Shown in pieces: positions 1 to 64,000 of a stretch of DNA of 64,000 nt. A model generated the notes under the pieces. That model was not told the origin of the DNA and did not search any database. It saw only the letters and a list, made by a program, of their open reading frames with translations. Positions within the stretch are counted from its first letter, which is position 1, and every line of letters starts with the position of its first letter. Made by a program: the position numbers and the translations under genes. This stretch comes from Candidatus Heimdallarchaeum aukensis (GTDB taxonomy: Archaea > Asgardarchaeota > Heimdallarchaeia > Heimdallarchaeales > Heimdallarchaeaceae). The stretch is from NCBI GenBank assembly GCA_021513695.1, contig CP084166.1, positions 1,024,001 through 1,088,000 of the forward strand, read 5' to 3'.

Positions 1-802
1 GCCAGAATTTTATCTCCTTACTTGTTAATTTCTTTTTAGGGGTTAGTAACACTCCTGCAGCAGGAATGTTTATCCCTAGATCTATTCCCAGCACAGCTGG
101 GGGGAGAGAAGAAGAATTCTCTTCTTTAGGAGGATAAAAAGAAGAAGGAAGAACTCTTAGTTGGAAATACACCCACCATTCATGTGTAGAACGTTTATAT
201 CTTAGTTCTAAACTTTTCACCCTCCCTTTTTTTAACTCTTTCTGGTGGAAAGTGCTCATCTCTAAAGGTAACCATAACTTCTGATGATAGGAGGTGTTTC
301 TTCTCCACGTATCTAACGAGTCTCTTATCCCCACCCACCAACGAGTGAGAGTGTTATTCTTCTCTTTAGGTAAATGGACGAGAACGAACCTCTTTGCATT
401 AATTAGTTGTCTTCTCACTCTCTTTATTGGAGGACGAGTAGAACTGGGTTTATAACCTTGTTCGTATAATTGCACAGCTATATCTCTACATTCTTGAAAT
501 TCGTTGTGGGAACAATAAGGGAACATTTTCTTCAGGTCGTGAGGAACAGTCTTTCTTCTCTCTTCTTCTTTAACTTTTGAAGTCGTTAGCGTCAATTCAT
601 CTAGTTTTCCTCTATGAACTCTTATTTTCCCTTTTTTAGTTTTAGCACATATTTTTCTTCTGTTGTGATGAATTATTCTCACATACTTCTCTATTATCCT
701 CGTGTCTCTCCCCGTTATTCTCCTTAACCTTTCCTTTTTCCTCGTCGTCAACACCTCATTCTTTATTCTCACTTTCAAGGTTTTGACGACGTCCTCCACC
801 AT
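1..802 (-). CDS. tnpB: IS200/IS605-family TnpB (OrfB)-like protein, N-terminal ~267 codons. The ORF runs off the window start, which is why it is absent from the ORF track (no stop inside the window).
   Basis: Own minus-strand translation. ATG at 800-802 gives MVEDVVKTLKVRIKNEVLTTRKKERL...FPYCSHNEFQECRDIAVQLYEQGYK...RYKRSTHEWWVYFQLRVL...PAVLGIDLGINIPAAGVLLTP with no stop down to position 1. The KTLKVRI start resembles the TnpB N-terminus (K.YKFRLYPT) and GIDLGI resembles the RuvC-I motif. A GTG at ~691-693 is an alternative start. Confidence 0.55.
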   Translation of the reverse strand, partial: MVEDVVKTLKVRIKNEVLTTRKKERLRRITGRDTRIIEKYVRIIHHNRRKICAKTKKGKIRVHRGKLDELTLTTSKVKEEERRKTVPHDLKKMFPYCSHNEFQECRDIAVQLYEQGYKPSSTRPPIKRVRRQLINAKRFVLVHLPKEKNNTLTRWWVGIRDSLDTWRRNTSYHQKLWLPLEMSTFHQKELKKGRVKSLELRYKRSTHEWWVYFQLRVLPSSFYPPKEENSSSLPPAVLGIDLGINIPAAGVLLTPKKKLTSKEIKFW

Positions 803-960
803 TCTTTTCCTTCCTTCTTTTCTTTTTCTGTTTATTTTTTCTCTTGTTTTTTCTTCTTATCTTTTTTTATTCTACTTTTTTTCCCTATAAAAACCCCTCT
901 CCTCTTTCTCCTCTCCTTTCTTCTCTTTTTTCTCTCCTTCTTCCTCAACAACTGTAAATT
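700..960 (+). repeat. Strand-asymmetric polypyrimidine (CT-rich) low-complexity tract, purine-rich on the minus strand.
   Basis: Seen directly as runs such as ctcctttcttctcttttttctctccttcttcctc. The short ORFs 702..890 and 832..1059 are composition artefacts. Confidence 0.8.
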
Positions 961-973
961 ACGTGAAAAATAG

Positions 974-2553
974 ACACATGGTGACACAGGAAAAATAAAA
1001 TGGAAATTTAAAACTGGGGGATCAATAAGAGCATCTCCAGCTCTAGGAGATCTTAACAATGATGGCTATCTGGATATAGTTATAGGGTCTTCTGATTCTT
1101 ATTACTATGCATTTAATGGAAGAACTAGGACAATCCTCTGGACACTCAAGACAGAACTAATAATAGGGGGAACTGCTCCAACATTGGCAGACGTTGATGG
1201 GGATAACGAACTAGATGTCCTACTTAATGGTAAAAATGTGTATCTTGTTGGAGGAAGAAAGGGCAATTTAATCTCTATTTATAATCAAAATGAAGAGGTT
1301 GGAACTTCTATCACTGTTGGTGATTTGGATAATGATGGCAGTTTTGAGATGATATATGGTTCCAAAAGTGGAAACGTTTTTTGTTATACGATTACTAATT
1401 CTGATAAAACAAGTTATAGGATCTATTGGCAGGGGGATGGTGGTGATTTCTTCAATTCTGGAAACAGTTTTACAATAGATAAAGATGGAGATACTGTTTC
1501 TACTTTCTCTGAAAAAATTATTGGAACAGACCCAGAAAAAAGGATACGGATGGAGATTTTCTTATAGATGGATATGAAATATCTGCTACTAAAACAGACC
1601 CCTTAGTTCAAGATTCAGATAATAATAATATCGGAGACCAGAATGAAGATTTTGATGGTGATGGGTTAACAAACCTAGAAGAATATAAGAAAAAAACAGA
1701 TCCTTTGAGTAGAGACACAGATGAAGATTTTATACCAGATAAAATTGATATTTTCCCAATTTTGTTTCCAGAAGGTTTAATTTATCTCTCTCTATTCTTT
1801 CTTTTATCAATATTAATAGTTTCTACAATAGTAAAAAAGAGAATAGAAAATAAAGGCGATAAAAATGAAAGTCTTATTCTTAAATTTAAAATGAAAAGAA
1901 ATCAAATATTATCAGAGATATCTTGGAAAGGCTCTTATAATAATTACAAAAGTGTTCATTTACAAGCTTTTAGATGGTTTGGAATTTTTGCTATTTCATC
2001 TGCAATAATGATTAATTTTATCATTTATCCACTTTTTAAAACAGAAATTGTTTACCATGATATTGTAAAAACAAGCTATTCTACAGTTATCTATGTTTTA
2101 ATTAATGTTATTTATTTTGCGTTATTTTATTTATTAGGTTCTGGTTTTTACTCGCTAGGGTTTTCAAGTAATGGAGTAACTTTTAGCTATGATTCTATTG
2201 CTACAAACTTGTTTCTTTCTTCTCTTATCATTTTAAGCATTTCTTTCGTAAAAGTATCAATAAACTTAATTTTACTTCCAATTTTAACTTATTTACTTAC
2301 ATCTGCTTTCATCACACTTTATAATATACGAAAGGAAAAGATTACTAATAGTAATAATCTCTTAAACTTTGTTTTCATCCTTTTTCCAATATCTTTTCTA
2401 TCTCTTTTATGGTATCAAACGCTTTCTTTCTATTTTGCTATTCCACAACAAATTTTGAGGATAATTTCTTTGATAACAGGAGTGTTAATGTTTCTTCTAG
2501 CACTAGAAATCTTTACATTATCTACTCTGAATTCTCGTGAAAAAACAAAATAA
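974..2553 (+). pseudogene. Surface protein remnant with FG-GAP-like beta-propeller repeats, thrombospondin-type-3-like Asp-rich Ca-binding repeats and a C-terminal polytopic membrane domain. It is 5'-truncated with no start before TTG 1184, and it is frameshifted at an A6 run.
   Basis: The frame is open from 974, just after TAG 971-973, and encodes GDLNNDGYLDIVIGS, ADVDGDNELDVLLNG and GDLDNDGSFEMIYGS blades without any start codon. ORF 1184..1567 ends ...TDPEKRIRMEIFL*. Reading the A6 tract 1536-1541 as A7 joins it to the frame of ORF 1705..2553, giving ...TDPEKKDTDGDFLIDGYEIS...DFDGDGLTNLEEYKKKTDPLSRDTDEDF..., followed by a ~240-aa multi-TM tail. Confidence 0.55.
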
Positions 2554-2990
2554 AGAGCATTTGAAATCTAACAATTCTAGTACTCCTTTCTAATTTTTTT
2601 ATCTCACATAGATAATAGTTAGTTGTAATGTTTGAAAACAGGTTGTGAATAAAGTAATAATAGCTCCTCTGTCATTGATTATGCAATAAGTATAATCTTC
2701 CATATTCTTGACATTACATCTTATCTCTCAAATATGATTATCTATATGAACTCATTTCTTTAAACAAACTATCTTCATTTGCTTATTTTTGTAAATAGTA
2801 CATAATTTCCTATTATTAAGACAACAAAAATCTCCTAAAAAGTTCGGTAATACATGATTGAAAGAAGTCGATTGATGGAGAAATCCTGGTGATTAACTTC
2901 TTGAGAGATACTAATTAATTATTTTCGAGCAAATGCTCAAGAAAATGATTATTCTTCTTGGAACTCTTTAAACTACAAGACAGAGTAATT

Positions 2991-4031
2991 TTATGCTCTT
3001 TCACATTTATTTTTTTCATTATTTTCTACAATACATAGTTCTAGAAGTATATCATACGTTTTTATCATCTCTCTCATAGTTTTTAACATTATTGGGTAAA
3101 GACGCATAATACTATGATTCTTTGTATATTTATAATCTGAATGATAATTAGGATAACGCGAAGCACCAACATGTTTTTCCAAATTCATGCTTAAAATAAC
3201 TATATATGCAAACAGTAGTATAAGATAAAGATAACTTTCTATTTGTACTAACCAATCTTCTTTCTGAATTTGTGTGATAAATTCTTCTCTCAACATTCTT
3301 CGCTCATCAGTTTGCAATTTGATATTATATTCTTGTTCGATTGTTTGAATGACATAGTCTGTTATGCTAATGAACTCTTCTTTCACAATTTTATCAAAAT
3401 TTTCTTTTCTTATGGATTTTATTCCTTTCCTAAATAATGAAAACAGCTTGTTGTATTTAATTAATATTTCCTTTAATGTAGTGTGTTCAAGATACAGAGT
3501 TTCTTCTGATTTCCTTTTTTGCTCATAATCACTCAAATATTTATCAATTGCTTCTATAATGCTTAAAAATCCTTCTCTTTGGTTATCATTAGAATAATCA
3601 GCTAAAGATTCATAGAGATCTTTTAGTTTTTCGAAGAAGAATTTAGTAAAAGTATGTCCAACTTTTATAAGCCGTTCAGTTTGACACAGTCCAGTAAGTA
3701 GAAGTAGTGATTTTCCTAATTTCTCAACAGATTGTTGGAGGAAGAAAATAGACTGTGCATATAGTTTCTTGTGATATAGAATTTTTGAAGCTCTTAAATC
3801 CTCTTCAGCAGTATCTAACAGTCCTAAAGCTGATATTAAATCTCTCTTTTCTGGTGGGATCTCATACTGTGATCCATATTTTAATTGCCATATTAATTGC
3901 CTTTTGATATCTTCTATATCTGTTTCTTGTAATGCAATTTTGTCATTATTATCATTCATTAAATAGCACTGATGGTTAATATTTAAATAATTAATGGCAA
4001 CTATTATCATAATGCAATAAAAATCGAGCAT
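2991..4031 (-). CDS. HEPN-domain protein. The likely true start is the internal Met MNDNNDK near 3959.
   Basis: DLRASKILYHKK carries an Rx6H motif. It is followed by AQSIFFLQQSVEKLGKSLLLL, matching the QxxEKxxK helix typical of HEPN. Confidence 0.5.
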   Translation of the reverse strand: MLDFYCIMIIVAINYLNINHQCYLMNDNNDKIALQETDIEDIKRQLIWQLKYGSQYEIPPEKRDLISALGLLDTAEEDLRASKILYHKKLYAQSIFFLQQSVEKLGKSLLLLTGLCQTERLIKVGHTFTKFFFEKLKDLYESLADYSNDNQREGFLSIIEAIDKYLSDYEQKRKSEETLYLEHTTLKEILIKYNKLFSLFRKGIKSIRKENFDKIVKEEFISITDYVIQTIEQEYNIKLQTDERRMLREEFITQIQKEDWLVQIESYLYLILLFAYIVILSMNLEKHVGASRYPNYHSDYKYTKNHSIMRLYPIMLKTMREMIKTYDILLELCIVENNEKNKCERA

Positions 4032-4183
4032 CTGCTCTTTAAAATGAGAAACTATTTTATATTAAAAACTCTTAATTGGTTTTAAAACATGATAATTAAA
4101 GAAAAAAGAATAATTAAATCCTTCTATTTAACTATAAGGAGGAGTAAATAAACATAAAAAAATTGTGAGTAGAAGGGAAATAT

Positions 4184-5419
4184 ATGTCATTTAATTTTGA
4201 AGTTAAAAATACAATTGCATCCTTAAGGCAATCAAGGTTGAAGCTTGGCAATGTAGAAATAGAAACACCAAATTATATAATGACACATATTGAAACTAGA
4301 CGACTTACTACAGGGTATAATCTTGTTGGGAGTCGTGAGCCTAACCCAAAACTGAATGAATTAATTAGTGATCATATACCTGATAGATTAACTGCACAAA
4401 AAATATTTGAAAACTCCGATGAAATAGAAAAATTATGTAACAAGCTAGATAACTTGACTAAATCTGATCGGATGAATTTTGTTCAATTTCGTTTGAAGGC
4501 TGGAAATGAAATTAGCAAATATGAATTATGTCAAATTGTTAGGTTGCAGTCTGATATGAACAAATTTTCCATTATAACAATACCTGATCCTACTTGTTCA
4601 TATAATAACTCTTGGATTGATTCTATGGAAGCAGCTCTCTATGAGGCTAAGGTTTCACAAGAAGTTGGAACATCGGAACTATTTATGCCTACTGTTTCGC
4701 TTGCTCAGCCTTTATTGGATGTGGAAAAGAAAATTTCGTGGTTAATAGATAAGCAAGTTCCATCCATTGGATTAAGAGCACACGGGCCACATTTTCCAGC
4801 TACTTTGCACAAATCAACAAATCTGATTACACAATCAGATAATCCGATTTGGATTCATCTGTTTGACTTATCCAAAAAATATAAGAATGTGTCCCAACTG
4901 CATTTGGCACCTTTGACAAGTGTTGATACTATTTCCTTGAAAAAAAAACATGGGTATAGCAGCAGCAAGAAAAATATTATGGATGGTTTATTGCCAACAC
5001 CAGAGAATATATCTTTAGAACCAACTGCTAGGGAAATAGAAGAACAAAAGGTCAGAGAGATAAAGCGTAGTCAACGGTTTTTGTTTGAGCAATTAGCTTT
5101 AGGTTACATTTCTATAAATGAGCGGACTAAATGGATTGGTCATGAACTTTCTTGTACTTGTCCCATTTGTAAAAAGACAAAAGATATAGATACCTTTAGG
5201 ATTTATCTCTCAACACATGATAAAAACTCACTTCTACAAGTGCATGAATATACTGGTTTTAACCAGGAAATGTTGGCAATTAGAAAAAATATTAGGGATA
5301 ATGATATCTCAGAGTATTTTAGACAAAAAATATTAGTAAAACGACATAGACGCAAACTATCTAAAAGATATCCTGAGCTTGAAAGGTTTATTAATCCGCC
5401 TTTAGATAGTTACTTCTGA
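4184..5419 (+). CDS. TGT-superfamily transglycosylase (queuine/archaeosine tRNA-ribosyltransferase fold) without a PUA domain. It is a DpdA-like candidate.
   Basis: The N-terminus MSFNFEVKNTIASLRQSRLKLGNVEIETPNYIM matches the TGT start (F.F.i..R.g.l.l..g.ieTP.fMpv). The zinc motif SCTCPICKK...STHDKNSLLQVHEY has the CxCxxC...H pattern. The tail VHEYTGFNQEMLAIRKNIRDNDISEYFRQ parallels bacterial TGT (EHNIAFYQQLMQKIRDSISEGRFSQFAQ). IPDPTCSY and IHLFDLS are candidate equivalents of the catalytic TDSGG and MFDCV segments. Confidence 0.65.
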   Translation: MSFNFEVKNTIASLRQSRLKLGNVEIETPNYIMTHIETRRLTTGYNLVGSREPNPKLNELISDHIPDRLTAQKIFENSDEIEKLCNKLDNLTKSDRMNFVQFRLKAGNEISKYELCQIVRLQSDMNKFSIITIPDPTCSYNNSWIDSMEAALYEAKVSQEVGTSELFMPTVSLAQPLLDVEKKISWLIDKQVPSIGLRAHGPHFPATLHKSTNLITQSDNPIWIHLFDLSKKYKNVSQLHLAPLTSVDTISLKKKHGYSSSKKNIMDGLLPTPENISLEPTAREIEEQKVREIKRSQRFLFEQLALGYISINERTKWIGHELSCTCPICKKTKDIDTFRIYLSTHDKNSLLQVHEYTGFNQEMLAIRKNIRDNDISEYFRQKILVKRHRRKLSKRYPELERFINPPLDSYF

Positions 5420-5447
5420 GATATTTATCCAAGAAAAGGTGATATAA

Positions 5448-6059
5448 ATGAATCAAAAAGCGACAAAAAATATGTCGGAAGAAGAAAATAAAATGATAAA
5501 AAAATGGATCTATTTAATGTTAGCTGCAGATAACAATAGTTCAATCAAAGGAAAAGTTAGAATAACTAAAGAATTCTTTTTGATTACCAAGCAGTTAGCT
5601 CCTGAAGTATTTAAGGCAGCTCAATTCTATCCTTATCACTTTGGGCCTTATAGTACTCGTTTTGCTGTTTGTGTTAACGAACTGATTAAAAGTAATCATA
5701 TTAATATATTGTATAAAAGTGGAGATTATCATTATGAGTTGTCAAAAAAAGGTTTAGTTGAAGCTAAAAAATATTTGAAAACAATCCCTAAGAAAGAAAA
5801 ACAAGTAATTGATGATATTAAGAAAAAAAGTAAGTCTCAATCTTTAAAATCAATGTTAAAAGAAATTTACGAAAAATATCCTAAGTATACAGTTCGTTCT
5901 GTTATTAAAGCAGATCTTGATACTAAAAAAGTAAACTTAGATTCTGTAGAAAAAGTAGATGATAGTTCAGGGTTTGTTTCAAGTGATATGAAACATGAAC
6001 GTGACATCGTCTTGAAAGGTGAAGCTGCAAAAAGATTTCTAGAAATAATCTCAAAGTGA
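5448..6059 (+). CDS. Putative antitoxin partner of the downstream GNAT toxin. It is unusually long at 203 aa and has a DUF1778/TacA-like C-terminal tail.
   Basis: It ends 8 nt before the GNAT gene. Its C-terminal KHERDIVLKGEAAKRFLEIISK resembles the DUF1778 tail (ERD.VLL..EA..RFL..L). A possible winged-helix region lies at the N-terminus. Confidence 0.4.
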   Translation: MNQKATKNMSEEENKMIKKWIYLMLAADNNSSIKGKVRITKEFFLITKQLAPEVFKAAQFYPYHFGPYSTRFAVCVNELIKSNHINILYKSGDYHYELSKKGLVEAKKYLKTIPKKEKQVIDDIKKKSKSQSLKSMLKEIYEKYPKYTVRSVIKADLDTKKVNLDSVEKVDDSSGFVSSDMKHERDIVLKGEAAKRFLEIISK

Positions 6060-6066
6060 TACATCA

Positions 6067-6570
6067 ATGACTAGTCATGAAGTAGAGTATAAAATTGAGA
6101 AACTAAATATATCTCATACTCTATTAGACTTTGATTGTGGTGATGAAAACGTTAATGAGTATTTTAATCAGAGAAGCTATGAAGAAGTTGAATTAGGTAA
6201 TGCTCAAATTTATGTGTTTATACTTGTGAATACAAATGACCTCATAGGTTTCTATACGCTTTCAATGAAATCTGTTCGTTTTAACTATGAAGGAAGAGAA
6301 TATGATCAACCTGTGTGTTTGCTTGGGCAAATTGGAGTAAATAAAATTTTCCAAAATAAAGGTTGGGGAACAATATTAATTAAAGATGCAAAGAAGAGAT
6401 GTAAAAAAATCTCAGAAGATATTGGAAGCATTGGTTTATTATTGGAAACATATAAAGAAGAATTAGTGAACGGGTTTTTCAAGAAACTTGGTTTCGAATA
6501 TGTTGAACATCACAAAATGAAAAACCGAGGTACAAGATATAGATTGTTTTGCAAACATGAACATGAATAG
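6067..6570 (+). CDS. GNAT-family acetyltransferase, TacT/AtaT/KacT-like toxin.
   Basis: HTLLDFDCGDENVNEYFNQRSYEE...DLIGFYTLSMKSV matches the H..FdCG...LN.yL...A...ivGyytL signature of GNAT toxins. The acetyl-CoA loop is QNKGWGT. The protein is 167 aa. Confidence 0.7.
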   Translation: MTSHEVEYKIEKLNISHTLLDFDCGDENVNEYFNQRSYEEVELGNAQIYVFILVNTNDLIGFYTLSMKSVRFNYEGREYDQPVCLLGQIGVNKIFQNKGWGTILIKDAKKRCKKISEDIGSIGLLLETYKEELVNGFFKKLGFEYVEHHKMKNRGTRYRLFCKHEHE

Positions 6571-6624
6571 AAAAAGGAGAAATGGATATAAAACAGCTTA
6601 CTCTATTTAAAGCTTAAAGCTATT

Positions 6625-6666
6625 TTTGAATATTATTCTTTACTTTTTTCTAGCTCTAATCCTCTC
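6625..6666. repeat. Copy 1 of a 42-bp direct repeat, tttgaatattat[t/c]ctttacttttttc[t/c]agctctaa[t/c]cctctc.
   Basis: It is 39/42 identical to 9084..9125. All three mismatches are T/C transitions. Confidence 0.8.
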
Positions 6667-6901
6667 TTCTTGTTTAATTACTGTAAGTATAATTACTTGT
6701 TCGAGTGTAAGATTGTTGAAGTTCAGTTCAGTACCTAAATCATCCAAAAAAATAGTTATTTAATAGGAATTTATATTTAACTCGAAAAAATCCCATTTTT
6801 AATATTTCTTTATGAAAGTATTTTCAATAAACGGAAAGTTTGCTACAAGAACTCGAAGAGTTTTCTATTACTATTGCAATCCTTCTTTTTTAAAATGTAA
6901 T

Positions 6902-7354
6902 TTATTGTATAGAATCTATGAACCTCTTTAAATCCTCTTCTGGTAAATCAGTATATTTCTTATATCTCTTGAATTTTTTACTGAAGAATTTTATATCAAC
7001 ATAAATTTGTATTTTCTCTTTGCCTTCAATTTGTTTTCTGTCTGTTACAGGAAAAGTTGCCCAATATAACTTGTATTCTTTTGAATGCTTAAGTTCATAT
7101 TGTTGTTGTTTTGGTCTTATCTTTCCTTGATACTCAACACTATCAATTATCATTTTTATGTCCAACAGAAACATGAGTGTAGAAGCAGTTCCAGCATTAA
7201 TTATGTAAAGTCCCCATTCTTTTGCTTGTGGGTTGAATATTGGTCCAGATAAGTTTAGCGAAGCTCTTTTTGGTCTAAAGAAGGATAGGTATACTGTTAC
7301 AACTGACAGAAAAATAGATATTGTAGAGAATATTAATGAGACTACTTCTGTCAT
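6902..7354 (-). CDS. Hypothetical protein with an N-terminal transmembrane helix, 150 aa.
   Basis: ORF with hydrophobic N-terminus VVSLIFSTISIFLSVVTVYLSFF and no recognisable motif. It lies inside the direct-repeat-bracketed cassette. Confidence 0.4.
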   Translation of the reverse strand: MTEVVSLIFSTISIFLSVVTVYLSFFRPKRASLNLSGPIFNPQAKEWGLYIINAGTASTLMFLLDIKMIIDSVEYQGKIRPKQQQYELKHSKEYKLYWATFPVTDRKQIEGKEKIQIYVDIKFFSKKFKRYKKYTDLPEEDLKRFIDSIQ

Positions 7355-7589
7355 AAATACTAATACACATTATCAATTAATTAACAGTTCGGTATATTGT
7401 TTCACCCATGGCACATTCACCCCAAGATAAAATACTGAACCATTAGATGTTGGATCAATTGGTAAGGAGATCCTAAAGATTAAAGAGTAGTTTGATTTAG
7501 AGATTATTACTATAAATAATACTTATGTTGCTTTGTTTTGTAATGTTAAAAAACAAGTGATAAGCCAAATTTAAGGTTACTAAGTCTAA

Positions 7590-8933
7590 TTATTCCTCAT
7601 GAAGTAAAGGTGTTTCTAAAAGGACATTTGTTAAGTCGATATTGTTAGGGTTTATTTTTTTTGGATAAACAAAAGAGAAGTGGCAGACGTAAGATTTGTT
7701 GTTTCTTATTATTTTGATCCAAACATTTTCTGGTTTTTCCATTATTATTCTTAACATCCATGATGTATTTTCTTCTGATACTCTAAGCAAGGCATAAAGA
7801 GTTCTTTTTTTTAATTCTAGTGTCTTATACTTTTCGAATTTTTCTTTTAACTGTTCTGCGTTCCCCCAAAAAAGGTTGGGAAAAACTTTTTCATCTTTAT
7901 CAAATACTATTGTTATCTCTTTTATTTTATTGTACTCTGAAATATCTTTCAAGATTTCCTTCTTTTCATCAATAGGGATTCTTTGTTGAATACCTCTAGA
8001 TTTTCTTAAAATTTGATCGAGGAGAAACCATATTGAATTGTCCATATATTTAATAAACGAATTAATTTCCATTTTAAATGCAACTTCTGTTTTTTGTATT
8101 TCTACATTACCTTTTTTATTTATCCAACCGTTTATTTTAAAATAAGAAAAACGAGGATCGACATATTCGAAAGATTGTTTGGGTGGAAAGGTTTTTCCAT
8201 TTTTTCTTGCCAAAGTTATTGCATCTTCTATCCATAATTTGAAATTGGTATTTGCTGACCTTGCGGGAATTTTGTCAATAATAACCCATATCTCATCGTT
8301 ATTGAAATCCAGAACTTTTTTACCACTATGTGTAACAGTATTACGTAAGTATAGAAACACACTGAATGCAAGTGATGGATTGATATATTTATCTGAATAG
8401 GGCTCGTAATGTCTAATTAGTTCATCAAAAATACGTTCATACCTATATCGTTTTAATTCGGGAAGATTATTTAAATACGCTTCTGTGAATCTTGAAGTTA
8501 GTTCCAAAAGTTCCAGACCAGCTGAAACATATGTTTCAAAGAGACATATAAAAAGGAACTTTATAGTTGGTATTTTAGTCCAATCAAATCGTATTTGATA
8601 ATACTCTATTTGGTCTCTTACTAATTGGAAGTACGCAAGTCTATATTTAATGCTGTTTAATGTTTCAATATACCTTCCTTTTTTCACTAATTCATTAATA
8701 TGAAAAACTAGTAAACTGTAGTCTCTTGATTCGTTATGTGCTTCCAGATAGTATGAAAACATACTCAAAACGCCAAGACTTGTATCAAGAACATGCCGAG
8801 AAATACTAATTTCTTTTTTTTCTTTTTTTTCTTTTAACGAATTAAAAAACTCATATTCGTTAAGCAAAATTTTTAACAAAAGTTCATGAGATTCTTTACT
8901 TTCTATTTCTTGCTTATCCTTATTTTGATTCAT
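7590..8933 (-). CDS. Hypothetical protein, 447 aa.
   Basis: Long ORF inside the direct-repeat-bracketed cassette. No motif recognised by eye. Confidence 0.5.
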   Translation of the reverse strand: MNQNKDKQEIESKESHELLLKILLNEYEFFNSLKEKKEKKEISISRHVLDTSLGVLSMFSYYLEAHNESRDYSLLVFHINELVKKGRYIETLNSIKYRLAYFQLVRDQIEYYQIRFDWTKIPTIKFLFICLFETYVSAGLELLELTSRFTEAYLNNLPELKRYRYERIFDELIRHYEPYSDKYINPSLAFSVFLYLRNTVTHSGKKVLDFNNDEIWVIIDKIPARSANTNFKLWIEDAITLARKNGKTFPPKQSFEYVDPRFSYFKINGWINKKGNVEIQKTEVAFKMEINSFIKYMDNSIWFLLDQILRKSRGIQQRIPIDEKKEILKDISEYNKIKEITIVFDKDEKVFPNLFWGNAEQLKEKFEKYKTLELKKRTLYALLRVSEENTSWMLRIIMEKPENVWIKIIRNNKSYVCHFSFVYPKKINPNNIDLTNVLLETPLLHEE

Positions 8934-9083
8934 TTGTTATTAATATTATTTTATAACAAAATAAAAAAGTTTAGTTAAATATTACTGTGCAATTCTTCCT
9001 CTATTTTGATAAATAAATGAACTAGAATAATTTTCTTTCCAAGAATAAACTGCCTTTAAGGATAGTTAATAAGTAGTTAAAGG

Positions 9084-9125
9084 TTTGAATATTATCCTTT
9101 ACTTTTTTCCAGCTCTAACCCTCTC
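9084..9125. repeat. Copy 2 of the 42-bp direct repeat.
   Basis: It matches 6625..6666. It is immediately followed by the CT-rich tract 9126..9300. Confidence 0.8.
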
Positions 9126-9300
9126 CCCTCTCCCATCTTTACAATCCTTCTTTCCCCTGAAATTATTTTTTTTGTTTCCTTTTTCTATATTCTCTTTTCT
9201 TTCTAACCAACCTTATACTCTTTTTCTTTACCTTTGTTCTTGTTATTGCTTTTGTTACTGTTTTTAGTCCTAGTTCTGTACTATTAGTTCAGTCTCTTTT
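9126..9300 (+). repeat. Polypyrimidine (CT-rich) low-complexity tract.
   Basis: Seen directly as cctctcccctctcccatctttacaatccttctttcccc..., with the same compositional style as 700..960. ORF 9085..9267 is an artefact. Confidence 0.7.
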
Positions 9301-9500
9301 TTAGGATAATCTGTGGATAGTAATTCTTCAAGAAATTAGAGGAAAAATATGAAATCAATAATAAACTTTCTCTAAATTGTCTTAAGGTCTTCTTCTAGTT
9401 ATAACCTCCTTACAAGAAGATGCTTTACTTTGCAACAAAATGAAAAATAAACTAAAGAAACTATTCATAGGGTTTAAATACTTATTTCTCGTATAGGCTA

Positions 9501-10637
9501 ATGATGGAAATAAACAAAATTTATCTTAAAGATTGTATAGAAGGTATGAAGGAACTTCCTGAAGATAGCATAGATTTAATATTTGCAGATCCACCATATA
9601 ATCTTCAATTGAAAAATGAATTATATCGACCTAATCAGTCATTAGTGGATGCTGTAAATGATGAATGGGATAAATTTTCATCATTTGAAGAGTACGATGA
9701 TTTTACAAAAAAGTGGTTATCAGAATGTAGGAGGGTGTTAAAAAAAACAGGTTCTATATGGGTAATAGGGTCGTATCACAATATATTTAGAATCGGAAAA
9801 ATAATGCAAGATTTAGGTTTCTGGATATTAAATGATATCATTTGGATAAAAACAAACCCTATGCCAAATTTTAGAGGTACTAGATTTAATAATGCACATG
9901 AAACTCTGATTTGGGCTTCGAAAAATGAAAAAGCTAAACCTACTTTTCATTATAAAGCTATGAAGGTATTTAATAATGATAAACAAATGCGAAGTGATTG
10001 GTATATTCCAATTTGTATAGGAAAAGAAAGGTTGAAATTAAACGGAAAAAAATTACATTCTACACAAAAACCTGAAGCATTGCTATATAGAATAATAATA
10101 TCAACATCAAATGTAAATGATATAGTGCTTGATCCTTTTATGGGTTCAGGTACTACAGCTGCAGTAGCAAAGAAACTAAGAAGGAATTTTATTGGTTTTG
10201 AAACAAATGAAATATATGTAAAAGCAGCAAGAGAGAGAGTTGTTAAAGTCATACCCATGGATCCTGACATTTTGGATTATAAAGTGGAAAAAAAACCACC
10301 AAAAGTTCCTTTTGGTACTTTAGTAGAACATAATTATATTAAAGCTGGAGATTGGCTTTATTCAAAAGATATGAGATATAAAGCAATAATAAAAGCAAAT
10401 GGGTCAATTGAATATCAAGGTAAAAACGGTTCTATTCATAAAATTAGTGCTCAAATTTTAAATAAAAAAGCAAATAATGGATGGGATTTTTGGTATGTAA
10501 AAGAAAACGATAATCTTGTATCGATTGATACTATTAGAAGAAATTATGCAAGTAAAAACATGAATTATATGAATGATGAAATAGATATGAGAAATAAAAA
10601 AGTAACAGACAAACTTTTAACTAATTACTTGGAATAA
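9501..10637 (+). CDS. CcrM/M.HinfI-family beta-class N6-adenine DNA methyltransferase (probable GANTC specificity) with the CcrM-type C-terminal domain.
   Basis: Motif IV DLIFADPPYNLQL precedes motif I VLDPFMGSGTTAAVAKKL. Near-colinear matches to Caulobacter CcrM as I recall it include WVIGSYHNIFRIG, LGFWILNDIIWIKTNPMPNFRGTRFNNAHETLIWASK, KQMRSDW, HSTQKPEALLYRII, and C-terminal PKVPFGTLVE...GSIHKISAQIL...NGWDFWYV. Confidence 0.9.
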   Translation: MMEINKIYLKDCIEGMKELPEDSIDLIFADPPYNLQLKNELYRPNQSLVDAVNDEWDKFSSFEEYDDFTKKWLSECRRVLKKTGSIWVIGSYHNIFRIGKIMQDLGFWILNDIIWIKTNPMPNFRGTRFNNAHETLIWASKNEKAKPTFHYKAMKVFNNDKQMRSDWYIPICIGKERLKLNGKKLHSTQKPEALLYRIIISTSNVNDIVLDPFMGSGTTAAVAKKLRRNFIGFETNEIYVKAARERVVKVIPMDPDILDYKVEKKPPKVPFGTLVEHNYIKAGDWLYSKDMRYKAIIKANGSIEYQGKNGSIHKISAQILNKKANNGWDFWYVKENDNLVSIDTIRRNYASKNMNYMNDEIDMRNKKVTDKLLTNYLE

Positions 10638-10642
10638 TCTTC

Positions 10643-11512
10643 GTGCTTACTAATTATCTTCCCTATGAAGTTTTTAAAAGAATATTAACAAAGACAATCT
10701 TTCAAAATGCTAAAATAAGTTTATTAGAAAAAGTTGCTAAATATCCTTCAAGATATACAGGTTTATTTAGGCCTACCAAACCTAAATTAAAATTAATCCA
10801 GAACATTACTCAATCAAATGAAATTCTATTTGGCGATGCTTTTGAGATCATAATTAATGAATATTTGAATAGATTAGGTTTCTCTCCAATTAAAAAAAAT
10901 TATTCCTATAATGGAAATGACTTAATGTTTGATCAGATTGTAGGAAAAGAAAATACTATTATTTACATAGAACAAAAAATAAGAGATGATCATGATTCAA
11001 CAAAAAAAAGAGGTCAAATAGAAAATTTTGAGAAAAAGGGTGAATTATTATTGAAACTATATCCTGATTTCAAAATTACTGGTATAATGTATTTTATAGA
11101 CCCAAATTTAAAGAAAAATCGAAGATATTATATGCAAGAATTACAAAGAATAAGTACTCAATTTAATTTTGAAACTCATCTCTTTTATGGAAAAGAGTTT
11201 TTTGAATGGATAGGAAAAGATGAAATCTGGTTAGAAATAACAAGCTATTTATCAAAGTGGAAAGAAGAGATACCTGATTTTCCCACAATTAATTTTGATG
11301 AAAATCCCGAAGAATCTTTTGAGGAAATCAAGCATCTACAACCTAATTTACTGATAAAGCTTCTAAGAAATGATGCAATATGTAAGGAGATTTTTCCCGA
11401 ATTGTTCCCGGAAAAAACGACATTAAATCTACTTCTGGAATACTATATTCATGAAAGAGAAAAAAATAAGACTAATACAATGGTTATTGAACATTTAAAA
11501 AAAGTGTTGTGA
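10643..11512 (+). CDS. Putative Type II restriction endonuclease cognate to the CcrM-like methyltransferase.
   Basis: GTG start 6 nt after the methyltransferase stop. A candidate PD-(D/E)xK core lies at DLMFDQIVGKENTIIYIEQKIRDD (D...ExK). No other homology recognised. Confidence 0.45.
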   Translation: MLTNYLPYEVFKRILTKTIFQNAKISLLEKVAKYPSRYTGLFRPTKPKLKLIQNITQSNEILFGDAFEIIINEYLNRLGFSPIKKNYSYNGNDLMFDQIVGKENTIIYIEQKIRDDHDSTKKRGQIENFEKKGELLLKLYPDFKITGIMYFIDPNLKKNRRYYMQELQRISTQFNFETHLFYGKEFFEWIGKDEIWLEITSYLSKWKEEIPDFPTINFDENPEESFEEIKHLQPNLLIKLLRNDAICKEIFPELFPEKTTLNLLLEYYIHEREKNKTNTMVIEHLKKVL

Positions 11513-12322
11513 AAAAAAATCTAAAATCACAAAAAAGATCTATATAATTGTACGATTTTTTGTTCAAAAAAAAACTATCACCGTTTGATTGACATGTTAT
11601 AAAAATAGTTTCTGAAGAAAAACCTTTACATCCATTAACTCTCAGATGCTTTATACCATTATTTTGAAATAGATACTACATGCTTGAATTAAAATGAATT
11701 TCTGGACTAGTTGATTTTCCTTTCTTAATTATAAATTATATAATTTTCCTAATTGAATTGAGAGATAATTTTTCTTTTTCAAACCAAGCATGATCTATTA
11801 TAGGAGGTTTTAAACGGAGAAGATTCAAACTTTGGATATATATTCTACATATATTATAAATATTGTTTGATATTCATCATTTGAGTTTCTCAATAAAAGA
11901 TTATTCCATATTTTAGTTTCTAGTTTGAAGATTATGAATTATTTAATAAATGTCTTAAATTCGGGATACCTTTCTTTCATATTTTCCTCAGAATCATGTA
12001 ATGGAATTTGTAGTGTTCCTTTTACTAATATTCTATATTCCTCAAGTTTAAGAATATGATTTGATTATAGCAGTGTGCCATTACTTGTTATGTTTGTTGT
12101 TATTTTTTTCGATAAATGTAGAGATTCTGGTAAAGAAATAATGTTTTCAGTTATGAATTGTATATTATCATGAAATCTAACCTTCTTAATTTAACTCAAA
12201 TTAATTAAGTAGTAAAGATAATAAAAGAAGGTATCTAAATGTTTATTGCGGAGATTTATTATAGGGTTTTTAATTTTCATCTCCCACATCGAATAATACG
12301 CATTTATCAATAAATCCTTATA

Positions 12323-13342
12323 TTAATTAGAGCAATATGAAGTTTTATTTGTGAAAATTTCAGGATCATCTAGTTCTCTCAATCTTTTAAGTGTAACACT
12401 TTTCCATTTATCATAAAAATCAACTAAAATACCTTCTTTTTCCTTTAATGTTGGTTTTCCTGTATCATCATCCATAATAAATTCAAATCCGTAATCAATC
12501 TTAAAATTAAATTGATCTGTATGCAAAACTCTTTCATGAGGAAACTTAATATCGTTATCCAAAGATGAACAAAAATTATAATGTCGAACTTCAATATGAA
12601 TTGATGAGTTTGAATATAAACCAAGCCAGTCCATTATATTTTTCTTTGTTGATTGAGGATTATATCTATTTGCTTTCGGTGTTGTAGTACAAATAATAAA
12701 ATTGCCATTTCTTATATTCTCCTTTTCAAATTGTTTTACTAACCAATTTAATGTTTTATAGTGTCGCTTATTATTAACTAAATTTACACCAAGATATCTG
12801 TCCACAATCATTACTTCCTTTGCAAATCTGAATATCTTTTTGATAAATCTTGAATGCACTTCTGTTAAATTATTTAATTCTGCTAAGTTTAATGATGTAT
12901 TCTGTATTTTATTGTAGAAATCTATTTCTGTAATTAATTCCTCTGATACATAGCTACTACTCAATTTTCCAATTTCACACTTATTTCTACAATTATTGTA
13001 AGGAAGTATTATCCAATCTGGATTTTCTCTGCTTTGAATTTCACAATAAGCTATACATTCATCTTTTTTTTTCTTTCCTTCAATTTTAATTTCAATTATT
13101 CTTCTATTATTTTGCATATTCGAAAGCATTTCTTCTATGATGAGTCTTTCTTCTATTGGTATAAGTGAAAGGGTTTTTGATTTAATAGGTAAACTAAAAC
13201 CTTCTGGTTTTAGAAGTATACCGTTTTTTCTAAGGGAAATCAATAAAGAAACTAATATTTTAGAACGATACATAATAAGCGTAGAATTTTCAGAATTGTC
13301 ATCTAAAATTTTAGGAGATAATACAAATGTCTGTACCGTCAT
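12323..13342 (-). CDS. Partner protein of the ABC ATPase, 339 aa. It carries a Cys4 element with a possibly degenerate HNH-like scaffold.
   Basis: Its start overlaps the upstream stop (ATGA, 13339-13342). ECIAYCEIQSRENPDWIILPYNNCRNKCEIGK has Cx3C...DWIILP...Cx3C, reminiscent of the HNH DHIIP/CxxCN arrangement but with W in place of H. Confidence 0.4.
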   Translation of the reverse strand: MTVQTFVLSPKILDDNSENSTLIMYRSKILVSLLISLRKNGILLKPEGFSLPIKSKTLSLIPIEERLIIEEMLSNMQNNRRIIEIKIEGKKKKDECIAYCEIQSRENPDWIILPYNNCRNKCEIGKLSSSYVSEELITEIDFYNKIQNTSLNLAELNNLTEVHSRFIKKIFRFAKEVMIVDRYLGVNLVNNKRHYKTLNWLVKQFEKENIRNGNFIICTTTPKANRYNPQSTKKNIMDWLGLYSNSSIHIEVRHYNFCSSLDNDIKFPHERVLHTDQFNFKIDYGFEFIMDDDTGKPTLKEKEGILVDFYDKWKSVTLKRLRELDDPEIFTNKTSYCSN

Positions 13343-15249
13343 TCAAATAGCTCCTTATAACTTAGATCAAAGAAATCATCTGGCCATTCATTTATAAAAT
13401 TACCATGTTTGTCAAATTCGATAGGAACTATATTAGCTCCTAGTTTTGTTTTTTCAACAAATATAATTGATATAAGTTTTGGACTTATTTTCTTTTTCCT
13501 AATGAGTTTTTTGATTCGTAGAATTAATTGTTGACTATGAGTTTCAATTATAAATTGTTTTGATAAATTCCTTTTAACATGTTCAACAAAAAATTCTCCC
13601 AATTCAGCTTGCAATCTTGGATTAAGATGTATCTCTGGTTGTTCTATTAAAAGAATTTCATTTGGTTTATTTGACATTATCGTTTGTACAAGAATGGGGA
13701 GAACCTGACTCACACCAAATCCAATATCCGGTAATGCCACCGGATATTTTGTGATATTATCTTCGAATTTCAAGGAATATACCCCTGATAGTTTGTCTTT
13801 ATCTGCTGTATATGAGACTGTGTAACCGATTTTTAGTTTTTTCAACCAATTATTTAGTTCATTTATTTTATTTTTATATGAATAGATAAAATCTGCTGTT
13901 TTTGATCCTGAAACACCTACATTAATAGGTCTACTCCCTCCAAATATGTAATATCGAGATGGTTTATCTCTAAGAGGACCAATAAAAGTAATGCTCTTCA
14001 TCAATTCAATGAATTGATTTCTATTCTCTTCAGTCACGTCATAATCAAAATATAAATTCTTTTTTCCATGTTCAAGTTTAAAAAACGTGTTGATTTTAAG
14101 TAATTCACCTTTAATTGGATTACCAACAAATTCAATAGATAAATTATGATGAATAAACTTAATTAATTTGTTAATTAGATCTGTTTCTATCTCCGATGGG
14201 TCTTTAAACATAATAATTCTAAATAATTTCTCAATTTTCATATTAATTGATTCTTCAATTAGAATCCTAAAATCATGATCGATTAAAATATCATCTTTTA
14301 TTTCATTTAAACCAATTTCAACCTTTTTGCAAATTTTTTCAATTATTTTATCTTTTTTTAACAGAAAAAATTTGTTTTTTTCTAATTCTCTTCTAATTTT
14401 TTCTACTATATTTTTAATTTCAATTTTTTTCGCTTGACTATTTTCCTGATAAATTTTCAATATAGTTTCTATAGGAACTTTAATATTAATCGTAGGAATT
14501 TTATCGTTATCAAAATGAATCTTCTTTTCAATTTTTTCTTCTATATCAAAGACATCAATTTTAAATTTCTCTTCATATGCAGAATAAGAGATTATAAATG
14601 GTGTATCAATGTTTTCAACAATTGTGATTTTCTTGTATCCTCCAGATATTGACTCTCTCAAAAACGGTAAAAGAATCATCGGTATAACTCTTTCTGTACT
14701 TATTTTTGAAAGAGAACAAGTATATTTTATCCGCTGATAAATCCTAGAATTTTCTGTTTTGCAATATACTAATTTTGCTGAAATTAATGATTTTTCAATC
14801 TTTTTGCCATAATTTCTAGATATTCCCCATATTATTTTATCTAAAAGAATGTAAGGTCTCTCTTCAATCTTTTTTGAAATGTATGTTAAGTTGATTTTGA
14901 ATTTTTTAAAAATCCTTTCCTTGTATGGTGAAATATGAAGATAATCTGAGGATCGCCACTGTAACCCAATTTCAACTCTTTTTCTAGTATCATGACCAAA
15001 AACAATTTCTTCGAAAGGTCCAATATCAACATAAGTCCCTTGATGTAGAAGAACATTATTTGGGTCATTGTCTTCTATAGTTTGTTTTAAGGCTAAAAGT
15101 GATTTCAAAATAGATGATTTTCCACTACTATTTTCTCCAAATATCAGTGTAATCGGTTTACATGGTATTCTAGAGCCCTTTTTTCCAAAGGCTTTAAAAT
15201 TTCTTAAATAAATTTCAGTTAACATGAACAAACACCAAGTTTCTTTCAT
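13339..15249 (-). CDS. ABC/OLD-type ATPase of the AAA_15/AAA_21 kind, similar to the ATPases of Septu PtuA, PARIS AriA and AbiL.
   Basis: N-terminal LTEIYLRNFKAF...ITLIFGENSSGKSSILKSL is the Walker A. C-terminal ILLIEQPEIHLNPRLQ is the Walker B/D-loop, and FIIETHSQQLI is the H-loop. A long insert separates the two halves. Confidence 0.8.
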   Translation of the reverse strand: MKETWCLFMLTEIYLRNFKAFGKKGSRIPCKPITLIFGENSSGKSSILKSLLALKQTIEDNDPNNVLLHQGTYVDIGPFEEIVFGHDTRKRVEIGLQWRSSDYLHISPYKERIFKKFKINLTYISKKIEERPYILLDKIIWGISRNYGKKIEKSLISAKLVYCKTENSRIYQRIKYTCSLSKISTERVIPMILLPFLRESISGGYKKITIVENIDTPFIISYSAYEEKFKIDVFDIEEKIEKKIHFDNDKIPTINIKVPIETILKIYQENSQAKKIEIKNIVEKIRRELEKNKFFLLKKDKIIEKICKKVEIGLNEIKDDILIDHDFRILIEESINMKIEKLFRIIMFKDPSEIETDLINKLIKFIHHNLSIEFVGNPIKGELLKINTFFKLEHGKKNLYFDYDVTEENRNQFIELMKSITFIGPLRDKPSRYYIFGGSRPINVGVSGSKTADFIYSYKNKINELNNWLKKLKIGYTVSYTADKDKLSGVYSLKFEDNITKYPVALPDIGFGVSQVLPILVQTIMSNKPNEILLIEQPEIHLNPRLQAELGEFFVEHVKRNLSKQFIIETHSQQLILRIKKLIRKKKISPKLISIIFVEKTKLGANIVPIEFDKHGNFINEWPDDFFDLSYKELFE

Positions 15250-15317
15250 TCACACTCTTGATGAATTCTTTACAAATTTATGTAATAAAAATAAAAACTT
15301 TTCTGGAATATCTATGT

Positions 15318-18300
15318 TTAATTTTCACTAAGATATTTTATTATTTTAGGAAGTAGGAAAACATTTTTTCTTAATGTTGAAAAACTTAATGCTTCTCCTA
15401 GAAGTGTGTGAACTTGTTTAGGTATTTTTCCAAACATTGGATGACTAACTACATATCCATAGGTAAATGATTTGAAATTCCCACTTTCTATTATTACACG
15501 CATTGGCTCTTCCAACAAGCTCATATCACCAAAGTAAATGCTTGATAATGGTGATGATAATGCTCTTAAACGTTCAATAGTTGCTTTTTCAATATCTTCA
15601 CTCAAAAAAATATCACTATCTTCTATTATATCAAGAGTTATTAATAAATATGAATCACCAGCAAATATAATTGGTGGACTTAAAAGTTTACTAAATTTTT
15701 TTGCTAATGAAAATGCATTATTTGTTGAGTTGATAAAATGATATAAGCTTGGATATTTTCTACTTTTTTCATCTTTTTTTACATTTCTTCCATAATAAGT
15801 TCTGACCATCTTTTCTAAGTAGTTTAATCCTTTATTTATTGTGTATAAGTTTCGAGGTTTTTCCAGATAATTAAGTATTTCTTGTTTATCTGTTTTGTCA
15901 TAAGCTTTTACTGTTACACGAAAACCTTTTGCTATTTGTTGATTAGTGACTTTATAGAATAGATAAGAAGGTATCGTCATATCATTCCATCTACCTGCTT
16001 CATTAAATGTAAGTATAAATTCAGGAGAGGGATATAATCTGAAATGGTTTAATGCTGTTTTTATAGATGGAAAATAATTTTTCAAAAAATCATCTAAATA
16101 GATATTATCAACTGAAAATGCTCTTTTACTAACTCTTCCAAATAGACTGAATTTTCTTTTAGTTCTTTCCGAAATCTTGCTTCTGCTAAAAACTGGTAGG
16201 ACATGTTCATTATTGTTGATTAGTATATCTCTAATAAAACTTCTTAACTGATGAAATTTGATATTTTGATCTTTTAGAGTGGCATTTTTGTTCAAAGCAG
16301 AAATCATAGACACTAATCTTGGCTTCAAATCTGTTTCTTCTCCTCTCATCCTTTTAATTACTTGCCTAAAATATTCTAGATTGATCATAGAATCGAAATA
16401 AGTTGTTGAGCCATAGTCTGTTTTTAAGGGGAAAGGAGGAAGGATAATTAAAATTTCATGCCATGAATATGTAGTTCCAAATGCTAATGAAGAGGTTCCT
16501 ACTATATTTTTTTTAGGTGTTTCTTCTATTAATAATGTGTCACGAGAATCGTGAGTAATAGAAACTGCATCATAATTGTTTAAATGGAGGTATTCTACTA
16601 ATGAATCTACAAACTGTTTATTGTTAACATAAAAAATTACTTTACCCTCTTGTAAATATTTTTCAAATGATTTTTTTCTATTGTCAATTCGTGATTTTTT
16701 TACAAGCTTGTCTAATATTTCAAAAATTTTTTTAAAATTTATTTCCTCTTCATATTTACCCTCACAAATAAATGATGCTGCACAATAATCAATATTGAAA
16801 TTTAAGAGATATCTCAGAAAAATACCTTTAATCGGAGTATTAATTATTTTAAATTCCTCTGGTTCTTGAATGTCTTCATTAAAATTAGTTATTTGAAATT
16901 GTGTCATCCATTTTTTTGAATTTGGATCAACTAATGTGTTCAACATGGAAATTACTAATTTCATACTTGTGATAGATGCATCAGTAATTACAAAGCGAGG
17001 AACATTTATGTTATTATTTACCATTAATCGATTCCTTGCTTCTATTAGTAAATCAATAAAATTTTTTGCAACTGTTGGTCCAGAATTAGTTAATTCATCA
17101 AAGATGAACATATATGTCTTTGTGAATAGTAATTTCCAATTGTATGATTGTTTTAGAAAATAATCTAAAGCTTGGGAAGATACTAATATAACTTTTTGTC
17201 CTTGTTTCTCTAGTGCTTTTTTCAATCGATTTCCTGTTTCACTGAAAATTGTTTCATACCCCTTAAGTGTTATTGGATCTCTTATTAACTCTTTTTCTCT
17301 TTTACCAATAATTAATTCTAAATGGACATTTTTTTCTATATCATTTTTGATTAATCTTTGAATTTTATCTTTAGTTTGTATTAAGGTTGTAATTCTTGGA
17401 CAGAAATACAGAATAGTAAAGTTTTTTTTAGTTTTTGCAAGCTTTTTAATATAATTTGCAATCACATAATTTTTTCCAACACCTTGAGATGAACCATTTA
17501 TTATTATATTATAACAATCATTGGTTAATAATTTTAGGAAGTTCTTCTCATGTTCTTTTCTTACATTTTCTATTTCGTTTCTAGTAACACTCTGTCTTTT
17601 TACGATAGAAGGTTGAATCTTCTCTTTAGTTTCAGGATAAGCTTCAATAAATTCTGTTTTTTCATCCTTCAAAATTATTTTTAACTCCTCTCCTCTAGTT
17701 CCTTCAAAAAAATACATTCTTTTATTGTTTTTTTCTTTTATTCTCATCGATATTTTTCCACTCATAAATAATTCAAAAATTCGTCTTCTTTCAAAATCTT
17801 CCAATATATATTCTTTCTTTTTACCAAATTCTGTTTCCACTATAGTACTAGGAATCAAGTTACATAGAAATCGTAATATTTTCCTTAAATCGGTTTCAGA
17901 TTTAATATGAAAAGAAGATATAGCTCCAGGTAAAACTATTTGAACTTCAATCTCACTGTTATAATTTTGAGTTTCGTTATAATATAATTGTGCATAGGAG
18001 AATACTTTTAAGTATTTCTGGAGAGCTGTTGCAATTCTGTAAAAATCTCTTGCAGGAATCTTTTTGTTCTTATGTAAATTTAGTTTTCTTAGTTTTTCCT
18101 TTGAAAAATCTTCGACAATTAATTGTTCAATATAATCTTGAAGTAATCGCTCTTTCGTCATATTTACAAAAAATATATATGATTTAATATCGCCAATACA
18201 TAAGAACTCGATTTGGTTCATTTCATAATTAAAGGCTTCCTCTTGATTGTTAGATGTTTTCTTTCTAATGATTATAAAATCAGGTTTTTTTTCCCTAAAT

Positions 18301-18779
18301 GTTGGTTCTATAAATATTTCTAATTCTGTATCTGGTTTTTTCCATTCAAGATTTGCATTTAGTAATACCGATATTGAACATTGAAATCCTGTTTTTATCA
18401 TTCTTAAGGCTGTATATCCCACTTTTTGTTCTTCCAAAATATCTGTGATTTCTCTTTCATCAATCTTTAAGTCTGTTCTAAACATTTGCCTTTTTTGAAA
18501 ATAATTTTTAAATATTAAGTACGAATCTGTGATGCTTGATTTTCTGATAAATAAATCGATTGCTTGTTCTATCTGTATTCCAATTACATTTTCAAGATAT
18601 GAATTCAACTCTATTCTATTTTCAATATCTAAAATAGGTGGTTCAATTCTTATGCCTACAAAAGGTTTAATGTTGTAGCATTTTGATTTTGACGCAATTC
18701 CAAGAAAGAATCCAAATTCAAGTGCTTCTCCATATATTAATGGTGCTATTCTATTAATTTTCTTTTCGTAATTTACCAT
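15318..18779 (-). CDS. Large (1153 aa) P-loop NTPase or helicase-like protein with a possible N-terminal PD-(D/E)xK nuclease fold.
   Basis: Central Walker A IIINGSSQGVGKNYVIANY, Walker B-like YMFIFDELTNSG, and a possible motif III at VITDASIT. The N-terminus has ELEIFIEP...KKPDFIIIRKK...EFLCIGDIKSY (E..PD...DxK-like). Its start lies 1 nt after the stop of the upstream 973-aa gene. Confidence 0.55.
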   Translation of the reverse strand: MVNYEKKINRIAPLIYGEALEFGFFLGIASKSKCYNIKPFVGIRIEPPILDIENRIELNSYLENVIGIQIEQAIDLFIRKSSITDSYLIFKNYFQKRQMFRTDLKIDEREITDILEEQKVGYTALRMIKTGFQCSISVLLNANLEWKKPDTELEIFIEPTFREKKPDFIIIRKKTSNNQEEAFNYEMNQIEFLCIGDIKSYIFFVNMTKERLLQDYIEQLIVEDFSKEKLRKLNLHKNKKIPARDFYRIATALQKYLKVFSYAQLYYNETQNYNSEIEVQIVLPGAISSFHIKSETDLRKILRFLCNLIPSTIVETEFGKKKEYILEDFERRRIFELFMSGKISMRIKEKNNKRMYFFEGTRGEELKIILKDEKTEFIEAYPETKEKIQPSIVKRQSVTRNEIENVRKEHEKNFLKLLTNDCYNIIINGSSQGVGKNYVIANYIKKLAKTKKNFTILYFCPRITTLIQTKDKIQRLIKNDIEKNVHLELIIGKREKELIRDPITLKGYETIFSETGNRLKKALEKQGQKVILVSSQALDYFLKQSYNWKLLFTKTYMFIFDELTNSGPTVAKNFIDLLIEARNRLMVNNNINVPRFVITDASITSMKLVISMLNTLVDPNSKKWMTQFQITNFNEDIQEPEEFKIINTPIKGIFLRYLLNFNIDYCAASFICEGKYEEEINFKKIFEILDKLVKKSRIDNRKKSFEKYLQEGKVIFYVNNKQFVDSLVEYLHLNNYDAVSITHDSRDTLLIEETPKKNIVGTSSLAFGTTYSWHEILIILPPFPLKTDYGSTTYFDSMINLEYFRQVIKRMRGEETDLKPRLVSMISALNKNATLKDQNIKFHQLRSFIRDILINNNEHVLPVFSRSKISERTKRKFSLFGRVSKRAFSVDNIYLDDFLKNYFPSIKTALNHFRLYPSPEFILTFNEAGRWNDMTIPSYLFYKVTNQQIAKGFRVTVKAYDKTDKQEILNYLEKPRNLYTINKGLNYLEKMVRTYYGRNVKKDEKSRKYPSLYHFINSTNNAFSLAKKFSKLLSPPIIFAGDSYLLITLDIIEDSDIFLSEDIEKATIERLRALSSPLSSIYFGDMSLLEEPMRVIIESGNFKSFTYGYVVSHPMFGKIPKQVHTLLGEALSFSTLRKNVFLLPKIIKYLSEN

Positions 18780-18780
18780 T

Positions 18781-21702
18781 TTATATCAACTTCTCCTGAA
18801 TTTTTATTCTGTTTATCCCTTTGATGAAAATACTTGGATCTAGCAACTTTTTGGAATCAGGATATGGTAGATGAAATAACCTTTTTAAACTTTCAATACT
18901 AATTCCGCCTTTTTCATCTCCGTAAATGGTTAATATTCTTGAGAATTCTTTCAAATAAGAAATAGTTTCTTCAGACGATCTTTCATATGGTATTACAGTA
19001 AAAATAAGAGACGGTTGTAAATCTTTTTTAATTTCACCCTCAAGCTTTTCTTCTCTTCTCGAACCAAAAATCAACATTCCAACTATTTTTCTCTTATCTC
19101 TTCCATTATATTTCAAAGGTTCATTAATATATATAATTAATTGTCTATTTGATTTTGACTTTGGCAGTAATTTTCCAATTTCTCTTGAAGGAGTAAAAAT
19201 AGCTTTTTCATTAAAAACAAACAATGGAATTTTTAATTGTTTATTCTTTTCAAATATCCAGTCAATAATGGTATCTTCTTTACTAAGATCACTATCTTGT
19301 ATTTTTCTATTTACAGATTCAGATATAATGTCATAAGTGCTCTCCGTTCTTGAACTATGTTTAGCTCTTATTAAAATTAGAATATCTTCTTTTGCTAATT
19401 CTGATACTATTAGTGAGGCTAATTCAAAATTTATATCGCATCCTATGTTTCCAAATGAATCTTCTATAAAGTTTTCCTCCATTACATTAATTTCTCGTTC
19501 ATCAGTTAGGTGAGCATAAGCTGCGATATTTCTTATGTATCTTTGTTCTTCTTTAATTATTTCGACCCATTTTTCTGATGAAAGAGAAAGTAATAATATA
19601 TCTTTTGTTTTTATTAATTTATCAAGAGCTTTATCATGTAGAGTATATCCCGCTGTAGAAGTATTTTTTAAGGAGTGTGAAGTAAAATACCATTCATCCA
19701 TAAATAATCTTCCAAAAGCTTTATTTATATTATGATAATTTGATAAAAACTTGTACAAATAGATACCAGGTAAAGCAATTTTTTTCTCTTTGGAAGCTGT
19801 TTGATAAGTAAATAATTCTACTTTACCTATGTTATCAAAAGTATAAAATGAAAAAGGTCCATCGAAGTATTTTAAGATTTGATTTTTTGACCATACTACA
19901 TTCCCGTTTTTTCTAATACCATCTTTTGTCATCATTTGAACATTAATACGTCTTCTTGACCTATTGATTGTACTTTTATTTTGCCAGATTTTCTTTATTA
20001 TTTGCCTAATCTCTTTTTCTTTATATTCTTTTGATAAAGAATCAAAAGAAAAGCCTTGAGAATATTCGAAATATTTTGTTTCCCATGAGTGTACTCCTTT
20101 TAATAACATATAATAAAATTCATGAAAAAGACTTCTTTTTACTTTCTTCGATAAATATGGGATAAACCAAATGTTATCTCCTCCTTTTACAAATCTAAAT
20201 TCATGATTAAGCCTTGTTAAAGATTGTTTAATATCAGGGTCATTAATTAGGTATAGTATTGCACTATCTATAACTGCCTTTAAAGATGCAAAAAATCTAT
20301 AATTGTCGTTGTTTAGTCTTTCTCTCAAATCTGTATTAATTCTTTTGTGATATATTTCAATTTCTTCTGGAAAAAATTCAGTATTTGCTATAAGATAAGT
20401 GATAAATTCTTGTAATCCATATTCTTTATCTCCATACCAGATAGATGTTTTATTTTTTTCATCAATTCCTTCATTCTTTTTTAAATAAATATTTTCATGA
20501 ATAAAAACTATCAATCTTTTTGGATTTATTTGTTTGGGAGAGATGTTTATCTTTTGAATTCTTTCTAATTTCTCTTTTTTTGCGCATAAGTAATGATCAA
20601 ATTCTGGAAATTCACAATTTTCAACAATTTCCTTTAGTTTATCAAATAATTCTTCAAAATCTTTATAACTTATTTCGTTAAAACCTAAAAGTATTGAAAA
20701 AGCGAATAATTTATCTTTAATATCTTCAACCATTTCTAAGAATTCTTGGTCATTTGTATCCATTTGTTCCATTATCCATTCTTGAAGGTTAATGAGTAAA
20801 GGCAAGATTGTTTTTTCTTTATTCCAGCCTTCTCCATATATTCTGAAACAATAAAGGTTTTTATCATAATCTTCATGAAGATTAAGAAATTTTGGGCAGC
20901 TTCCTACAGAGATTAATCCAGGAAAAGAAGGAAATGACATACCTTTGAAACTATGATTTATTATTTTCTCAAACAGAGTTTTCTCTTCAGCTGATAATTT
21001 TTTAATAAATTTATCATTCTTAAGTAAGACGGTACATTCTTTCTTAAAATCTAAATATCTGTCGTATGCAGCATTACGAACTTCTTCATTTCTAATGTAT
21101 TTTATATAATATTTTACTAATTTTTTCTGAACTGGATTATTAATAATGTTTGAAAATTGCTCTGTAGCTTTAATGGAAACTTCTTCTGCTTTTAAAGCTG
21201 TTTTAAAAAATGAAATTGGAATCTCATTTTCATGAATTTTCTCATTTGCGTTTCTAAATCTTGATTCATTTTCTTGAATTTCAATATAAGAAAAAGTAGA
21301 ACCAACTTCTTCTGATTTCCATTCATCTCGCTTTGCTTTATCCCATAATGTTGCTGGATTTTCATACTTTTTTTCTTTTTTCATTAACTCTTCTTTAATT
21401 GTGATTATAACTTTGTCGCTTATCTCTAATAATGTAGTATTAGGACTTTGGACAATTCTAGATTTTAGCTTTTTCACCAGTAACCAATTTTGTAACGAGG
21501 GATCAGATATTTCATTAATTTCTTCTAATGTATTTTGATACGCTTTGTGAACTATTCTACAAAAATCATCAAAGGGATATGTTATAGTACAAAGCATATC
21601 AAAGAATTTTTTATCCTGAATATATTCTGAAATTAATTTTGAGAAGAATATAGACCAAAATTCTTTATCTATTCCTTCTGTTAGTTTTACTAATCTAGCC
21701 AC
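18781..21702 (-). CDS. Large (973 aa) hypothetical protein, first gene of the four-gene operon.
   Basis: Uninterrupted ORF with no P-loop and no motif recognised by eye. It is preceded by a 670-bp AT-rich promoter region. Confidence 0.5.
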   Translation of the reverse strand: MARLVKLTEGIDKEFWSIFFSKLISEYIQDKKFFDMLCTITYPFDDFCRIVHKAYQNTLEEINEISDPSLQNWLLVKKLKSRIVQSPNTTLLEISDKVIITIKEELMKKEKKYENPATLWDKAKRDEWKSEEVGSTFSYIEIQENESRFRNANEKIHENEIPISFFKTALKAEEVSIKATEQFSNIINNPVQKKLVKYYIKYIRNEEVRNAAYDRYLDFKKECTVLLKNDKFIKKLSAEEKTLFEKIINHSFKGMSFPSFPGLISVGSCPKFLNLHEDYDKNLYCFRIYGEGWNKEKTILPLLINLQEWIMEQMDTNDQEFLEMVEDIKDKLFAFSILLGFNEISYKDFEELFDKLKEIVENCEFPEFDHYLCAKKEKLERIQKINISPKQINPKRLIVFIHENIYLKKNEGIDEKNKTSIWYGDKEYGLQEFITYLIANTEFFPEEIEIYHKRINTDLRERLNNDNYRFFASLKAVIDSAILYLINDPDIKQSLTRLNHEFRFVKGGDNIWFIPYLSKKVKRSLFHEFYYMLLKGVHSWETKYFEYSQGFSFDSLSKEYKEKEIRQIIKKIWQNKSTINRSRRRINVQMMTKDGIRKNGNVVWSKNQILKYFDGPFSFYTFDNIGKVELFTYQTASKEKKIALPGIYLYKFLSNYHNINKAFGRLFMDEWYFTSHSLKNTSTAGYTLHDKALDKLIKTKDILLLSLSSEKWVEIIKEEQRYIRNIAAYAHLTDEREINVMEENFIEDSFGNIGCDINFELASLIVSELAKEDILILIRAKHSSRTESTYDIISESVNRKIQDSDLSKEDTIIDWIFEKNKQLKIPLFVFNEKAIFTPSREIGKLLPKSKSNRQLIIYINEPLKYNGRDKRKIVGMLIFGSRREEKLEGEIKKDLQPSLIFTVIPYERSSEETISYLKEFSRILTIYGDEKGGISIESLKRLFHLPYPDSKKLLDPSIFIKGINRIKIQEKLI

Positions 21703-22374
21703 AAACTTCTCTCCTCATAGGTAATTGTACTAAAACTTATCTTGAATGTTAAACAATTTCTTTTTTTATTTATATAATTTTTGATAATAAATGTTTTCAT
21801 CTTTTATTCATTTATTATCTGTATTCAATAAATTATTCATGAGTTTAGTTTTATCTTTTTAATATTAATCAAAAATATGCTATATGTTTAACTTTGACGA
21901 CTTAGAGTAATCTCAAATTGTTGTTATAGTAGTTAGATTTATTTTTTATTTATATTCACCCACTAAAGTTTTATTTAACTCGCTTCAACTCTTTAAATTA
22001 AATATGTCTAGTTGATAGATACATTTTCATCCTCCTATACGCTTGAAAATACTAGATGATTCTCTAGTTTAAATTATATGGTTAATGTAAGAAGATATAC
22101 AAGTTTAAATGCCATAAAACGGAGACGTTGGCCATGAAACAAAAATAAATAGAATACTGTTGTTTTCTAAGTGCAAAGAAAAATATATAGAAGTATAAAA
22201 TACAAAAATTAGTGTAAGAGAAAAATAAGAAACTCAACAAGAATTTACAAAAAGTAGTTTAGCATAAAAAATAAGAAAGTATTTTATTATGGTGCAATTG
22301 CTAAGACATGACAAAATAATATGGTTGTTTGGTGATTTAATTAGAAAAATTTAATAACCAAAGTAATTAAAAAA

Positions 22375-23127
22375 TTGAGGATGGAAATAGAGCATATTTT
22401 TTTTGACGACGGAGGAGTGCTAAACAATAATAATTTAAGAGAGAAACAGTGGCAAAAACTAATTTACGAGTTTTTTAGTCCTAAATATGGGAAAACACTA
22501 GATGATTGGAGTAAAGCAAACGAATACGCATTTCAAAGGTACTTAAAAAACTATTACAACTCAATAAAGGATGATCCTGACATAGATTATAAAGAACTAA
22601 TATCTTTCTTAGAGTTCAACTGGATTAAGGATATGTTTGTTTACCTCGATTTAATGGAGAATTTTCCAGATAAACCATTGAAGCTAGCTAGAGAAGCAGT
22701 AGTTTGGATCACACAAAGAGTGCAATCTGCTGTTCCTGGAATAGTTGAAGTCGTTAAAGAGCTAGCTAACCAGGGATATAAACTATATACGGCTTCAGCT
22801 GAAAATTCTTGGGAATTGAAAGGATATTTAAAAGGAATGGGTATAGACCACCTTTTTACCGAGTTTTATGGATTAGATGTCCTAAATAGAGCAGGAAAAG
22901 ATACTATTTTTTATAAACGTATGTTTGAACATGCTGGCGTGGAACCTAAAAATTCTATAGTTATTGACGATAGACCCAACAAGTTGTATTTTGCAAAAGA
23001 AACAGGAGCAACAGTAATACAGTCTAGAGTGTTAAAAGAGCATGATGTGGCAGTGAAATACTTTTATGAAAGAGCGGAAGAACTACTACCTCTTATTGAA
23101 AAAATTAACAACACAAATAAACTATGA
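22375..23127 (+). CDS. HAD-superfamily hydrolase. An ATG at 22381 preceded by GAGG may be the real start.
   Basis: Motif I IFFDDGGVL (DxDG) and motif IV-like VIDDRPNKL. Confidence 0.55.
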   Translation: MRMEIEHIFFDDGGVLNNNNLREKQWQKLIYEFFSPKYGKTLDDWSKANEYAFQRYLKNYYNSIKDDPDIDYKELISFLEFNWIKDMFVYLDLMENFPDKPLKLAREAVVWITQRVQSAVPGIVEVVKELANQGYKLYTASAENSWELKGYLKGMGIDHLFTEFYGLDVLNRAGKDTIFYKRMFEHAGVEPKNSIVIDDRPNKLYFAKETGATVIQSRVLKEHDVAVKYFYERAEELLPLIEKINNTNKL

Positions 23128-23185
23128 AAAATTAAAGTGTAGAAACTAAAACAAATAAAAAATGAAAAAAAATTCTTCAAAATTT

Positions 23186-23995
23186 CTATTCTTTTACGAA
23201 AGATTGATGGCCAAAGATAATTATTACCAATAACGCGTAGACAAAGAAAAGAACTGATCTTACTATTTCTGTTTTATCACCTAAATCAAACATTTCTCCA
23301 AAGAGGTTAACAAAAAAATGAAAGAAAATAACTGCTAAAATACTTCTGTTAGTGTTGTTAAATACCCAAGTTATTAATATAGATTGGATTATTATGTTGA
23401 ACATAAATAACCAAAATTGATAACTATTGAACCCTAACTCATTTTGATAAGTTCCTTTAATGAAAAAAAGTGGAATATGCCAAACAGCCCAAATGAGACC
23501 AAGGAATAAACTGGATAGCAAAGCGGAAAAATTAAGTTGTAATTTGTCTAAAGCATATCCTCTCCACCCTACTTCTTCGAAAAAAACAGCAACAAGGTTC
23601 AAGCTTATTGTTACAAAAATTAGACTTGGATTTGTAAAAAAATTTCTTATTCCAGTAAAATTACTCTCACCAAATTTAAAAAGATAAGCTATTAGAATTG
23701 CTAATAGTGAAGCTGATAAAGTAACAACTATTATAATGCCAAACCAAGAAAAACCAATACGACTAAAATTAATAACTCTTTTCCAAAATTCTTTTTTGTT
23801 ACTTTCTTTGTTTAAATAGAGAAGAATAAGAGAAACAACAGAAGGGCCTGTTCCTCCAAGAATATAGAAAATGACAGTAGGAAATTGAAGAGCTTCTTTT
23901 TTGGAGAATATAGCAATAAACCAAAAAGACCAGGAATAAATTAAGGTAAAAGCTAAATAAGACCAAGGAGAAAAAAAAACATTTTTTTCTAACAT
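23186..23995 (-). CDS. CPBP-family intramembrane metalloprotease (CAAX protease type).
   Basis: FFEEVGWRGY gives EExxxR, LIWAVWHIP gives FxxxH, and FFHFFVN gives HxxxN. Multiple transmembrane helices. Confidence 0.8.
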   Translation of the reverse strand: MLEKNVFFSPWSYLAFTLIYSWSFWFIAIFSKKEALQFPTVIFYILGGTGPSVVSLILLYLNKESNKKEFWKRVINFSRIGFSWFGIIIVVTLSASLLAILIAYLFKFGESNFTGIRNFFTNPSLIFVTISLNLVAVFFEEVGWRGYALDKLQLNFSALLSSLFLGLIWAVWHIPLFFIKGTYQNELGFNSYQFWLFMFNIIIQSILITWVFNNTNRSILAVIFFHFFVNLFGEMFDLGDKTEIVRSVLFFVYALLVIIIFGHQSFVKE

Positions 23996-24187
23996 TTAAT
24001 GTCAATTCAAATAAATCTTATTTAATTATTACCATTTGATTTTTAGAATTAGAAAGTTTCATTGAATTACATTTTCAAAGCTCTAAAATAAGAGAATTTC
24101 TGAAAAATTAGTTTTTTAATATTACAAAAAAGAAAGGAGAAGAAAAAAAAGAAACTTATTTGGTTATAATCTAAACCTTTGTAGAAT

Positions 24188-25369
24188 TTAGAGTAAATTC
24201 AAGGATTTGTGCTTTTCTACAATAGTTTGTACTAACTGATCTAGCGCTTTGAAATCCTCTTCTTTTGGATAGCCTTTACAGTATACTGGAGTTAGAATTT
24301 CGGCACTTTTTAATTTAGGAACCATAGCAACTACTTGTTTTACAGTATTTGAAAACCAGCCGTAGGAACCTATTACAGTTATGAATTTTATTTTTGGTCT
24401 AATAGCATTCAGTAGATAGGTTGCATAAACTGCAAGAGGATGAGGACCTGCATGTACAGTGGGTGTTCCAAGAACAACAGTAGCTGCTCCCACAAGATTA
24501 ATAGCAAGTTTACCTATATCTCCTCCTACTAAATCGAATTGATAAGCTGTTATACCTTCTTCAGCTAACTTTCCTACAAGGTATTCTACCATTTTTCTAG
24601 TTGTCCCGTGCATAGAAACATAAGGAATGACAACCAGATTCTCTCTTTTGTCAGAGATCCATTCTTCATAAGCATTGAGGATAAATTCTGGTTTATCATA
24701 AATAGGCCCGTGACTCGGGCAGATAAGTTTTATGTCTAACTCTGCAATTTTAGCCATATTACGCTTTATAATGTTACTAAATGGCATCATTATTTCTGCA
24801 AAATATCTTTTGGCAGCTTCGTAGACCAACCCCTCGTCAGTGACGTAAAGATCAGTTGTTGCTATATGTGAACCAAAGAAATCACATGAAAAAAGAATTT
24901 TGTCTTCAACTAAATAACTAACCATTGTTTCAGGCCAATGAACCCAAGGAGTATGAATAAAACGTAAAGTTTTATCACCTAAGGATATTTCTTCTCCATC
25001 TTCAACTACTTTAAACTGTTCTTCTGGGATAAGAAGATGGTTTGTTAACATGTCTTTTCCTTTTTCTGTAGTAACTACAGTAGCAGAAGGAAAGAGCTCT
25101 AAAACGGCAGGAATAGCTCCTGAATGATCTTGTTCAGAGTGATGGGAGATGATGTAATCTATTTGAGAAATAGAACTTAGCTGTTCTAATAGTTTCTCTG
25201 TCATTGGTGGATCGACAGAGTCAATTAGCGCTGTTTTTTCCTTTCCTTTGATTAAGTAAGCGTTATAGCTTGTTCCATCAGGTAAAGGAATAAGGGAGTC
25301 AAAAAGCCTTCTATCCCAATCAACAGCTCCTAACCAATATACGTTTTTAATTATTTCACGCATTTTCAT
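24188..25369 (-). CDS. fprA: Flavodiiron protein (FprA-type: metallo-beta-lactamase domain plus flavodoxin domain).
   Basis: ISHHSEQDHSGA matches the H-x-E-x-D-H diiron motif. The C-terminal flavodoxin-like region reads LICPSHGPIY...VVIPYVSMHGTTRKMVEYL. Confidence 0.85.
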   Translation of the reverse strand: MKMREIIKNVYWLGAVDWDRRLFDSLIPLPDGTSYNAYLIKGKEKTALIDSVDPPMTEKLLEQLSSISQIDYIISHHSEQDHSGAIPAVLELFPSATVVTTEKGKDMLTNHLLIPEEQFKVVEDGEEISLGDKTLRFIHTPWVHWPETMVSYLVEDKILFSCDFFGSHIATTDLYVTDEGLVYEAAKRYFAEIMMPFSNIIKRNMAKIAELDIKLICPSHGPIYDKPEFILNAYEEWISDKRENLVVIPYVSMHGTTRKMVEYLVGKLAEEGITAYQFDLVGGDIGKLAINLVGAATVVLGTPTVHAGPHPLAVYATYLLNAIRPKIKFITVIGSYGWFSNTVKQVVAMVPKLKSAEILTPVYCKGYPKEEDFKALDQLVQTIVEKHKSLNLL

Positions 25370-25575
25370 AGTAAAATGAACTATTTATTATTAAAAAACA
25401 TTTCTTTTAAACAACAAATTTGAATGCTTAATTAGTCCGTCTTTTTAAATTTCTATTTTCTAAAACGTTATTTTGCCTTTCCTTTTCTCCTTTTTCTAAT
25501 CCTTTTTCACCATTTTGTTTTTGAAGCTTAGAAACGACCTTTGATTTTTTCCAGTTCTATCGTTAGTTAAGATAT

Positions 25576-26520
25576 TTATAAAATAAAATAAGTTATAACC
25601 AAGATTTCTAGTGGAAGTAGAATCAAAGCAATTAATGTTAAAATCGTTATATATCTGCTTGTTATCGTCCCATCTAAGTTAAAATAGTTAGCGTAAGCAG
25701 TATTATTTACTGCAGGAGGAGAAAGACTTTGTATTATTAAAGAAACTTGAGCAGGAATTGCTAAAGGAAAGAAAAATATGGGTATTGTTGCTAATAACCC
25801 CCCTCCAAATCTGGTGACTATTCCTCGACTAATAGCTGCTTCCTTCCATTCTTGTTTTTTTGGGAATCTGAACTTTAATCCTACTAAAGCTAACATTAAA
25901 AACATTGTTACATCTCTGAAAATATTTACTCCAATGTTATTTGGAACAACGTTTCCTAAACTAACTCTCAAGATCGCTCCGATTATTAAACCTATAGAAG
26001 GTGGAAATAAGAGCATCCCTCTCATTATTTTCCATAGAGACTTTCCTTCAGTAGAACCAAAATAAATACCAATAAAAACGCCCAAACTGTTTCTAAGGAT
26101 CACATTAACTATTAGAAAAATAGAAGCAGCGAGTAATCCATCATTACCTACTAAACCTATGATTATTGGAAAAGGGTAAAAAAGACTGTTCATAAAACTT
26201 ACTGCACTAATTTCAGCTCCTTTTTGTGTATTAGTCATATCTAGTCTGTTTCGTATCCACAACCAATCTATAATCATAGAAAAAATGCAAGTTAGAATAC
26301 CAACTAGTACAATATAACCCCAAGATATTGATGTATCATCAATTCCTAACATTACAAAAATGAGAAGAACAGGAGTAAGAATATTTAAACCAATGAAAGT
26401 CAACCATTTACTTAATTTTTCAGAGTTTTTTAAAAATTGGAGAAGAAAACCAGCTAATATTCCTCCGTAGATAGTACCTATTCTAATAGCTAGTTCAGTA
26501 ATATAATGCATTAATCTCAT
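25576..26520 (-). CDS. Polytopic membrane transporter, possibly AEC (auxin efflux carrier/Mem_trans) family.
   Basis: 314 aa with about 10 transmembrane helices and AEC-like size and topology. Weak call. Confidence 0.4.
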   Translation of the reverse strand: MRLMHYITELAIRIGTIYGGILAGFLLQFLKNSEKLSKWLTFIGLNILTPVLLIFVMLGIDDTSISWGYIVLVGILTCIFSMIIDWLWIRNRLDMTNTQKGAEISAVSFMNSLFYPFPIIIGLVGNDGLLAASIFLIVNVILRNSLGVFIGIYFGSTEGKSLWKIMRGMLLFPPSIGLIIGAILRVSLGNVVPNNIGVNIFRDVTMFLMLALVGLKFRFPKKQEWKEAAISRGIVTRFGGGLLATIPIFFFPLAIPAQVSLIIQSLSPPAVNNTAYANYFNLDGTITSRYITILTLIALILLPLEILVITYFIL

Positions 26521-26957
26521 TTCTTTGATTTTATAGTCTTTTTTAAATTTACTTTTTAACGAAATTTTAATACAAAGAGTCTATTTTACTAATGCATAAT
26601 AAAACTATTTTTCTATAGATATTAGTGAATAACTATTAAAGCATTAAATGAACTTGCAAGTTTTAACTAGGTCATCTAAATGCGAACAGAAATAAAAAAA
26701 TTGATTCTAACGAACCAGATTTACAAACATTAACCTAAGAAAAATAATATGAAAAATCAGTAAAAGATATTCAGAAACATTTATTAAAGCTCTTAGAGCA
26801 GACAGACGAGAATAAGAACTTACTTTTGTAGAATCAATGGAAGAAGAAAAAGAAGAATTAGCTATATGAACCTATTAAGACGAGCTGCAACCGAAAGAAT
26901 TGATTTAAGTTAACTATTACGAAAACTATTAATGCTAATGAAGCTATAGTTACTATA

Positions 26958-27200
26958 GTGTATATGTCAACGACAATTCAAATAAAGAAAGAGACAAAAG
27001 AAGCTCTCTTTAATATAAAAAACAGATTAGAAAGAGAATTAGGTCGTCGTTTAAGTTATGACGAGGTTATAGAATATTTATTAGAAAAAAATGAATCCAC
27101 CTTTCCAAAAAAAGTATTAAGTGAATTTGCAGGAACGCTTGAGACTGAAGCCAAAGAAATATACGCTAATTTACGGAAGGAATATAGAGAAAATGACTAG
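26958..27200 (+). CDS. Ribbon-helix-helix VapB-like antitoxin.
   Basis: 80 aa. TIQIKKETKEALFNIKNRLE resembles an RHH N-terminus. Its stop overlaps the start of the PIN gene (ATGACTAG). Confidence 0.5.
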   Translation: MYMSTTIQIKKETKEALFNIKNRLERELGRRLSYDEVIEYLLEKNESTFPKKVLSEFAGTLETEAKEIYANLRKEYREND

Positions 27201-27660
27201 TCGCTCCCTAAAAGCTAAAGCTGCAGTTGTGGATACTGGTGTTCTGTTGGAGTATTTGACTTTAGACAAGACAAAAAAAGATTCAAGAAAATATTTTAAT
27301 TATTTGAATTCAGAATTATTCCAAAATCATAATTATAAACAAATATTCATTTCTTTTTTGACAAAAACGGAACTTTTGTATATAAGTTGTAGAATAAAGG
27401 GCTGGAGAAAAGCAAAAGAGTATGTAAGCAGCCTTGTAAATTCTTTTATTATTGTATCTAATGATGAAATTGATGAACTTGCAGCTTTGATAAAATGCAA
27501 AATCCCTATTGCGCTACCTGATTGTTTTAATTTAGCAATAGCTAAAATCTATAAAATACCAGCTTACTTTCTAGAAGAAAAAGAATTATCATCCCAAACA
27601 CAAAGAAAAATAATAACTGAATTAAATATCGATTTACACATTATTCAAAAAAGAGTATAA
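27193..27660 (+). CDS. PIN-domain VapC-like toxin. The start is moved to the internal ATG at 27193.
   Basis: MTSRSLKAKAAVVDTGVLLEY gives the first Asp. TKTELLY, SNDEIDELAA and LPDCFNLAIAKIY supply the remaining acidic PIN positions. The first 24 codons of the track ORF 27121..27660 overlap the antitoxin in another frame. Confidence 0.55.
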   Translation: MTSRSLKAKAAVVDTGVLLEYLTLDKTKKDSRKYFNYLNSELFQNHNYKQIFISFLTKTELLYISCRIKGWRKAKEYVSSLVNSFIIVSNDEIDELAALIKCKIPIALPDCFNLAIAKIYKIPAYFLEEKELSSQTQRKIITELNIDLHIIQKRV

Positions 27661-28250
27661 CAGCTTTAATTCATTTCTCTTTACCACTGATTAATCACTT
27701 TCTCAGCAAAACCTAATAATTTGTCTACTTTAACCTCTGTTCCATCATCTAAAATGACTTTTCCAGTAAAATATCCAAAAACTTGATGTTGAACTGATTT
27801 AAAAATCAGCAAGTTTACTTTTGAATTTCTGTCTATAATGGGTTCGAAATCCATTTCAAATCTTCCATCATTGCTTGTGAATTTCCAAGGTTTCAAGTAA
27901 TCAGATTCATCTATGTGAAAAGTAATCTGATCAAGTTTGTGTCCTTTGTTATTGTAATAGAAAATGTTCTCTGTTGCTGCAGAAGTGTCACCAAAACCAT
28001 ATCCTATATTAAAACCTACAGAAACACCATCTTGTATTCCTGAAGCTGAACCCCAGTACCAGATGTCTTTATAAGGCCAAACTCCCCTTCCCCAATCCAA
28101 TACCGCAAAACTATTCTCTTTTTTAAAGCTATACTCTTTATTACCATATTTTACTGTCCCTTCAGTAGGCATACAGTTAATTTTTTGATTATAGTAGAAG
28201 CATTTAGGTTTATTTTTCCAAGGAGTGGCGATAACCATTGTATCCATGCC
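27655..28250. repeat. About 595-bp segmental duplication, the copy of 28425..29020 (roughly 85-88% identical).
   Basis: The 188-aa ORF 27681..28247 is near-identical to residues 156-343 of ORF 28450..29481. Similarity continues about 25 bp past the stop (ttaccactgattaatcactttctcagcaaa versus ttaccatcgattcatcactttctcagcaaa). Confidence 0.85.
27681..28247 (-). CDS. Truncated paralog, the C-terminal half of the downstream 343-aa protein.
   Basis: It starts MDTMVIATPWKNKPKCFYYNQKINCMPTEG, which is internal (NMDTMVIATP...) in the full-length copy. Confidence 0.6.
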   Translation of the reverse strand: MDTMVIATPWKNKPKCFYYNQKINCMPTEGTVKYGNKEYSFKKENSFAVLDWGRGVWPYKDIWYWGSASGIQDGVSVGFNIGYGFGDTSAATENIFYYNNKGHKLDQITFHIDESDYLKPWKFTSNDGRFEMDFEPIIDRNSKVNLLIFKSVQHQVFGYFTGKVILDDGTEVKVDKLLGFAEKVINQW

Positions 28251-28449
28251 TTTATAGATTCACAATAGTAAGCAACAGAAAAATTGATTTACGATAGCAA
28301 CTCCGAAATTTTATAACACTAGCTACGATCTATAATATTGCTTACTTTCTGAACTAAAAAAGTAATCTTGCTCAATAAAAGGAAGTTATAACTAAACTAA
28401 ATATCACTTGACATAAGAAAAAAAATTAATCAATTTTGTTTCACGTTTT

Positions 28450-29481
28450 TTACCATCGATTCATCACTTTCTCAGCAAATCCTAATAGTTTGTTTATTTT
28501 TACCTCTTTTCCATTGTCTAAGATTACTTTTCCTGTAAAATAACCAAAAACTTGGTGTTGTACTGATTTGAATATGAGAAGATTTACTTTTGAATTTCGA
28601 TCAATTATTGGCTCAAAATCCATTTCAAACCGTTCATCGTTACTAGTGAATTTCCAAGGCTTAAGGTAATCTGTTTCATCTATATGAAAAGTAACTTGAT
28701 CGAGTTTGTGTCCTTGATTATTGTAATAGAAAATATTTTCTGTAGCTGCAGAAGTATCACCAAACCCATAACCTATATTGAAGCCTACAGGAACCCCATC
28801 TTGTATTCCTGAAGCTGACCCCCAATACCAAACATCTTGGTATGGCCAAACTCCTCTACCCCAATCAAGAACTGCAAAACTGTTGTTTTTCTCAAAAATG
28901 TATTCTTTATCGCCATATTTTACTTTTCCTTCTGTAGGCATACAATTTATTTTCTGATTATAATAGAAACATTTAGGCTTATTTTTCCACGGAGTGGCAA
29001 TTACCATAGTATCCATATTTGGTTCTTGATGAAGTAAAAGTTCTCCTTTGATATCTGATTTTTTAGTAAAATTGGGAAAATTAAATCTAATTATCCTTTG
29101 TTCATTCTTCTTTTCTATATTTATACTCAGTTTTTTGCCTTTATACTTAATATCACCAAAATCAGAAGAAAGAGGTAAGTTTGTTCTACCTCTTGTGAAT
29201 AACTTCATTTCTTCTCCTGTAACAAAAGTTTTTTTCTTAAAATCTAACCAGACTATATTATATAATCCCATTATCCCTAAATCAGCTATAGTAAAGGTGA
29301 TCGCATAATCTGGATGAATAACAGCATAATAATCCCATTCTTTTATTCTGAACCATTTTTTCCTAATTTTTTCTCTATTGTATTTTAAATAAGGTTTCCT
29401 TGACCAACCTTTGTAGTTCAAGTGGCCTTTTTCATTTAGTAATTCTCCTTCTGAAATTATCTCATTTTGAGTAGACATCAC
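28450..29481 (-). CDS. Conserved hypothetical protein, 343 aa, full-length paralog.
   Basis: Long ORF with WYWGSASGIQDG and GFNIGYGFGDTSAATENIFYY. Family not recognised. Confidence 0.6.
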   Translation of the reverse strand: MMSTQNEIISEGELLNEKGHLNYKGWSRKPYLKYNREKIRKKWFRIKEWDYYAVIHPDYAITFTIADLGIMGLYNIVWLDFKKKTFVTGEEMKLFTRGRTNLPLSSDFGDIKYKGKKLSINIEKKNEQRIIRFNFPNFTKKSDIKGELLLHQEPNMDTMVIATPWKNKPKCFYYNQKINCMPTEGKVKYGDKEYIFEKNNSFAVLDWGRGVWPYQDVWYWGSASGIQDGVPVGFNIGYGFGDTSAATENIFYYNNQGHKLDQVTFHIDETDYLKPWKFTSNDERFEMDFEPIIDRNSKVNLLIFKSVQHQVFGYFTGKVILDNGKEVKINKLLGFAEKVMNRW

Positions 29482-29621
29482 TTTAACAATCTTTTAAAAT
29501 TCAAATATTTTTCTATAAGGGGATTCAAGATATTCAAAGATTAGAATTATAGTGTTTAATCATTTTGAATAATAAATCATCGAAAATTAAGTATATATTA
29601 GTAAACTGGAATTTTATTTAG

Positions 29622-30299
29622 ATGTTTAATGTAAGATTTCCAACTTCTCTCAATGAAGCTAGAAAATTTCAACAAATTGTATCCCAACAAATCTCCCTCA
29701 AAGATGAATTTGGAGATATTAACTATATTACCGGATTAGATATCTCTTACAAGAATAAAAGAGCTTATGGCGCAGCAATTGTTTATGATTGCAAAAATAA
29801 GAAAGTAATTGAGAAAAAAAGAGTAGAAATGTTACCAAAATTCGAATATGTCTCAGGATTTCTTTTTATGCGAGAGGTGCCAATATTTCTAAAATTAGTA
29901 GACCAACTAGTAAATCAATCTGATTTATTTCTTGTAGATGGGCACGGAATAGCTCATCCTGCTTATGCAGGGTCAGCTACCGTTTTTGGGTATTTCATAA
30001 AAAAGCCTGTAATTGGAGTAGCAAAAGCTCCAATGAATGTTTTTGAATTTGGAAGTGAAGAAAAAAGAGAAGATTTTCTTATAACAAACCTTTATGTAGG
30101 AAAAAGACTTGTTGGAAAAAAGATAGCTTACAAAGATAAAAATTGGAAACCAATTTATGTTTCACCAGGTAATAACATTTCAATTTCTTCTTCCTTAGAT
30201 GTAGTTATTAACTTGCTTGACTCAAAGCACAAGCTTCCTAAACCACTATTGCTTGCTCATCTAGCAGCAAATGAGTACAAAGAAAACATATATCATTAA
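29622..30299 (+). CDS. nfi: Endonuclease V.
   Basis: The layout YITGLDISYKNKRAYGAAIVYD and the size (225 aa) fit EndoV. Confidence 0.75.
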   Translation: MFNVRFPTSLNEARKFQQIVSQQISLKDEFGDINYITGLDISYKNKRAYGAAIVYDCKNKKVIEKKRVEMLPKFEYVSGFLFMREVPIFLKLVDQLVNQSDLFLVDGHGIAHPAYAGSATVFGYFIKKPVIGVAKAPMNVFEFGSEEKREDFLITNLYVGKRLVGKKIAYKDKNWKPIYVSPGNNISISSSLDVVINLLDSKHKLPKPLLLAHLAANEYKENIYH

Positions 30300-30460
30300 C
30301 ACAATTGTCCTTCCAAAACTAATAAATAAAATCGCGCTTTTTAAGAAGCATTATCACAAATAATTTCATTGATTCTTCAACCATAAAACTTTGTTTGCAA
30401 CACTTTAAAAAAGAAATAAAAAGGAAAAATAGTTTTAGATTTGGAGTTTAATCTTAGATT

Positions 30461-32524
30461 TTACTTTTTTAAGTTAAATACAAGGCTTTTAACAGTCATG
30501 GGATAAACTTGACCTGAATAGAGAGGTTCTCCAATATCTATCCAGTCTCCTTCTTCTAATTCTATTTCATCAAGGCACATGAAATTATTTTGAAGCGATG
30601 TTTCTCTCTTAAGAGTTAGTCCCACCGTTCCTCCTATGTCTTCTTTAAAAATCAAAATGATCAGTTTGTTGTTACTAATTGAATTAGCAAATGAAGTTTC
30701 TAGTGCTTTTGCAAAAGATTTTATGTAATATTCGCTTCGATAAATCGGTTCGTCAAAAAATAGTGCTACAATATCCTCTCCTTCTTTCATATCAAATTTC
30801 AAATAAGCTTGATGAATAGCCTTTTTTGTCTTTTCGATACTAAATTCTTTTTTGTTCAAGTTTACTTTAATTACTGGAATATTTTTTATAGGTAAGTTCA
30901 AATTTCTATCAACATAACAAGTAGATCCGGAAACAGTGAGTGAAAATGAACCCGCTCCAATAACTGTTGCTCTAATGGTATTTTCAGGTTCAATTAGGGG
31001 AATATCCTTCTCTTTAATCAGTTTTTTTATCTCTTTTGCAAGTCTTTTTCCTATATCATCATATTCTATTGTTTCTTTTCCGTAGATATATTCAGCTACT
31101 CCTCCAGAAAAGGAAAAACCATCTATTTTTACTGAATAATCTAAATCTTCAGTCATCATAAGCTTTTTTGCTATTGTACTTTTTGCTGGACCTAAAAGAA
31201 CTTCGATTAAAACTTCTGCGTAAGTTTTTACTATCTTTTGAATATCACCCTCAGATATTGTATCTCCAACTTGATAACTCAATCCTAATTGCTGCATAAT
31301 AAACTCTGTAGGCTCATCTATTCTCGTAATTTTATAATTCTTATCTACACCAAGTAATCTCCCTCCAATATTAATGCATGCAGTGCTTAACACATCTCCA
31401 CAAGAAGCTATAGCTAAGTTACTTGTTCCTCCTCCAACATCTACATTCATATATGTTTTTTGATCAATTTCTGAGCGAGAAACAATACCACTTCCCATCG
31501 CTGCTAGATAAGATTCAAAATTAGGACCCGCAGTAGCACTGACAAACTTACCTGATTCAGAAGAAAGACGTTGCACTATCTCTTCTGCATTCTTTTTCTT
31601 TGCTGTTTCTCCTGTTATAATCACTGCTCCAGAATTAACCATTTCCTTTTTTATACCAGCTCTTTTATATTCGCTTTGAAAGAAAGAGATTAATTTCTCA
31701 ATATCTATAGTAAAACGGTCAAGCAAAGGAGTATCAATTATTTTCCCTTCATAAATAATTTCTCTATTAGTGAGATGAAATCTGTTCGTCATATTAAGAA
31801 AATTTCTTTCTCTTTGATATGATAAGCGTGAAAAAAATAAATGAGAGGTAGAAGAACCCACATCTATCCCCACACTTAGCAAGGTCATATATTCTTTCGA
31901 ATCAATTTCTGTAGAATGTTTAGTTTCGCTTTGCTCTTCTTTCCTTTCTTCTGAAAATGTTTTCTCTAATAACTTTATTTTTTCTGGTGCTTTCCTTATA
32001 ATTTTTATTTTAACTGGAGAACCACAATGAGTTTTTAGTTCCAGCTTCTCATCAGAATTTAAAATCCGCTTCTTCTCCTCAGGTTCAATTTCAAATTCTT
32101 GCTTACAGACTGAGCAGAAATAAACAATATCCGTTGATTTATCCGTTCTTGGTAATATTGGCCCTTTATCTATTACATGTCTAATCTCTCCCCGAGCTTT
32201 TCTTCTTGCACCCAGCAAGGTCATATTATATATTCGATCAATTGAATCAATGAATACATTAAATACTTCATCTCGATTGAGAATTTTCTCTAAAGCTCTC
32301 GCATATTCCTTTCTAACTTTTTTCAATTTTTCAAAATCAGTCATCAATTCATTGTCGTTTGAATTCAAAAGATCTTCATACTCTTTAACAAATTTTTTTG
32401 ACAGTGCTTCTGCATTTTGTGGGAATAGTTTAAACAAAATTGCTTGGGTAGTTCCTATAATTGCCCATTTAACATTCTCCACATTTATACATAAATTGGT
32501 TAAATCGTCAGAATCGTTTTCCAT
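30461..32524 (-). CDS. EutA-like ASKHA-fold reactivase fused to a ~200-aa N-terminal extension containing a Zn ribbon.
   Basis: LLSVGIDVGSSTSHLFFSRL, NSGAVIITGETAKKKNA, FVSATAGPNFESYLAAMGSG and MNVDVGGGTSNLAIASCGDVLSTACINIGGRLLG are colinear with E. coli EutA as I recall it. The N-terminal part has YFCSVCKQEF...THCGSP. Confidence 0.7.
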   Translation of the reverse strand: MENDSDDLTNLCINVENVKWAIIGTTQAILFKLFPQNAEALSKKFVKEYEDLLNSNDNELMTDFEKLKKVRKEYARALEKILNRDEVFNVFIDSIDRIYNMTLLGARRKARGEIRHVIDKGPILPRTDKSTDIVYFCSVCKQEFEIEPEEKKRILNSDEKLELKTHCGSPVKIKIIRKAPEKIKLLEKTFSEERKEEQSETKHSTEIDSKEYMTLLSVGIDVGSSTSHLFFSRLSYQRERNFLNMTNRFHLTNREIIYEGKIIDTPLLDRFTIDIEKLISFFQSEYKRAGIKKEMVNSGAVIITGETAKKKNAEEIVQRLSSESGKFVSATAGPNFESYLAAMGSGIVSRSEIDQKTYMNVDVGGGTSNLAIASCGDVLSTACINIGGRLLGVDKNYKITRIDEPTEFIMQQLGLSYQVGDTISEGDIQKIVKTYAEVLIEVLLGPAKSTIAKKLMMTEDLDYSVKIDGFSFSGGVAEYIYGKETIEYDDIGKRLAKEIKKLIKEKDIPLIEPENTIRATVIGAGSFSLTVSGSTCYVDRNLNLPIKNIPVIKVNLNKKEFSIEKTKKAIHQAYLKFDMKEGEDIVALFFDEPIYRSEYYIKSFAKALETSFANSISNNKLIILIFKEDIGGTVGLTLKRETSLQNNFMCLDEIELEEGDWIDIGEPLYSGQVYPMTVKSLVFNLKK

Positions 32525-32552
32525 ATTTATTAGACAATTGTAAGATATAAAT

Positions 32553-32936
32553 ATGTTTTTATACTATAAAAATACAATAATGTATGTGGGGCAAATGGTT
32601 AGAAGAACAATGTTGGAAAGAGCAAAAGCTATTTTTGAATTCATTAAAAAGGTTGATGAACCGTTCCCCAAGTCAAAATTGCAAAAAATAGGGCTGAATC
32701 CTGAAACAGCAGAAAAGTGGTTGGAGTTAATAATATACATCCAAAGACAACCGAGAATAAGGCTTGTAAAAACAAAGAATACAACAATAATAGAAAAAAC
32801 AGAAAAAGGGTATCATGTGATGAGTAGAGAGGTGTTTATGGATCCGACTAGAAGCTATAAGGAACGTTTTTACGCTTTACAAGATTATTTAAGTGCTTTA
32901 ATTACTACAGAAAAACTAGAAAAGGAGCAAAAATAG
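32553..32936 (+). CDS. Hypothetical small protein, possibly winged-helix.
   Basis: ORF only, 127 aa. Confidence 0.35.
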   Translation: MFLYYKNTIMYVGQMVRRTMLERAKAIFEFIKKVDEPFPKSKLQKIGLNPETAEKWLELIIYIQRQPRIRLVKTKNTTIIEKTEKGYHVMSREVFMDPTRSYKERFYALQDYLSALITTEKLEKEQK

Positions 32937-33399
32937 ATTCTCGGAATAGTTATTATTTGTTCATATTTTGAATGACCTCTGCAAGCGTTTGGAATTGTTC
33001 AAGGGAAGGTTTTTTTATTACTCTATCTTTTGAAATAACTATTCTATCAAAATCTAATCTTTTTGCATTAGTAACTCGAATAGGAACGATTGAACTGGGT
33101 AAGATATTGCCAAATAAATCTATGTCTCTTACTCCCCTATCCTTTTTCTTTAATTATAATAATTATTCTGGTTTCAATAGCTCATTTGTTAGGAAACTCT
33201 TTTGATGCTTTTTTAAGCAAATTTAAGGAAAGCTTCCAGAAAGAGCTTCTCTACTGTTTGTATTGGTCTTATATTTCACTTTCCTTTTCTAACTCCTTAC
33301 CGTCTAAAAAAAGAAAAAGAAGAGAAGACCCAAAAATAAACAAAAGTAAAATTTTGCTCAAACTTTTTATAGATAAATAGTGTTTATTATCTGACCAAA

Positions 33400-33927
33400 A
33401 TGTTATGGGTTACAAGAGATTATGTACATGTAGATAGAGTAGCTTGTCCTTGGTTGATCAAGCGTTTTGTTGACAAGAAAGCCCAATTCGTTTTCTTGCC
33501 TAGAGAAGAAATAACTGAATTTGTAGAAAAAACAGGAGCAATTCCTTTTGATACAGGAACAGGAATAGAACTCGATCACTTTGAACGTGATGGAGTAAAG
33601 TATTGCACTTTTGACGCAATTATTGAAAAGTATAATCTAACAGAAGATCCCGCTTTAGCAAAATTGAGAAAAATAGTCCGTTCTGGGGATACAGAAAGAG
33701 AACCAAGTGAAAAACTAGCTTATGGTTTAGAAGCAGTAGCAAGTGGAGCTCCTCTATTGTGTGAGTCTGACCACGATGCTTTGGAGTTGGAATTCCCATT
33801 TTACGATATTTTATATGCTTATCTCCAAAGAGAAGTAATATTAGAACGATATAAGAAAGAAATAGCTGATCTAAAAACACGAGGAGAGAGAAGGAATTTC
33901 ATTAAAGAAAAAATGAAAGAGTTGTAG
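33400..33927 (+). CDS. ChrB C-terminal-domain-like (Chrom_resist) protein.
   Basis: LWVTRDYVHVDRVACPWLIKRFVDKKAQFVFLP matches the WvTR...DRiAcaWLIrRFid motif I recall for that domain. Confidence 0.55.
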   Translation: MLWVTRDYVHVDRVACPWLIKRFVDKKAQFVFLPREEITEFVEKTGAIPFDTGTGIELDHFERDGVKYCTFDAIIEKYNLTEDPALAKLRKIVRSGDTEREPSEKLAYGLEAVASGAPLLCESDHDALELEFPFYDILYAYLQREVILERYKKEIADLKTRGERRNFIKEKMKEL

Positions 33928-34028
33928 AAATATTTCTAATTTATCATAAAACTATTTTTACTCTTTTTTCTTTTTTCAGAAAGAGATAAAAAATATAATT
34001 TGACGAGTGTTCACACTATAATTAAAAA

Positions 34029-35312
34029 ATGGTGAGTGAAATTACCAAGAAGTCAATTTCCACTATCCACGAGTACTTAAAAAGTTTTAAGTTGGATAGT
34101 AAAGAAAAAAAACGAAATTACTCAAAAAAACTAAATCAAAAATCAACGAAAATTGATTATTTGGAAATTGACGGAAAGAAAATTATCAGATACACTAACG
34201 AGTTCTGGACTTCTAAACAAAGACAAGCAGCTTCAATCCATGAAATATCTTATAGAGCTTGCTTTAAGGCCCAACTACCTAGATTTTTTATTCAGTTGTT
34301 AACTAAAGCAGATGAGATAGTATATGATCCTTTTAGTGGAAGAGGAACAACAGTCATAGAAGCAGGAATAATGGGAAGAAGAGTGATATCAAACGATATT
34401 AACCCTCTAAGTGAGATATTAACAGCTCCTAGATTCTTTGTCCCAACAATAAAAGAAGTAGAAGAAAGGTTAAGCGAGATAAAAGTAGATTATAGATCTG
34501 AAGCTGAAATAGATCTGTCAATGTTTTATCACAAAAAAACAGAAGCAGAAATAGTGTCTCTAAAGAATTATCTAAAAGAAAGAAAAGAAAAGAATGAAGA
34601 AGATATGATAGATAAGTGGATAAGAATGGTAGCAACAAATCGCTTGTCTGGACACTCAAAAGGATTTTTTTCAGTATTCACTCTTCCACCCAACCAAGCA
34701 GTATCACAAGAAAGACAAAAAAAGATCAATGAAAAAAGAGACCAAGTTCCAGAATATAGAGAAGTAAAAAAACTAATAGTAAGAAAAACAAAGGCCCTAC
34801 AAAGGAATATAACGAAAGAAGAAAAAGTAAAACTAGCAGAAGCAGGAAAAACAGCAAAGTTCCTAACATCTGACGCAAGAAAAACACCAGAAATAGAAGA
34901 TGAAAAAGTATCCCTGATAGTAACTTCTCCTCCATTTTTAGACGTGGTGCAATATTCAAAAGATAATTGGCTAAGATGTTGGTTTAATGATATTGACGTA
35001 AAAGAGATAGAAAAAAAGATAACAATAACAAGAAAACTAGATGAATGGACCAAAGTGATGAAGGAAGCATTCAAAGAATTCTATAGAATAATAAAACCAG
35101 GAGGTTATATAGCCTTTGAAGTAGGAGAAGTAAGAAAAGGAAAGATAAAACTAGATGAAGAAGTGGTACCAATAGGAATAGAAATTGGATTTGAACCAGT
35201 AGGAATAGTAATCAATCTTCAAGAATTTACAAAAACAGCAAATATTTGGGGGATAGAAAACAACGAATATGGAACAAATACGAATAGAATAGTGTTATTT
35301 GAGAAAAAATAA
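34029..35312 (+). CDS. SAM-dependent amino-methyltransferase (N6-adenine or N4-cytosine, alpha-like order) with no cognate restriction enzyme nearby, i.e. an orphan.
   Basis: Motif I IVYDPFSGRGTTVIEAG, then about 190 aa later motif IV LIVTSPPFLDVVQY. A K/E-rich insert lies between them. Confidence 0.55.
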   Translation: MVSEITKKSISTIHEYLKSFKLDSKEKKRNYSKKLNQKSTKIDYLEIDGKKIIRYTNEFWTSKQRQAASIHEISYRACFKAQLPRFFIQLLTKADEIVYDPFSGRGTTVIEAGIMGRRVISNDINPLSEILTAPRFFVPTIKEVEERLSEIKVDYRSEAEIDLSMFYHKKTEAEIVSLKNYLKERKEKNEEDMIDKWIRMVATNRLSGHSKGFFSVFTLPPNQAVSQERQKKINEKRDQVPEYREVKKLIVRKTKALQRNITKEEKVKLAEAGKTAKFLTSDARKTPEIEDEKVSLIVTSPPFLDVVQYSKDNWLRCWFNDIDVKEIEKKITITRKLDEWTKVMKEAFKEFYRIIKPGGYIAFEVGEVRKGKIKLDEEVVPIGIEIGFEPVGIVINLQEFTKTANIWGIENNEYGTNTNRIVLFEKK

Positions 35313-35517
35313 AAAATAATGTGAGTTCTATATCTCTGTGGTAGAGAGCGATCAATATTCTCTTCTGGCTCAATGATAGGAATGGGTTCTTCTATCAGTC
35401 GTTCTTGAGAGCAAGATTTCTACACAAAAATTTTTTGCGTAAAAATCGAGTGATAAAATAAATATTAGATATTTGATTGGCCAAGAATATAGACTTAAAC
35501 TTTTTTAAAGTAAATAA

Positions 35518-35940
35518 TCAGCTGCTATAATTTTTATCTTGACTTAGGTCGCATATTATTTCTTTATATCCATCTATTAGTAGTCGTAAGTTGACTAACA
35601 CTCCTCGCCCAATTATTATATCTTTATTTTCTAGGAAAGTTTCAACAACAATAGGTATTTTTTTCTCATTAACTTTCATCTCTGATAATGCAGAACGCAA
35701 AATTATCTCTTCTCCAGAGATCGTTTCAGCAATGAATTGTTCTGTTTCTTTTAAAAGAGCTTCCTCAAACCCATGGTTCTTGAAATCTTCAAAAGGAATT
35801 AAAATATCTCCATCAAATCCTGTGTCTATTATTACATTTTCATATTTTACCCATTTTAATTCTTTTTTTGAAAAGAGATCAATGTTAATTGCAAATTGTT
35901 TTATTCGATAGGTATTGTTTAGAAACTGCCAACATTTCAA
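35518..35940 (-). CDS. Retropepsin-like (clan AA) aspartic-protease-fold protein.
   Basis: VIIDTGFDGDILIP contains the D-T-G signature. 140 aa, directly abutting the upstream RHH-like gene. Confidence 0.45.
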   Translation of the reverse strand: MKCWQFLNNTYRIKQFAINIDLFSKKELKWVKYENVIIDTGFDGDILIPFEDFKNHGFEEALLKETEQFIAETISGEEIILRSALSEMKVNEKKIPIVVETFLENKDIIIGRGVLVNLRLLIDGYKEIICDLSQDKNYSS

Positions 35941-36336
35941 TTAACTCACCACTTTTTTTCTTTTCATATACCAGCCTAATTGTCTCCTTTTTGTGTGGTC
36001 GAATTTAACAATATTTTTAGGTGCAATAATTCTCGTCTCTGAAGACAATGTAGGTGATTTGTATAAGTCTTCAATAGTCTTGAATGCTGCAACAACTTTA
36101 TAGTTTGAATCAATCACGATATATTGTTCAGGATATTTTCCCCGTAAATTTTCTATTATTTCTGCATTATAGTTGTTTTTCATTTCTAATATCCTTTTTT
36201 GCTTTGCAATCCACTCTTCTATAGCGTTCTTTAAAGCAAGTGAAATGTTCCCTTTTTTAAGTCCATATTTTTCAGCAATAACCTTTCTAAATTCTTTTTC
36301 TAATTCTTCTGGAACTTCACCCTTTATTGTTGCCAT
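35941..36336 (-). CDS. RHH/CopG-like DNA-binding protein.
   Basis: The N-terminus ATIKGEVPEELEKEFRKVIAEKYGLKKGNISLALKNAIEEWIA has an RHH-like pattern. A palindrome-rich operator lies immediately upstream. Confidence 0.45.
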   Translation of the reverse strand: MATIKGEVPEELEKEFRKVIAEKYGLKKGNISLALKNAIEEWIAKQKRILEMKNNYNAEIIENLRGKYPEQYIVIDSNYKVVAAFKTIEDLYKSPTLSSETRIIAPKNIVKFDHTKRRQLGWYMKRKKVVS

Positions 36337-36343
36337 TTTTAAT

Positions 36344-36374
36344 CATATGTACATATGTACTTACGTACTTAAGT
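36344..36374. promoter_or_regulatory. Candidate operator made of tandem 8-bp GTA-ending units and overlapping palindromes.
   Basis: The units are CATATGTA CATATGTA CTTACGTA CTTAAG. The 12-bp perfect palindrome GTACATATGTAC is at 36349-36360. The block starts 8 bp upstream of the RHH gene start codon. Confidence 0.5.
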
Positions 36375-36400
36375 TTATCTTCAAAAGGATTTTTGAAAAA

Positions 36401-37729
36401 TTAATAATTTAGATATTTCTTCCATTCCCATTCTGTAATTTTTTTAGAATTTGATTTTTCTTCGATTAGTGTATATTCTTGAAACTCTTTTTCTTTTATT
36501 TTTATAAACGAATTGAAAATGTGTTCTCCCAAAACTTCTTTCAGAAAAGGGTTCTTTTTGGAGTTCTCTAGTGCTTCTATTAACGATGTAGGCAATAGGG
36601 GGTATTTTTCTCTTCTTTCATCAACATCCATTGAGAAAAGATTCTCTGAGACCTGTTCTGAAGGTTCAAGTTTTTCTCTGATTCCTTCCATTCCAGCAGC
36701 TAAAAGAACCGTGAAAGCAATATATGGGTTACAAGTAGGGTCAGAAGCTCTAAATTCTATGGTTATTGTTCTGTTCTTCCTTAATTTATACGTAGGTATA
36801 CGAATCAAAGTGCTTCTGTTACCAATTCCCCAAGAAGAATAAATAGGAGCTTCAAATCCAGGAACTAACCTTTTATAACTGTTAACAGTAGGAGCAAGGA
36901 AAAGTAGAATATCTTTAGAATACTTGATTAATCCTGCAATGAACATTTTTCCTAGTTCAGATAAACCTTTTTCACCGTTAAACACGTTGTTATTTGTTTT
37001 TGTATCAACTAAACTTTGATGAATATGTATACCAGAACCATTAAGATTAATGAAAGGCTTAGGCATAAAAGTTGCTATAAGACTAAAATTAGAAGCTAAC
37101 TGGCGAACAATAAATTTGTATGTTTGAATATTATCCGCAGTTCTAAGAGCTTCAGCATATCTAAAATTTATTTCGTGTTGACCTGGAGCAACCTCGTGAT
37201 GAAGAAATTCAGGTTTAATACCAAAATGCTCAAGAATCTCAGCCATCTCTAAACGAAAATAAGAGTGGAAGTCTAGATATTCTGAAGAAAAGTAAGAAGC
37301 ATTATCTGAAGGCTTTTTTCCATCAATAAGGAAGAATTCTATTTCACTTCCTGTATAATATTTATAGTTGAATTCCTTTTCTATCTTTTCTAAATATCCC
37401 TTTAGCAAGAATCTGGTGTCTCCAGGAAAAGGTTCGCCAGAAGGTTCAACAATTTCGCAAAAAACTCTTCCAATTCTTTTATCCCAAGGGTAAACTACAA
37501 AAGTGTCAAGAACAGGCTTAAGTAATAAATCGCTATTATCTATTGTAGTAAAACCTTCAATACTGCTCCCGTCTAAACCAAATTCTAAAAAGTTGTTCTG
37601 CTCCAACTCACTCTTTGTAACAGTAATAGATCTCAAGTGGCCAACTATATCAGTAAACTGTAGATTGACATACTTTACACTTTCAACAATTTCCTTTGTT
37701 ACTTCCTCTGTAATCATTTTTCGAACCAT
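36401..37729 (-). CDS. glnA: Glutamine synthetase type I.
   Basis: 442 aa with a GS catalytic-domain layout (FLHHEVAPGQHEINF..., HIHQSL, NRSTLIRIP). Confidence 0.9.
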   Translation of the reverse strand: MVRKMITEEVTKEIVESVKYVNLQFTDIVGHLRSITVTKSELEQNNFLEFGLDGSSIEGFTTIDNSDLLLKPVLDTFVVYPWDKRIGRVFCEIVEPSGEPFPGDTRFLLKGYLEKIEKEFNYKYYTGSEIEFFLIDGKKPSDNASYFSSEYLDFHSYFRLEMAEILEHFGIKPEFLHHEVAPGQHEINFRYAEALRTADNIQTYKFIVRQLASNFSLIATFMPKPFINLNGSGIHIHQSLVDTKTNNNVFNGEKGLSELGKMFIAGLIKYSKDILLFLAPTVNSYKRLVPGFEAPIYSSWGIGNRSTLIRIPTYKLRKNRTITIEFRASDPTCNPYIAFTVLLAAGMEGIREKLEPSEQVSENLFSMDVDERREKYPLLPTSLIEALENSKKNPFLKEVLGEHIFNSFIKIKEKEFQEYTLIEEKSNSKKITEWEWKKYLNY

Positions 37730-37792
37730 TCAATTGTATACTTGTGTTTGATATAAATCTAATATTTATTAGGGTTTATAAAAAAAGACGAA

Positions 37793-37831
37793 ACGTATGT
37801 TTAAAAAGAAAAAATTTTTAAAAACATATGT
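37793..37831. promoter_or_regulatory. AT-rich 39-bp imperfect palindrome in the glnA-lrp divergent intergenic region.
   Basis: ACGTATGTTTAAAAAG...TTTTTAAAAACATATGT, with arms AC(G/A)TATGTTT. Confidence 0.4.
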
Positions 37832-37892
37832 CCTATTTAATGTTGTATTGAATAATAAAACCATACAAATATTCAATTGAGAATGTGATTAA

Positions 37893-38333
37893 ATGGATAG
37901 TGTAGATGAGAAAATAATTAAAATTTTACAATCAGACTCAAGATTGTCAGCAAGAGCAATAGCAAAAAAAATGAACATAGCTCCATCAACAGTGTTGTCT
38001 AGAATAAAGAAGCTAGAAGAAAAAAAGATAATAAGAGATTATACTATAACCCTCGATTATGCAAATTTAGGTTATGATGTTCCTGTAATTATAGATGTAA
38101 AAGTTTCAAAAGGAAAATTGTTTGAAGTAGAAAACGAAATAGCAAAATCAAAAAATGTAATAGCAGTATATGATGTAACAGGAGACTTCGATGTAGTAGT
38201 ATTAGCTATTTTTAAGACAAGAAAAGGATTAGATCAGTTCATTAAAAAGCTTCAAGCTTACAAATATGTAGAAAGAACAAATACAAAACTAATTCTAAAT
38301 ACAATAAAAGATTCGTCAACAATAAAAATATAA
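37893..38333 (+). CDS. lrp: Lrp/AsnC-family transcriptional regulator.
   Basis: KIIKILQSDSRLSARAIAKKMNIAPSTVLSRIKKLEEKKIIRDYT is an HTH, followed by a RAM domain. Confidence 0.85.
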   Translation: MDSVDEKIIKILQSDSRLSARAIAKKMNIAPSTVLSRIKKLEEKKIIRDYTITLDYANLGYDVPVIIDVKVSKGKLFEVENEIAKSKNVIAVYDVTGDFDVVVLAIFKTRKGLDQFIKKLQAYKYVERTNTKLILNTIKDSSTIKI

Positions 38334-38361
38334 CAAAAAGGTGTAGAAGTCAATACGAAGT

Positions 38362-39618
38362 GTGTGGAAAAAGAATAGGTGTAAGACAAAGAATAGTGTA
38401 TCAGATTATTTCAAAAGAATTTTAAATCGAAAGAATTTTGTAAAAATGCTTATGAAATTGAAAAAAGAAACAAAATTGCTATTGATACTTTTTTCAACAT
38501 ATATATTTCTTAACAGTGTTTTTATTCTGTACTGCATATTCATAAATACCAATTATGTTACTGAAGTACCAGATCAAGGAAATTTTGTCACAAGAGGGTC
38601 AGGAATTCTTTCTGGACTTTTACCTTATAGAGACTTTTATACAAATGCTGCTCCTTTAAGTCCATATGTTTGGTCAATTATAGTATTGATTTCCAGTTTA
38701 CTAGTGGTCAAATTTGACTTTGTAGTAAGATTCTTTTTCTCTTTATGTCTAATTTTGTCAAGTTTAATTTTATTTAAAATTCAAAAAAAGAAAAATAATC
38801 CCAAGGCATTCATTATGGCCCTTGTTTATGGATTAAATCCCTTTTTTCTTTACCTAAATGTTATATGGGGAGGAGATGAGTGTATTCTGCCATTACTTAT
38901 TTTAATACCTATATTCTTATTTGAAGAAAATAAACCTGTATTAGGCACAATTACTATAGCACTTGGAGCAGGAATAAAATACTATCCTGTTCTGTTAGCT
39001 CCTCTCATTTGGGCATATTTTGAAAATTGGAAGAAGAGAACAGTAGGAATAAGCTTATTTGTACTATTAGTTGGTTTAATATACATTCCTTTTTATTTCA
39101 TAGCTCCAGAAGAATTTCTTTTTCAGTTTAAAGATCCAGTTCAAGAAACATTTGGTGGAAACCAGGGAATATTATCTGTTATTCAAGCTTTTTTCAATTT
39201 GGATCTAGAAAAATACAATTTATACTTTAAAATAACCACGATAATTGTTTTATTTATTTGTGGGATATTTTTCCTATTTAGAAGAGAAGATAACTATATG
39301 GATGCTTTTCCTTTTCTTTTGATTTTTTTGATTTTTTACCCGAAATTCCAGATTTCTTATGTTGTTCTCCTTTTTCCATTTATAATCGAGTATATTTTTA
39401 TAGAAAGAAAAATTTATGTTAGCACAGCTTTTTATACTCTTTCTCTGGTATATGGTGATAGTGCAAATTCGCTAATGGAAGAAAATCTGTCAAATTTAGC
39501 TATGATTATATTATATTGGTTAATTGTTCTTGTATTTTATTTGCTGGCGTTTTCACTGCTTGTAATGTATTTCTCTACAACTAAAAAAATATCTTCAGAA
39601 CAAAAGACAGAAACTTAA
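38362..39618 (+). CDS. Polytopic membrane protein, possibly a GT-C-type glycosyltransferase.
   Basis: 418 aa with many transmembrane helices. Weak call. Confidence 0.35.
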   Translation: MWKKNRCKTKNSVSDYFKRILNRKNFVKMLMKLKKETKLLLILFSTYIFLNSVFILYCIFINTNYVTEVPDQGNFVTRGSGILSGLLPYRDFYTNAAPLSPYVWSIIVLISSLLVVKFDFVVRFFFSLCLILSSLILFKIQKKKNNPKAFIMALVYGLNPFFLYLNVIWGGDECILPLLILIPIFLFEENKPVLGTITIALGAGIKYYPVLLAPLIWAYFENWKKRTVGISLFVLLVGLIYIPFYFIAPEEFLFQFKDPVQETFGGNQGILSVIQAFFNLDLEKYNLYFKITTIIVLFICGIFFLFRREDNYMDAFPFLLIFLIFYPKFQISYVVLLFPFIIEYIFIERKIYVSTAFYTLSLVYGDSANSLMEENLSNLAMIILYWLIVLVFYLLAFSLLVMYFSTTKKISSEQKTET

Positions 39619-39740
39619 TCTCAATCCTCTGTTTTCGATGTCTAAACAGCTAAACTTTTCATATTTTAATTAATTTAAAACAATTTTTTCTTCATTTCCT
39701 TTCAAACAAATTTAAAAATAAAGTTCAAAAGTTTATTACT

Positions 39741-41162
39741 ATGCACCTCATAGAAAGGATTCCTATACCAGTAAAGGAAGATACTTCTTCACTAGAGCGA
39801 ATTGTAACTTTAGATTTTCTACGAGGAGTAGCTATTCTTTTTATGACCTTTGCTCACTGTTTTTACCATTCGTATGATTACAGTTGGGCTATTGAAAATC
39901 CAGAACTGTTGTTGGCCTATCCAAAAATACTAGTAGGAATAGGGGTATTAATCGCTTATTTAGGGAGCTGGAACACCTTTTTTCTATTAATTTCTTCAAT
40001 AGTCAACACCTACTCAATGACTAAAAGAATAAAAAATGGAAAAGATGCGAAAGAAGTTTTCAGAAAAAGGTTGTTAAGTGGAATAATTTTACTGTTTTAC
40101 AGTTATTTTATCGACGCTTTTGGTTACTATGGTTACTTTGGTTATGCAATAAGAACAGGCGATTGGTCAAACATTTATTTTATTTGGGCCCAGATGTTCC
40201 AAATAAGCACAATTCAAATTATTTCTCTATCGATAATAATTACAACTATAATAAACTATTATTTGTTAAGAAATGGAAAACACGATAATGACAGAAAAAA
40301 TTTGTTCATATACGGCTTTTTAGCTTTAGCAATTCTCGTCTCAACACAATTTGTCCACGATTGGGTAGATAATATGAATTGGGAAAAACCAACTGTTTAT
40401 CCAGGAATAGTTACACCAGTAATTGAACCAAATTGGCCAAATCCCTACATACAAGCACATAACGCATCAATAAAAACGTTCTTTTTAGTAATTATAGCAG
40501 GACACCTAGAACCAATCTTCCCATGCTTAGCAACAGGTTTTATAGGTGCAATGATAGGAATAATTCTATCAAATGATCGCCCTCCTAAAAAACTACCTCT
40601 TTTTGCTTCATTAGGAGGATTAATATTCATAATAATAGGAATAATTTTAATCATTCTAGGACTTCCATACTCCTTATTCGACCAGAGACCTGAAATTCCA
40701 ACTTTTATTATACAACTAGGTGGGCAGATAATGGTAGTGATGCTTTTCCTAAGAATAGTAGAGTATAGAGGAAAATCGGAAAAGTTTGCTAATAATCAAA
40801 TTGTTAAACATTTTAGACTTTGGGCAATAGCTTCATTATCAATTTATTGGTTAGAATTAGTGGATCTCTTTCCTAAATGGATTTTGAACATAATATTCGC
40901 AAAGAAAATAGGAAAAAATCTCTTTGAACATAGTTTAGGTTACGGTTACTTTACAATAGCTTTAGGAGTAGGTGCTTTCTCATTCTTATTCTACGAATTA
41001 ATAGTGTTTTTGTGGTCAAGAGTGAATTTCAAAGGTTCATTTGAATGGTTTTTGATTAATTTACAAGCAATAGGGTCAAAAACTAAATCAAAGAGACTAA
41101 ATGTAAAGGCATTGTTGAACCAAAGTAAATATATTGTATTCACAGAGGATAAACAAGCATAA
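39741..41162 (+). CDS. DUF1624/acyltransferase-3-like membrane protein.
   Basis: The N-terminus VTLDFLRGVAILFMTFAHCFYH fits that family, and the protein has many transmembrane helices. Confidence 0.45.
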   Translation: MHLIERIPIPVKEDTSSLERIVTLDFLRGVAILFMTFAHCFYHSYDYSWAIENPELLLAYPKILVGIGVLIAYLGSWNTFFLLISSIVNTYSMTKRIKNGKDAKEVFRKRLLSGIILLFYSYFIDAFGYYGYFGYAIRTGDWSNIYFIWAQMFQISTIQIISLSIIITTIINYYLLRNGKHDNDRKNLFIYGFLALAILVSTQFVHDWVDNMNWEKPTVYPGIVTPVIEPNWPNPYIQAHNASIKTFFLVIIAGHLEPIFPCLATGFIGAMIGIILSNDRPPKKLPLFASLGGLIFIIIGIILIILGLPYSLFDQRPEIPTFIIQLGGQIMVVMLFLRIVEYRGKSEKFANNQIVKHFRLWAIASLSIYWLELVDLFPKWILNIIFAKKIGKNLFEHSLGYGYFTIALGVGAFSFLFYELIVFLWSRVNFKGSFEWFLINLQAIGSKTKSKRLNVKALLNQSKYIVFTEDKQA

Positions 41163-41246
41163 AAAATAAAGATACTGTAGATGATTTCTCGCTGATAATT
41201 CTTTTTTCAATTTTTATTTGCAAAAATAAAAAAATAAAAAGAATGG

Positions 41247-44200
41247 TCAAAATCTTTTTCTAGTTCTAATTTTAATCCAGCAAGAAAAAACCATAACAAT
41301 AAGGATTGTAATAAATGGGAATGGAAGAATAATAGTATTCTTATTGTTAGTATCATCTCCTGCTGAAGAAGTGGAATCAGTTTGAGAACTACTCTGTAAA
41401 TAGATTACGAATTGACTGGTTGAAGCGATGTTCTCATGAATATCTGAAGCTTCAATGTAGAAAGTCACCTTTTTTTCTTTAATAAATGGTCCTACTTGCA
41501 CGTAATAGACCCCATCTGAAGGTGTCATTAGAACAGACGTTTCTACTGTAGAATCACCTATTGTATAATATAATTTTATATATTTTAATTGACTTTCATC
41601 TGTTACTTTAGCAGATATTTCAATAACAGTTTGATCAGTAGGTTCTGAAGGAGTGTATTGAACGTCTGTTATCGTTGGAGGAATATCATCATAAATAAAA
41701 ATAGAAATTGAAATTTCGTAGAGTTCACTTCCTATAAAGTTTCCAAAAATGTCGACAGCTATGATGTAGAAACTAACTAAACTATTAGCTTCAAAAGGAC
41801 CTAAAGTACAATTATAGGTGTCATCACCAATGTAAGTCATTGTGGGAGAAAACCATTCACCATTGCTTTCGTATACCAACATAACGAACTGTACATCAGA
41901 TTCATAGTCGACAACATTGGCATATATATCTATAGTGTCTAATTCAGTTGGATTTTCAGGAGAATATTGAATATTTAAAATAGCTGGCGCTATATTGTCA
42001 ATTATTGTACCATTGTTTCTTACTGTATCAATGGCAGTTTCAACAGGTAACCATAGTTTTTCATATGTTGTAGTATAAAATAATAAATAATATTCAATAG
42101 TTTCATTAGCTGTTAAAACTAAAGATAATGAGTTATTTCCATAATTGTCTTTATCACCTAAAACACTCATTACATTTCCATAATGTTCATCAGTCCAACC
42201 ATCACCGTGGTAACTATAGTTGGCGAACATAGCAAATCCTTGTTTGTGATAGTCATCAAACATTGTTACATACATCATATTATTGTACGGAGAAACCTCA
42301 CTTGGTAAAATCAAATCCCCACTGTCAAACGGAAAAGAAAGAGCATCAAGAGCTCCAGAATAATAGTAATAGTCATTTGCTTGGTCTCCACCAGTTGTTA
42401 ACTGCAAACGAGTTTCAAGATTGTAAACGTCAGAATAATTGTTAGGGTTGTAAATATAACCACTAACTTTTATTAAGCCAGAGTTCCTTTGGACAGACAT
42501 GTTCATGTCTAAATAAACAACTTCATTTTTTGAAGAATAGATCATCTTTTGTTCCAAAGAAATATTAGCTCTGTATCCATCATTATAAACAATATCCATT
42601 CTTGTAAATTCATAGGGTTCATAACTCTCAGATTGTTTAGTTTGAATAAAATGAGAAAGAACATCAGTGCCAAGAGATACAACCTCAGACTCTGTTCCTG
42701 TTTTCAAGACAAAAGATGTATCGTTTGTTACACACCATTCGTAATAATCGGTGTTAATCCATAACTTGTTGAAATCGTCAATATAGACAAAATCTGAGCC
42801 TGGAGGAATGATGGGTGCTTTATAGATCATAGAATAATACATAGTGCTTGAAACGGCATCAAGACTGTTATCGTTGATAAGATTACCTAAAACAACTACA
42901 CTTCCATTATACAGAAAATGTAAAATATCTCCATTTGCCTTACCAACATCTATAATATCTCTATGACCGTCATTGTCAAAATCAACAAAAGAATCAGCTT
43001 GGTAATTATTATTACTAAGATAATAATATGGAAGACGTGAAACAGGCCTATCAGACTGCCACAACTTGTTTCCAGTACTTGTATCTATAAGTGCAAATCC
43101 TTCTTGATTGGTTGCAATATTTGTCAATATCTCATAATTTCCGTCATTATTATAATCAAATACAGCATCAGCAAAAAATAGCGAGTTGCCTGGAATGTTA
43201 ATAGCTGGAACTACATCTGCTCCAGTATTAACGTCAAGTAGATGAATGTACTCCGATGTACCACCATATGAACCAGTACCTATTGCAATTAACCCCTTGC
43301 TTAATAACTCATCAGTAACCAAATAGTTGCCATCAGCACTACCTTCTAGAGAAACAGACCAGATTTCTGTAAGATCAGTATCATACAATCTCCAATAAGA
43401 AGAACCCCAACCACCTATTAGCCACTCTGGCAGTCCATCACTGTCAAAATCATAAATGTAAGGCTTGCTTAATCCCCACGTACTGACATTAAAATCAACA
43501 AGTGTGGTTGGTATAAAATCCTTAAAATTTACCATCCTAAAATAAGTATTTGAATCATCCGGCCAACCGTAGAACATTATGTCTCTTACACCATCATTAT
43601 CATAGTCATATAAAATAGGAAAGTTTCCTAACTTTGGATATCCTCCATCGTAGTTAACTAAAATATCTCCATTAGTAGAATCAAAAATTAATAGTTGAAC
43701 AGGAGTAGGAGAAGTGTCATCATTAAATTGCTTGCCAAAAATTAATTCTTGAATACCGTCACCATTAAAGTCTTCAAATTCATAGAATCTGTAATAGTCA
43801 CTAGAACCTAAAATAAGTGTTTGTGACCAAACAATCTCTCCAGTATTTTCGTCAAGTCTATAAAATGTATAGTTAAAGTTATCCTCATATGCTTCAATAA
43901 ACCAAGTATAGATTTCTAAAACTCCGTCATTATCAGCGTCTTCAACTGCTCCAGGATTCATGTGGTCTTTTAACCACTGTAAAACCCATTTTCCATCTAT
44001 GTAACTAAATTTACCCATTTTTCTTGTACCTGTACTGTCCTCAAACTCAACTAAAATACTTGTAGTTTCATCTGACTGAAAGGTATCATAAGTTAAAGGG
44101 TTATCTTGAATTTGACTTATTTGAGAGCTAATATTGTTTTTATCTAGAAAAACAGAAGTATTAGTTATTTGGTTCCAGTCTTGACGGATCAAAAATGCAG

Positions 44201-44261
44201 ATAATAACAATAGAAGTAATATTAGAATTGTTTTTCTTTTTAATAACCTAAAGCCTGACAA
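41247..44261 (-). CDS. Secreted surface protein with FG-GAP-like repeats and a C-terminal membrane anchor, 1004 aa.
   Basis: N-terminal signal peptide. Blades DFNGDGIQELIFG, DYDNDGVRDIMFYG, DFDSDGLPEWLIGG and DFDNDGHRDIIDVG. C-terminal anchor PFPFITILIVMVF followed by a basic tail. Confidence 0.6.
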   Translation of the reverse strand: MSGFRLLKRKTILILLLLLLSAFLIRQDWNQITNTSVFLDKNNISSQISQIQDNPLTYDTFQSDETTSILVEFEDSTGTRKMGKFSYIDGKWVLQWLKDHMNPGAVEDADNDGVLEIYTWFIEAYEDNFNYTFYRLDENTGEIVWSQTLILGSSDYYRFYEFEDFNGDGIQELIFGKQFNDDTSPTPVQLLIFDSTNGDILVNYDGGYPKLGNFPILYDYDNDGVRDIMFYGWPDDSNTYFRMVNFKDFIPTTLVDFNVSTWGLSKPYIYDFDSDGLPEWLIGGWGSSYWRLYDTDLTEIWSVSLEGSADGNYLVTDELLSKGLIAIGTGSYGGTSEYIHLLDVNTGADVVPAINIPGNSLFFADAVFDYNNDGNYEILTNIATNQEGFALIDTSTGNKLWQSDRPVSRLPYYYLSNNNYQADSFVDFDNDGHRDIIDVGKANGDILHFLYNGSVVVLGNLINDNSLDAVSSTMYYSMIYKAPIIPPGSDFVYIDDFNKLWINTDYYEWCVTNDTSFVLKTGTESEVVSLGTDVLSHFIQTKQSESYEPYEFTRMDIVYNDGYRANISLEQKMIYSSKNEVVYLDMNMSVQRNSGLIKVSGYIYNPNNYSDVYNLETRLQLTTGGDQANDYYYYSGALDALSFPFDSGDLILPSEVSPYNNMMYVTMFDDYHKQGFAMFANYSYHGDGWTDEHYGNVMSVLGDKDNYGNNSLSLVLTANETIEYYLLFYTTTYEKLWLPVETAIDTVRNNGTIIDNIAPAILNIQYSPENPTELDTIDIYANVVDYESDVQFVMLVYESNGEWFSPTMTYIGDDTYNCTLGPFEANSLVSFYIIAVDIFGNFIGSELYEISISIFIYDDIPPTITDVQYTPSEPTDQTVIEISAKVTDESQLKYIKLYYTIGDSTVETSVLMTPSDGVYYVQVGPFIKEKKVTFYIEASDIHENIASTSQFVIYLQSSSQTDSTSSAGDDTNNKNTIILPFPFITILIVMVFSCWIKIRTRKRF

Positions 44262-44330
44262 TAATTTTACCCACTTAATAATTTGCTAAATATACCCTAT
44301 AAAATATTAAAGGATTTTGGGACTCTCAGA

Positions 44331-45104
44331 ACAGGTAGTGTCTAGTTTTTATACCGCCTCCTAGGCAAAAAGGAACTAAGGGGTGGATGTCCCAAGCTCT
44401 GATGAGGACGAACGAAATTATAATGGAGCATAAAGAGAATAAGGAAACCAGAAAGATGAGTAGAGCCATAGACGGCACGGATAGGACAAGTGCAGTGGAG
44501 AATAGAATGAAACCAACGATAACTCTTAAGGGTAGCATTAAAACGTTCAATATAGGAGCGTAAACCACCTTTGATAACAGAGATTTTGATACCGAGACGA
44601 AGTAAAACAGGATACCATACCCCTACATCTGTAACGACAATACGAGGATTAAAACCCTATACCAGCATTTGAACCAATAACGGAAAGTTAGTAAACATTC
44701 AAGATTACTCCGTCCTTTAGTAATACTAAAACCCAGTAAAGTCTTGTTGTAAGGATCTAACGCGAACCACATATACATTGAGCCTTGAGAGGTCCTAATC
44801 TCTGTTTCATCTACTACTATAATCTCTGGTATTCTCCCTCTCTCTGCTACAATTCTATGTAAACTTTCCCTAAAGAGCCTGAACTTCTTTACCCAATACC
44901 ATAATGTTTGATGCGTTAAACCATTCTTCCATGCTACTGTCCTCAAACCATTCTTTGAACCAATATATTCATAAATCGCTTTTATTATTATCTTTTTGGG
45001 GACTCTGCATCTCTTAAAAAGAGTAGATAGTTTTTGAATGTTCATATCTTACTATTAGAGTCCCCACAAATATTTTTGTCGGAAGAAAACTAGACACTAC
45101 CCTG
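44331..45104 (-). mobile_element. IS6-family insertion sequence, about 774 bp, with 18-19-bp terminal inverted repeats.
   Basis: Left end CAGGTAGTGTCTAGTTTT at 44331-44349. Right end AAAACTAGACACTACCCTG at 45086-45104 (reverse complement CAGGGTAGTGTCTAGTTTT). An IS6-type transposase fills the interior. Confidence 0.8.
44342..45045 (-). pseudogene. IS6-family DDE transposase disrupted by a single frameshift.
   Basis: ORF 44623..45045 has the IS6 HTH (KIIIKAIYEYIGSKNGLRTVAWKNGLTHQTLWYWVKKF) and VVDETEIRTSQG...FALDPYNK. A second frame continues PRIVVTDVGVWYP...YIERFNATLKSY...HYNFVRPHQSLG to a TAG inside the left inverted repeat. Inserting 1 nt at ttaatcctcg (44650s) restores one ~240-aa ORF. 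Confidence 0.75.
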
Positions 45105-45129
45105 CTTTCTTATTAAAAATATTTAAATA

Positions 45130-45429
45130 TCAATAAAATTTCAAAAATTCCATCGTATCCTTACAATAGAGGAAAGAGGAACATCTTCTAACTGTGCTCG
45201 TTGTGGAAAAGAAGTTTCTCGACCTGTTAAAGGTTTAGTTCATTTCTCCTCTTGCAACTAAACCTTCCACTCTGATTTAACAGGAGCAATGAATATCACT
45301 GGCAAGTTCATTGTTTCTCTTTTCAGTCCCCGTGGGACAACTATCACTGATTACCTCACTGGTCAGAAATTCAGTTCTACTCATCTCACTGTTTTCCGAG
45401 GGCTCAGTCATTGGTTACAGTCCCAGTAG
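45130..45429 (+). pseudogene. Decayed C-terminal fragment of an IS200/IS605 TnpB (zinc finger plus RuvC-III region), with visibly higher GC than the surroundings.
   Basis: Own translation gives ...GTSSNCARCGKEVSRPVKGLVHFSSCN*. A shifted frame then gives FHSDLTGAMNITGK..., matching the TnpB C-terminus (C..CG...R.f.C..CG...DrD.NAA.NI). Confidence 0.55.
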
Positions 45430-45737
45430 ACAAAAAAGAAATTAATTCTATCCTTTTATATTTGAGGGTTAGTTCTTTCTTTTTTGTCTCTCGTGGAGTG
45501 AAGGAAAAAAGAAAAAAGATTTATACTTTTTTTCTTCCTTCTTTATGATTCCCACGATTCGTGTATGATGTCTGTATCAATCCCTCATTCTTTCATTGTA
45601 TGTTTAGGTTGAGTTTTCAAGCGATTAAACTTTTATTAGTTTTCTCTCTTGAAAGACCGAGTGCGAAAAACTTACGTAAAAAAGTAAATCATAAAGTTTA
45701 TTAAAACCGTATTTATTTCTCACTTATTGGGGTTTGT

Positions 45738-46835
45738 ATGGATTACTATCAAATTGCTAAATTAGCAGAGGGTTCGATACTATTACTTATAGCTGTTATA
45801 ACTCTTATTATTGGAAGGAGAAACAGTAGTATTTTTTACGTAAACTGGTTTTTTTTTACCCTTACTTTTAGTGCTTATCAATTCACCTTATACTTTGAAT
45901 ATTCCTACCAGACCCTGACATTGTATCAAATGGTTCAAACAACAAGAGCTTTTTTTATCACGATATTACTTGGAGCAACATTACAGCAATCACGTATTTT
46001 TCAAAGAAAATCTACCTTTTTCTTCATGGCATCGGTAACCATCTTTATGTTATACATTATCTGGGTTCCTTTAGCAATAAAAGAAACTGTAGAAACTTTT
46101 AGAGATGTCCAAGTAGTACTATTTCATACTATTAGAACAGATATTTTTGGACTTATTTTTGGTCTTCTAATTATTCTATCAGCTACTTTTTTGCTACCGA
46201 TTATTGTTAGAAATATAAAAATTATAAGAAGTTCAAAATTTTCAAATAAGCTAGTTACGAATATAATTATGACTTTAATAGTTATTATTTGTCTATTTGC
46301 TTTGGGAGGAGTTACTATTGCAAGAAGAGCACAAATGCTATATGATGTTAAAGAATACAAAATTGCTGAGATTTTTGTAGAATTAATAAGTGTGTCTTTC
46401 ACTTCGATTTACTTGAGTCAAAGCCAGAGTCATGGTATTCAAGCAGTATTAATAGTAGACAGAGAGGGTAATCCAATCTTAGGCTATTCTCCTCTAAAAA
46501 GAGAAAAAATCTCTTTTGAAGAGAAAATAATAGCTGCTTCAGGTTTTCTCTCATCATTATTTATGTTTGTTAAAAATTATGTTGCATCATCGAAAAATGA
46601 AGAATTCAAAGAATTAAAAACAACAAACTCTTCATTGCTATTCTACAGTGGAGAGAAATTCTTTTTGATTGTCCAATCCTACCTTACAAGTTCACAATTA
46701 GATATAGTTTCTGAAAGAGTTCTACGAGAAATAGATTTCTATTTATCCTCTCTTCCTCTAAATGAGATGCCTGATGAAAAACAGAGAAGTGATCTCTTCT
46801 TTTTATTAGACAAGAACTTTTATCTTCTCGCGTGA
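45738..46835 (+). CDS. Membrane protein (about 6 transmembrane helices) with a C-terminal roadblock/LC7-like domain (tentative).
   Basis: C-terminal GIQAVLIVDREGNPILGYSP...AASGFLSSLFMFV...EKFFLIVQSYL resembles roadblock domains. Confidence 0.35.
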   Translation: MDYYQIAKLAEGSILLLIAVITLIIGRRNSSIFYVNWFFFTLTFSAYQFTLYFEYSYQTLTLYQMVQTTRAFFITILLGATLQQSRIFQRKSTFFFMASVTIFMLYIIWVPLAIKETVETFRDVQVVLFHTIRTDIFGLIFGLLIILSATFLLPIIVRNIKIIRSSKFSNKLVTNIIMTLIVIICLFALGGVTIARRAQMLYDVKEYKIAEIFVELISVSFTSIYLSQSQSHGIQAVLIVDREGNPILGYSPLKREKISFEEKIIAASGFLSSLFMFVKNYVASSKNEEFKELKTTNSSLLFYSGEKFFLIVQSYLTSSQLDIVSERVLREIDFYLSSLPLNEMPDEKQRSDLFFLLDKNFYLLA

Positions 46836-46866
46836 AAGATAATCTCTTTTAATTAAGCTAATAATA

Positions 46867-47565
46867 TTATTTTTTGGTTAAAGTGATTTCTTCTTCATAC
46901 ATATAAGGGTACGCTCTAAAGGTGATATTTAGTTTAATCGCAGCGAAAAAAATGAAGAACAAAGAGATTATTGCAAAGCTTCCAGCGATTATGTCTAGGG
47001 TTGTAAAGTATGAAAAGTAGAATAGAATGTAACGAATTAAAATAATAAGAAATGTAAGGGCTTGTAGTAAAAAGCCTATACTCATAAAGTAATCTGGTTT
47101 TTTAATTACTTTTTCTTCTTCAAATTTAAGAGCTAAATCTTGTTTTAGGTAAAAGAACTCTGTTGCACAAGCTAAATTTCCAATTATCATAAATAATAGT
47201 CCTAATATTTCTAAAATGTCTGATTTCCCTAGCTCTTGAATCGTAAATAATAGAAGAGATACAAATATTGACGAGCTTCCGATTATAGCAAACTTCCAGC
47301 TTTTTCTTCCATATTTCCATTTTGTTTCTTTATCTAAAGTAAATTCTTTTGAAGCGTAACCTATACCCAAAATTCCGGTTATGACAACAAAGTAAAGAAA
47401 GTTTATCCCATTAAAACCTTGATAGGGAACAGTCAACATAGCTTTATTTAATAGAATCAAAAAAAGATAGAAAAAACCGAGAAGAAATCCTCCACTTTTT
47501 ATTAAATTAGCACTCTGATATTTATTCATTTCATTCTTCTCCTTCATAATCATCTGTTTCATCAA
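46867..47565 (-). CDS. Polytopic membrane protein.
   Basis: ORF. Its start overlaps the upstream gene by 35 nt. Confidence 0.45.
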   Translation of the reverse strand: MMKQMIMKEKNEMNKYQSANLIKSGGFLLGFFYLFLILLNKAMLTVPYQGFNGINFLYFVVITGILGIGYASKEFTLDKETKWKYGRKSWKFAIIGSSSIFVSLLLFTIQELGKSDILEILGLLFMIIGNLACATEFFYLKQDLALKFEEEKVIKKPDYFMSIGFLLQALTFLIILIRYILFYFSYFTTLDIIAGSFAIISLFFIFFAAIKLNITFRAYPYMYEEEITLTKK

Positions 47566-48211
47566 GATCTTCTTCTTTCTTTTTCACTATTGATTGGAAA
47601 AAGTAAACAAGATTCAAGAAACCAAGAATAATAATAAAGTTCGAGACAAACAGAATATATGATGCAACATCTATTAACCAATCTGGTCGAGAAACAAGGT
47701 CACTTATGAGAAATTCATTAGTCCAAAGAAAAACATAGCCTATAGAGGTTAAACCATATCCATAAACTAGGAACAATCTAGGGGTTACTTGGGAGAGATC
47801 ATCTGAATATATCTTCTTTTGTAGTTTAAACAGCTTGAGAAAACTTATTATTATAAGCAAATAATAAATTAACCCTGTAATTAATCTGTAAATTTGAAAG
47901 CCCACAGAAATCCAAACTGCTTTTTCATTATAAATAAGGTATAGGGTAATGTTAAATAGATCAAGAATAGAAGCGCTAGTTAGAGAGATACTTACAAATT
48001 TCCAAGAAGAAAAATTACTTTTCAGCATTTTTCCAAATCTATAGAAACCTAAAGCTAAAAAGATAATAGATAAATCAAAAGCTATTCCGATATAAGTTGC
48101 TGCAGAAGCAAAATAAAGGAATATAGAAAAAACATACAATAAGAGACTTGCTATTCCTGATATTAGCAAATAATTCTGAATTTCTTTTGTAAAATTATTA
48201 ATCAACATCAT
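47531..48211 (-). CDS. Polytopic membrane protein.
   Basis: ORF. Overlaps both neighbouring genes. Confidence 0.45.
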   Translation of the reverse strand: MMLINNFTKEIQNYLLISGIASLLLYVFSIFLYFASAATYIGIAFDLSIIFLALGFYRFGKMLKSNFSSWKFVSISLTSASILDLFNITLYLIYNEKAVWISVGFQIYRLITGLIYYLLIIISFLKLFKLQKKIYSDDLSQVTPRLFLVYGYGLTSIGYVFLWTNEFLISDLVSRPDWLIDVASYILFVSNFIIILGFLNLVYFFQSIVKKKEEDLDETDDYEGEE

Positions 48212-49130
48212 TCACCCTGTAGGGATTTCTTTCTCCACATTCTTCACAAAATAATGCGTCTGGGTCTAGTTCAACTCCACACTTAATACAAAACATTTTT
48301 TTCTTTACTGCTTTGTCTTGTTGTTCAGTAGTTAATGAAGGAGGATATAGCTTTTTTTCTTCTAAACTCTCCAAGACAAAACTTGGTTCTTCTTTTCTAG
48401 TTAGTAGTTTATTTATAAGTTCAGGAGGAATATTATCTAAAAGGAGGAATATTTTACGTAATTTCCAAATTCCAATTACTATGAAAACTAAATAGGAAAC
48501 TTCAACTATACTTAATACAAAGAATATAGTCTTAAAATCTTGATTTAGAGTACCTACCAAATAATATATCTTTGGAGGAGAGAGAATAAAGAAAGAAATT
48601 GCATTTTCACTTGTAGAATTTATAACATATTTCATTGGTGGAAAAATTACGTTTAGTAAGTTATAAATGAACAACAAAACAAATCCTATAGTAAATGACC
48701 AAGTAAGTTGAATAATATTTCGTTTATTCTTAACATGTTGTTCAGTAATATCTTGAATAATTATGCTACAATATATAAGGAAAGAAGAGTTAACAACATA
48801 AACAATTTGTAAAGCTAACACCATTTTATCAGAAAGAAAATTAAATTTAAAGTCTATATAAGATAATAAAATTAAACTTGAGGAAATGATACCATATATT
48901 GCAAGAAAAACCACTAATTGATTGATGGATACCTTTTTTTCTTCCTTATTAAACAAGAAGAAGCCCACACCAACCCAAATTAATGCTATTTGAGAGAGAA
49001 AATCAGGTAAAACGTGAATGAATATTATTTTATAGGAAACAAATGCTTCAACAAAAGTTTGTAAAATTATTATAGCTACATAAACAAAAGTAGACAAAGT
49101 AATATGCTTTCTTGCATTTAATGTAATCAT
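48198..49130 (-). CDS. Polytopic membrane protein with a C-terminal zinc ribbon.
   Basis: The C-terminus FCIKCGVELDPDALFCEECG has CxxC-x10-CxxC. Confidence 0.5.
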   Translation of the reverse strand: MITLNARKHITLSTFVYVAIIILQTFVEAFVSYKIIFIHVLPDFLSQIALIWVGVGFFLFNKEEKKVSINQLVVFLAIYGIISSSLILLSYIDFKFNFLSDKMVLALQIVYVVNSSFLIYCSIIIQDITEQHVKNKRNIIQLTWSFTIGFVLLFIYNLLNVIFPPMKYVINSTSENAISFFILSPPKIYYLVGTLNQDFKTIFFVLSIVEVSYLVFIVIGIWKLRKIFLLLDNIPPELINKLLTRKEEPSFVLESLEEKKLYPPSLTTEQQDKAVKKKMFCIKCGVELDPDALFCEECGERNPYRVNDVD

Positions 49131-49212
49131 ATGACGAAAAAATAATTATTATTTTTAAACTTATATAAAAAGAAGAAAAGGAAGAAATAAAAAAGCTTGA
49201 ATTATTTTAGAT

Positions 49213-49758
49213 TTGATGAGATTATCTTCCACTCTATCTCTTATTTCAATGGTAATAGGCTTTCTTAGTGTATTAACTCCTGCTTGTTTTTATCTAGGAT
49301 ATGGTACAAGCCCAGATCAAGTTCTAGCTATGTCTTGGATAGAGTTACATGAAAGTCCAGTTTTGTGGATATATTTAGCTGTTACCTTTATTGTTGGAGC
49401 TCATGATATAGAAATCTTACAAGGGATAGATTTTATTAGAAAGTCCAATATCAAGATTTTACGTACAATTCTTCTAATAATTGGTGTACTAATGGCTTTT
49501 TCATTAGAATTATCAGTTAATGTTTATTATTCCCAAGGACCAACTTTTTGGAAGGAAAGTCTATTCTTTCAGATTCCAGATCATGAATTAATACAAGAGT
49601 TTGCATCAATTGGCTATTTCTTAATTAGAATTTGCAGATTAATTCTGACTATTGCTGTTATCTTAGCTATATTTGATAGATATACACCTACTTATTATCG
49701 TAAACTCGCTCTTGATGCAAGAGAGGAATATACTAAAAGATACTTTGAAAATAAATAG
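49213..49758 (+). CDS. Hypothetical membrane protein.
   Basis: ORF with transmembrane segments. Confidence 0.4.
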   Translation: MMRLSSTLSLISMVIGFLSVLTPACFYLGYGTSPDQVLAMSWIELHESPVLWIYLAVTFIVGAHDIEILQGIDFIRKSNIKILRTILLIIGVLMAFSLELSVNVYYSQGPTFWKESLFFQIPDHELIQEFASIGYFLIRICRLILTIAVILAIFDRYTPTYYRKLALDAREEYTKRYFENK

Positions 49759-49857
49759 AAGATTATCAAAATTCAAATTGTTTTTTTCTTTTATTGAGTA
49801 CTCGTCTAAATTATAGAGAAGAAATTTAAACTAAAAAAAATAATTGTACATATCACT

Positions 49858-50925
49858 ATGACACCTTCGAAATTCTACTTATCAATGTCCATTCTTGTTC
49901 TAGATGATCTTGGAATAGAATTACGGGTTTCTTCTGACACAAAAATTAAACAGGAAGATATCGTTCTTATCGCCAACTTTTATTCTCCAATTATAGAAGC
50001 ATCAAAATCAGAAATCGGAGTATTTGGTCCTCTACCTGTCCCTAAATATCAAGAAAAGTATAACTTACTTGTTGTTTTATTTGAGCACAATGATTCAAAA
50101 ATAAAAAATAAACGTGCTCTTTCTAAAAGTGGTCTAGCTAGATGCTTAGGGCTGATAATTTATGAAAAAAAATATACAGAAAAAATCAATCTTGCCCACA
50201 GTTCAATCTTTGTAACAATTCAGAATTTTTTTAAAAAAGTAGATGATCTCTCCTCTTTGACTGAAAATCAAGTTGCTGAACTAAGTAATGATATTATTAA
50301 TACAATTCGCGAAAAAGAGAAAAATGTAAAATTGAAAAATATTGATGAATACATTTCAGAACTCTCTAATCGTATAAATATGTTAGAAATGCTCGCGACA
50401 ACCCTACAAAAAAGATACAAAATAGGATTCTTTACAGACGATGAATTCGCTTACAAACTAATTATTTCTGCTATTTTTGCGATTCAAAATATAGATCTGG
50501 TCTTATCTTATTCAGTTTCGGAGTGGATAATTCAAATACAAACATGTAACGGTGAGTATTATATTTCAAGACTTTATGATTTGGAAACTTTAGCTGATAT
50601 TTCAGAAATAAAAGACTTGAATTATGTAATATACCAAGGAAGATGTGATCTAGATAAAAGTCAGATAAAAAGACATTTTCGAAATATCGACAGAATAAAT
50701 AAACAAAATAAAGATACCCAAATAATTTTTACAACAACGAACGAAGCTTCAACCATTCCTATTAATGTTAAAAAAATTCTGCTAGAAGAAGAAAAACAAA
50801 GAGAAAATGTTCTCCTTCTTGTTACAATAGGAGATATATATAGATCTTTGGAAAATACATTATTCAAAATCGTTAATGACCTATTAGAAAAAAGAGAAAT
50901 GCAAATCCAAGAAAATTATGAATAA
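49858..50925 (+). CDS. Hypothetical protein, 355 aa.
   Basis: ORF only. Confidence 0.4.
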   Translation: MTPSKFYLSMSILVLDDLGIELRVSSDTKIKQEDIVLIANFYSPIIEASKSEIGVFGPLPVPKYQEKYNLLVVLFEHNDSKIKNKRALSKSGLARCLGLIIYEKKYTEKINLAHSSIFVTIQNFFKKVDDLSSLTENQVAELSNDIINTIREKEKNVKLKNIDEYISELSNRINMLEMLATTLQKRYKIGFFTDDEFAYKLIISAIFAIQNIDLVLSYSVSEWIIQIQTCNGEYYISRLYDLETLADISEIKDLNYVIYQGRCDLDKSQIKRHFRNIDRINKQNKDTQIIFTTTNEASTIPINVKKILLEEEKQRENVLLLVTIGDIYRSLENTLFKIVNDLLEKREMQIQENYE

Positions 50926-50933
50926 TTATTCTG

Positions 50934-51500
50934 TTATAGAACAGTTAGAATTTTGCTCGTTTGAATAAGATCCTTTACACATCTCACAACTTGAGGTGTA
51001 TCAGGAACCAATGAAAAAGAGACAGAAGTATCAATTTTGTCTTTTACTTGTTCTATTAATGTTGTTACTTTCTCAGAAATCCTAAAAGTTTCTTTCTCTG
51101 AAAGGGTGTCTTGAACAACATCTACAATACTGATGAAAATATCTTTTTCTAATGCTTGATTTAATATTCCAAATAGTTTTTCAGCTTTGTTAAAATGATC
51201 AAGATTCATTCCTTCCATAACAACAAGTAATCCGTGGCATAAATTAAATAAGTGATTAGAAAAAACATCGCTCGTATAATCAAGAATTAAGAATTGTGTC
51301 TTAAACTCCTCATTTTCAATTGTGATATCGCAATTTACAGGGTGATATCCACCTACAAAATCAATTTTTTCAGGAACAGACGCAAAAGGTGAAAGAATCT
51401 TTCTTATTAAGTTATTTTCTCCGTGCACAAGAATCTTAATCCTTTTGGCAAAGTGTTCCATAGCTTCATCTTCATTTTTTTGTTTTAAAAACTTTACCAA
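50934..51500 (-). CDS. Hypothetical protein, 188 aa.
   Basis: ORF only. Confidence 0.4.
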   Translation of the reverse strand: MVKFLKQKNEDEAMEHFAKRIKILVHGENNLIRKILSPFASVPEKIDFVGGYHPVNCDITIENEEFKTQFLILDYTSDVFSNHLFNLCHGLLVVMEGMNLDHFNKAEKLFGILNQALEKDIFISIVDVVQDTLSEKETFRISEKVTTLIEQVKDKIDTSVSFSLVPDTPQVVRCVKDLIQTSKILTVL

Positions 51501-51567
51501 TAAATTAAAGCGTTAAGAAAATATTTTTAACGCGAGTGAAAAAGAGAACTCAAGAAGGATTGGTACA

Positions 51568-52476
51568 ATGTTTGAGCTTCTTGGATTAAGTATTCTAGTT
51601 ATTTTAGGATTATTCGGTTTAGGACTACTTATAGGGGCAATTTCTCCAACTTTTGGAATAGGGGGAGGATTGCTTACTGTTCCTTTGCTCATTTTACTTT
51701 ACGACTTTTCAGGTGAAGTAGCTACAGCAACATCACTAGGTGTTATTATTTTTACCTCCCTAAGCGGTAGTTTAGCATATATTCGTGAAAAAAGAATTGA
51801 CTTCAAAATAGCTTTTACTTTCATGATTTTCGCTATACCTGGTTCAGTCTCTGGAGCGTTGGTTAGCAGATGGTTAAAAAGTCAGAATTATGAAATAGAC
51901 TACTTTCAATACATTTTTGCAGGAACAATGATTATTATTTCAATTTATAAGATAGCAACAATATTCTTTCATGGCAAAAATAACTCATCAACAAATACTT
52001 CCGAAGAAAAAGTTGAAAATGAAAAAGAAGCAACGAAAAAAGTAATAAAAGAAAAATTTACTGTAATAAGATCTTTTGATGATAAGCGTGGAGTACATTT
52101 TGAATATAAAACTAAACTCTTCCCTGGAGTAATTATTGCTTTTGTAGGAGGTTTTATTGGAGCAATGCTTGGTCTAGGAGGAGGAGTAATTTATGTGCCG
52201 ATTTTAACAATGGTTTTAGGGATTCCTGCAGGAATTGCAACAGCTACTTCCACTTTCACCATTCTATTTGCTAATCCTTTTGCAGTAGCTCTAAGATGGT
52301 CTTCAATTCAATGGAATTATGTTCTTTTCCTTTCAATTGGGACAATTATATCAGCAAATATTGTTCCAAAATTTCTACATAAGATTAAGTCAAAATGGAT
52401 ATTAACAGGATTTTGGACATTAGCCATACTTGCAGCTATAAGGTTGTTGCTTAAAGTTTCGGGAGTCAACATCTAA
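51568..52476 (+). CDS. TauE/SafE (TSUP) family membrane transporter.
   Basis: Two repeats with GIGGGLLTVPLL and GLGGGVIYVPIL. Confidence 0.75.
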   Translation: MFELLGLSILVILGLFGLGLLIGAISPTFGIGGGLLTVPLLILLYDFSGEVATATSLGVIIFTSLSGSLAYIREKRIDFKIAFTFMIFAIPGSVSGALVSRWLKSQNYEIDYFQYIFAGTMIIISIYKIATIFFHGKNNSSTNTSEEKVENEKEATKKVIKEKFTVIRSFDDKRGVHFEYKTKLFPGVIIAFVGGFIGAMLGLGGGVIYVPILTMVLGIPAGIATATSTFTILFANPFAVALRWSSIQWNYVLFLSIGTIISANIVPKFLHKIKSKWILTGFWTLAILAAIRLLLKVSGVNI

Positions 52477-52557
52477 AACCTTTTGATTTTTCTTTTTATA
52501 TTAGAAGATAAACCAGATATTTTGCACAAAATCTATAAAAGTGAATAGAATTTTTAA

Positions 52558-53409
52558 TTGATTAAAATGGTTGAATTTATTAAAATCACTCCATCTGTTT
52601 ATGCACATGTTATGGGAGAAACAAGAGGAAACATTGCATTTATTAATTTAGGAACAGCTTTGGCTTTTATTGATTCTGGAATGTATCCAACTGTAGCCAA
52701 AGAAGCTAGAAAGGTTGCAGAAGAAACTACAGGGTTAAAAACAAAATATTTGATAATTACTCATTACCATAGTGACCATATTCTTGGAAATCAAGCCTTT
52801 GAAGATTGTAAAATTATATCTTCAAAAGATACATCTAACTTAATTAAAAAAGTCGCTGAAGAACGTTTTTCAGAAGATAACATAAAAAAAATTATTGAAG
52901 AGAATCCTGAACTTAAAGATAAATGGAAGGAACTACGCATTGTTTTTCCCAATGAAACTTTTGAAGATAGTTATATCCTAAAAGAGGGAAAGAAAGAACT
53001 TGAGATAGTTCAAGTAGGCGGGCATACTAAAGGTAGCTCTTATGTTTATTTCAAAGAAGAAAAAGTAGTTGTTGTCAGTGATTTACTTTTTTCTGAGACT
53101 TTTCCTTATGCTGGAGATGAAACTTCAGATATTTATCAGTGGATAAAAGCTTTAGAAGCAATAACGAAATTACAAACCAACATAATAGTTCCTGGACATG
53201 GGCCTATTACATCAGTAAAAGAAATTGAAAAATATATACATTACTTCAAAGAATTTGTAGAGAAAGTGGAAAAACATGTTAAAGATGGCAAACAACTAGA
53301 AGACATTAATATTGAGAAAGATATACCATCTTTTCCCTATCAAGTTGATGAAACAAGGGTAAAAATGATGGTTGAACAGGTCTACAAAACAATAAAAAGA
53401 AAAGAATAG
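52558..53409 (+). CDS. Metallo-beta-lactamase-fold hydrolase.
   Basis: ITHYHSDH matches HxHxDH. Confidence 0.75.
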   Translation: MIKMVEFIKITPSVYAHVMGETRGNIAFINLGTALAFIDSGMYPTVAKEARKVAEETTGLKTKYLIITHYHSDHILGNQAFEDCKIISSKDTSNLIKKVAEERFSEDNIKKIIEENPELKDKWKELRIVFPNETFEDSYILKEGKKELEIVQVGGHTKGSSYVYFKEEKVVVVSDLLFSETFPYAGDETSDIYQWIKALEAITKLQTNIIVPGHGPITSVKEIEKYIHYFKEFVEKVEKHVKDGKQLEDINIEKDIPSFPYQVDETRVKMMVEQVYKTIKRKE

Positions 53410-53421
53410 ATAATTGTAGAT

Positions 53422-54285
53422 CTAATACAATTCTTTAATTATATGCATAGAGTCTATAGATTCTTGTAAACTTAGTTCGTAGACAATCGGTCCTTTAAAC
53501 TTCTTTTTAATTAGGAAATCCATGAATTCTTTTACTGGTAAGTCTAGAGAGCCTAAAGTTTTATGGTCTACAGCAGGAAATCGGCCATCATGCAAATGGA
53601 TTTCAACTATTTTATCGTAATATCTATCCAGAAAACTCATTATTTCAATTTCTCCAGAGTAACCAGCTAATAAATGACCAGTGTCAAAACATATTCCCAA
53701 GTCTAACTCTTCTATTACTTTATACATTAATTCAAAGGGGAATTCGATATTTTCTACAGCAATTTTTTTAGTTGGAAAGTCTATGCTTTCAATTAGTAAG
53801 TTTAAAGATTCTTTAGCATAATTTGTAAATTGGTTTACAGCTAGGTTCTTAATCTTATTGTTGATATTCATTCTCAAGAATTCTACAGTTAAAGAGCCTG
53901 TTGGGTGAATAACATAACAGATTGGATCTAATTCTTTCGTAAGGTTTATTGCATCAGTAAAAGCTTCTACTGCAGCCTTTCTTATATGAGGAGAAAAAGC
54001 AGCGGGTTCTATTCCCCAAAGCGGAAGATGGACTGAAAAAGATAATCCTAATTTACTTTTTATATCTTTTAACAACCCTATTTTGTCTGGTGTAAATAGA
54101 TGGGGAAATACGTATAAAAGATCTCCATTTATTTCTAAATGTTTAAACCCTGCTTCTATTGACTTATTTATTATTGATATAAAATTTAGTTTTGTAATAT
54201 CGATTTCTTCATCTTTTTTACCTTCAAACAGACTAGCTAGATCTGCAAAATCTAAAGGTCTATGTCCAAACAGAAGTTCATTCAC
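53422..54285 (-). CDS. Xylose-isomerase-like TIM-barrel protein (sugar phosphate isomerase/epimerase).
   Basis: IVEIHLHDGRF...HKTLGSLDLPVKEFMDFL is the typical C-terminal metal-site segment. Confidence 0.65.
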   Translation of the reverse strand: MNELLFGHRPLDFADLASLFEGKKDEEIDITKLNFISIINKSIEAGFKHLEINGDLLYVFPHLFTPDKIGLLKDIKSKLGLSFSVHLPLWGIEPAAFSPHIRKAAVEAFTDAINLTKELDPICYVIHPTGSLTVEFLRMNINNKIKNLAVNQFTNYAKESLNLLIESIDFPTKKIAVENIEFPFELMYKVIEELDLGICFDTGHLLAGYSGEIEIMSFLDRYYDKIVEIHLHDGRFPAVDHKTLGSLDLPVKEFMDFLIKKKFKGPIVYELSLQESIDSMHIIKELY

Positions 54286-55605
54286 TTATTCCACCTCTAT
54301 TTTCTTTAAGAAAGGGTCAAAATCTCCAAACATTATTACAGGTATCGATAATAAAATAAACAAAGACACTATTGGTCCTAACCATTTAAGTCCCAAAGAG
54401 TTAGGGTTATCTGGATCATGAATTAAAGGAATAAGTAGAAGAGCTAATGCTTGAAAAATGTTTAGGGGGATTGAGTTAAAACCAGTATACATTCCTGCTC
54501 TTGCTTCATTCGTTTCTTTGCTATCTTTATCGGCGATGTCAGCTATAATAGCATAAGGAAAGAGATAAATTGATGACAAACCTAGTCCCATAAGAAAGCC
54601 AAAAATGTATCCTTGAACATTTACAGGCAGAAATGGTAGTTTACCTACAACTAGTGTCAAAGGCAGAATCAGTGAAGAATAAAGAAAACCACTAATAAGA
54701 CTTTTTTTCTTACCGATTTTCTTTGCGAGTTTTCCCCAAAAGACAAAGGATATCATAACTGTTCCAAACATAGATATTCCAAAAATTGCGAAATCTACTA
54801 TCCCACTAAGCCCTATATATTCAATAAAATCTAGTGTTAAGGATAGAAGAATTGTTACACCTATAGAATATATTCCTTGTCCAATGAGCCAAATTACATA
54901 GTTTTTGTTCTTCATCACAGTTTTTATTTCGTTAACAATGTCCCTTTCGACTGGTTTAATTTCTTTTTCTTTAATTGAAATAAGAGTGGGTAAAAACATC
55001 ATTATTTCTATTACAGCAAAAACGACAACTGAAACTAGTAAAACTATACCTGCTTTACTGTCTATTCCTCCTTGCTCGTTTAGATATCCTGCAATGAAAA
55101 AAGTAAAACCTAATCCTACAATTGTTGCTATCAAGTTTGAAGAGTTTTGTAAAGCAGATACTTCTATTCTCTCATCTTCTCCGGTTATTTCAGGCATCCA
55201 AGACTGATATGGAGTAAGAAGATATCCATAAAACAAATTGAATAATGAATTCCAGATAAGTAACCAAGAAAATACAGCTACTTGGTTATTTAATGGAATG
55301 AACAAGTGTGGAATAAATAACATTACAAATGAAAGAGCTAAAGCTGGTGCCCCTGTCCAAATGAAAAATTTTCTTTTTCCTAATTTCATATTTGGAGGGA
55401 GAATATCAGAAATATAACCAAAAAGGAAACCAGAAAAAGCAATAACTATCTTTCCCACAGCATTCCCAATTGAATTCCAAGTTTGATTCAAAGCGAAGTG
55501 ATTGTTGTATATCCATACTGTTGCTAATGAACTCATATTCATGAAAATAGATGTCCCGAACCTACAAGAACCGTAGAACATTTTTTGCTTTCTCGTAAGG
55601 CACAT
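54286..55605 (-). CDS. MFS transporter (glycoside-pentoside-hexuronide symporter-like).
   Basis: 12-transmembrane-helix layout with a GKLAKKIGKKK loop. Confidence 0.7.
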   Translation of the reverse strand: MCLTRKQKMFYGSCRFGTSIFMNMSSLATVWIYNNHFALNQTWNSIGNAVGKIVIAFSGFLFGYISDILPPNMKLGKRKFFIWTGAPALALSFVMLFIPHLFIPLNNQVAVFSWLLIWNSLFNLFYGYLLTPYQSWMPEITGEDERIEVSALQNSSNLIATIVGLGFTFFIAGYLNEQGGIDSKAGIVLLVSVVVFAVIEIMMFLPTLISIKEKEIKPVERDIVNEIKTVMKNKNYVIWLIGQGIYSIGVTILLSLTLDFIEYIGLSGIVDFAIFGISMFGTVMISFVFWGKLAKKIGKKKSLISGFLYSSLILPLTLVVGKLPFLPVNVQGYIFGFLMGLGLSSIYLFPYAIIADIADKDSKETNEARAGMYTGFNSIPLNIFQALALLLIPLIHDPDNPNSLGLKWLGPIVSLFILLSIPVIMFGDFDPFLKKIEVE

Positions 55606-55648
55606 GGAAAATAGTAGAATTTAAAGTTAAAAAAGTTAACGGGAGAAT

Positions 55649-56389
55649 TTAGCTATCTCCTTGAATTTGGGACGCAACCCATTGTTTAATCATTGAAAAA
55701 GCTTTTTCTTTACCCAAATCTTCCGGAATTATATGTCCTCCTTCATTAATAAAAAGGAGGGTTTTGTCCTTACATGTTATTTTATCATATATTTTTTTTG
55801 CGTGACTTACTGGAACTGATGGATCTCTTATTGAATGAAGAATCAGAGTAGGTACAGAAATTTTAGGTAGATTTTTTCGTGTTTCTTTTAGCAAATCCAT
55901 CAACCAGAAAACACTTTTTGTATAATATTTGTTATAACACTTATGGGCTTTCTTTACTTCTTCATCCTCTATCTCCTCATTAGTATTATATTGAAATGGC
56001 ATCAGCTTTACCAAAAAAGGGAATAACTTAAGAAAAACAGCCCTGAAATCAGGAATTTTATAAGGGGCAGACATTGCTATTGCTCCTGTGATTGAAAGAT
56101 TTTGAGAAGCTAGATATAGAGAAATAGCTCCTCCCATACTTAAACCTGCAACAAATACTTTATCGACCTCGTTTTTAAGTTCAATAAGTTTTTCATTTGC
56201 ATAATTAACAATTTCAAGCCAAGTTAGGTTAGCATGTTCTTCAGCAGTTGTCTCGTGTCCTGGTAGAGTTATGTTATTTACAATATAACCTTCATTTTTC
56301 AGAAAGTTTTCTAAAGGTTGCATTTCAAAATGAGTTCCAGTAAAACCGTGTATCAAGATAAAGCCTATTTTTTCTTGAGACATAAGCAA
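55649..56389 (-). CDS. Alpha/beta-hydrolase-fold esterase.
   Basis: Nucleophile elbow VFVAGLSMGGA (GxSxG). N-terminus FILIHGFTG. Confidence 0.75.
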   Translation of the reverse strand: MLMSQEKIGFILIHGFTGTHFEMQPLENFLKNEGYIVNNITLPGHETTAEEHANLTWLEIVNYANEKLIELKNEVDKVFVAGLSMGGAISLYLASQNLSITGAIAMSAPYKIPDFRAVFLKLFPFLVKLMPFQYNTNEEIEDEEVKKAHKCYNKYYTKSVFWLMDLLKETRKNLPKISVPTLILHSIRDPSVPVSHAKKIYDKITCKDKTLLFINEGGHIIPEDLGKEKAFSMIKQWVASQIQGDS

Positions 56390-56510
56390 ATATTAGTATT
56401 TTTTCTTTTCAATCTTTTTGTCAAAATAAATTGAAATGATTAGCTTTGATTCAGATTTTTGTCCTTATTAAAAAATTTCAAACACAAAAACACAAAGCTA
56501 AAATAGAAAG

Positions 56511-57101
56511 ATGTTTAATAAATTCTGTATGATTAATGATCTTTGGTTCTGGATAATCATTGGAACAATTGTTATGTTTTTATTTATATGGCTATTTGTA
56601 TCTATTTACCGTGGAATTAAGCATGAAATGTTACAGATTTTAGGTTATCTTTTACTTATTGCAGGCTTGTCTCTTTCTATAGGTAGTTATCCAGCACCAG
56701 CTTATTTTGATATAATTGGAGGTATTTTAGGATATATTGCCTTAATTATCTCTTTCTTTAGTGTTCTAATGGCTAATAGACGTTGGGTCATTAGAAGAGG
56801 AATAAAAAATCTTAACAAATTCAGAAACCTAATGATTTTTGCTTATGCTAGACACCCTCTTACTCTAGCAATGATTATAGTAAGTTTAGCAGTATTTATG
56901 ATTAACAATTCAGTGCTTTCTAATGTTCTTTGTGTAATGGCTGGAATGTGCTTTATCTTATCATCTATTGAAAAAGACCTTTTTTATGAGCAACAATATG
57001 GATATCCTTACAAATTCTACTGCAGCAAAGTTCCTCGTTTTAATCTTATTTTAGGTTTTATTAGATCATTCAAAACAGAAAAAGAAGAAAGTACGGGGTA
57101 A
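56511..57101 (+). CDS. ICMT/PEMT-family membrane methyltransferase-like protein.
   Basis: RHPLTLAMII...SSIEKDLFYEQQYGYPYKFYCSKVPRF resembles the ICMT C-terminal signature (RHP...EE..L...FG..Y..Y...V.R). Confidence 0.55.
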   Translation: MFNKFCMINDLWFWIIIGTIVMFLFIWLFVSIYRGIKHEMLQILGYLLLIAGLSLSIGSYPAPAYFDIIGGILGYIALIISFFSVLMANRRWVIRRGIKNLNKFRNLMIFAYARHPLTLAMIIVSLAVFMINNSVLSNVLCVMAGMCFILSSIEKDLFYEQQYGYPYKFYCSKVPRFNLILGFIRSFKTEKEESTG

Positions 57102-57109
57102 GTAACAGT

Positions 57110-58399
57110 TTATTCTTCTAAAGTGTCTACTGATGGAATTAGGAATATCCAGAGACCAGCAATCAATGCAAATATTCCACCTAAAATAATTGCTCCACTA
57201 AATCCAAATTTAGAATTTAGCATTAATGTTACAATTAAAGGAGCAAAGAAAGTTCCTAGTCTTCCAGTATTAAAACTCACAGAAGTTCCTGTGGCCCTAA
57301 CTTTTTGAGGAAAGATTTTAGCGAATAAGGGTCCAAAACCGGAGAATATTCCTGTTCCTAGGCCTATAATTATGAAAGATAGAATAAGCATTCCTTTATT
57401 TGTTCCAGCAAAAGCAAATACTGTTGCACCAGTTGCAAGAATAACGGTGTAGCTGAAAAAAGTAATTTTAGGTTTTTCAGTAATATCTGCAATGAATCCA
57501 AAAGAAAGATAACCAATAAAAGCACCTAGTTGAGCTAAAAGAGTAATTTTTCCAACCCATGAAGCATCATCGAGAATAGATTTGAGATATTTTGGTGCCC
57601 AGGAGAAAATAACCCAATATGCCATTAAAGCAAAGAAAGACAGTATTATTCCTAAAAGGAGTGAGAGTTTTACTTTCTTTAGATCTTTAAATTGGTGATT
57701 GAGGGTCATTCGTATATAAGCTGCACCTCTTGGTATAGTTCGCTCTTTTTCATCATCTTCAACTATTTTCATCTCATCTGCGGCTTCTGCCTTAAATATT
57801 AGAAATTTGGGAGATTCAGGAAGAAAGAAAATCATTAAGATTGCGAAAAATAATGAAACTGCACCAGAACCACCATAAGACCATCTCCAACCAATTATTG
57901 GTGTGAGAAAAGAGCCTACAACGGCAGCTAAAGCTGCTCCTAATGGAGCTCCTGTTTGGATAAAAGCACTAGCAGAACCTCGATATTTTTTCGGTATAGT
58001 CTCATTTACAAGCGTGTGTCCTGCAGCCCATTCTCCTCCAATTCCAAACCCTGTAATTAATTGAAACAGTATCAAAGCCGTGAAAGATTGAGCAAAAGAA
58101 CACAACACAACTCCAAGAGAAAAGATCATTATCGAAGCAACAATCATTGTTTTTCTTCCAAAAATATCACTTAGATAACCTAGAATTATTCCACCTAAAG
58201 CAGTCACGGAGAGAGAAGCAGAATAAATTAAAGCTAGTTGATGATCTGTTAAATTAATTTCATCAGGTATATACAACATCAAAAAACTGTACAATATCAA
58301 ATTGTAAAAATCAAATAACCAACCTATCCATGAAAATGATATAACTTTAGTATAATTCCAATTAATATTTTTCACATTCATCTGGCTCAGATGAAGCAT
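57110..58399 (-). CDS. MFS transporter.
   Basis: GRKTMIV loop motif and a 12-transmembrane-helix layout. Confidence 0.8.
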   Translation of the reverse strand: MLHLSQMNVKNINWNYTKVISFSWIGWLFDFYNLILYSFLMLYIPDEINLTDHQLALIYSASLSVTALGGIILGYLSDIFGRKTMIVASIMIFSLGVVLCSFAQSFTALILFQLITGFGIGGEWAAGHTLVNETIPKKYRGSASAFIQTGAPLGAALAAVVGSFLTPIIGWRWSYGGSGAVSLFFAILMIFFLPESPKFLIFKAEAADEMKIVEDDEKERTIPRGAAYIRMTLNHQFKDLKKVKLSLLLGIILSFFALMAYWVIFSWAPKYLKSILDDASWVGKITLLAQLGAFIGYLSFGFIADITEKPKITFFSYTVILATGATVFAFAGTNKGMLILSFIIIGLGTGIFSGFGPLFAKIFPQKVRATGTSVSFNTGRLGTFFAPLIVTLMLNSKFGFSGAIILGGIFALIAGLWIFLIPSVDTLEE

Positions 58400-58447
58400 T
58401 CTAAAAGTGCTTTTAAAATTGACTAAATAAACCTAATCAAAATTTTT

Positions 58448-58936
58448 TTACTTTAACTTTTCAACTATAATTGCTGGACAAATATTGAAAATTCCAGGGT
58501 GTTTACTTAATTTTTGCTCGAATTCATTCAACTCTTCTAGATCATGGAACCAAGCTTCTATCATTACCATGTGATCACCTGTAGAGGTTGACAAACTTAT
58601 TACTTCTGGTAAGTTTTTTAGTTCTAAAAGTGTTGAAGTGTAGTGTTCTTCCTTAATATCAAAACCAATCATTGCCTCAATTTTATAACCAATTTTTCTT
58701 GGATCCACATCAATAGTAAATTTTCTAATAACACCTTTGTTTATCATTTTTTTTACTCTTTTTCTCACTGTAGCTTCTGTAACAGAGAATTTTTCAGCTA
58801 TTTTGTTATAAGAAATTCTACTATTTTTTTTTAATTCTTGTATTATATCAATATCCGTAATTTTTCTTCTTTGAACAGTCATTTTTTCTACCTTTGTCCA
58901 ACTATACTTTATATGTATGGTTCGAATTTCGAACAT
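58448..58936 (-). CDS. Lrp/AsnC-family transcriptional regulator.
   Basis: IDIIQELKKNSRISYNKIAEKFSVTEATVRKRVKKMINKGVIRKFT is an HTH, followed by a RAM domain. Confidence 0.8.
   Translation of the reverse strand: MFEIRTIHIKYSWTKVEKMTVQRRKITDIDIIQELKKNSRISYNKIAEKFSVTEATVRKRVKKMINKGVIRKFTIDVDPRKIGYKIEAMIGFDIKEEHYTSTLLELKNLPEVISLSTSTGDHMVMIEAWFHDLEELNEFEQKLSKHPGIFNICPAIIVEKLK
58920..58934. promoter_or_regulatory. 15-bp near-perfect palindrome GTTCGAATTTCGAAC overlapping the first codons of this Lrp gene.
   Basis: Arms GTTCGAA and TTCGAAC with a single central mismatch. A third TTCGAA lies at 58981-58986 in the intergenic region towards the peroxiredoxin gene. Confidence 0.5.
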
Positions 58937-58994
58937 TTTTATTTTGTAATTAGAAAAGATTTATATAAACTTTCGTATATTTCGAATCAGAAAG

Positions 58995-59672
58995 GTGAAT
59001 AAAATGGAAAAAGGATATGAAGAAACCGGAAAAATACCTTTAATAGGGACACAGTTCCCAAAAATGGTTGTAAACACATCTCAAGGAATGAAAAAACTTC
59101 CCATGGATTACAAAGGAAAATGGGTCGTTTTGTTTAGCCATCCTGCAGACTTTACACCCGTATGTACCACTGAATTTGTTAGCTTTCAAAAGCACTATGA
59201 CCAATTTAAAGAACTAAATGTTGAACTTATAGGATTAAGCATGGACCAAGTTTTTAGTCATATAAAATGGATTGACTGGATAAAGGAACAACTAGATGTG
59301 GAGATTAAATTCCCAATAATTGCAGATCATGGAGAAGTAGCTCGTAAACTTGGAATGTTGCATTATAAAGCCACAAATACTGTTAGAGCTGTATTTATCA
59401 TTGATCCTAAAGGAATAATTCGTGCAATTTTATATTACCCAAGTGAACTTGGAAGAAATATGAAAGAAATATTAAGAATGATAAAAGGCTTAAAATTTGC
59501 TGAAGAACACAATGTAGCTATTCCAGCCAACTGGCCTGAAAATGAACTTATTCAAGATAAAGTAATCATACCTCCTGCAGGAGATGTAGAAACAGCAAAA
59601 GACAGACTTGCTCATGCCAAAGCTGGAGAACATGAGTGCTTTGATTGGTGGTTCTGTTATAAAAAAGTATAA
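58995..59672 (+). CDS. Peroxiredoxin of the Prx6/1-Cys archaeal type.
   Basis: [15 protein letters not shown] active site and the C-terminal CFDWWFC typical of archaeal Prx. Confidence 0.9.
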
Positions 59673-59738
59673 TTTTTTTTCTTATCTTTTTATTTTTTAT
59701 AGACAATTTTTAAAAAATGGCTAATGAAAGAATAGTTA

Positions 59739-60584
59739 ATGAATGATGATAAACACATAGAATTCTTAACAACAAAGACTAATCCTGAAGTTAAAATCAG
59801 GTTAATGACAATAAAAGCAAAGAATTCTAAATATTCTAATCGTAATTTTTTTCTAATTATGGGGTGGTTAAGTGAAATTAACTTATTTGAACCACTAGCT
59901 GAACAATTAGCAGAATTTGGTAATGTTTTCATTTATGAACCCAGGGGGTACGGAAAATCTATCACACCTCACAAAAAAGGGCTTTTTTCAATTGAGGAGT
60001 ATAATAAAGAAATATCTACTGTCCTACAATTAAAGGGGCTAAAAGATAAAGAATTCATTATTTTTGGTAGTTGCTCTGGTGGAGCAATGGCTTTCTGCTA
60101 TTATTTGGACGGCAAAGGCCCTAAACCTTTTGCAATGGCTATTATCAGCCCTCAACCACATTACAAAACACCTTTTTGGTTACCTATCTTTGGCCATTTA
60201 CCCAACTTTCTTATGAATTTTATTCAAAAATTAATTATTATTTTTATGAATATTTATCTGAAATTTAAAGATCCTGAGGAAGTAAAAAACGTTATTCATG
60301 CAAAAACACAATTAACAAAAAATGATGCATGGTGTCTTCGTAGATTTGTTCATGAATTCATAATCCCTTACGATATCAGAGATAGAATAGCTGATATAGA
60401 CATTCCTATGGTAATGTTTGTAGGCAAAAAAGACCATTTTCTAAACCTAGAGCAATCAAAACAATTCTTACTTAACCCTAAATCCAAATTAATTGAGCTT
60501 GAAGAAACTGCTCATAGAATTCAAGAAGGAAATGAAAAGAAAATGGCTGAAGAAACAAATATTTTTCTTGAAAATCTACTCTAG
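59739..60584 (+). CDS. Alpha/beta-hydrolase-fold protein, possibly with a Cys nucleophile (dienelactone-hydrolase-like).
   Basis: IIFGSCSGGAMAF has G-x-C-x-G at the nucleophile elbow. Confidence 0.45.
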   Translation: MNDDKHIEFLTTKTNPEVKIRLMTIKAKNSKYSNRNFFLIMGWLSEINLFEPLAEQLAEFGNVFIYEPRGYGKSITPHKKGLFSIEEYNKEISTVLQLKGLKDKEFIIFGSCSGGAMAFCYYLDGKGPKPFAMAIISPQPHYKTPFWLPIFGHLPNFLMNFIQKLIIIFMNIYLKFKDPEEVKNVIHAKTQLTKNDAWCLRRFVHEFIIPYDIRDRIADIDIPMVMFVGKKDHFLNLEQSKQFLLNPKSKLIELEETAHRIQEGNEKKMAEETNIFLENLL

Positions 60585-61519
60585 TGAACTTTCTTTTTCT
60601 TTACTTCTTCTATTTGCTCAATTGTTGGAACTAGTGAAACTATTATTGTTCCTTCACCAGTATTTACTCCAATTATCGGACTGCATACAGACTTATAGAT
60701 AGAAGACAATTCTACTTTTTGTTTAAGTTTGTTTTCTATATATTCTACCCCTTGTTCGTTGTTTAAATGTGTAATAATCATGTTATATTTCCAGCCGTTT
60801 TTTATTTTACTAAGAGTTAAATGAACCAATCGTTTAACCATTGATCTCTTAAAAAAAAGACCAGGAAACTTTGAAATCAATTTCCCTTGTTTAGACATTA
60901 TAGCAACAGGCTTTACCTTCATAAATCTTGTAAAGTCAAGTAGTAGTTTTGATTTTAGTCTTCCAGATTTATAGACATTATCTAATGTTAGAAAACCAAC
61001 TGTAAGAATAGAATATTTTTTCATTTCTTCTAGTATTTCAATTATATATTCCAACTCTTTTCCTTTTTTAGCTAGTTTCGCAGCAGTGAGAACAAGCAAT
61101 CCTTGTACTCCTGAAGCTGAAACAGAATCAATGAGAGTTATTTTTCCTTTAAACTTTCTAGCGATTATTCTAACACTATTAAAAGTTGAAGTTAGAGCTG
61201 AAGAAACAGAAATATAAATGATATGATCATATTTTTGTTTATTTAGCGCATTATCAAAAGCAGTTTGATAATCTGCAATATCTGGTGCAGAAGATTGAGG
61301 TAAATAATCAAGTTTTGCAATTTCATTGTAATATTCTGAAATGGATAGATCTTTTCCGACTTTCCATACTTTATCTTTTAATAAAACATTATGTGGTATT
61401 TGTTCAATATCCCATTCATCATAGAGTTCAACTGGCAAGTCTGCAGCAGAATCAGTAATGATTTTGATTTTCATTCTTATTATGAAGCTAATAGCACTAA
61501 TGTTAAATTTTTCCTCCAA
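60581..61519 (-). CDS. DegV-family fatty-acid-binding protein.
   Basis: The N-terminus KIKIITDSAADLP is the DegV signature start. Confidence 0.8.
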   Translation of the reverse strand: MEEKFNISAISFIIRMKIKIITDSAADLPVELYDEWDIEQIPHNVLLKDKVWKVGKDLSISEYYNEIAKLDYLPQSSAPDIADYQTAFDNALNKQKYDHIIYISVSSALTSTFNSVRIIARKFKGKITLIDSVSASGVQGLLVLTAAKLAKKGKELEYIIEILEEMKKYSILTVGFLTLDNVYKSGRLKSKLLLDFTRFMKVKPVAIMSKQGKLISKFPGLFFKRSMVKRLVHLTLSKIKNGWKYNMIITHLNNEQGVEYIENKLKQKVELSSIYKSVCSPIIGVNTGEGTIIVSLVPTIEQIEEVKKKKVH

Positions 61520-61611
61520 AAATTTAGAAATAATTTGTTTTTATTATTTAGTTGCTTGGGAAAAAAACATAAACATCAAAACATAGATAATTTAGAGAGA
61601 GTTGGTTTAAA

Positions 61612-63372
61612 TTGAGAACTGAAGAAATAATTTCATATGCAATGGCTGATAAGAAGGCAAGTTTAATTTTGAGAGGAGGAAAAGTAGCTAATGTTTATAC
61701 AAGAGAACTAATTGATGCAGACGTTGTAATTGCAGATAATTATATTGTATATGTTGGAAAAAACACAGATGATTTTAAAGGTGAAGAAACACAAATTATT
61801 GAGTTAGAAAACAAGGTAATCTGCCCAGGATTAATAGAATCACATATTCACGTTGAATCATCCATGTTATCTTTAACTGAATTCTCCAAAGTTGTAGTTT
61901 CTAAAGGAACCACCACATGTGTAATTGATCCCCACGAAATCGCAAATGTTTGTGGAATTGAAGGTATAAACCTATTTATTGAAGAAAGTAAAGAATTACC
62001 TGTGAAATTTTTAATTGAAGCTCCTTCTTGTGTTCCTTCTTTATCTGGTTTTGAAACACCAGGAGCTGAATTAGATGTCAAAAAAATCATAAAGTTGCTT
62101 AAAAAAGATGAGATATTTGGTTTAGCAGAGATGATGAATTTTCCTGGAGTTTACCTCCGATTTCCTGATGTACTAGGAAAAATTGATGCTGCAAAAAAAT
62201 CTAAAAAGATAGTAGAAGGGCATGCTCCTCTCTTAACAAATAAAGAATTACAAGCATATATTGCTGCTGGAATTTCTTCTGACCATGAAGCTACAACAGC
62301 AGAAGAAGCTTTAGAAAAACTGCGTTTAGGAATGAAACTACAAATTAGAGAAGGTTCTTTTGCTAAAGATCTTGAAAACATATTCTCCGATTTGATAAAA
62401 TATGACATTGATTATAGGAACATTATTATTGCTTCTGATGATAGAAATCCAATTGATTTAGTTGAAAAAGGTCATTTAGATTACTCTTTTAGAAAACTTG
62501 TTAAACTAGGTGTTGACCCCATCAAAGCTTTACAGATGTTTACTATTAACACAGCAACTCACCTAAAATTGGATAACAAAATAGGTGGAATCTCTCCTGG
62601 TAAAATTGCAGATATTGTAGTGGTTAACGATTTGGAGAACTTTAACGTGGAAATGACTATTGTTGAAGGAAAGATTATTTATAGAGAGAATAAGGTTCAA
62701 CAAAATATTATTAGAAAAAAATATCCCAAATCTGTTTTAGAAACAATGAAATTTTTTGAAGTTCCTTCAGTCAATGACCTTATGATTGATGAGGAAGAGG
62801 AAGAGATAACTGTTAATGTAATCGGATTAAAGGAACATTCTCTAATTACTGAACATTTACAATTAAAATTAAAAGCAACAGATGGATACCTTCAACCAGA
62901 TTTAGAACAAGATATTCTCCCTGTTTTTGTTATAAATCGCCATACACCAGAGAAAAATATCGGAAAAGGTTTTATCCAAGGTTTAGGAATAAAAGAAGGT
63001 GCTTTAGCAAGTACAATAGCTCACGATTGTCATCAAGTAATTTGTACTGGAACTAGTTATGACCTAATTATACAAGCTTTACAAAAAATCAAAGAAATAG
63101 GTGGAGGACAAGTTGTTGTAACAAAAAACAGTGTAGCAACACTTCCTTTGAAAATTGCTGGATTAATGAGTACTGAAACTTCTTCAGAAGTTGTTAAAAA
63201 AATAAGAAACATTAATCAAGAGTTGAAGAAACTTCAACCAGCATTATCAGAACCCTTTATGGCTCTAGCTTTTGTAGCTTTACCTGTAATTCCACACTTG
63301 AAAATAACTGATAAAGGATTAGTAAATGTTGATGCTTTTAGTTTCATTGAATTAAAAGTTCTAGAAAAATAG
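61612..63372 (+). CDS. ade: Adenine deaminase.
   Basis: Amidohydrolase motif PGLIESHIHVESSM, then HAPLLT...SSDHEAT. 586 aa, typical for Ade. Confidence 0.85.
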   Translation: MRTEEIISYAMADKKASLILRGGKVANVYTRELIDADVVIADNYIVYVGKNTDDFKGEETQIIELENKVICPGLIESHIHVESSMLSLTEFSKVVVSKGTTTCVIDPHEIANVCGIEGINLFIEESKELPVKFLIEAPSCVPSLSGFETPGAELDVKKIIKLLKKDEIFGLAEMMNFPGVYLRFPDVLGKIDAAKKSKKIVEGHAPLLTNKELQAYIAAGISSDHEATTAEEALEKLRLGMKLQIREGSFAKDLENIFSDLIKYDIDYRNIIIASDDRNPIDLVEKGHLDYSFRKLVKLGVDPIKALQMFTINTATHLKLDNKIGGISPGKIADIVVVNDLENFNVEMTIVEGKIIYRENKVQQNIIRKKYPKSVLETMKFFEVPSVNDLMIDEEEEEITVNVIGLKEHSLITEHLQLKLKATDGYLQPDLEQDILPVFVINRHTPEKNIGKGFIQGLGIKEGALASTIAHDCHQVICTGTSYDLIIQALQKIKEIGGGQVVVTKNSVATLPLKIAGLMSTETSSEVVKKIRNINQELKKLQPALSEPFMALAFVALPVIPHLKITDKGLVNVDAFSFIELKVLEK

Positions 63373-63550
63373 TTACTTAAGAATACATTTGTATTTTTAA
63401 TAGTACTTCCGCAATAAGTTGACTGATTTCTATAGGTTAAAATTATAGGAGTTCATACTATCATTGGCGTGTTCTCAATTCATACTTTTTGAGATAATTC
63501 GGAAGTACTATTTTAATTAAAAATATTTTTATAATGAATTTTCTTTTTTT

Positions 63551-64000
63551 CTTGATTTCTATGACAGATGAAATTATTGTCAGAACTAAAGATTTGCGAA
63601 GAACTTTTGAGTTTGGAGAAACAGAAGTTATAGCTTTAGATAAAATAGATATGGAAATAAGAAGAGGAGAATTTGCAGTGGTTCTTGGTCCTTCTGGATC
63701 AGGAAAAACTACCTTACTTAATATGATAGGAGGAATTGACAAACCTACAAAAGGAAAAGTGGAAGTAGATGGAGAAGAAATAACAGCTTACGACAAAGAT
63801 AAACTAAATGAATATAGAAGAAATGATGTAGGCTGGATTTTTCAATTTTTCAACATTGTAGCAAGTCTTAGAGCTTGGGAAAATGTTGGTTTAGCTTTAG
63901 AATTTAAAGAGGGGTATAAAACCTCAGAGATAAAAAAACTCTCTTATGAAATTTTAGAACATGTTGGGCTAAAAGGAAAAGAAGAAAGATTTCCCAGCCA
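63551..64000 (+). CDS. ABC transporter ATP-binding protein (MacB/LolD-like), 3'-truncated by the window end.
   Basis: ATG at 63551. VVLGPSGSGKTTLLNMIGG is the Walker A, followed by a Q-loop (FQFFNI). The frame runs open to the window end. Confidence 0.8.

Follow-up and report, generated by a model that had tools for sequence, protein, structure and literature searches.

A probable chromosomal Type IIP GANTC restriction-modification operon of the Asgard archaeon Candidatus Heimdallarchaeum aukensis

Results

The 64-kb window, i.e. the whole stretch of DNA that was analysed, carries two adjacent genes on its plus strand, referred to here as M and R. M (9504..10637, + strand) encodes a protein of 377 amino acids that belongs to the CcrM/M.HinfI family of beta-class N6-adenine DNA methyltransferases, with GANTC as the predicted specificity. 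A longer form of the same open reading frame (9501-10637, + strand; 378 aa) begins at an alternative ATG at 9501. An exact look-up of this 378-aa form in public records gave no match because the gene is annotated there from the second ATG, at 9504; the 377-aa product is on record with an exact match in 4 contigs, and homologues of M likewise align from the ATG at 9504. R (10643..11512, + strand) starts with GTG and encodes a protein of 289 amino acids that belongs to the HpyAIV/HinfI family and has a PD-(D/E)XK fold. The stop codon of M and the start codon of R are separated by the 5-nt spacer TCTTC (10638..10642, + strand), so that R starts 6 nt past the last base of the stop, as stated in a preliminary description of the locus. 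In other Heimdallarchaeota cassettes the spacer measures 5-8 nt. The same description had placed the pair in an AT-rich archaeal context, which is correct: the R protein matches a protein of Candidatus Heimdallarchaeum aukensis with 100% identity, and the G+C content of the window is 29.8%.

Comparison of M with the structure of CcrM (PDB 6pbd) by phmmer aligned M residues 10-348 with chain residues 19-360 (E 4.5e-130). The alignment contains three single-residue gaps and includes the C-terminal RAMA domain, confirming the proposed colinearity of the two proteins. M and CcrM share 56% identity overall; the catalytic core is better conserved (64%) than the C-terminal domain (40%). The catalytic domain (residues 24-244 in the 378-aa numbering; 9570..10232, + strand) was recognized by the Pfam model N6_N4_Mtase (PF01555) at 3e-70, and its DPPY motif (motif IV, residues 30-33) precedes the AdoMet-binding sequence FMGSGTT (residues 213-219), which is the motif order of the beta class. 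The RAMA domain (residues 263-353; 10287..10559, + strand) was recognized by Pfam RAMA at 1.2e-14. Residues of CcrM important for strand separation and backbone contacts have been described (PMC7672430), and the 16 used here are all conserved in M (16/16). In the 6pbd alignment, L42, R44, W57 and D58 of Loop-2B are all identical (within NELYRP and DEWD), as are N120, P123, N124, F125, G127, R129 and N132 of Loop-45 (within NPMPNFRGTRFNN); in the RAMA domain the equivalents of S315, H317, N330, W332 and R350 are identical and lie within GSIHKI, NNGW and DTIRR. In CcrM and M.HinfI, an 80-residue C-terminal segment, to which the RAMA domain of M corresponds, binds the non-target DNA strand (PMC7672430). 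This domain had been called CcrM-specific, a label that has to be dropped: it is also found in M.HinfI and many other beta-class methylases, and was already noted in one archaeon (PMC7672430). In PADLOC, the MTase_II model gave M a better score (1e-171) than the orphan-methylase model did (5e-159). The NCBIfam CcrM equivalog NF050803 gave 558 bits, below its cut-off of 830. M is predicted from its sequence to be a methylase that makes N6-methyladenine in GANTC.

Beyond the RAMA domain, M extends into a C-terminal tail of ~25 amino acids ending in ...DKLLTNYLE (10560..10634, + strand). Endonuclease-linked methylases of other Heimdallarchaeota also carry this tail, with a conserved DK.LTQFF end, and its DNA may hold the translation-initiation region of the R gene. 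The sequence LTNYL occurs both in the tail of M and in the head of R. We considered a duplication at the junction, but the likeness is probably a coincidence, as other cassettes keep the DK.LTQFF tail while their R heads differ.

R scored 246 bits against the NCBIfam HpyAIV-family equivalog NF045832 (cut-off 160), with R residues 7-262 covering model positions 2-267 of 269, and was also matched by PADLOC REase_II (PDLC03497) at 7e-76. A D...ExK core had been suggested for this protein, and the corresponding residues, D97 and E110-Q111-K112, are indeed invariant in 120 homologues. Together with the R114-D-D-H-D-S block that follows (10931..10978, + strand), they are invariant in a set of 22 homologues and in the set of 120. 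The AlphaFold model of R (pLDDT 92.8) found its best structural matches among PD-(D/E)XK restriction enzymes; D97 lies before strand 98-102 and both E110 and K112 are part of strand 105-112, the canonical placement for this fold. Searching the R sequence against solved structures gave chance matches only (E > 0.1), and a YraN/UPF0102 nuclease-fold signal was weak. The precomputed label PF09520 ('HinfI') is attached to 120/120 listed homologues of R, including the 100%-identical entry P0001, whereas a local Pfam hmmscan of R and two homologues detected no family even at E <= 10, in conflict with these labels. On family and fold, R is probably a Mg2+-dependent nuclease, and unmethylated GANTC would be its substrate.

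Both genes were found in 83 related loci, and in 78 of these M lies directly upstream of R (within about 60 nt and on the same strand); the arrangement is therefore that of a canonical M-to-R operon. The same major clades appear in the NJ trees of M and R. Upstream of M we found a conserved element, TTCATAGGGTTTAAATACTTATTTC (9464..9488, + strand), which starts exactly 40 nt before the ATG at 9504 and includes an archaeal TATA box, TTTAAATA (9473-9480, + strand). All endonuclease-linked Heimdallarchaeota loci (6/6) have the motif TTCATAnnGTTTAAATAC..ATTTC without variation and with the same spacing of 40 nt, yet the proteins of these six loci are only about 72-77% identical. Upstream of orphan methylase copies the motif is absent. 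Based on the archaeal TATA consensus and the spacing, we infer that the element acts as a promoter, and the 40-nt spacing predicts a leaderless or near-leaderless mRNA, with transcription expected to start at about 9501-9504. When the flanks (8934-9500 and 11513-12322) were compared with all related loci by tblastx and blastn, no gene remnants were seen and only the 26-nt promoter motif was recovered. The 810-bp stretch downstream of R contains no ORF of >= 50 aa, and there was no sign of a controller (C) protein or any other regulator.

M and R each fall into a clade composed of Heimdallarchaeota only, with bootstrap values of 100/100 for M and 99/100 for R, and in a set of 185,579 species genomes the three best matches to R come from Heimdallarchaeota MAGs. 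M is 73-81% identical to the Heimdallarchaeota copies and 60-70% identical to endonuclease-linked methylases of Patescibacteria, Bacteroidota and other archaea, while, of the 54 methylases compared, CcrM and a Rickettsiales homologue are among those least similar to it. The likeness to CcrM, originally described as striking, is real as far as colinearity and 56% identity go, but CcrM is one of the more distant relatives, and M stays at 558 of the 830 bits set for CcrM equivalogs. The resemblance to CcrM is common to the entire family. Its archaeal and bacterial members are intermingled, which makes inter-domain transfer evident at the level of the family. For the copy in the window, however, the Heimdallarchaeota-only clade and the shared TATA promoter argue that the cassette is established in the archaeal lineage and is not a recent arrival from bacteria, Alphaproteobacteria included. 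The cassette belongs to a line confined to Heimdallarchaeota, within a family whose members have repeatedly crossed between bacteria and archaea.

The cassette sits among defence genes, in a neighbourhood that is AT-rich and varies between strains. The block 9345-21702 has a G+C content of 26.6%, compared with 30.8% for 22001-64000, and the G+C and GC3 of the cassette itself are close to the host range. An ATPase gene adjoining the cassette matches the PADLOC models NsnB, HEC-03B and AriA. A strain contig that is 99.6% identical keeps both genes and diverges completely upstream of about 9345, ~160 bp before M. Candidate borders of the island are this breakpoint and 42-nt repeats at 6625 and 9084. 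The cassette is not flanked by a transposase, an integrase or terminal repeats, and direct or inverted repeats bracketing it (8800-12500) amounted to short, chance-level matches, with no target-site duplication. tRNA and Rfam scans of the 64-kb window gave no matches. Relatives were present in only 6 of 2.9 million viral contigs, all <= 52% identical, and there is therefore no evidence of a virus-borne cassette.

Related Heimdallarchaeaceae carry orphan copies of M, and these are the closest methylase relatives of M in the window, grouping with it at a bootstrap of 80/100. The orphan copies occur in three different genomic contexts and are 74-81% identical to M. At 356-368 aa they are shorter, and in BLAST they align with M only up to residue 350-355. 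No endonuclease remnants were detected beside the orphan methylases when the search was run at E <= 10. Since the closest relatives of M are orphans, the lineage seems to lose R readily, and an intact R reading frame is no guarantee of activity.

Avoidance of GANTC had been put forward as a check on the system. In the 64-kb window we counted 129 GANTC sites, compared with 167 expected from a third-order Markov model (ratio 0.77) and 224 expected from a first-order model (ratio 0.58). The unrelated motifs CTNAG and AGNCT are depleted as much as GANTC or more. GANTC depletion in the window is mild and not diagnostic.

Discussion

Taken as a unit, M and R very probably constitute a chromosomal Type IIP GANTC restriction-modification operon of the Asgard archaeon Candidatus Heimdallarchaeum aukensis, with specificity and activity predicted from homology. 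The conserved archaeal TATA-box promoter would place M and R on one, probably leaderless, mRNA. M, together with AdoMet, would form N6-methyladenine in GANTC on both strands by strand-separating recognition, as in CcrM and M.HinfI, and R, together with Mg2+, would cut GANTC that lacks methylation, whereby incoming virus or plasmid DNA would be destroyed and the sites of the host protected. With M placed first and R starting at a GTG 5 nt past the M stop, expression of R would be expected to be lower than that of M and dependent on it. A role in defence would accord with the high share of restriction-modification in archaeal genomes, where it is the commonest kind of known defence system and makes up 45% of them (PMC11291487).

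The closest known counterpart is HpyAIV, whose methylase M.HpyAIV (hp1352, Helicobacter pylori) is an experimentally confirmed GANTC m6A methylase of Type IIP and of the beta class (PMC3936762). R passes the HpyAIV-family model, and its partner is a beta-class GANTC-type methylase with a C-terminal segment. A Helicobacteraceae MAG (locus L092) shows the same M-then-R layout as the window, at only about 48% identity for R and about 52% for M. Unlike HpyAIV, the window pair has an archaeal host, an archaeal TATA-box promoter and a methylase extended by a C-terminal tail of ~25 aa. The link to HinfI of Haemophilus influenzae (G^ANTC) is given by the PF09520 'HinfI' label of the R homologues. CcrM of Caulobacter crescentus (PDB 6pbd) is colinear with M and has its DNA-recognition residues in common, and the target of M is presumably also GANTC. 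CcrM is, however, an orphan cell-cycle regulator of Alphaproteobacteria, whereas M in the window has a cognate endonuclease 5 nt downstream. EcoO109I (RG^GNCCY), the closest solved structure to the R model, differs in its recognition sequence, is 12% identical and has no detectable homology to R at the sequence level. The M-then-R order in 78/83 loci and the precedent of M.HpyAIV (PMC3936762) agree with the preliminary description of the pair as a Type II system, probably directed at GANTC, as opposed to an orphan methylase.

A functional pair of the same architecture could in principle recognize a sequence other than GANTC, since the specificity is drawn from family membership, M is just 56% identical to CcrM, and GANTC is weakly depleted. 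We regard this as very unlikely: all residues in Loop-2B, Loop-45 and the C-terminal domain that are tied to GANTC recognition in CcrM are conserved, R scores above the cut-off of the equivalog-level HpyAIV model, and CcrM and M.HinfI (PMC7672430) as well as M.HpyAIV (PMC3936762) all act on GANTC. The grouping of M with the Heimdallarchaeaceae orphans (80/100), which sit in three contexts with no endonuclease remnant, and the high score of the PADLOC orphan-methylase model (5e-159) would also be expected if M were effectively an orphan regulator like CcrM, with an R gene that is silent or inactive and in the process of being lost. Yet R is full length and lacks none of the residues, catalytic triad included, that 120 homologues share without exception. 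The cassette still has the promoter, the 5-nt spacer and the M tail typical of endonuclease-linked cassettes, and both genes are retained in the 99.6%-identical strain, which makes such decay highly improbable.

Recent horizontal acquisition from a bacterium, specifically of an alphaproteobacterial CcrM-type gene, would explain the colinearity of M with CcrM at 56% identity, and the family is mostly bacterial, with archaeal and bacterial sequences interleaved. We consider it extremely improbable for this copy, given that CcrM and the Rickettsiales homologue rank among the most distant of the 54 methylases, that M and R belong to an exclusively Heimdallarchaeota clade (bootstrap 100 and 99) with an archaeal TATA promoter at fixed spacing, and that G+C and GC3 are near the host range. 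Another reading, which is compatible with a restriction-modification operon, is that of a selfish, mobile addiction cassette maintained by post-segregational killing, to which defence would be incidental. Related cassettes do lie in a different context in each Heimdallarchaeota genome and travel with their own promoter, the near-identical strain has another left flank from about 160 bp upstream of M, and the island is richer in A+T than the rest of the window. On the other hand, the flanks of the cassette lack a transposase, an integrase and terminal repeats, its relatives among 2.9 million viral contigs number just 6 and none is close, and its neighbours are defence-like, as in ordinary defence islands; there is some chance that the cassette is of this kind, but we think it rather unlikely.

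The pair itself adds little that is new, as both genes are already annotated by homology in the public record; the genome paper (Wu et al. 2022) makes no mention of restriction, methylation or GANTC. The restriction-modification operon does yield the prediction that adenines in GANTC are methylated in Candidatus Heimdallarchaeum aukensis, which would be useful for the reading of long-read methylation data and for DNA transfer into Asgard enrichments. It is also a clear-cut case of a bacterial-type cassette behind an archaeal TATA-box promoter, conserved among the members of a Heimdallarchaeota clade, and it points to the orphan CcrM-like methylases among related Heimdallarchaeaceae. That the endonuclease-linked cassette represents the ancestral Heimdallarchaeota state, from which several Heimdallarchaeaceae kept only a CcrM-like methylase, is in our estimate unlikely. 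Should the orphans have been kept for epigenetic regulation of GANTC sites, they would be an archaeal counterpart, arisen independently, of the CcrM domestication seen in Alphaproteobacteria, and such a counterpart, if true, would fall in the archaeal group closest to eukaryotes.

Organization of the gene pair

The CcrM/M.HinfI-type methylase gene (M) and the endonuclease gene (R) lie head to tail on the forward strand. In the ORF list, the longest form of M extends from 9501 to 10637 (+) and encodes 378 aa, the numbering used here for its residues, while R (10643-11512, +) starts with GTG and encodes 289 aa; the two ORFs are separated by a 5-nt spacer, TCTTC (between 10637 and 10643, +). Public gene calls place the start of M at the second ATG (9504), giving 377 aa, and Heimdallarchaeota homologues of M likewise align starting at this ATG. 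By exact protein look-up the 377-aa form was found on four contigs, one of them longer than 1 Mb, and the 378-aa form had no public record. The G+C content of the window is 29.8%. R is 100% identical to a protein that is encoded on a 3,081,793-bp contig and on record as 'restriction endonuclease [Candidatus Heimdallarchaeum aukensis]'. This organism is an Asgard archaeon (family Heimdallarchaeaceae), and the preliminary description was thus correct in calling the context archaeal-looking. The last residues of M (KLLTNYLE-stop, 10618-10632) and the first of R (MLTNYLP, 10646-10660) share the peptide LTNYL. This match is probably a coincidence, since other Heimdallarchaeota cassettes (M and R with an upstream promoter-like element) keep the M tail (DK.LTQFF-stop) but their R heads differ.

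Family assignment of R and M

R matched the NCBIfam model NF045832, 'HpyAIV family type II restriction enzyme', end-to-end with 246 bits (cut-off 160), and the PADLOC model REase_II (7e-76), and thus nuclease models and not a non-nuclease family. For the methylase M.HpyAIV (hp1352), a Type IIP enzyme of the beta class, m6A methylation of GANTC has been confirmed by experiment (PMC3936762). A large protein database contains 1909 homologues of R; all of the 120 that were listed carry a precomputed PF09520 ('HinfI') label, which was not reproduced by a local Pfam scan. The D...ExK core proposed from the sequence was borne out by two alignments of homologues (22 and 120 sequences), in which E60, D97, E110-Q111-K112 and an RDD.DS block are invariant. 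In a confident AlphaFold model computed from the 120-sequence alignment (pLDDT 92.8, pTM 0.83), D97 is positioned just ahead of strand 98-102, and E110 and K112 lie on strand 105-112.

A Pfam scan of M revealed N6_N4_Mtase (3e-70, residues 24-244) and RAMA (1.2e-14, residues 263-353) domains, with the motifs in beta-class order (DPPY 30-33, then FMGSGTT 213-219). The best match among solved structures was Caulobacter CcrM (PDB 6pbd, E 4.5e-130), with which M is colinear, as had been proposed: residues 10-348 align with three gaps of one residue each, and the overall identity of 56% breaks down into 64% for the core and 40% for the C-terminal domain. The strand-separating CcrM/M.HinfI group is defined by a set of residues, in CcrM L42, R44, W57 and D58 of Loop-2B, N120, P123, N124, F125, G127, R129 and N132 of Loop-45, and the C-terminal contact residues S315, H317, N330, W332 and R350 (PMC7672430). 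After correction of the 6pbd chain numbering by an 8-residue offset, 16/16 of these residues were identical in M. The preliminary description regarded the C-terminal domain as CcrM-specific, a view that does not hold, as the segment is also present in M.HinfI, in many beta-class enzymes of several phyla and in one archaeon (PMC7672430). M is a member of the family and not a CcrM orthologue: it scored 558 bits against the NCBIfam CcrM equivalog model, under the cut-off of 830. With PADLOC, MTase_II (1e-171) ranked slightly above the orphan-methylase model (5e-159).

Linkage of M and R and the predicted recognition sequence

Relatives were collected by an endonuclease-alignment scan with one genome per species, and the best 80 of the 330 relatives were combined with loci fetched via exact protein look-ups. 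Both genes were present in 83 loci, and in 78 of these a CcrM-like methylase immediately precedes the endonuclease in the same orientation. Four endonuclease loci had no methylase match; in three of them the contig begins with the endonuclease. Neighbour-joining (NJ) trees of M and of R recovered the same major groups, namely DPANN archaea; a mixed group of Patescibacteria and Altarchaeum; Bacteroidota and Ignavibacteria; Saccharibacteria; and Rickettsiales, Helicobacteraceae, Spirochaetes and Endomicrobium. Given this linkage and the matching groups, M and R appear to move and evolve as one unit, which is the hallmark of a genuine restriction-modification operon. Together with the NF045832 match of R, the linkage upholds the earlier proposal of a Type II restriction-modification pair.

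In one clade (Patescibacteria, Altarchaeum and others; L019-L021, L027, L031-L033, L037, L040-L042, L044, L046, L047) a second, shorter methylase follows the endonuclease. It comprises ~250 aa, is ~56% identical to the core of the window M and lacks the C-terminal domain, as it aligns only to residues 1-250. This M1-R-M2 layout is absent from the window.

We infer the GANTC specificity and the enzymatic activity of the pair from sequence. The 64-kb window contains 129 GANTC sites, fewer than expected from base composition (175), a first-order Markov model (224) or a third-order model (167). The deficit would fit restriction pressure but is not diagnostic of it, given that CTNAG and AGNCT are depleted as much or more. 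Three GANTC sites (9790, 10994 and 11312) lie within the cassette itself, so that an active R would need an active M.

Origin of the cassette

The preliminary description suggested inter-domain transfer. For the family as a whole this stands, as it has crossed the domain boundary several times. In the case of the window copy, M and R group with Heimdallarchaeota MAGs and two probably archaeal metagenomic contigs (bootstrapped NJ; 100/100 for M, 99/100 for R). The three best endonuclease matches among species-representative genomes are Heimdallarchaeota MAGs (59-60% identity), and the remaining matches among the best 80 of 330 relatives, bacterial or archaeal, reach at most 54%. Likewise, M is 73-81% identical to Heimdallarchaeota copies; endonuclease-linked methylases from groups such as Patescibacteria, Bacteroidota and DPANN share 60-70% identity with it, whereas Caulobacter CcrM and a Rickettsiales homologue share only 56%. 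Both M and R are near the host in G+C and GC3, at slightly lower values. The cassette is a long-standing Heimdallarchaeota variant and no recent import from Alphaproteobacteria.

An element, TTCATAnnGTTTAAATAC..ATTTC, is invariant in 6/6 endonuclease-linked Heimdallarchaeota loci, with its start exactly 40 nt upstream of the ATG of M. It includes an archaeal TATA box (-31 to -24 of this ATG) and is a predicted promoter; given how far archaeal TATA boxes usually lie from the transcription start, the transcript is predicted to be leaderless.

Genomic neighbourhood

L096 (JGI Ga0366836_1006437), a contig of a 99.56%-identical strain, aligns with window positions 9345-13636, and its 1,034 bp upstream of the equivalent of ~9345 matched neither the window nor any fetched locus, revealing a strain-level breakpoint at ~9345, ~160 bp upstream of the M gene. 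The block 9345-21702 has 26.6% G+C, compared with 30.8% for 22001-64000. Downstream of R, a 339-aa ORF without family match (12323-13342, -) overlaps by 4 nt a 636-aa AAA_21/AAA_15/DUF3696 ATPase gene (13339-15249, -) with PADLOC matches to NsnB (1.7e-58), HEC-03B, PDC-M55A and AriA; together the two (12323-15249, -) probably constitute a candidate defence system of their own. Two large adjacent genes follow (15318-21702, -), encoding 1153 aa with a ResIII helicase match only and 973 aa with no match in Pfam or PADLOC, and may represent an uncharacterised defence pair. Upstream of M in the same low-GC region, a 346-aa HEPN-domain protein (2991-4031, -; HEPN 1.5e-07) is possibly another defence or toxin component. 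The surroundings of the pair resemble a variable defence island. Neither an integrase or transposase gene nor repeats bracketing the cassette were found, and the family was rare in a scan of viral contigs (6 matches, none close).

A 42-nt direct repeat, TTTGAATATTATYCTTTACTTTTTTCYAGCTCTAAYCCTCTC, is present at 6625-6666 and 9084-9125 (39/42 identical) and brackets a 2.46-kb segment with two ORFs without family match (6902-7354, -, 150 aa; 7590-8933, -, 447 aa). The two copies look like att sites, but no integrase was seen. The 810-bp AT-rich stretch after R (11513-12322) has no ORF of at least 50 aa and no similarity to anything in related loci. Pfam assigned N6_N4_Mtase (6.5e-18) and UPF0020 to a second DNA methylase-like ORF (34029-35312, +; 427 aa), and the same Pfam families were found in a 435-aa protein of the orphan methylase locus L004 (5902-7209).

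Orphan relatives and significance

The closest relatives of M (74-81% identity) are solitary methylases in other Heimdallarchaeaceae MAGs, and window M groups with two of these orphan copies (80/100, bootstrap NJ). The orphans occupy three different genomic contexts (L001/L002/L003; L004; L005/L006/L007). No endonuclease gene or remnant was found beside them, even at E <= 10, and the promoter element of the cassette is absent upstream. They are shorter (356-368 aa), and their BLAST alignments to window M end at residue 350-355, before the 25-aa C-terminal tail carried by endonuclease-linked Heimdallarchaeota methylases. Restriction-modification systems usually decay by losing R, and the simplest reading is that the orphans arose by repeated loss of R; a regulatory role for them is possible.

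The M-R pair is already annotated by homology in public records. Restriction-modification is the most common type of archaeal defence (PMC11291487), and first descriptions of Asgard methylomes and restriction-modification systems are under way (PMC11529989). Judged from its sequence, what this Asgard archaeon carries is a canonical Type IIP M-R operon of the HinfI/HpyAIV (GANTC) type.

What the first reader, a model, noticed from the sequence alone, without database searches (positions are those of the whole stretch)
12323..21702. Four-gene minus-strand operon (973-aa, 1153-aa NTPase, ABC ATPase, Cys4 partner): candidate undescribed defense system
Four co-oriented genes are packed almost without gaps. 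Genes A and B are separated by 1 nt, B and C by 68 nt, and C and D overlap by ATGA. The operon follows a 670-bp AT-rich promoter region. It sits between a restriction-modification system and housekeeping genes, in an island that also holds toxin-antitoxin pairs, HEPN, a TGT-like gene and IS elements. Gene A (973 aa) has no recognisable motif. Gene B (1153 aa) combines a possible N-terminal PD-(D/E)xK fold with an unusual P-loop (GSSQGVGKN) and a DELT Walker B. Gene C is an OLD/ABC-type ATPase. Gene D is a Cys4 protein. I cannot map this combination onto BREX, DISARM, Druantia, Zorya, Hachiman, Lamassu, Wadjet, Dnd/Dpt or Avs from motif content. It may be a new multi-component system, or a novel large two-gene module sitting next to a Septu-like pair.
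Basis: partly seen in the sequence, partly recalled or inferred. Interest (0 to 1): 0.85.

Follow-up and report, generated by a model that had tools for sequence, protein, structure and literature searches.

The report
Two adjacent archaeal defence-type gene pairs
The four packed genes are real, but they are two separate gene pairs: a rare, undescribed, archaea-only pair (a large orphan protein plus a nuclease-helicase) that is a candidate new defence system, next to a Menshen-like ATPase with an unknown partner.

Summary
The window comes from Candidatus Heimdallarchaeum aukensis, an Asgard archaeon.

The block is not one conserved four-gene system. Genes A (973 aa) and B (1153 aa) recur as a tightly coupled pair in 12 other distinct loci, from Heimdall-like contigs, Ca. 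Lokiarchaeum ossiferum, Archaeoglobus and Thermococcus/Pyrococcus. Identity falls as low as about 21-25%. None of those loci holds C or D.

- **B** is a nuclease-helicase. It has invariant PD...GDxK nuclease motifs, a full set of SF2 helicase motifs (Pfam ResIII) and a conserved C-terminal domain.
- **A** is an orphan family. Only 17 clusters were found among 1.84 billion representative proteins, with no match in Pfam, PADLOC, NCBIfam or PDB.
- **C** is an ABC ATPase with a DUF3696 tail, of the NsnB/HEC-03B/PDC-M55A type. In bacteria these ATPases always carry an overlapping downstream partner gene.
- **D** sits in that partner position but matches no known partner. Its Cys4 motif is not conserved in its only homologue.

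A-B lies beside restriction-modification, Mokosh-like, PDC-S15-like or Lamassu-like genes in several loci. In Thermococcales it lies among housekeeping genes. It is a plausible but unproven new archaeal defence cassette. Both AlphaFold models failed (pLDDT below 40), so the fold of A is unknown.

The parts
18781..21702 (-). Gene A (973 aa): founding member here of an orphan archaeal protein family (727-1048 aa). It is always followed by gene B.
   Evidence: ORF. The 100% hit is a 'hypothetical protein' of Ca. Heimdallarchaeum aukensis. Exhaustive HMMER found 17 clusters among 1.84e9 representatives. The 14-sequence alignment A3 shows conserved motifs GKSFPSFPG, YGEGWDK, KATxDSAILY, HDYYYxLLDG, NVQ, SLKNTSTAGY and GDEKGG..LKRLFxLPYPD. 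There are no significant Pfam, PADLOC, NCBIfam or PDB hits.
15318..18779 (-). Gene B (1153 aa): nuclease-helicase, translationally coupled to A.
   Evidence: Pfam ResIII at 28.5 bits against a cut-off of 22.5, matched by 5 of 6 relatives. The 9-sequence alignment A5 is collinear over the full length. No PADLOC model matches any of the 9 members, apart from one spurious hit at E=0.0027.
18180..18332 (-). Predicted PD-(D/E)xK nuclease core of B (about residues 150-200): E158, P166-D167, G196-D197-x-K199.
   Evidence: P166, D167, G196, D197 and K199 are invariant in 9 of 9 family members. E158 is E in 7 and Q in 2. The beta-beta-beta-alpha pattern in the AF2 secondary structure fits, but that model is low-confidence and the fold is not verified.
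16335..17552 (-). SF2 helicase/translocase core of B (about residues 410-815): motifs I (S430-x-QGxGK436), Ia (P461-R462), II ((D/E)E562-L-x-N565-S566), III (D600-x-S-x-T604), V (N758..GT..AFG768) and VI (E802..RQ..KRxRG813).
   Evidence: These columns are invariant in A5. Pfam ResIII covers residues 412-563. Foldseek on the poor model returned only SF2 helicases, which is weak and generic support.
15250..15317 (-). B-C spacer. It holds TTTTTATTTTTATT, which is like both an archaeal oligo-T terminator and a TATA box. This is the likely boundary between two transcription units.
   Evidence: Sequence read. This is inference only; no transcript data were available.
13339..15249 (-). Gene C (636 aa; probable true start at 15225): ABC ATPase with a C-terminal DUF3696 helix, of the NsnB / HEC-03B / PDC-M55A clade. 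It carries an insertion of about 300 aa after the Walker A lobe.
   Evidence: PADLOC NsnB 1.7e-58, HEC-03B 1.9e-52, PDC-M55A 9.3e-51. Pfam AAA_21, AAA_15 and DUF3696 at 25.8 bits against a cut-off of 22. The homologue in L004 is 60% identical.
12323..13342 (-). Gene D (339 aa): orphan partner of C in the position of NsnC / HEC-03A / PDC-M55B. It overlaps C by ATGA and is the presumed effector.
   Evidence: ORF. Only one homologue exists (P0009, 48% identity), and it too overlaps a C homologue by 4 nt. There are no PADLOC, Pfam, NCBIfam or PDB hits. hhalign against PDC-M55B and HEC-03A examples gave probability below 1%.
21703..22374 (-). 672-nt, 22.5% GC region upstream of A. It has a TATA-like AAATTATATAAATA about 65 nt before the GTG start and a GGAGAG ribosome-binding site 8 nt before it.
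   Evidence: The promoter assignment is inferred.
9501..11512 (+). Neighbouring restriction-modification-type pair (N6_N4 methyltransferase with RAMA domain, plus a 289-aa orphan gene). This is context, not part of either module.
   Evidence: Pfam N6_N4_Mtase 3.1e-70 and RAMA 1.2e-14.

Best explanation
The 9.4-kb block is two independent two-gene modules lying side by side in a low-GC variable island of Ca. Heimdallarchaeum aukensis.

Module 1 (A-B) is a rare cassette restricted to archaea.
- B is shown by motifs and profile matches to be an SF2 (ResIII-type) ATPase. It has an N-terminal PD-(D/E)xK nuclease motif set and a conserved C-terminal domain.
- A is a large orphan protein that is always encoded immediately upstream, with a start/stop gap of -26 to +5 nt.
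- Inferred mechanism: A and B form a complex. B uses ATP to translocate on DNA and cuts it with its PD-(D/E)xK site. A acts as the target-recognition or licensing subunit that restrains B until foreign DNA or an infection cue appears.
- The defence role is inferred from neighbourhood and patchy distribution. It has not been shown.

Module 2 (C-D) is a Menshen-type core without NsnA.
- C is an NsnB-like ABC ATPase. In Menshen models its DUF3696 tail holds the downstream effector.
- D occupies the effector position with a new, unclassified sequence.
- Inferred mechanism: ATP binding or hydrolysis by a C oligomer controls the release or activation of D.
For: A-B pairing:
- Found in L001, L002, L003, L005, L006/L007, L008, L009, L010, L011, L012, L017 and L018.
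- Both genes diverge in step: 60/61, 47/51, 44/50, 37/39, 27/27, 24/27 and about 21-24/23-27 % identity for A/B.
- Junctions are -26 to +5 nt.
- tblastn with C and D found neither gene in any of these loci.

Distribution: Heimdallarchaeum, Lokiarchaeum ossiferum, Archaeoglobus sp., and Thermococcus sp. EP1, 21S7 and CX2, T. chitonophagus and Pyrococcus kukulkanii. Only 17 clusters at 50% identity were found among 1.84e9 representatives.

Defence neighbours:
- Restriction-modification in the window.
- Restriction-modification plus Mokosh-like MkoA (4.9e-90) and a PLD gene in L001.
- PDC-S15-like FRG/UDG and NERD genes in L008.
- LmuB/mad3-like ATPases in L010.
- A Cas4-like nuclease in L002.
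- An Mrr_cat gene 4 kb away in L012.

Three Thermococcales loci lie in three different housekeeping neighbourhoods. That fits independent insertions.

B motifs are invariant and ResIII scores above the gathering cut-off.

C-D:
- PADLOC and Pfam hits for C.
- Bacterial DUF3696 ATPases are each followed by an overlapping partner identified as HEC-03A or PDC-M55B.
- The C-D pair, with its 4-nt overlap, is conserved in L004.
- The published Menshen model has the NsnB DUF3696 tail binding a polymorphic NsnC (PMC12065111).
Against: - No experiment, transcript data or usable structure supports any function. Both AF2 models have pLDDT below 40.
- A has no recognisable domain, so its role is a guess.
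- In Thermococcales and in L009 the pair lies among housekeeping genes with no defence neighbours. That fits a non-defence role equally well.
- In the only other C-D locus (L004) the contig ends inside C. Whether A-B lies upstream there is unknown, so the independence of C-D from A-B is shown only from the A-B side.
- L010 also has ABC ATPase genes directly upstream of A-B on the same strand. A looser functional link between A-B and ABC ATPases is therefore not excluded.
- The nuclease assignment rests on motifs, not on a fold.
Confidence: 0.6

Rival explanations
1. All four genes form one system. A-B plays the sensor role that NsnA plays in Menshen and signals to the C ATPase, which controls effector D.
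For: The genes are co-oriented and tightly packed, and all four have the same GC of about 0.27. The order (large upstream proteins, NsnB-like ATPase, overlapping partner) mirrors nsnA-nsnB-nsnC (PMC12065111). No NsnA/DUF262 gene is nearby that could otherwise complete a Menshen system. L010 has ABC ATPase genes next to A-B.
Against: Twelve other distinct A-B loci lack C and D. Several end in convergent or housekeeping genes directly after B. DUF3696 ATPase-plus-partner pairs occur without any A-B in bacterial plasmids and are catalogued as two-gene candidates HEC-03 and PDC-M55. The 68-92 nt B-C spacer carries an oligo-T/TATA-like tract. The ATPases in L010 are of a different clade, since tblastn with C found no hit.
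Confidence: 0.1
2. A-B is not immunity but an accessory DNA repair, recombination or replication-restart module: a nuclease-helicase with a loader or regulator.
For: In Thermococcales and L009 the pair sits among housekeeping genes such as UbiD/P5CR, aIF5B/CrcB, diphthamide synthase and argininosuccinate synthase. Fused nuclease-helicases are common in repair; Dna2, AddAB and Hef are examples from general knowledge.
Against: The distribution is extremely sparse and patchy across three archaeal lineages, and the pair is absent from most relatives. The chromosomal position differs in each Thermococcales genome. Repeated adjacency to restriction-modification, Mokosh-like, PDC-S15-like and Lamassu-like genes in Asgard loci. 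Sequence divergence is fast, down to about 21-25% identity within archaea.
Confidence: 0.2
3. A-B is cargo or machinery of a mobile genetic element, for example a replication or transfer helicase with an initiator, rather than a host defence module.
For: Patchy distribution, a low-GC island, and a small HNH gene ending 2 nt upstream in Lokiarchaeum. Different insertion sites among Thermococcales.
Against: No integrase, transposase or tRNA lies next to the pair in the loci examined, and no flanking direct repeats or tRNA genes were found in the window. No relatives were found in IMG/VR viral contigs or PLSDB plasmids. In several loci only the two genes are inserted.
Confidence: 0.1

Closest known systems
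Menshen (NsnA-NsnB-NsnC) and the related PADLOC candidates HEC-03 and PDC-M55. This is the closest match for C-D.
   Same: C matches NsnB, HEC-03B and PDC-M55A at 1e-50 to 1e-58. It has the DUF3696 tail and the GxG signature in place of SGG. A partner gene overlaps its stop codon, as in the bacterial examples (PMC12065111).
   Different: There is no NsnA (ParB/DUF262) gene. D matches neither NsnC, HEC-03A nor PDC-M55B. C has an extra insertion of about 300 aa. The host is an Asgard archaeon.
Type I restriction enzyme motor subunit HsdR. This is the closest architecture for B.
   Same: The domain order is the same: N-terminal PD-(D/E)xK nuclease, then an SF2 ResIII-type motor, then a C-terminal domain, at a length of about 1000-1170 aa. 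It works with separate subunits that provide specificity.
   Different: hhalign against EcoKI HsdR gives only 15.7% probability, restricted to the first RecA lobe. There is no HsdM or HsdS partner, and A has no methyltransferase hit.
Two-gene helicase/nuclease defence systems: Hachiman (HamA nuclease plus HamB helicase), Druantia type III (DruH plus DruE) and Nhi.
   Same: The logic is the same: a helicase, a nuclease and a large accessory protein, encoded as a coupled pair in defence islands.
   Different: No PADLOC model of these systems matches A or B in any of 14 and 9 family members. Here the nuclease is fused to the helicase. The A family has no relatives outside archaea.
Septu, PARIS and Gabija/OLD ABC-ATPase systems
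   Same: An ABC ATPase of the AAA_15/AAA_21 type regulates a partner effector. AriA aligns over C at 2.4e-22.
   Different: PtuA and GajA models match only short P-loop or signature stretches. C has no Toprim domain. D has no HNH (PtuB) or DUF4435 (AriB) match.

Membership tests
Menshen (NsnABC) | NsnB: ABC ATPase with a C-terminal DUF3696 helix | tested here: met
   PADLOC NsnB 1.7e-58. Pfam AAA_21 and AAA_15. DUF3696 at 25.8 bits against a cut-off of 22.
Menshen (NsnABC) | NsnA: ParB/DUF262 sensor gene upstream of NsnB | tested here: not met
   No DUF262 or ParB hit in A, B or any ORF of at least 100 aa within 1-25 kb. The gene upstream of C is helicase B.
Menshen (NsnABC) | NsnC: downstream effector with an inactive PIN-like N-terminal domain and a nuclease C-terminal domain | tested here: inconclusive
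   D has the right position and overlaps C. It has no NsnC hit in PADLOC. NsnC is highly polymorphic (PMC12065111). No fold is available for D.
HEC-03 (PADLOC candidate) | HEC-03B ATPase plus HEC-03A partner (about 160-180 aa) | tested here: not met
   C hits HEC-03B at 1.9e-52. D does not hit HEC-03A, and hhalign against an Aeromonas HEC-03A gave 0.1% probability.
PDC-M55 (PADLOC candidate) | PDC-M55A ATPase plus PDC-M55B partner (about 315-350 aa) | tested here: not met
   C hits PDC-M55A at 9.3e-51. D and P0009 do not hit PDC-M55B. BLASTP and hhalign against a Bacillus PDC-M55B were negative.
Septu (PtuA/PtuB) | PtuA ATPase and an HNH nuclease PtuB | tested here: not met
   PtuA matches only residues 10-54 of C (7.8e-8). 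D has no HNH or PtuB hit.
OLD / Gabija GajA | ABC ATPase fused to a Toprim nuclease domain | tested here: not met
   GajA models match only short stretches (residues 10-54 or about 527-578 of C). No Toprim hit in Pfam.
SF2 helicases (ResIII/DEAD-like) | Motifs I, Ia, II, III, V and VI in two RecA-like lobes | tested here: met
   ResIII scores above the gathering cut-off and is matched by 5 of 6 relatives. All motifs are invariant in 9 sequences.
PD-(D/E)xK nucleases | Catalytic D ... (D/E)-x-K on an alpha-beta-beta-beta-alpha-beta core | tested here: inconclusive
   PD(166-167) and GD-x-K(196-199) are invariant in 9 of 9. No Pfam nuclease hit. The AF2 model is too poor to confirm the fold.
Type I restriction-modification (HsdR with HsdM/HsdS) | HsdR homology over the nuclease and motor domains, with methyltransferase and specificity subunits as partners | tested here: not met
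   hhalign probability is 15.7%, restricted to the first RecA lobe. A has no methyltransferase or specificity-subunit (HsdS) hit.
Hachiman / Druantia / DISARM / Zorya / BREX / Dpd / Mokosh helicase components | Match to the system's helicase and partner profiles | tested here: not met
   A: 0 of 14 family members hit any PADLOC model. B: 0 of 9, apart from one spurious oMTase hit at E=0.0027. NCBIfam gave nothing for A or B.

The most novel reading that the evidence does not exclude
A-B is a new, archaea-specific antiviral or anti-plasmid system. In it a previously unseen 700-1050-aa protein family (A) senses invaders and licenses a dedicated nuclease-helicase (B). It is shared by Asgard archaea, Thermococcales and Archaeoglobales and has no bacterial counterpart. 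That would make it one of very few immune modules apparently native to archaea.
Probability: 0.45. Interest if true: 0.75.

Novelty: new variant of a known kind. Interest (0 to 1): 0.55.

Why it matters
Surveys report that archaea carry few defence systems beyond CRISPR and restriction-modification, and that nearly all known systems were defined in bacteria (PMC12988326). A conserved archaea-only pair built on an orphan protein family would add to the small set of candidate archaeal immune modules.

The pair is also directly testable. It occurs in cultured organisms (Thermococcus chitonophagus, Pyrococcus kukulkanii, Ca. Lokiarchaeum ossiferum) that are related to genetically tractable Thermococcus strains.

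For annotation, the result warns against calling compact co-oriented blocks in defence islands single systems. It also extends Menshen-type NsnB ATPases to Asgard archaea, with a new partner.

Tried and rejected
- **AlphaFold2.** B (3-sequence alignment) gave pLDDT 35.7 and A (4-sequence alignment) gave 38.7. Neither is usable.
- **Foldseek on those models.** B returned generic SF2 helicases at TM about 0.2. A returned noise, mostly Fab fragments. I do not count these as evidence for A.
- **PDB sequence and profile searches** for A, B, C, D, A3, A4 and A5 gave nothing meaningful.
- **hhalign.** The B family against EcoKI HsdR gave 15.7%, first RecA lobe only. The A family against the B family showed no relation. 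D against PDC-M55B and HEC-03A examples was negative.
- **tblastn** of A, B and D against PLSDB plasmids found no match.
- **IMG/VR scans** with the A and B alignments found nothing.
- **GTDB representative genomes.** These scans need near-exact peptide patterns. They missed Thermococcus genomes known to carry the pair, so the negative result is not informative.
- **Literature.** Searches for locus tags and accessions found no paper. The source-genome paper does not describe this locus.
- **Integrated element.** I looked for flanking direct repeats and tRNA genes around the block and found none.
- **Dpd system.** There are no NCBIfam or PADLOC Dpd hits for A or B, and no TGT hit nearby.

Full report
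**Observation.** The junctions are also as stated. A and B are 1 nt apart, B and C are 68 nt apart, and C and D overlap by ATGA. The 672-nt region upstream of A has 22.5% GC. The four genes have about 27% GC and the window has 29.8%. On one side lies an N6_N4 DNA methyltransferase with a RAMA domain plus a 289-aa gene. On the other side lie HAD hydrolase, CAAX protease and beta-lactamase-fold genes. Exact hits identify the source as Candidatus Heimdallarchaeum aukensis, an Asgard archaeon with a 3.08-Mb genome, where A and D are 'hypothetical protein' and B is 'DEAD/DEAH box helicase family protein'. The paper describing that genome does not discuss this locus.

**What the proteins are.** A and D match nothing in PADLOC, Pfam, NCBIfam or PDB sequences. 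B matches Pfam ResIII above its gathering cut-off (28.5 against 22.5 bits) and nothing else. C is an ABC ATPase (AAA_21, AAA_15) with the short C-terminal DUF3696 domain. Its best PADLOC matches are NsnB of Menshen (1.7e-58), HEC-03B (1.9e-52) and PDC-M55A (9.3e-51). Matches to AriA, GajA and PtuA are much weaker or partial. All profile matches to C begin at residue 9-10, so its real start is probably the ATG at 15225.

**Is it one system?** A and B have very few close relatives among 5.8 billion proteins: four clusters for A and three for B. An exhaustive HMMER search with the A alignment against 1.84 billion representatives found only 17 clusters, several of them fragments. I recovered the genomic context for 12 other distinct loci (13 fetched; L007 is a near-duplicate of L006). 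They are L001, L002, L003 and L017 (Heimdall-like), L005 (the cluster that includes an Archaeoglobus sp. protein), L006/L007, L008 (Ca. Lokiarchaeum ossiferum, closed genome CP104013.1), L009, L010, L011 (Thermococcus sp. EP1), L012 (Thermococcus chitonophagus, in the same 90% cluster as Pyrococcus kukulkanii) and L018.

In every one of them a B homologue follows the A homologue directly. The start/stop distance ranges from -26 to +5 nt. The B alignments are collinear over the full length even at 23-27% identity. A and B diverge in step, with A/B identities of 60/61, 47/51, 44/50, 37/39, 27/27 and 24/27 %. tblastn with C and D found neither gene in any of these loci. In L001, L006, L009, L011, L012 and L018 the gene after B is convergent or plainly unrelated, for example argininosuccinate synthase, P5C reductase, DUF190/CrcB or an ABC transporter.

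The conserved unit is therefore A-B. C-D is not part of it.

The C-D pair is itself conserved, with the same 4-nt overlap, in one other contig (L004; C 60% and D 48% identity). That contig ends inside C, so its upstream side is unknown. Bacterial plasmid relatives of C ('DUF3696 domain-containing protein') are each followed by an overlapping small gene, which PADLOC identifies as HEC-03A (Aeromonas) or PDC-M55B (Bacillus). No A-B-like genes are nearby. The 68-nt B-C spacer (about 92 nt if C starts at M9) contains TTTTTATTTTTATT. That tract resembles both an archaeal oligo-T terminator and a TATA box. This is suggestive only.

**Anatomy of B.** In a nine-sequence alignment spanning Asgard, Archaeoglobus-like and Thermococcales members, the invariant columns include:
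- P166-D167 and G196-D197-x-K199, a textbook PD...(D/E)xK arrangement preceded by E158 (E in 7 sequences, Q in 2);
- helicase motif I, S430-x-Q-G-x-G-K436;
- motif Ia, P461-R462;
- motif II, (D/E)-E562-L-x-N-S;
- motif III, D600-x-S-x-T604;
- motif V, N758..G-T...A-F-G768;
- motif VI, E802..R-Q..K-R-x-R-G813;
- several positions in the roughly 330-aa C-terminal domain.

B is thus an apparently active SF2 translocase fused to a probable PD-(D/E)xK nuclease. The domain order resembles HsdR of type I restriction enzymes. However, hhalign against EcoKI HsdR gave only 15.7% probability, confined to the first RecA lobe. No PADLOC helicase model matches any of the nine members; the single hit, to an orphan methyltransferase model at E=0.0027, is spurious.

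**Anatomy of A.** The 14-sequence alignment shows a variable, mostly helical N-terminal third and a conserved alpha/beta remainder. Its sharp motifs are GKSFPSFPG, YGEGWDK, L-x-AN, KATxDSAILY, N-S-x-F-H-D-YYY-x-LLDG, NVQ, SLKNTSTAGY and a C-terminal GDEKGG-x-S-x-x-GLKRLF-x-LPYPD ... RPS-x-FIKG. The invariant polar residues (N440, D479, H527, Y530, Y531, Q589, S677, E930, R941, D949) suggest a binding or catalytic site. None of the 14 members significantly matches Pfam or PADLOC. The family profile hits nothing in the PDB and is unrelated to B. AlphaFold2 with the shallow alignments that were allowed failed for both proteins (pLDDT 38.7 and 35.7). Foldseek on those models is uninformative for A and only generically 'SF2 helicase' for B.

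**Context and distribution.** A-B is absent from PLSDB plasmids and from IMG/VR contigs. All named members are archaeal 'hypothetical proteins'.

In Asgard-type loci it sits among defence genes:
- restriction-modification in the window;
- restriction-modification plus a Mokosh-like MkoA (4.9e-90) with a PLD gene in L001;
- a small HNH gene, a PDC-S15-like FRG/UDG gene and a NERD protein in L. ossiferum;
- LmuB/mad3-like ABC ATPases in L010;
- a Cas4-like nuclease in L002.

In Thermococcales the pair is inserted at three different housekeeping neighbourhoods, with an Mrr-type nuclease 4 kb away in one of them. Sparse, patchy occurrence, variable position and defence neighbours make an accessory conflict module the best reading. 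They do not prove it.

**Mechanism.** These parts are shown:
- obligate A-B gene coupling;
- B carrying a complete SF2 motif set and an invariant PD-(D/E)xK motif set;
- C being an NsnB-clade ABC ATPase with a DUF3696 tail;
- D occupying the partner slot downstream of C.

These parts are inferred:
- A and B form a complex in which A supplies target recognition or licensing, and B translocates on DNA and cleaves it. The logic resembles type I restriction, Hachiman or Druantia III, without homology to them.
- By analogy with the published Menshen model (PMC12065111), a C oligomer holds D through the DUF3696 tail and releases or activates it on ATP binding or hydrolysis. No NsnA (ParB/DUF262) gene is present, so C-D is not a canonical Menshen system.
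- D's four cysteines are only partly conserved. Its H-E-R-x-L-H-T-D/N stretch is the only candidate catalytic motif, and that is speculative.

**Rivals.**
- A single four-gene system, with A-B as sensor for C-D, is not excluded for this genome. It is contradicted as a conserved architecture (confidence about 0.1).
- A repair or recombination role for A-B fits the housekeeping neighbourhoods in Thermococcales but not the sparse distribution (about 0.2).
- A mobile-element function lacks any integrase, transposase, repeat or tRNA signature and any viral or plasmid relatives (about 0.1).

**Verdict.** A-B is an undescribed, archaea-restricted nuclease-helicase cassette with an orphan partner family. 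I class it as a new variant of the known kind 'helicase-nuclease defence-island module', with its defence role unproven. C-D is a new-partner variant of the Menshen/HEC-03/PDC-M55 ATPase modules. Interest is 0.55. The system is novel, cleanly delimited and testable in cultured archaea, but A's function is unknown and no phenotype has been shown.

Noticed in passing
window 6625-6666 and 9084-9125: A 42-nt direct repeat (93% identical) brackets a 2.4-kb segment. The segment holds two orphan minus-strand ORFs, 6902-7354 (150 aa) and 7590-8933 (447 aa), neither with a Pfam hit.
   Followed up: no
window 27681-28247 and 28450-29481: These are two adjacent DUF2804 genes. One is full length (343 aa). 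The other covers only the C-terminal half of the family (188 aa, profile positions 154-339). It looks like a partial tandem duplicate or a truncated paralogue.
   Followed up: no
L008 (Ca. Lokiarchaeum ossiferum CP104013.1) 9759-9998 and 16762-18693: A 79-aa HNH_3 gene ends 2 nt before the A-like gene. A 643-aa FRG+UDG gene (PDC-S15-like, 1e-18) starts 20 nt after the B-like gene on the same strand. These may be lineage-specific accessory genes of the A-B cassette.
   Followed up: partly
L010 2-3385: The A-family gene (P0023) is split by a frameshift. The 189-aa ORF at 2816-3385 is its N-terminus (hmmsearch 1.2e-7). Two LmuB/mad3-like ABC ATPase genes lie directly upstream on the same strand. 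This is a second case of ABC ATPases next to A-B.
   Followed up: partly
L001 16495-21534: A Mokosh-like pair lies convergent to A-B in a Heimdall-like metagenome contig. It consists of an MkoA-like helicase (4.9e-90) and a PLD-domain protein, with a 370-aa orphan gene between them. A second MkoA-like helicase gene lies upstream.
   Followed up: partly
window 15225-15249: The annotated start of C is probably 8 codons too early. All ATPase profile matches start at residue 9-10, which corresponds to the ATG at 15225.
   Followed up: partly
window 11513-12322: An 810-nt AT-rich stretch with no ORF of at least 80 aa lies between the stop of D and the end of the convergent 289-aa gene. It has no Rfam match and its content is unexplained.
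   Followed up: no
window 30461-32524: A EutA-like gene (5.4e-141) carries an N-terminal extension of about 210 aa that is not covered by the family profile.
   Followed up: no

Follow-up and report, generated by a model that had tools for sequence, protein, structure and literature searches.

The locus examined here lies in a 64,000-nt stretch of contig CP084166.1 (hereafter the window, to which all coordinates refer) from the Asgard archaeon Candidatus Heimdallarchaeum aukensis, and it raises the question of what kind of partner is coupled to its ABC ATPase. Gene C (13339..15249, minus strand; 636 aa as the longest ORF) is followed by gene D (12323..13342, minus strand; 339 aa) with a 4-bp ATGA overlap, the TGA stop of gene C lying within the ATG-A of gene D. 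An earlier sequence-only reading had recognized this translational coupling, an ATPase of the PtuA/AriA/AbiLi type and a Septu/PARIS-like logic, and had proposed that gene D encodes a divergent or inactivated HNH nuclease or a different Zn-binding effector. The motifs that it quoted for both genes were recovered by translation of the minus strand, and the coupling was confirmed. The partner turned out differently. The two genes are not an HNH nuclease pair but a rare two-gene relative of Menshen (NsnABC) from an Asgard archaeon; they probably form a self-contained conflict (defence) module akin to the NsnB-NsnC core of that system, without the ParB/DUF262 sensor NsnA.

Judged from its sequence, gene C is an ABC ATPase of the OLD/AriA/PtuA type. 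Pfam matches were obtained for AAA_21 (6e-18), AAA_15 (3e-14) and DUF3696 (1.3e-5), and the PADLOC matches to AriA (2e-22), AbiLi (5e-14) and, more weakly, GajA and PtuA (7.8e-8) agree with the type first assigned. The best PADLOC matches were to NsnB (1.7e-58), HEC-03B (1.9e-52) and PDC-M55A (9.3e-51). The translation contains a Walker A motif, G38-ENSSGKSS-46 (15112..15138, minus strand), the Walker B/D-loop LLIEQPEIHLNP at residues 533-544 (13618..13653, minus strand), an H-loop, E569-THS-572 (13534..13545, minus strand), and a helical DUF3696 tail at the C-terminus (residues 588-635; 13345..13488, minus strand), recognized from the Pfam match and the alignment. Among the eight partner ATPases aligned, S45 of Walker A, I535-E536-Q537-P538 of Walker B, all four H-loop residues (E569, T570, H571 and S572), and E621-W622-P623 and F626-F627 of the tail are invariant, as are a DxGxGxSQVLP signature and a GPxRxxPxRxY loop with its Arg. 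The EQ of Walker B stands where a DE dyad is canonical, and this ATPase might be a poor hydrolase. A long insert at about residues 90-420 is poorly conserved. Since M9 (MLTEIYL...) is where both the homologues and the Pfam match start, the true start of gene C is probably at 15225 and not at 15249.

An exhaustive HMMER search gave a gene D family of 26 sequences with 18-48% identity to the window protein; a word-indexed homologue search had found one relative only, and its repeat with the 26-sequence profile three proteins only. Genome contigs were scanned with an alignment of a 10-sequence subset, and a metagenome scan added just one locus. Family members occur patchily in Asgard archaea, Cyanobacteria, Verrucomicrobia, Abditibacteriota and Alphaproteobacteria. 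In each of the 12 related loci, taken from metagenomes and genomes, the gene D homologue is immediately preceded by a gene C homologue; most keep the 4-bp overlap, and a distant Azospirillum pair has the same gene order. The pairing is thus obligate and not a chance juxtaposition.

Gene D itself gave no significant match in Pfam, PADLOC and NCBIfam profile scans, and profile A2 retrieved only chance antibody matches from PDB sequences. It has two domains. An AF2 model of the full length has a pLDDT of 79, and Foldseek against the PDB returned the correct folds at high probability, with weak E-values. The C-terminal domain (about residues 158-325; 12368..12871, minus strand) is MIT_C-like and belongs to the PLD superfamily, having the PLD alpha/beta fold, a His motif and an acidic residue on an early strand; SauUSI, NucT, Zucchini, Nuc and BfiI, nucleases of this fold with a single motif, were strong matches. 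The first PLD-like strand ends in D181-R182-Y-L-G185 (IVDRYLG motif; 12788..12802, minus strand), in which D181 and G185 are found in 26 of 26 family members and R182 in 25. A single PLD-type motif, H269-E-R271-V-L-H-T275-D276-Q277 (12512..12538, minus strand), reads HxR(x)4D, that is, HKD with Lys changed to Arg; H269, R271, T275 and Q277 are each present in all 26 sequences, while position 276 is Asp in 18 and Asn in six. With W200 and G285, these make up the family-wide invariant residues (D181, G185, W200, H269, R271, T275, Q277 and G285), all of which sit in the predicted PLD-like domain. Its motif has a counterpart in the 'HDR motif' of PB-PLD1/MIT_C (PMC12065111). Some relatives gave profile matches, to Pfam MIT_C (four of 26), PADLOC NsnC (seven of 26, colinear over the PLD-like half) and BrxL (one of 26); those to NsnC and MIT_C, with E values of 1e-5 to 3e-4, are weak links and are confined to these relatives. 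As in Nuc, NucT, Zucchini, BfiI and the nuclease domain of SauUSI, each chain has one His-containing motif, implying an active site completed by dimerization. The single-HKD nucleases have the canonical HxK(x)4D(x)6GSxN, whereas gene D has HxR(x)4[DN]Q and an extra D181-R182 on the first strand, invariant but for R182 in one member.

The N-terminal domain (about residues 1-155; 12878..13342, minus strand) is PIN-like, and PIN domains made up all of the top 12 fold matches when it was searched alone. Only M1, P10, R81, C96 and C118 are at least 90% conserved within it, and none of its acidic columns is conserved in the family alignment, whereas PIN nucleases coordinate metal through four conserved acidic residues (D-E-D-D). 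An active PIN nuclease was rejected and the domain is read as inactive, because the acidic residues are not conserved. Within this domain lies the cysteine cluster that had suggested an HNH scaffold (C96, C100, C118 and C122, with D109-W110, in CIAYC...DWIILPYNN...CRNKC; 12977..13057, minus strand). Orthologues lacking the Cys pairs had been named as evidence against such a scaffold, and this was partly borne out, as the closest orthologue has CKNYL in place of CIAYC; yet C96 and C118 are each found in 24 of the 26 sequences and C122 in 21. The fourth cysteine shifts, to the column before C100 in eight members and to five residues upstream of C96 in many. On this alignment the cluster is a real, conserved feature of the family, located in a domain predicted to be non-catalytic. 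It probably binds metal, and a structural zinc site would fit better than an Fe-S cluster, in view of how the cysteines are spaced and how the fourth one shifts. The proposal of a different Zn-binding effector is half right: the cluster is real, but the family-wide invariant residues are those of the PLD-like domain.

The same alignment bears on the HNH proposal, in which gene D would be a PtuB-like partner carrying a divergent or inactivated beta-beta-alpha-Me nuclease whose Cys4 zinc scaffold has Trp in place of the catalytic His. A local CxxxC...DW...CxxxC pattern does exist in gene D, three of its cysteines are conserved and PtuA models match gene C, albeit weakly. W110, however, occurs in only two of the 26 family members and D109 in nine, and the DWIIL segment is the predicted beta-strand 4 of the Rossmann-like PIN fold. 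HNH, DUF4435 and Toprim profiles had no match at E<=1 to gene D or the 26 relatives, and the fold matches included none of these either. Gene D has neither the beta-beta-alpha metal finger, catalytic His and profile match of HNH/PtuB proteins nor the fold, conserved Glu and DxD of the Toprim proteins (PARIS AriB, OLD). The HNH proposal is refuted for practical purposes.

The closest known relative of the pair is Menshen, which was shown experimentally to have antiphage activity in Solibacillus silvestris and has been analysed comparatively (Li et al., NAR 2025; PMC12065111). Gene C has the features of NsnB: an AAA_15/OLD-ABC core, the DUF3696 tail, E-Q/N for D-E in Walker B, GxG for SGG in the signature and Arg for the Q-loop Gln. 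In NsnB the Walker B DE is likewise replaced, by EN (PMC12065111). Gene D has those of NsnC, an inactive PIN-like domain and a C-terminal PB-PLD1/MIT_C-type effector domain directly downstream of the ATPase, an architecture described in Menshen as inPIN + PB-PLD1 (PMC12065111). A type II R-M pair flanks the two genes within the window, as methylase-nuclease pairs are reported to adjoin many Menshen loci.

Four differences from Menshen were observed. NsnA (ParB-DUF262 + ParBDB), encoded in Menshen immediately upstream of the ATPase, was found neither in the window, where the 1153-aa and 973-aa proteins encoded upstream have no DUF262 match at E<=1, nor in those related loci whose upstream sequence is long enough for a verdict; there is no DUF262 family member among the called genes of L001-L007, and scans of the neighbouring genes in L008-L010 and L018 gave unrelated proteins. 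Because NsnA is absent and the ATPase lies directly upstream in all related loci, the pair appears to be an autonomous two-gene module. Gene C also scores about equally against NsnB, HEC-03B and PDC-M55A, which places it in a separate ATPase clade. The conserved cysteine cluster is not mentioned for inPIN families. Finally, the pair comes from an Asgard archaeon, whereas the phyla listed in the Menshen survey are all bacterial (PMC12065111).

PARIS (AriA/AriB) and Septu (PtuA/PtuB) resemble the pair in having two genes, one for an OLD-type ABC ATPase that acts as sensor or gatekeeper and one for the nuclease that it binds, and the Septu/PARIS-like logic suggested earlier was upheld in that the ATPase is coupled to a protein that is probably an effector. 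They differ in the ATPase clade, gene C having the DUF3696 tail, and in the effector fold, which is Toprim/DUF4435 in PARIS and HNH in Septu but PIN-like plus PLD-like in gene D. The model of AriB release and dimerization in PARIS is the closest mechanistic analogue of what is proposed here.

Most likely, genes C and D constitute an ATPase-gated nuclease defence system. Gene C would oligomerize, and its paired DUF3696 tails would grip the PIN-like domain of gene D, much as the NsnB tails clamp the NsnC inPIN domain in an AF3 prediction of NsnB4-NsnC2 (PMC12065111). The single PLD-like domains of the gripped protein would be kept apart or otherwise inactive. The ATPase may sense a trigger, probably by way of the insert at about residues 90-420, and change its nucleotide state. 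The effector would then be released or re-posed, and two PLD-like domains could come together in a two-His active site of the kind seen in Nuc, NucT, Zucchini and BfiI, which would cleave nucleic acid. The replacement of the HKD Lys by Arg, and the Asn for the motif Asp in six of 26 members, count against this reading.

The same architecture could instead carry a MIT_C-like domain that is not a nuclease, binding or hydrolysing membrane phospholipids or serving as a non-catalytic binding module, so that the pair would act on the membrane or merely recruit. The MIT_C domain of MITD1 does bind membranes (PMC11962514). In MITD1 it is joined to an ESCRT-III-binding MIT domain and serves membrane binding in cytokinesis (PDB 2YMB/4A5Z); in gene D its fusion partner is a PIN-like domain, and the protein is coupled with an ABC ATPase. 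The strict invariance of H269, R271, D181, T275 and Q277 over 26 divergent sequences favours catalysis over mere binding, and the strong fold matches to single-motif nucleases point the same way. The known partners of OLD-type ABC ATPases, in Septu, PARIS, Gabija and AbiL, are nucleases. The Menshen effectors are predicted to be nucleases too (PMC12065111). A non-nuclease role is plausible but unlikely. It is very unlikely that genes C and D close a four-gene system in which the sensor role of NsnA falls to the upstream 973-aa protein and ResIII-type helicase (1153 aa; 15318-21702 for the two genes). All four genes lie on one strand, with 68 bp from the helicase stop to the gene C ORF, and with NsnA missing a sensor must be sought elsewhere. 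The upstream pair nevertheless recurs by itself. In L013 the genes after it are convergent and an ATPase/PLD pair is absent; L014, whose contig breaks off within the helicase gene, shows the recurrence only. Homologues of either protein were found in none of the 12 related loci, and the upstream neighbours in L002, L012, L006, L009, L010 and L018 are unrelated. The 973-aa protein and the helicase were therefore rejected as members of the system.

Decay, or a housekeeping role such as DNA repair or segregation, would agree with the sparseness of the family (each of the ten 90%-identity clusters consulted has one or two members) and with its degraded copies, both genes being fragmented in L011 and the ATPase truncated in L008. 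Both window ORFs are intact, however, with every invariant residue present, and a patchy spread in islands that also carry R-M, TA, TIR, CRISPR and integrase genes is what mobile defence genes, and not housekeeping genes, typically show. Decay or a housekeeping role is highly improbable. The neighbourhoods of the relatives include TIR/LD_cluster islands, TA genes, an integrase and type III CRISPR-Cas loci. Two copies of the pair lie inside the latter, which suggests a possible accessory role. A bolder proposal is that the pair represents an undescribed autonomous branch of DUF3696-ATPase immunity, free of a ParB sensor, spread between bacteria and Asgard archaea, repeatedly recruited as a type III CRISPR-Cas accessory and armed with a Cys-cluster PIN-like effector whose MIT_C-type PLD domain is an active nuclease; taken as a whole, this is doubtful. 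We know of no MIT_C-type domain with a known catalytic activity. If this one were active, it would provide the first enzymatic function for a fold reused in eukaryotic MITD1 and BREX BrxL, and would raise the possibility that a prokaryotic defence effector, present in Asgard lineages, gave rise to the membrane-binding domain of MITD1.

The locus indicates that a Menshen-type NsnB-NsnC core can stand alone without a ParB/DUF262 component, in modules that surveys anchored on NsnA would miss, and it extends NsnB-NsnC-like modules to Candidatus Heimdallarchaeum aukensis. Gene D gains a specific two-domain assignment in place of 'hypothetical protein' and loses an HNH label that was tempting but wrong. 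Its family offers a compact test case of whether MIT_C-type PLD domains, among them those of MITD1, the BrxL C-terminus (also MIT_C-like) and PB-PLD1, are enzymes, and the pair one of how a DUF3696 ATPase gates an effector. The PADLOC candidate systems HEC-03 and PDC-M55 are likewise compact operons in which a DUF3696 ATPase occurs with no NsnA, but their partners are unrelated to gene D, HEC-03A being a 177-aa protein followed by an RNA ligase. Gene D had no match among the PADLOC HEC and PDC models, and PDC-M55B (352 aa), the partner of a Bacillus plasmid DUF3696 ATPase, was rejected as a homologue (hhalign probability 0.1). HEC-03 and PDC-M55 are often found on plasmids, near Abi or TA genes.

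Gene C (13339..15249, 636 aa) and gene D (12323..13342, 339 aa) were both confirmed as minus-strand reading frames, and every motif quoted for them in the sequence-only reading is present: in gene C the Walker A GENSSGKSS (residues 38-46), the Walker B/D-loop LLIEQPEIHLNP (residues 533-544) and the H-loop ETHS (residues 569-572), and in gene D CIAYC (residues 96-100), DWIILPYNN (residues 109-117) and CRNKC (residues 118-122). The two genes overlap by ATGA and were shown to be an obligate, translationally coupled pair. A gene C homologue lies directly before a gene D homologue in all 12 related loci (eight metagenomic or short-assembly contigs and four bacterial genomes, of Verrucomicrobiales, Abditibacteriia, Oscillatoriales and Hormoscilla), usually with a 4-bp overlap. 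The true start of gene C is probably at 15225 (M9), since both the Pfam match and the homologues begin there.

The nucleotide-binding motifs of gene C are intact and followed by a DUF3696 tail (Pfam AAA_21 6e-18, AAA_15 3e-14, DUF3696 1.3e-5, the last C-terminal at residues 588-635). Its top PADLOC models were NsnB (1.7e-58), HEC-03B (1.9e-52) and PDC-M55A (9.3e-51); AriA, AbiLi, GajA and PtuA were much weaker. Because true HEC-03B and PDC-M55A proteins reach 7e-134 and 8e-80 on their own models, gene C is, judged by sequence, a separate DUF3696 ATPase clade outside NsnB, HEC-03B and PDC-M55A alike. When gene C was aligned with seven partner ATPases of related loci, a Walker B I-E-Q-P (E-Q in place of the canonical D-E), a signature D-x-G-x-G-x-S-Q-V-L-P, a G-P-x-R-x-x-P-x-R-x-Y loop, E-T-H-S and a C-terminal E-W-P..F-F were invariant in all eight, while the long insert at about residues 90-420 was poorly conserved. 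These invariant motifs are the peculiarities published for NsnB, the ATPase of the Menshen system (DE to EN, Q to R, SGG to GxG; PMC12065111). The invariant Walker B 'EQ' points to an ATPase that may be slow and act as a switch.

Gene D is 100% identical to a Candidatus Heimdallarchaeum aukensis protein annotated as hypothetical, and Pfam, PADLOC and NCBIfam gave no significant match to it. A word-indexed search of 5.8 billion proteins recovered one relative (48% identity), and HMMER, run exhaustively over 1.84 billion cluster representatives, recovered 31 proteins (E<1e-3), which measure 290-375 aa apart from four of 127, 216, 267 and 1859 aa. Ten relatives that were checked fell in 90%-identity clusters of 1-2 sequences, the named ones being 'hypothetical'. 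The AF2 model built on a 26-sequence alignment (mean pLDDT 79, pTM 0.81) matched PLD2 and MITD1 in Foldseek with probabilities of 0.95-0.99, although with weak E-values. Among the 26 sequences, Pfam MIT_C was matched weakly by four (best 3.1e-4), the PADLOC NsnC model by seven (best 1.4e-5) and BrxL by one (8.9e-5); the NsnC matches run colinearly along the C-terminal domain (e.g. residues 181-319 of relative P0016 with profile positions 126-230). A two-domain fold, PIN-like and then PLD-like, can be assigned with high confidence.

The analysis showed that gene D joins a PIN-like domain, which is inactive, to a PLD-like domain, and that the putative catalytic residues of the latter do not vary. 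All eight positions invariant in the 26 sequences (D181, G185, W200, H269, R271, T275, Q277 and G285) fall in the C-terminal half; M1, P10, R81, C96, C118, F171 and R182 are at least 90% conserved. The spacing H269-x-R271-x4-D276 is that of the PLD motif HxK(x)4D with Arg for Lys, position 276 being Asp in 18 sequences and Asn in six. D181 ends the first strand of the PLD-like domain and H-[D/A/E]-R stands ahead of a later one, agreeing point by point with the published description of PB-PLD1/MIT_C and its 'HDR motif' (PMC12065111).

The proposal that gene D is an HNH nuclease with Trp in place of the catalytic His can be ruled out. No HNH or Toprim protein occurred among the matches listed in either structure search, W110 lies in predicted beta-strand 4 (W110-I-I-L), and it is found in only 2/26 sequences (D109 in 9/26). 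The cysteine pairs fared better, C96 and C118 each being kept in 24/26 and C122 in 21/26, but the position of the fourth varies: only the window protein has C100, the closest orthologue has CKNYL for CIAYC, eight members carry a Cys one column before C100, and in many there is one five residues before C96. C96/C100 start the helix preceding strand 4 and C118/C122 come after it; from this secondary structure the cluster appears to sit at the C-terminal sheet edge, where active PIN domains carry acidic residues. Its most likely role would be to stabilise the PIN-like adaptor by binding a structural metal.

The general idea of a Septu/PARIS-class pair was sound, since these genes operate in the manner of the Septu/PARIS/Menshen class. 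They are likely to be homologous to the Menshen NsnB/NsnC core. NsnA, the anchor of the published definition, is however absent, so the pair is not Menshen by that definition. No DUF262/ParB gene adjoins it in any locus with enough upstream sequence to judge. The published survey was NsnA-anchored and lists only bacterial phyla (PMC12065111), and the pair is absent as a system from PADLOC v2.0.0. It represents an NsnA-less core module that occurs in type III CRISPR loci as well as in an Asgard archaeon. A more distant pair lies on an Azospirillum replicon beside a phage-type integrase: its ATPase matches NsnB at 1.4e-64, and its 358-aa partner, which has IADKF and EHDRF and lacks the Cys cluster, aligns with the gene D profile over 277 columns (hhalign probability 86%, E 4.8e-6).

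Plasmids likewise encode DUF3696 ATPases that lack NsnA, though there the partners are unrelated, and the DUF3696 ATPase is for this reason regarded as a modular 'transducer' joined to differing effectors. In HEC-03 the ATPase is accompanied by a 177-aa protein and an RNA ligase; in PDC-M55 the partner is a 352-aa protein without homology to gene D. HEC-03-type modules are conserved on conjugative or mobilisable plasmids, as in Aeromonas (L015 4374-7002) and Azotobacter (L017 4467-7085), with an ATPase (HEC-03B 7e-134), the 177-aa HEC-03A and an RNA ligase family protein; the Aeromonas module adjoins AbiEii and Hok/Gef genes.

By analogy with AF3 models of NsnB4-NsnC2, and with PARIS and Septu, paired DUF3696 tails of an ATPase oligomer would hold the PIN-like domain of gene D, the gene C insert (about residues 90-420) may sense an invader cue, and a change of nucleotide state would release or re-pose the effector. 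Two PLD-like domains pair for activity in Nuc, NucT, Zucchini and BfiI. With one HxR(x)4D motif per chain, gene D would likewise need such pairing, and sequestration of its monomers by the ATPase would provide a simple off-state. A defence role is somewhat favoured; nuclease chemistry in the PLD-like domain is plausible, at slightly less than even odds, and the pair is a clean test case for enzymatic activity of MIT_C-type PLD domains.

The pair adjoins same-strand type III CRISPR-Cas genes (Cas10/Cmr2, Cmr3, RAMPs, Csx19) in two loci, which are metagenomic (L003 1-10981, L005 1-12239) and have it directly after those genes. Its position in L005, between the type III genes and cas1-cas2, suggests recruitment as a CRISPR accessory module. 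Elsewhere its neighbours are a TIR gene and an LD_cluster protein (L002), Uma2, PhdYeFM/PIN and HipA genes (L006, L007) or housekeeping genes (L008-L010). On the Hormoscilla chromosome (L011 6261-8975) each gene is split into two ORFs (ATPase 188+304 aa, partner 190+135 aa), and in a Verrucomicrobiales MAG (L008 6931-7803) the ATPase is left only as a 290-aa ORF; both probably reflect decay of the copy or frameshifts in the assembly.

In the window, a type II R-M pair (9501-11512, plus strand) is convergent with gene D, about 0.8 kb past its end: an N6_N4 MTase carrying a RAMA domain at the C-terminus (PADLOC MTase_II 1e-171), then an HpyAIV-family REase (NCBIfam 3.7e-73). This fits the methylase-nuclease pairs reported as a frequent Menshen association. 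The stretch ~8000-22000, with the R-M, C/D and helicase pairs, has 24-29% GC against roughly 28-35% over most of the remaining window, which would fit a defence island gained by horizontal transfer. At its edge a 447-aa ORF (7590-8933, minus strand) had no Pfam or PADLOC match and in NCBIfam only a ScpA-like one far below threshold (E 3e-4). The 68 bp that separate the gene C ORF from the helicase stop (15250-15317, minus strand) hold an A/T-rich run, tttttatttttatta. It may be a TATA-like promoter element of archaeal type, from which C/D would be transcribed separately, although such runs are common in DNA of 26% GC.

Upstream of gene C on the same strand (15318-21702, minus) are genes for a 973-aa protein, without a family match, and a 1153-aa ResIII-type helicase, 1 bp apart. 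They were rejected as components of the C/D system, being a conserved pair of their own with no homologues in any C/D locus, and are defence-island neighbours. This pair recurs at 52-61% identity on two metagenomic contigs (L013 7038-13450, L014 3527-8737) and looks like a separate uncharacterised two-gene module; L014 ends within the helicase gene, and in L013 convergent genes follow, with no ATPase/PLD pair. The L013 surroundings include UvrD-like helicase, PLDc_2, nSTAND3 and radical-SAM genes.
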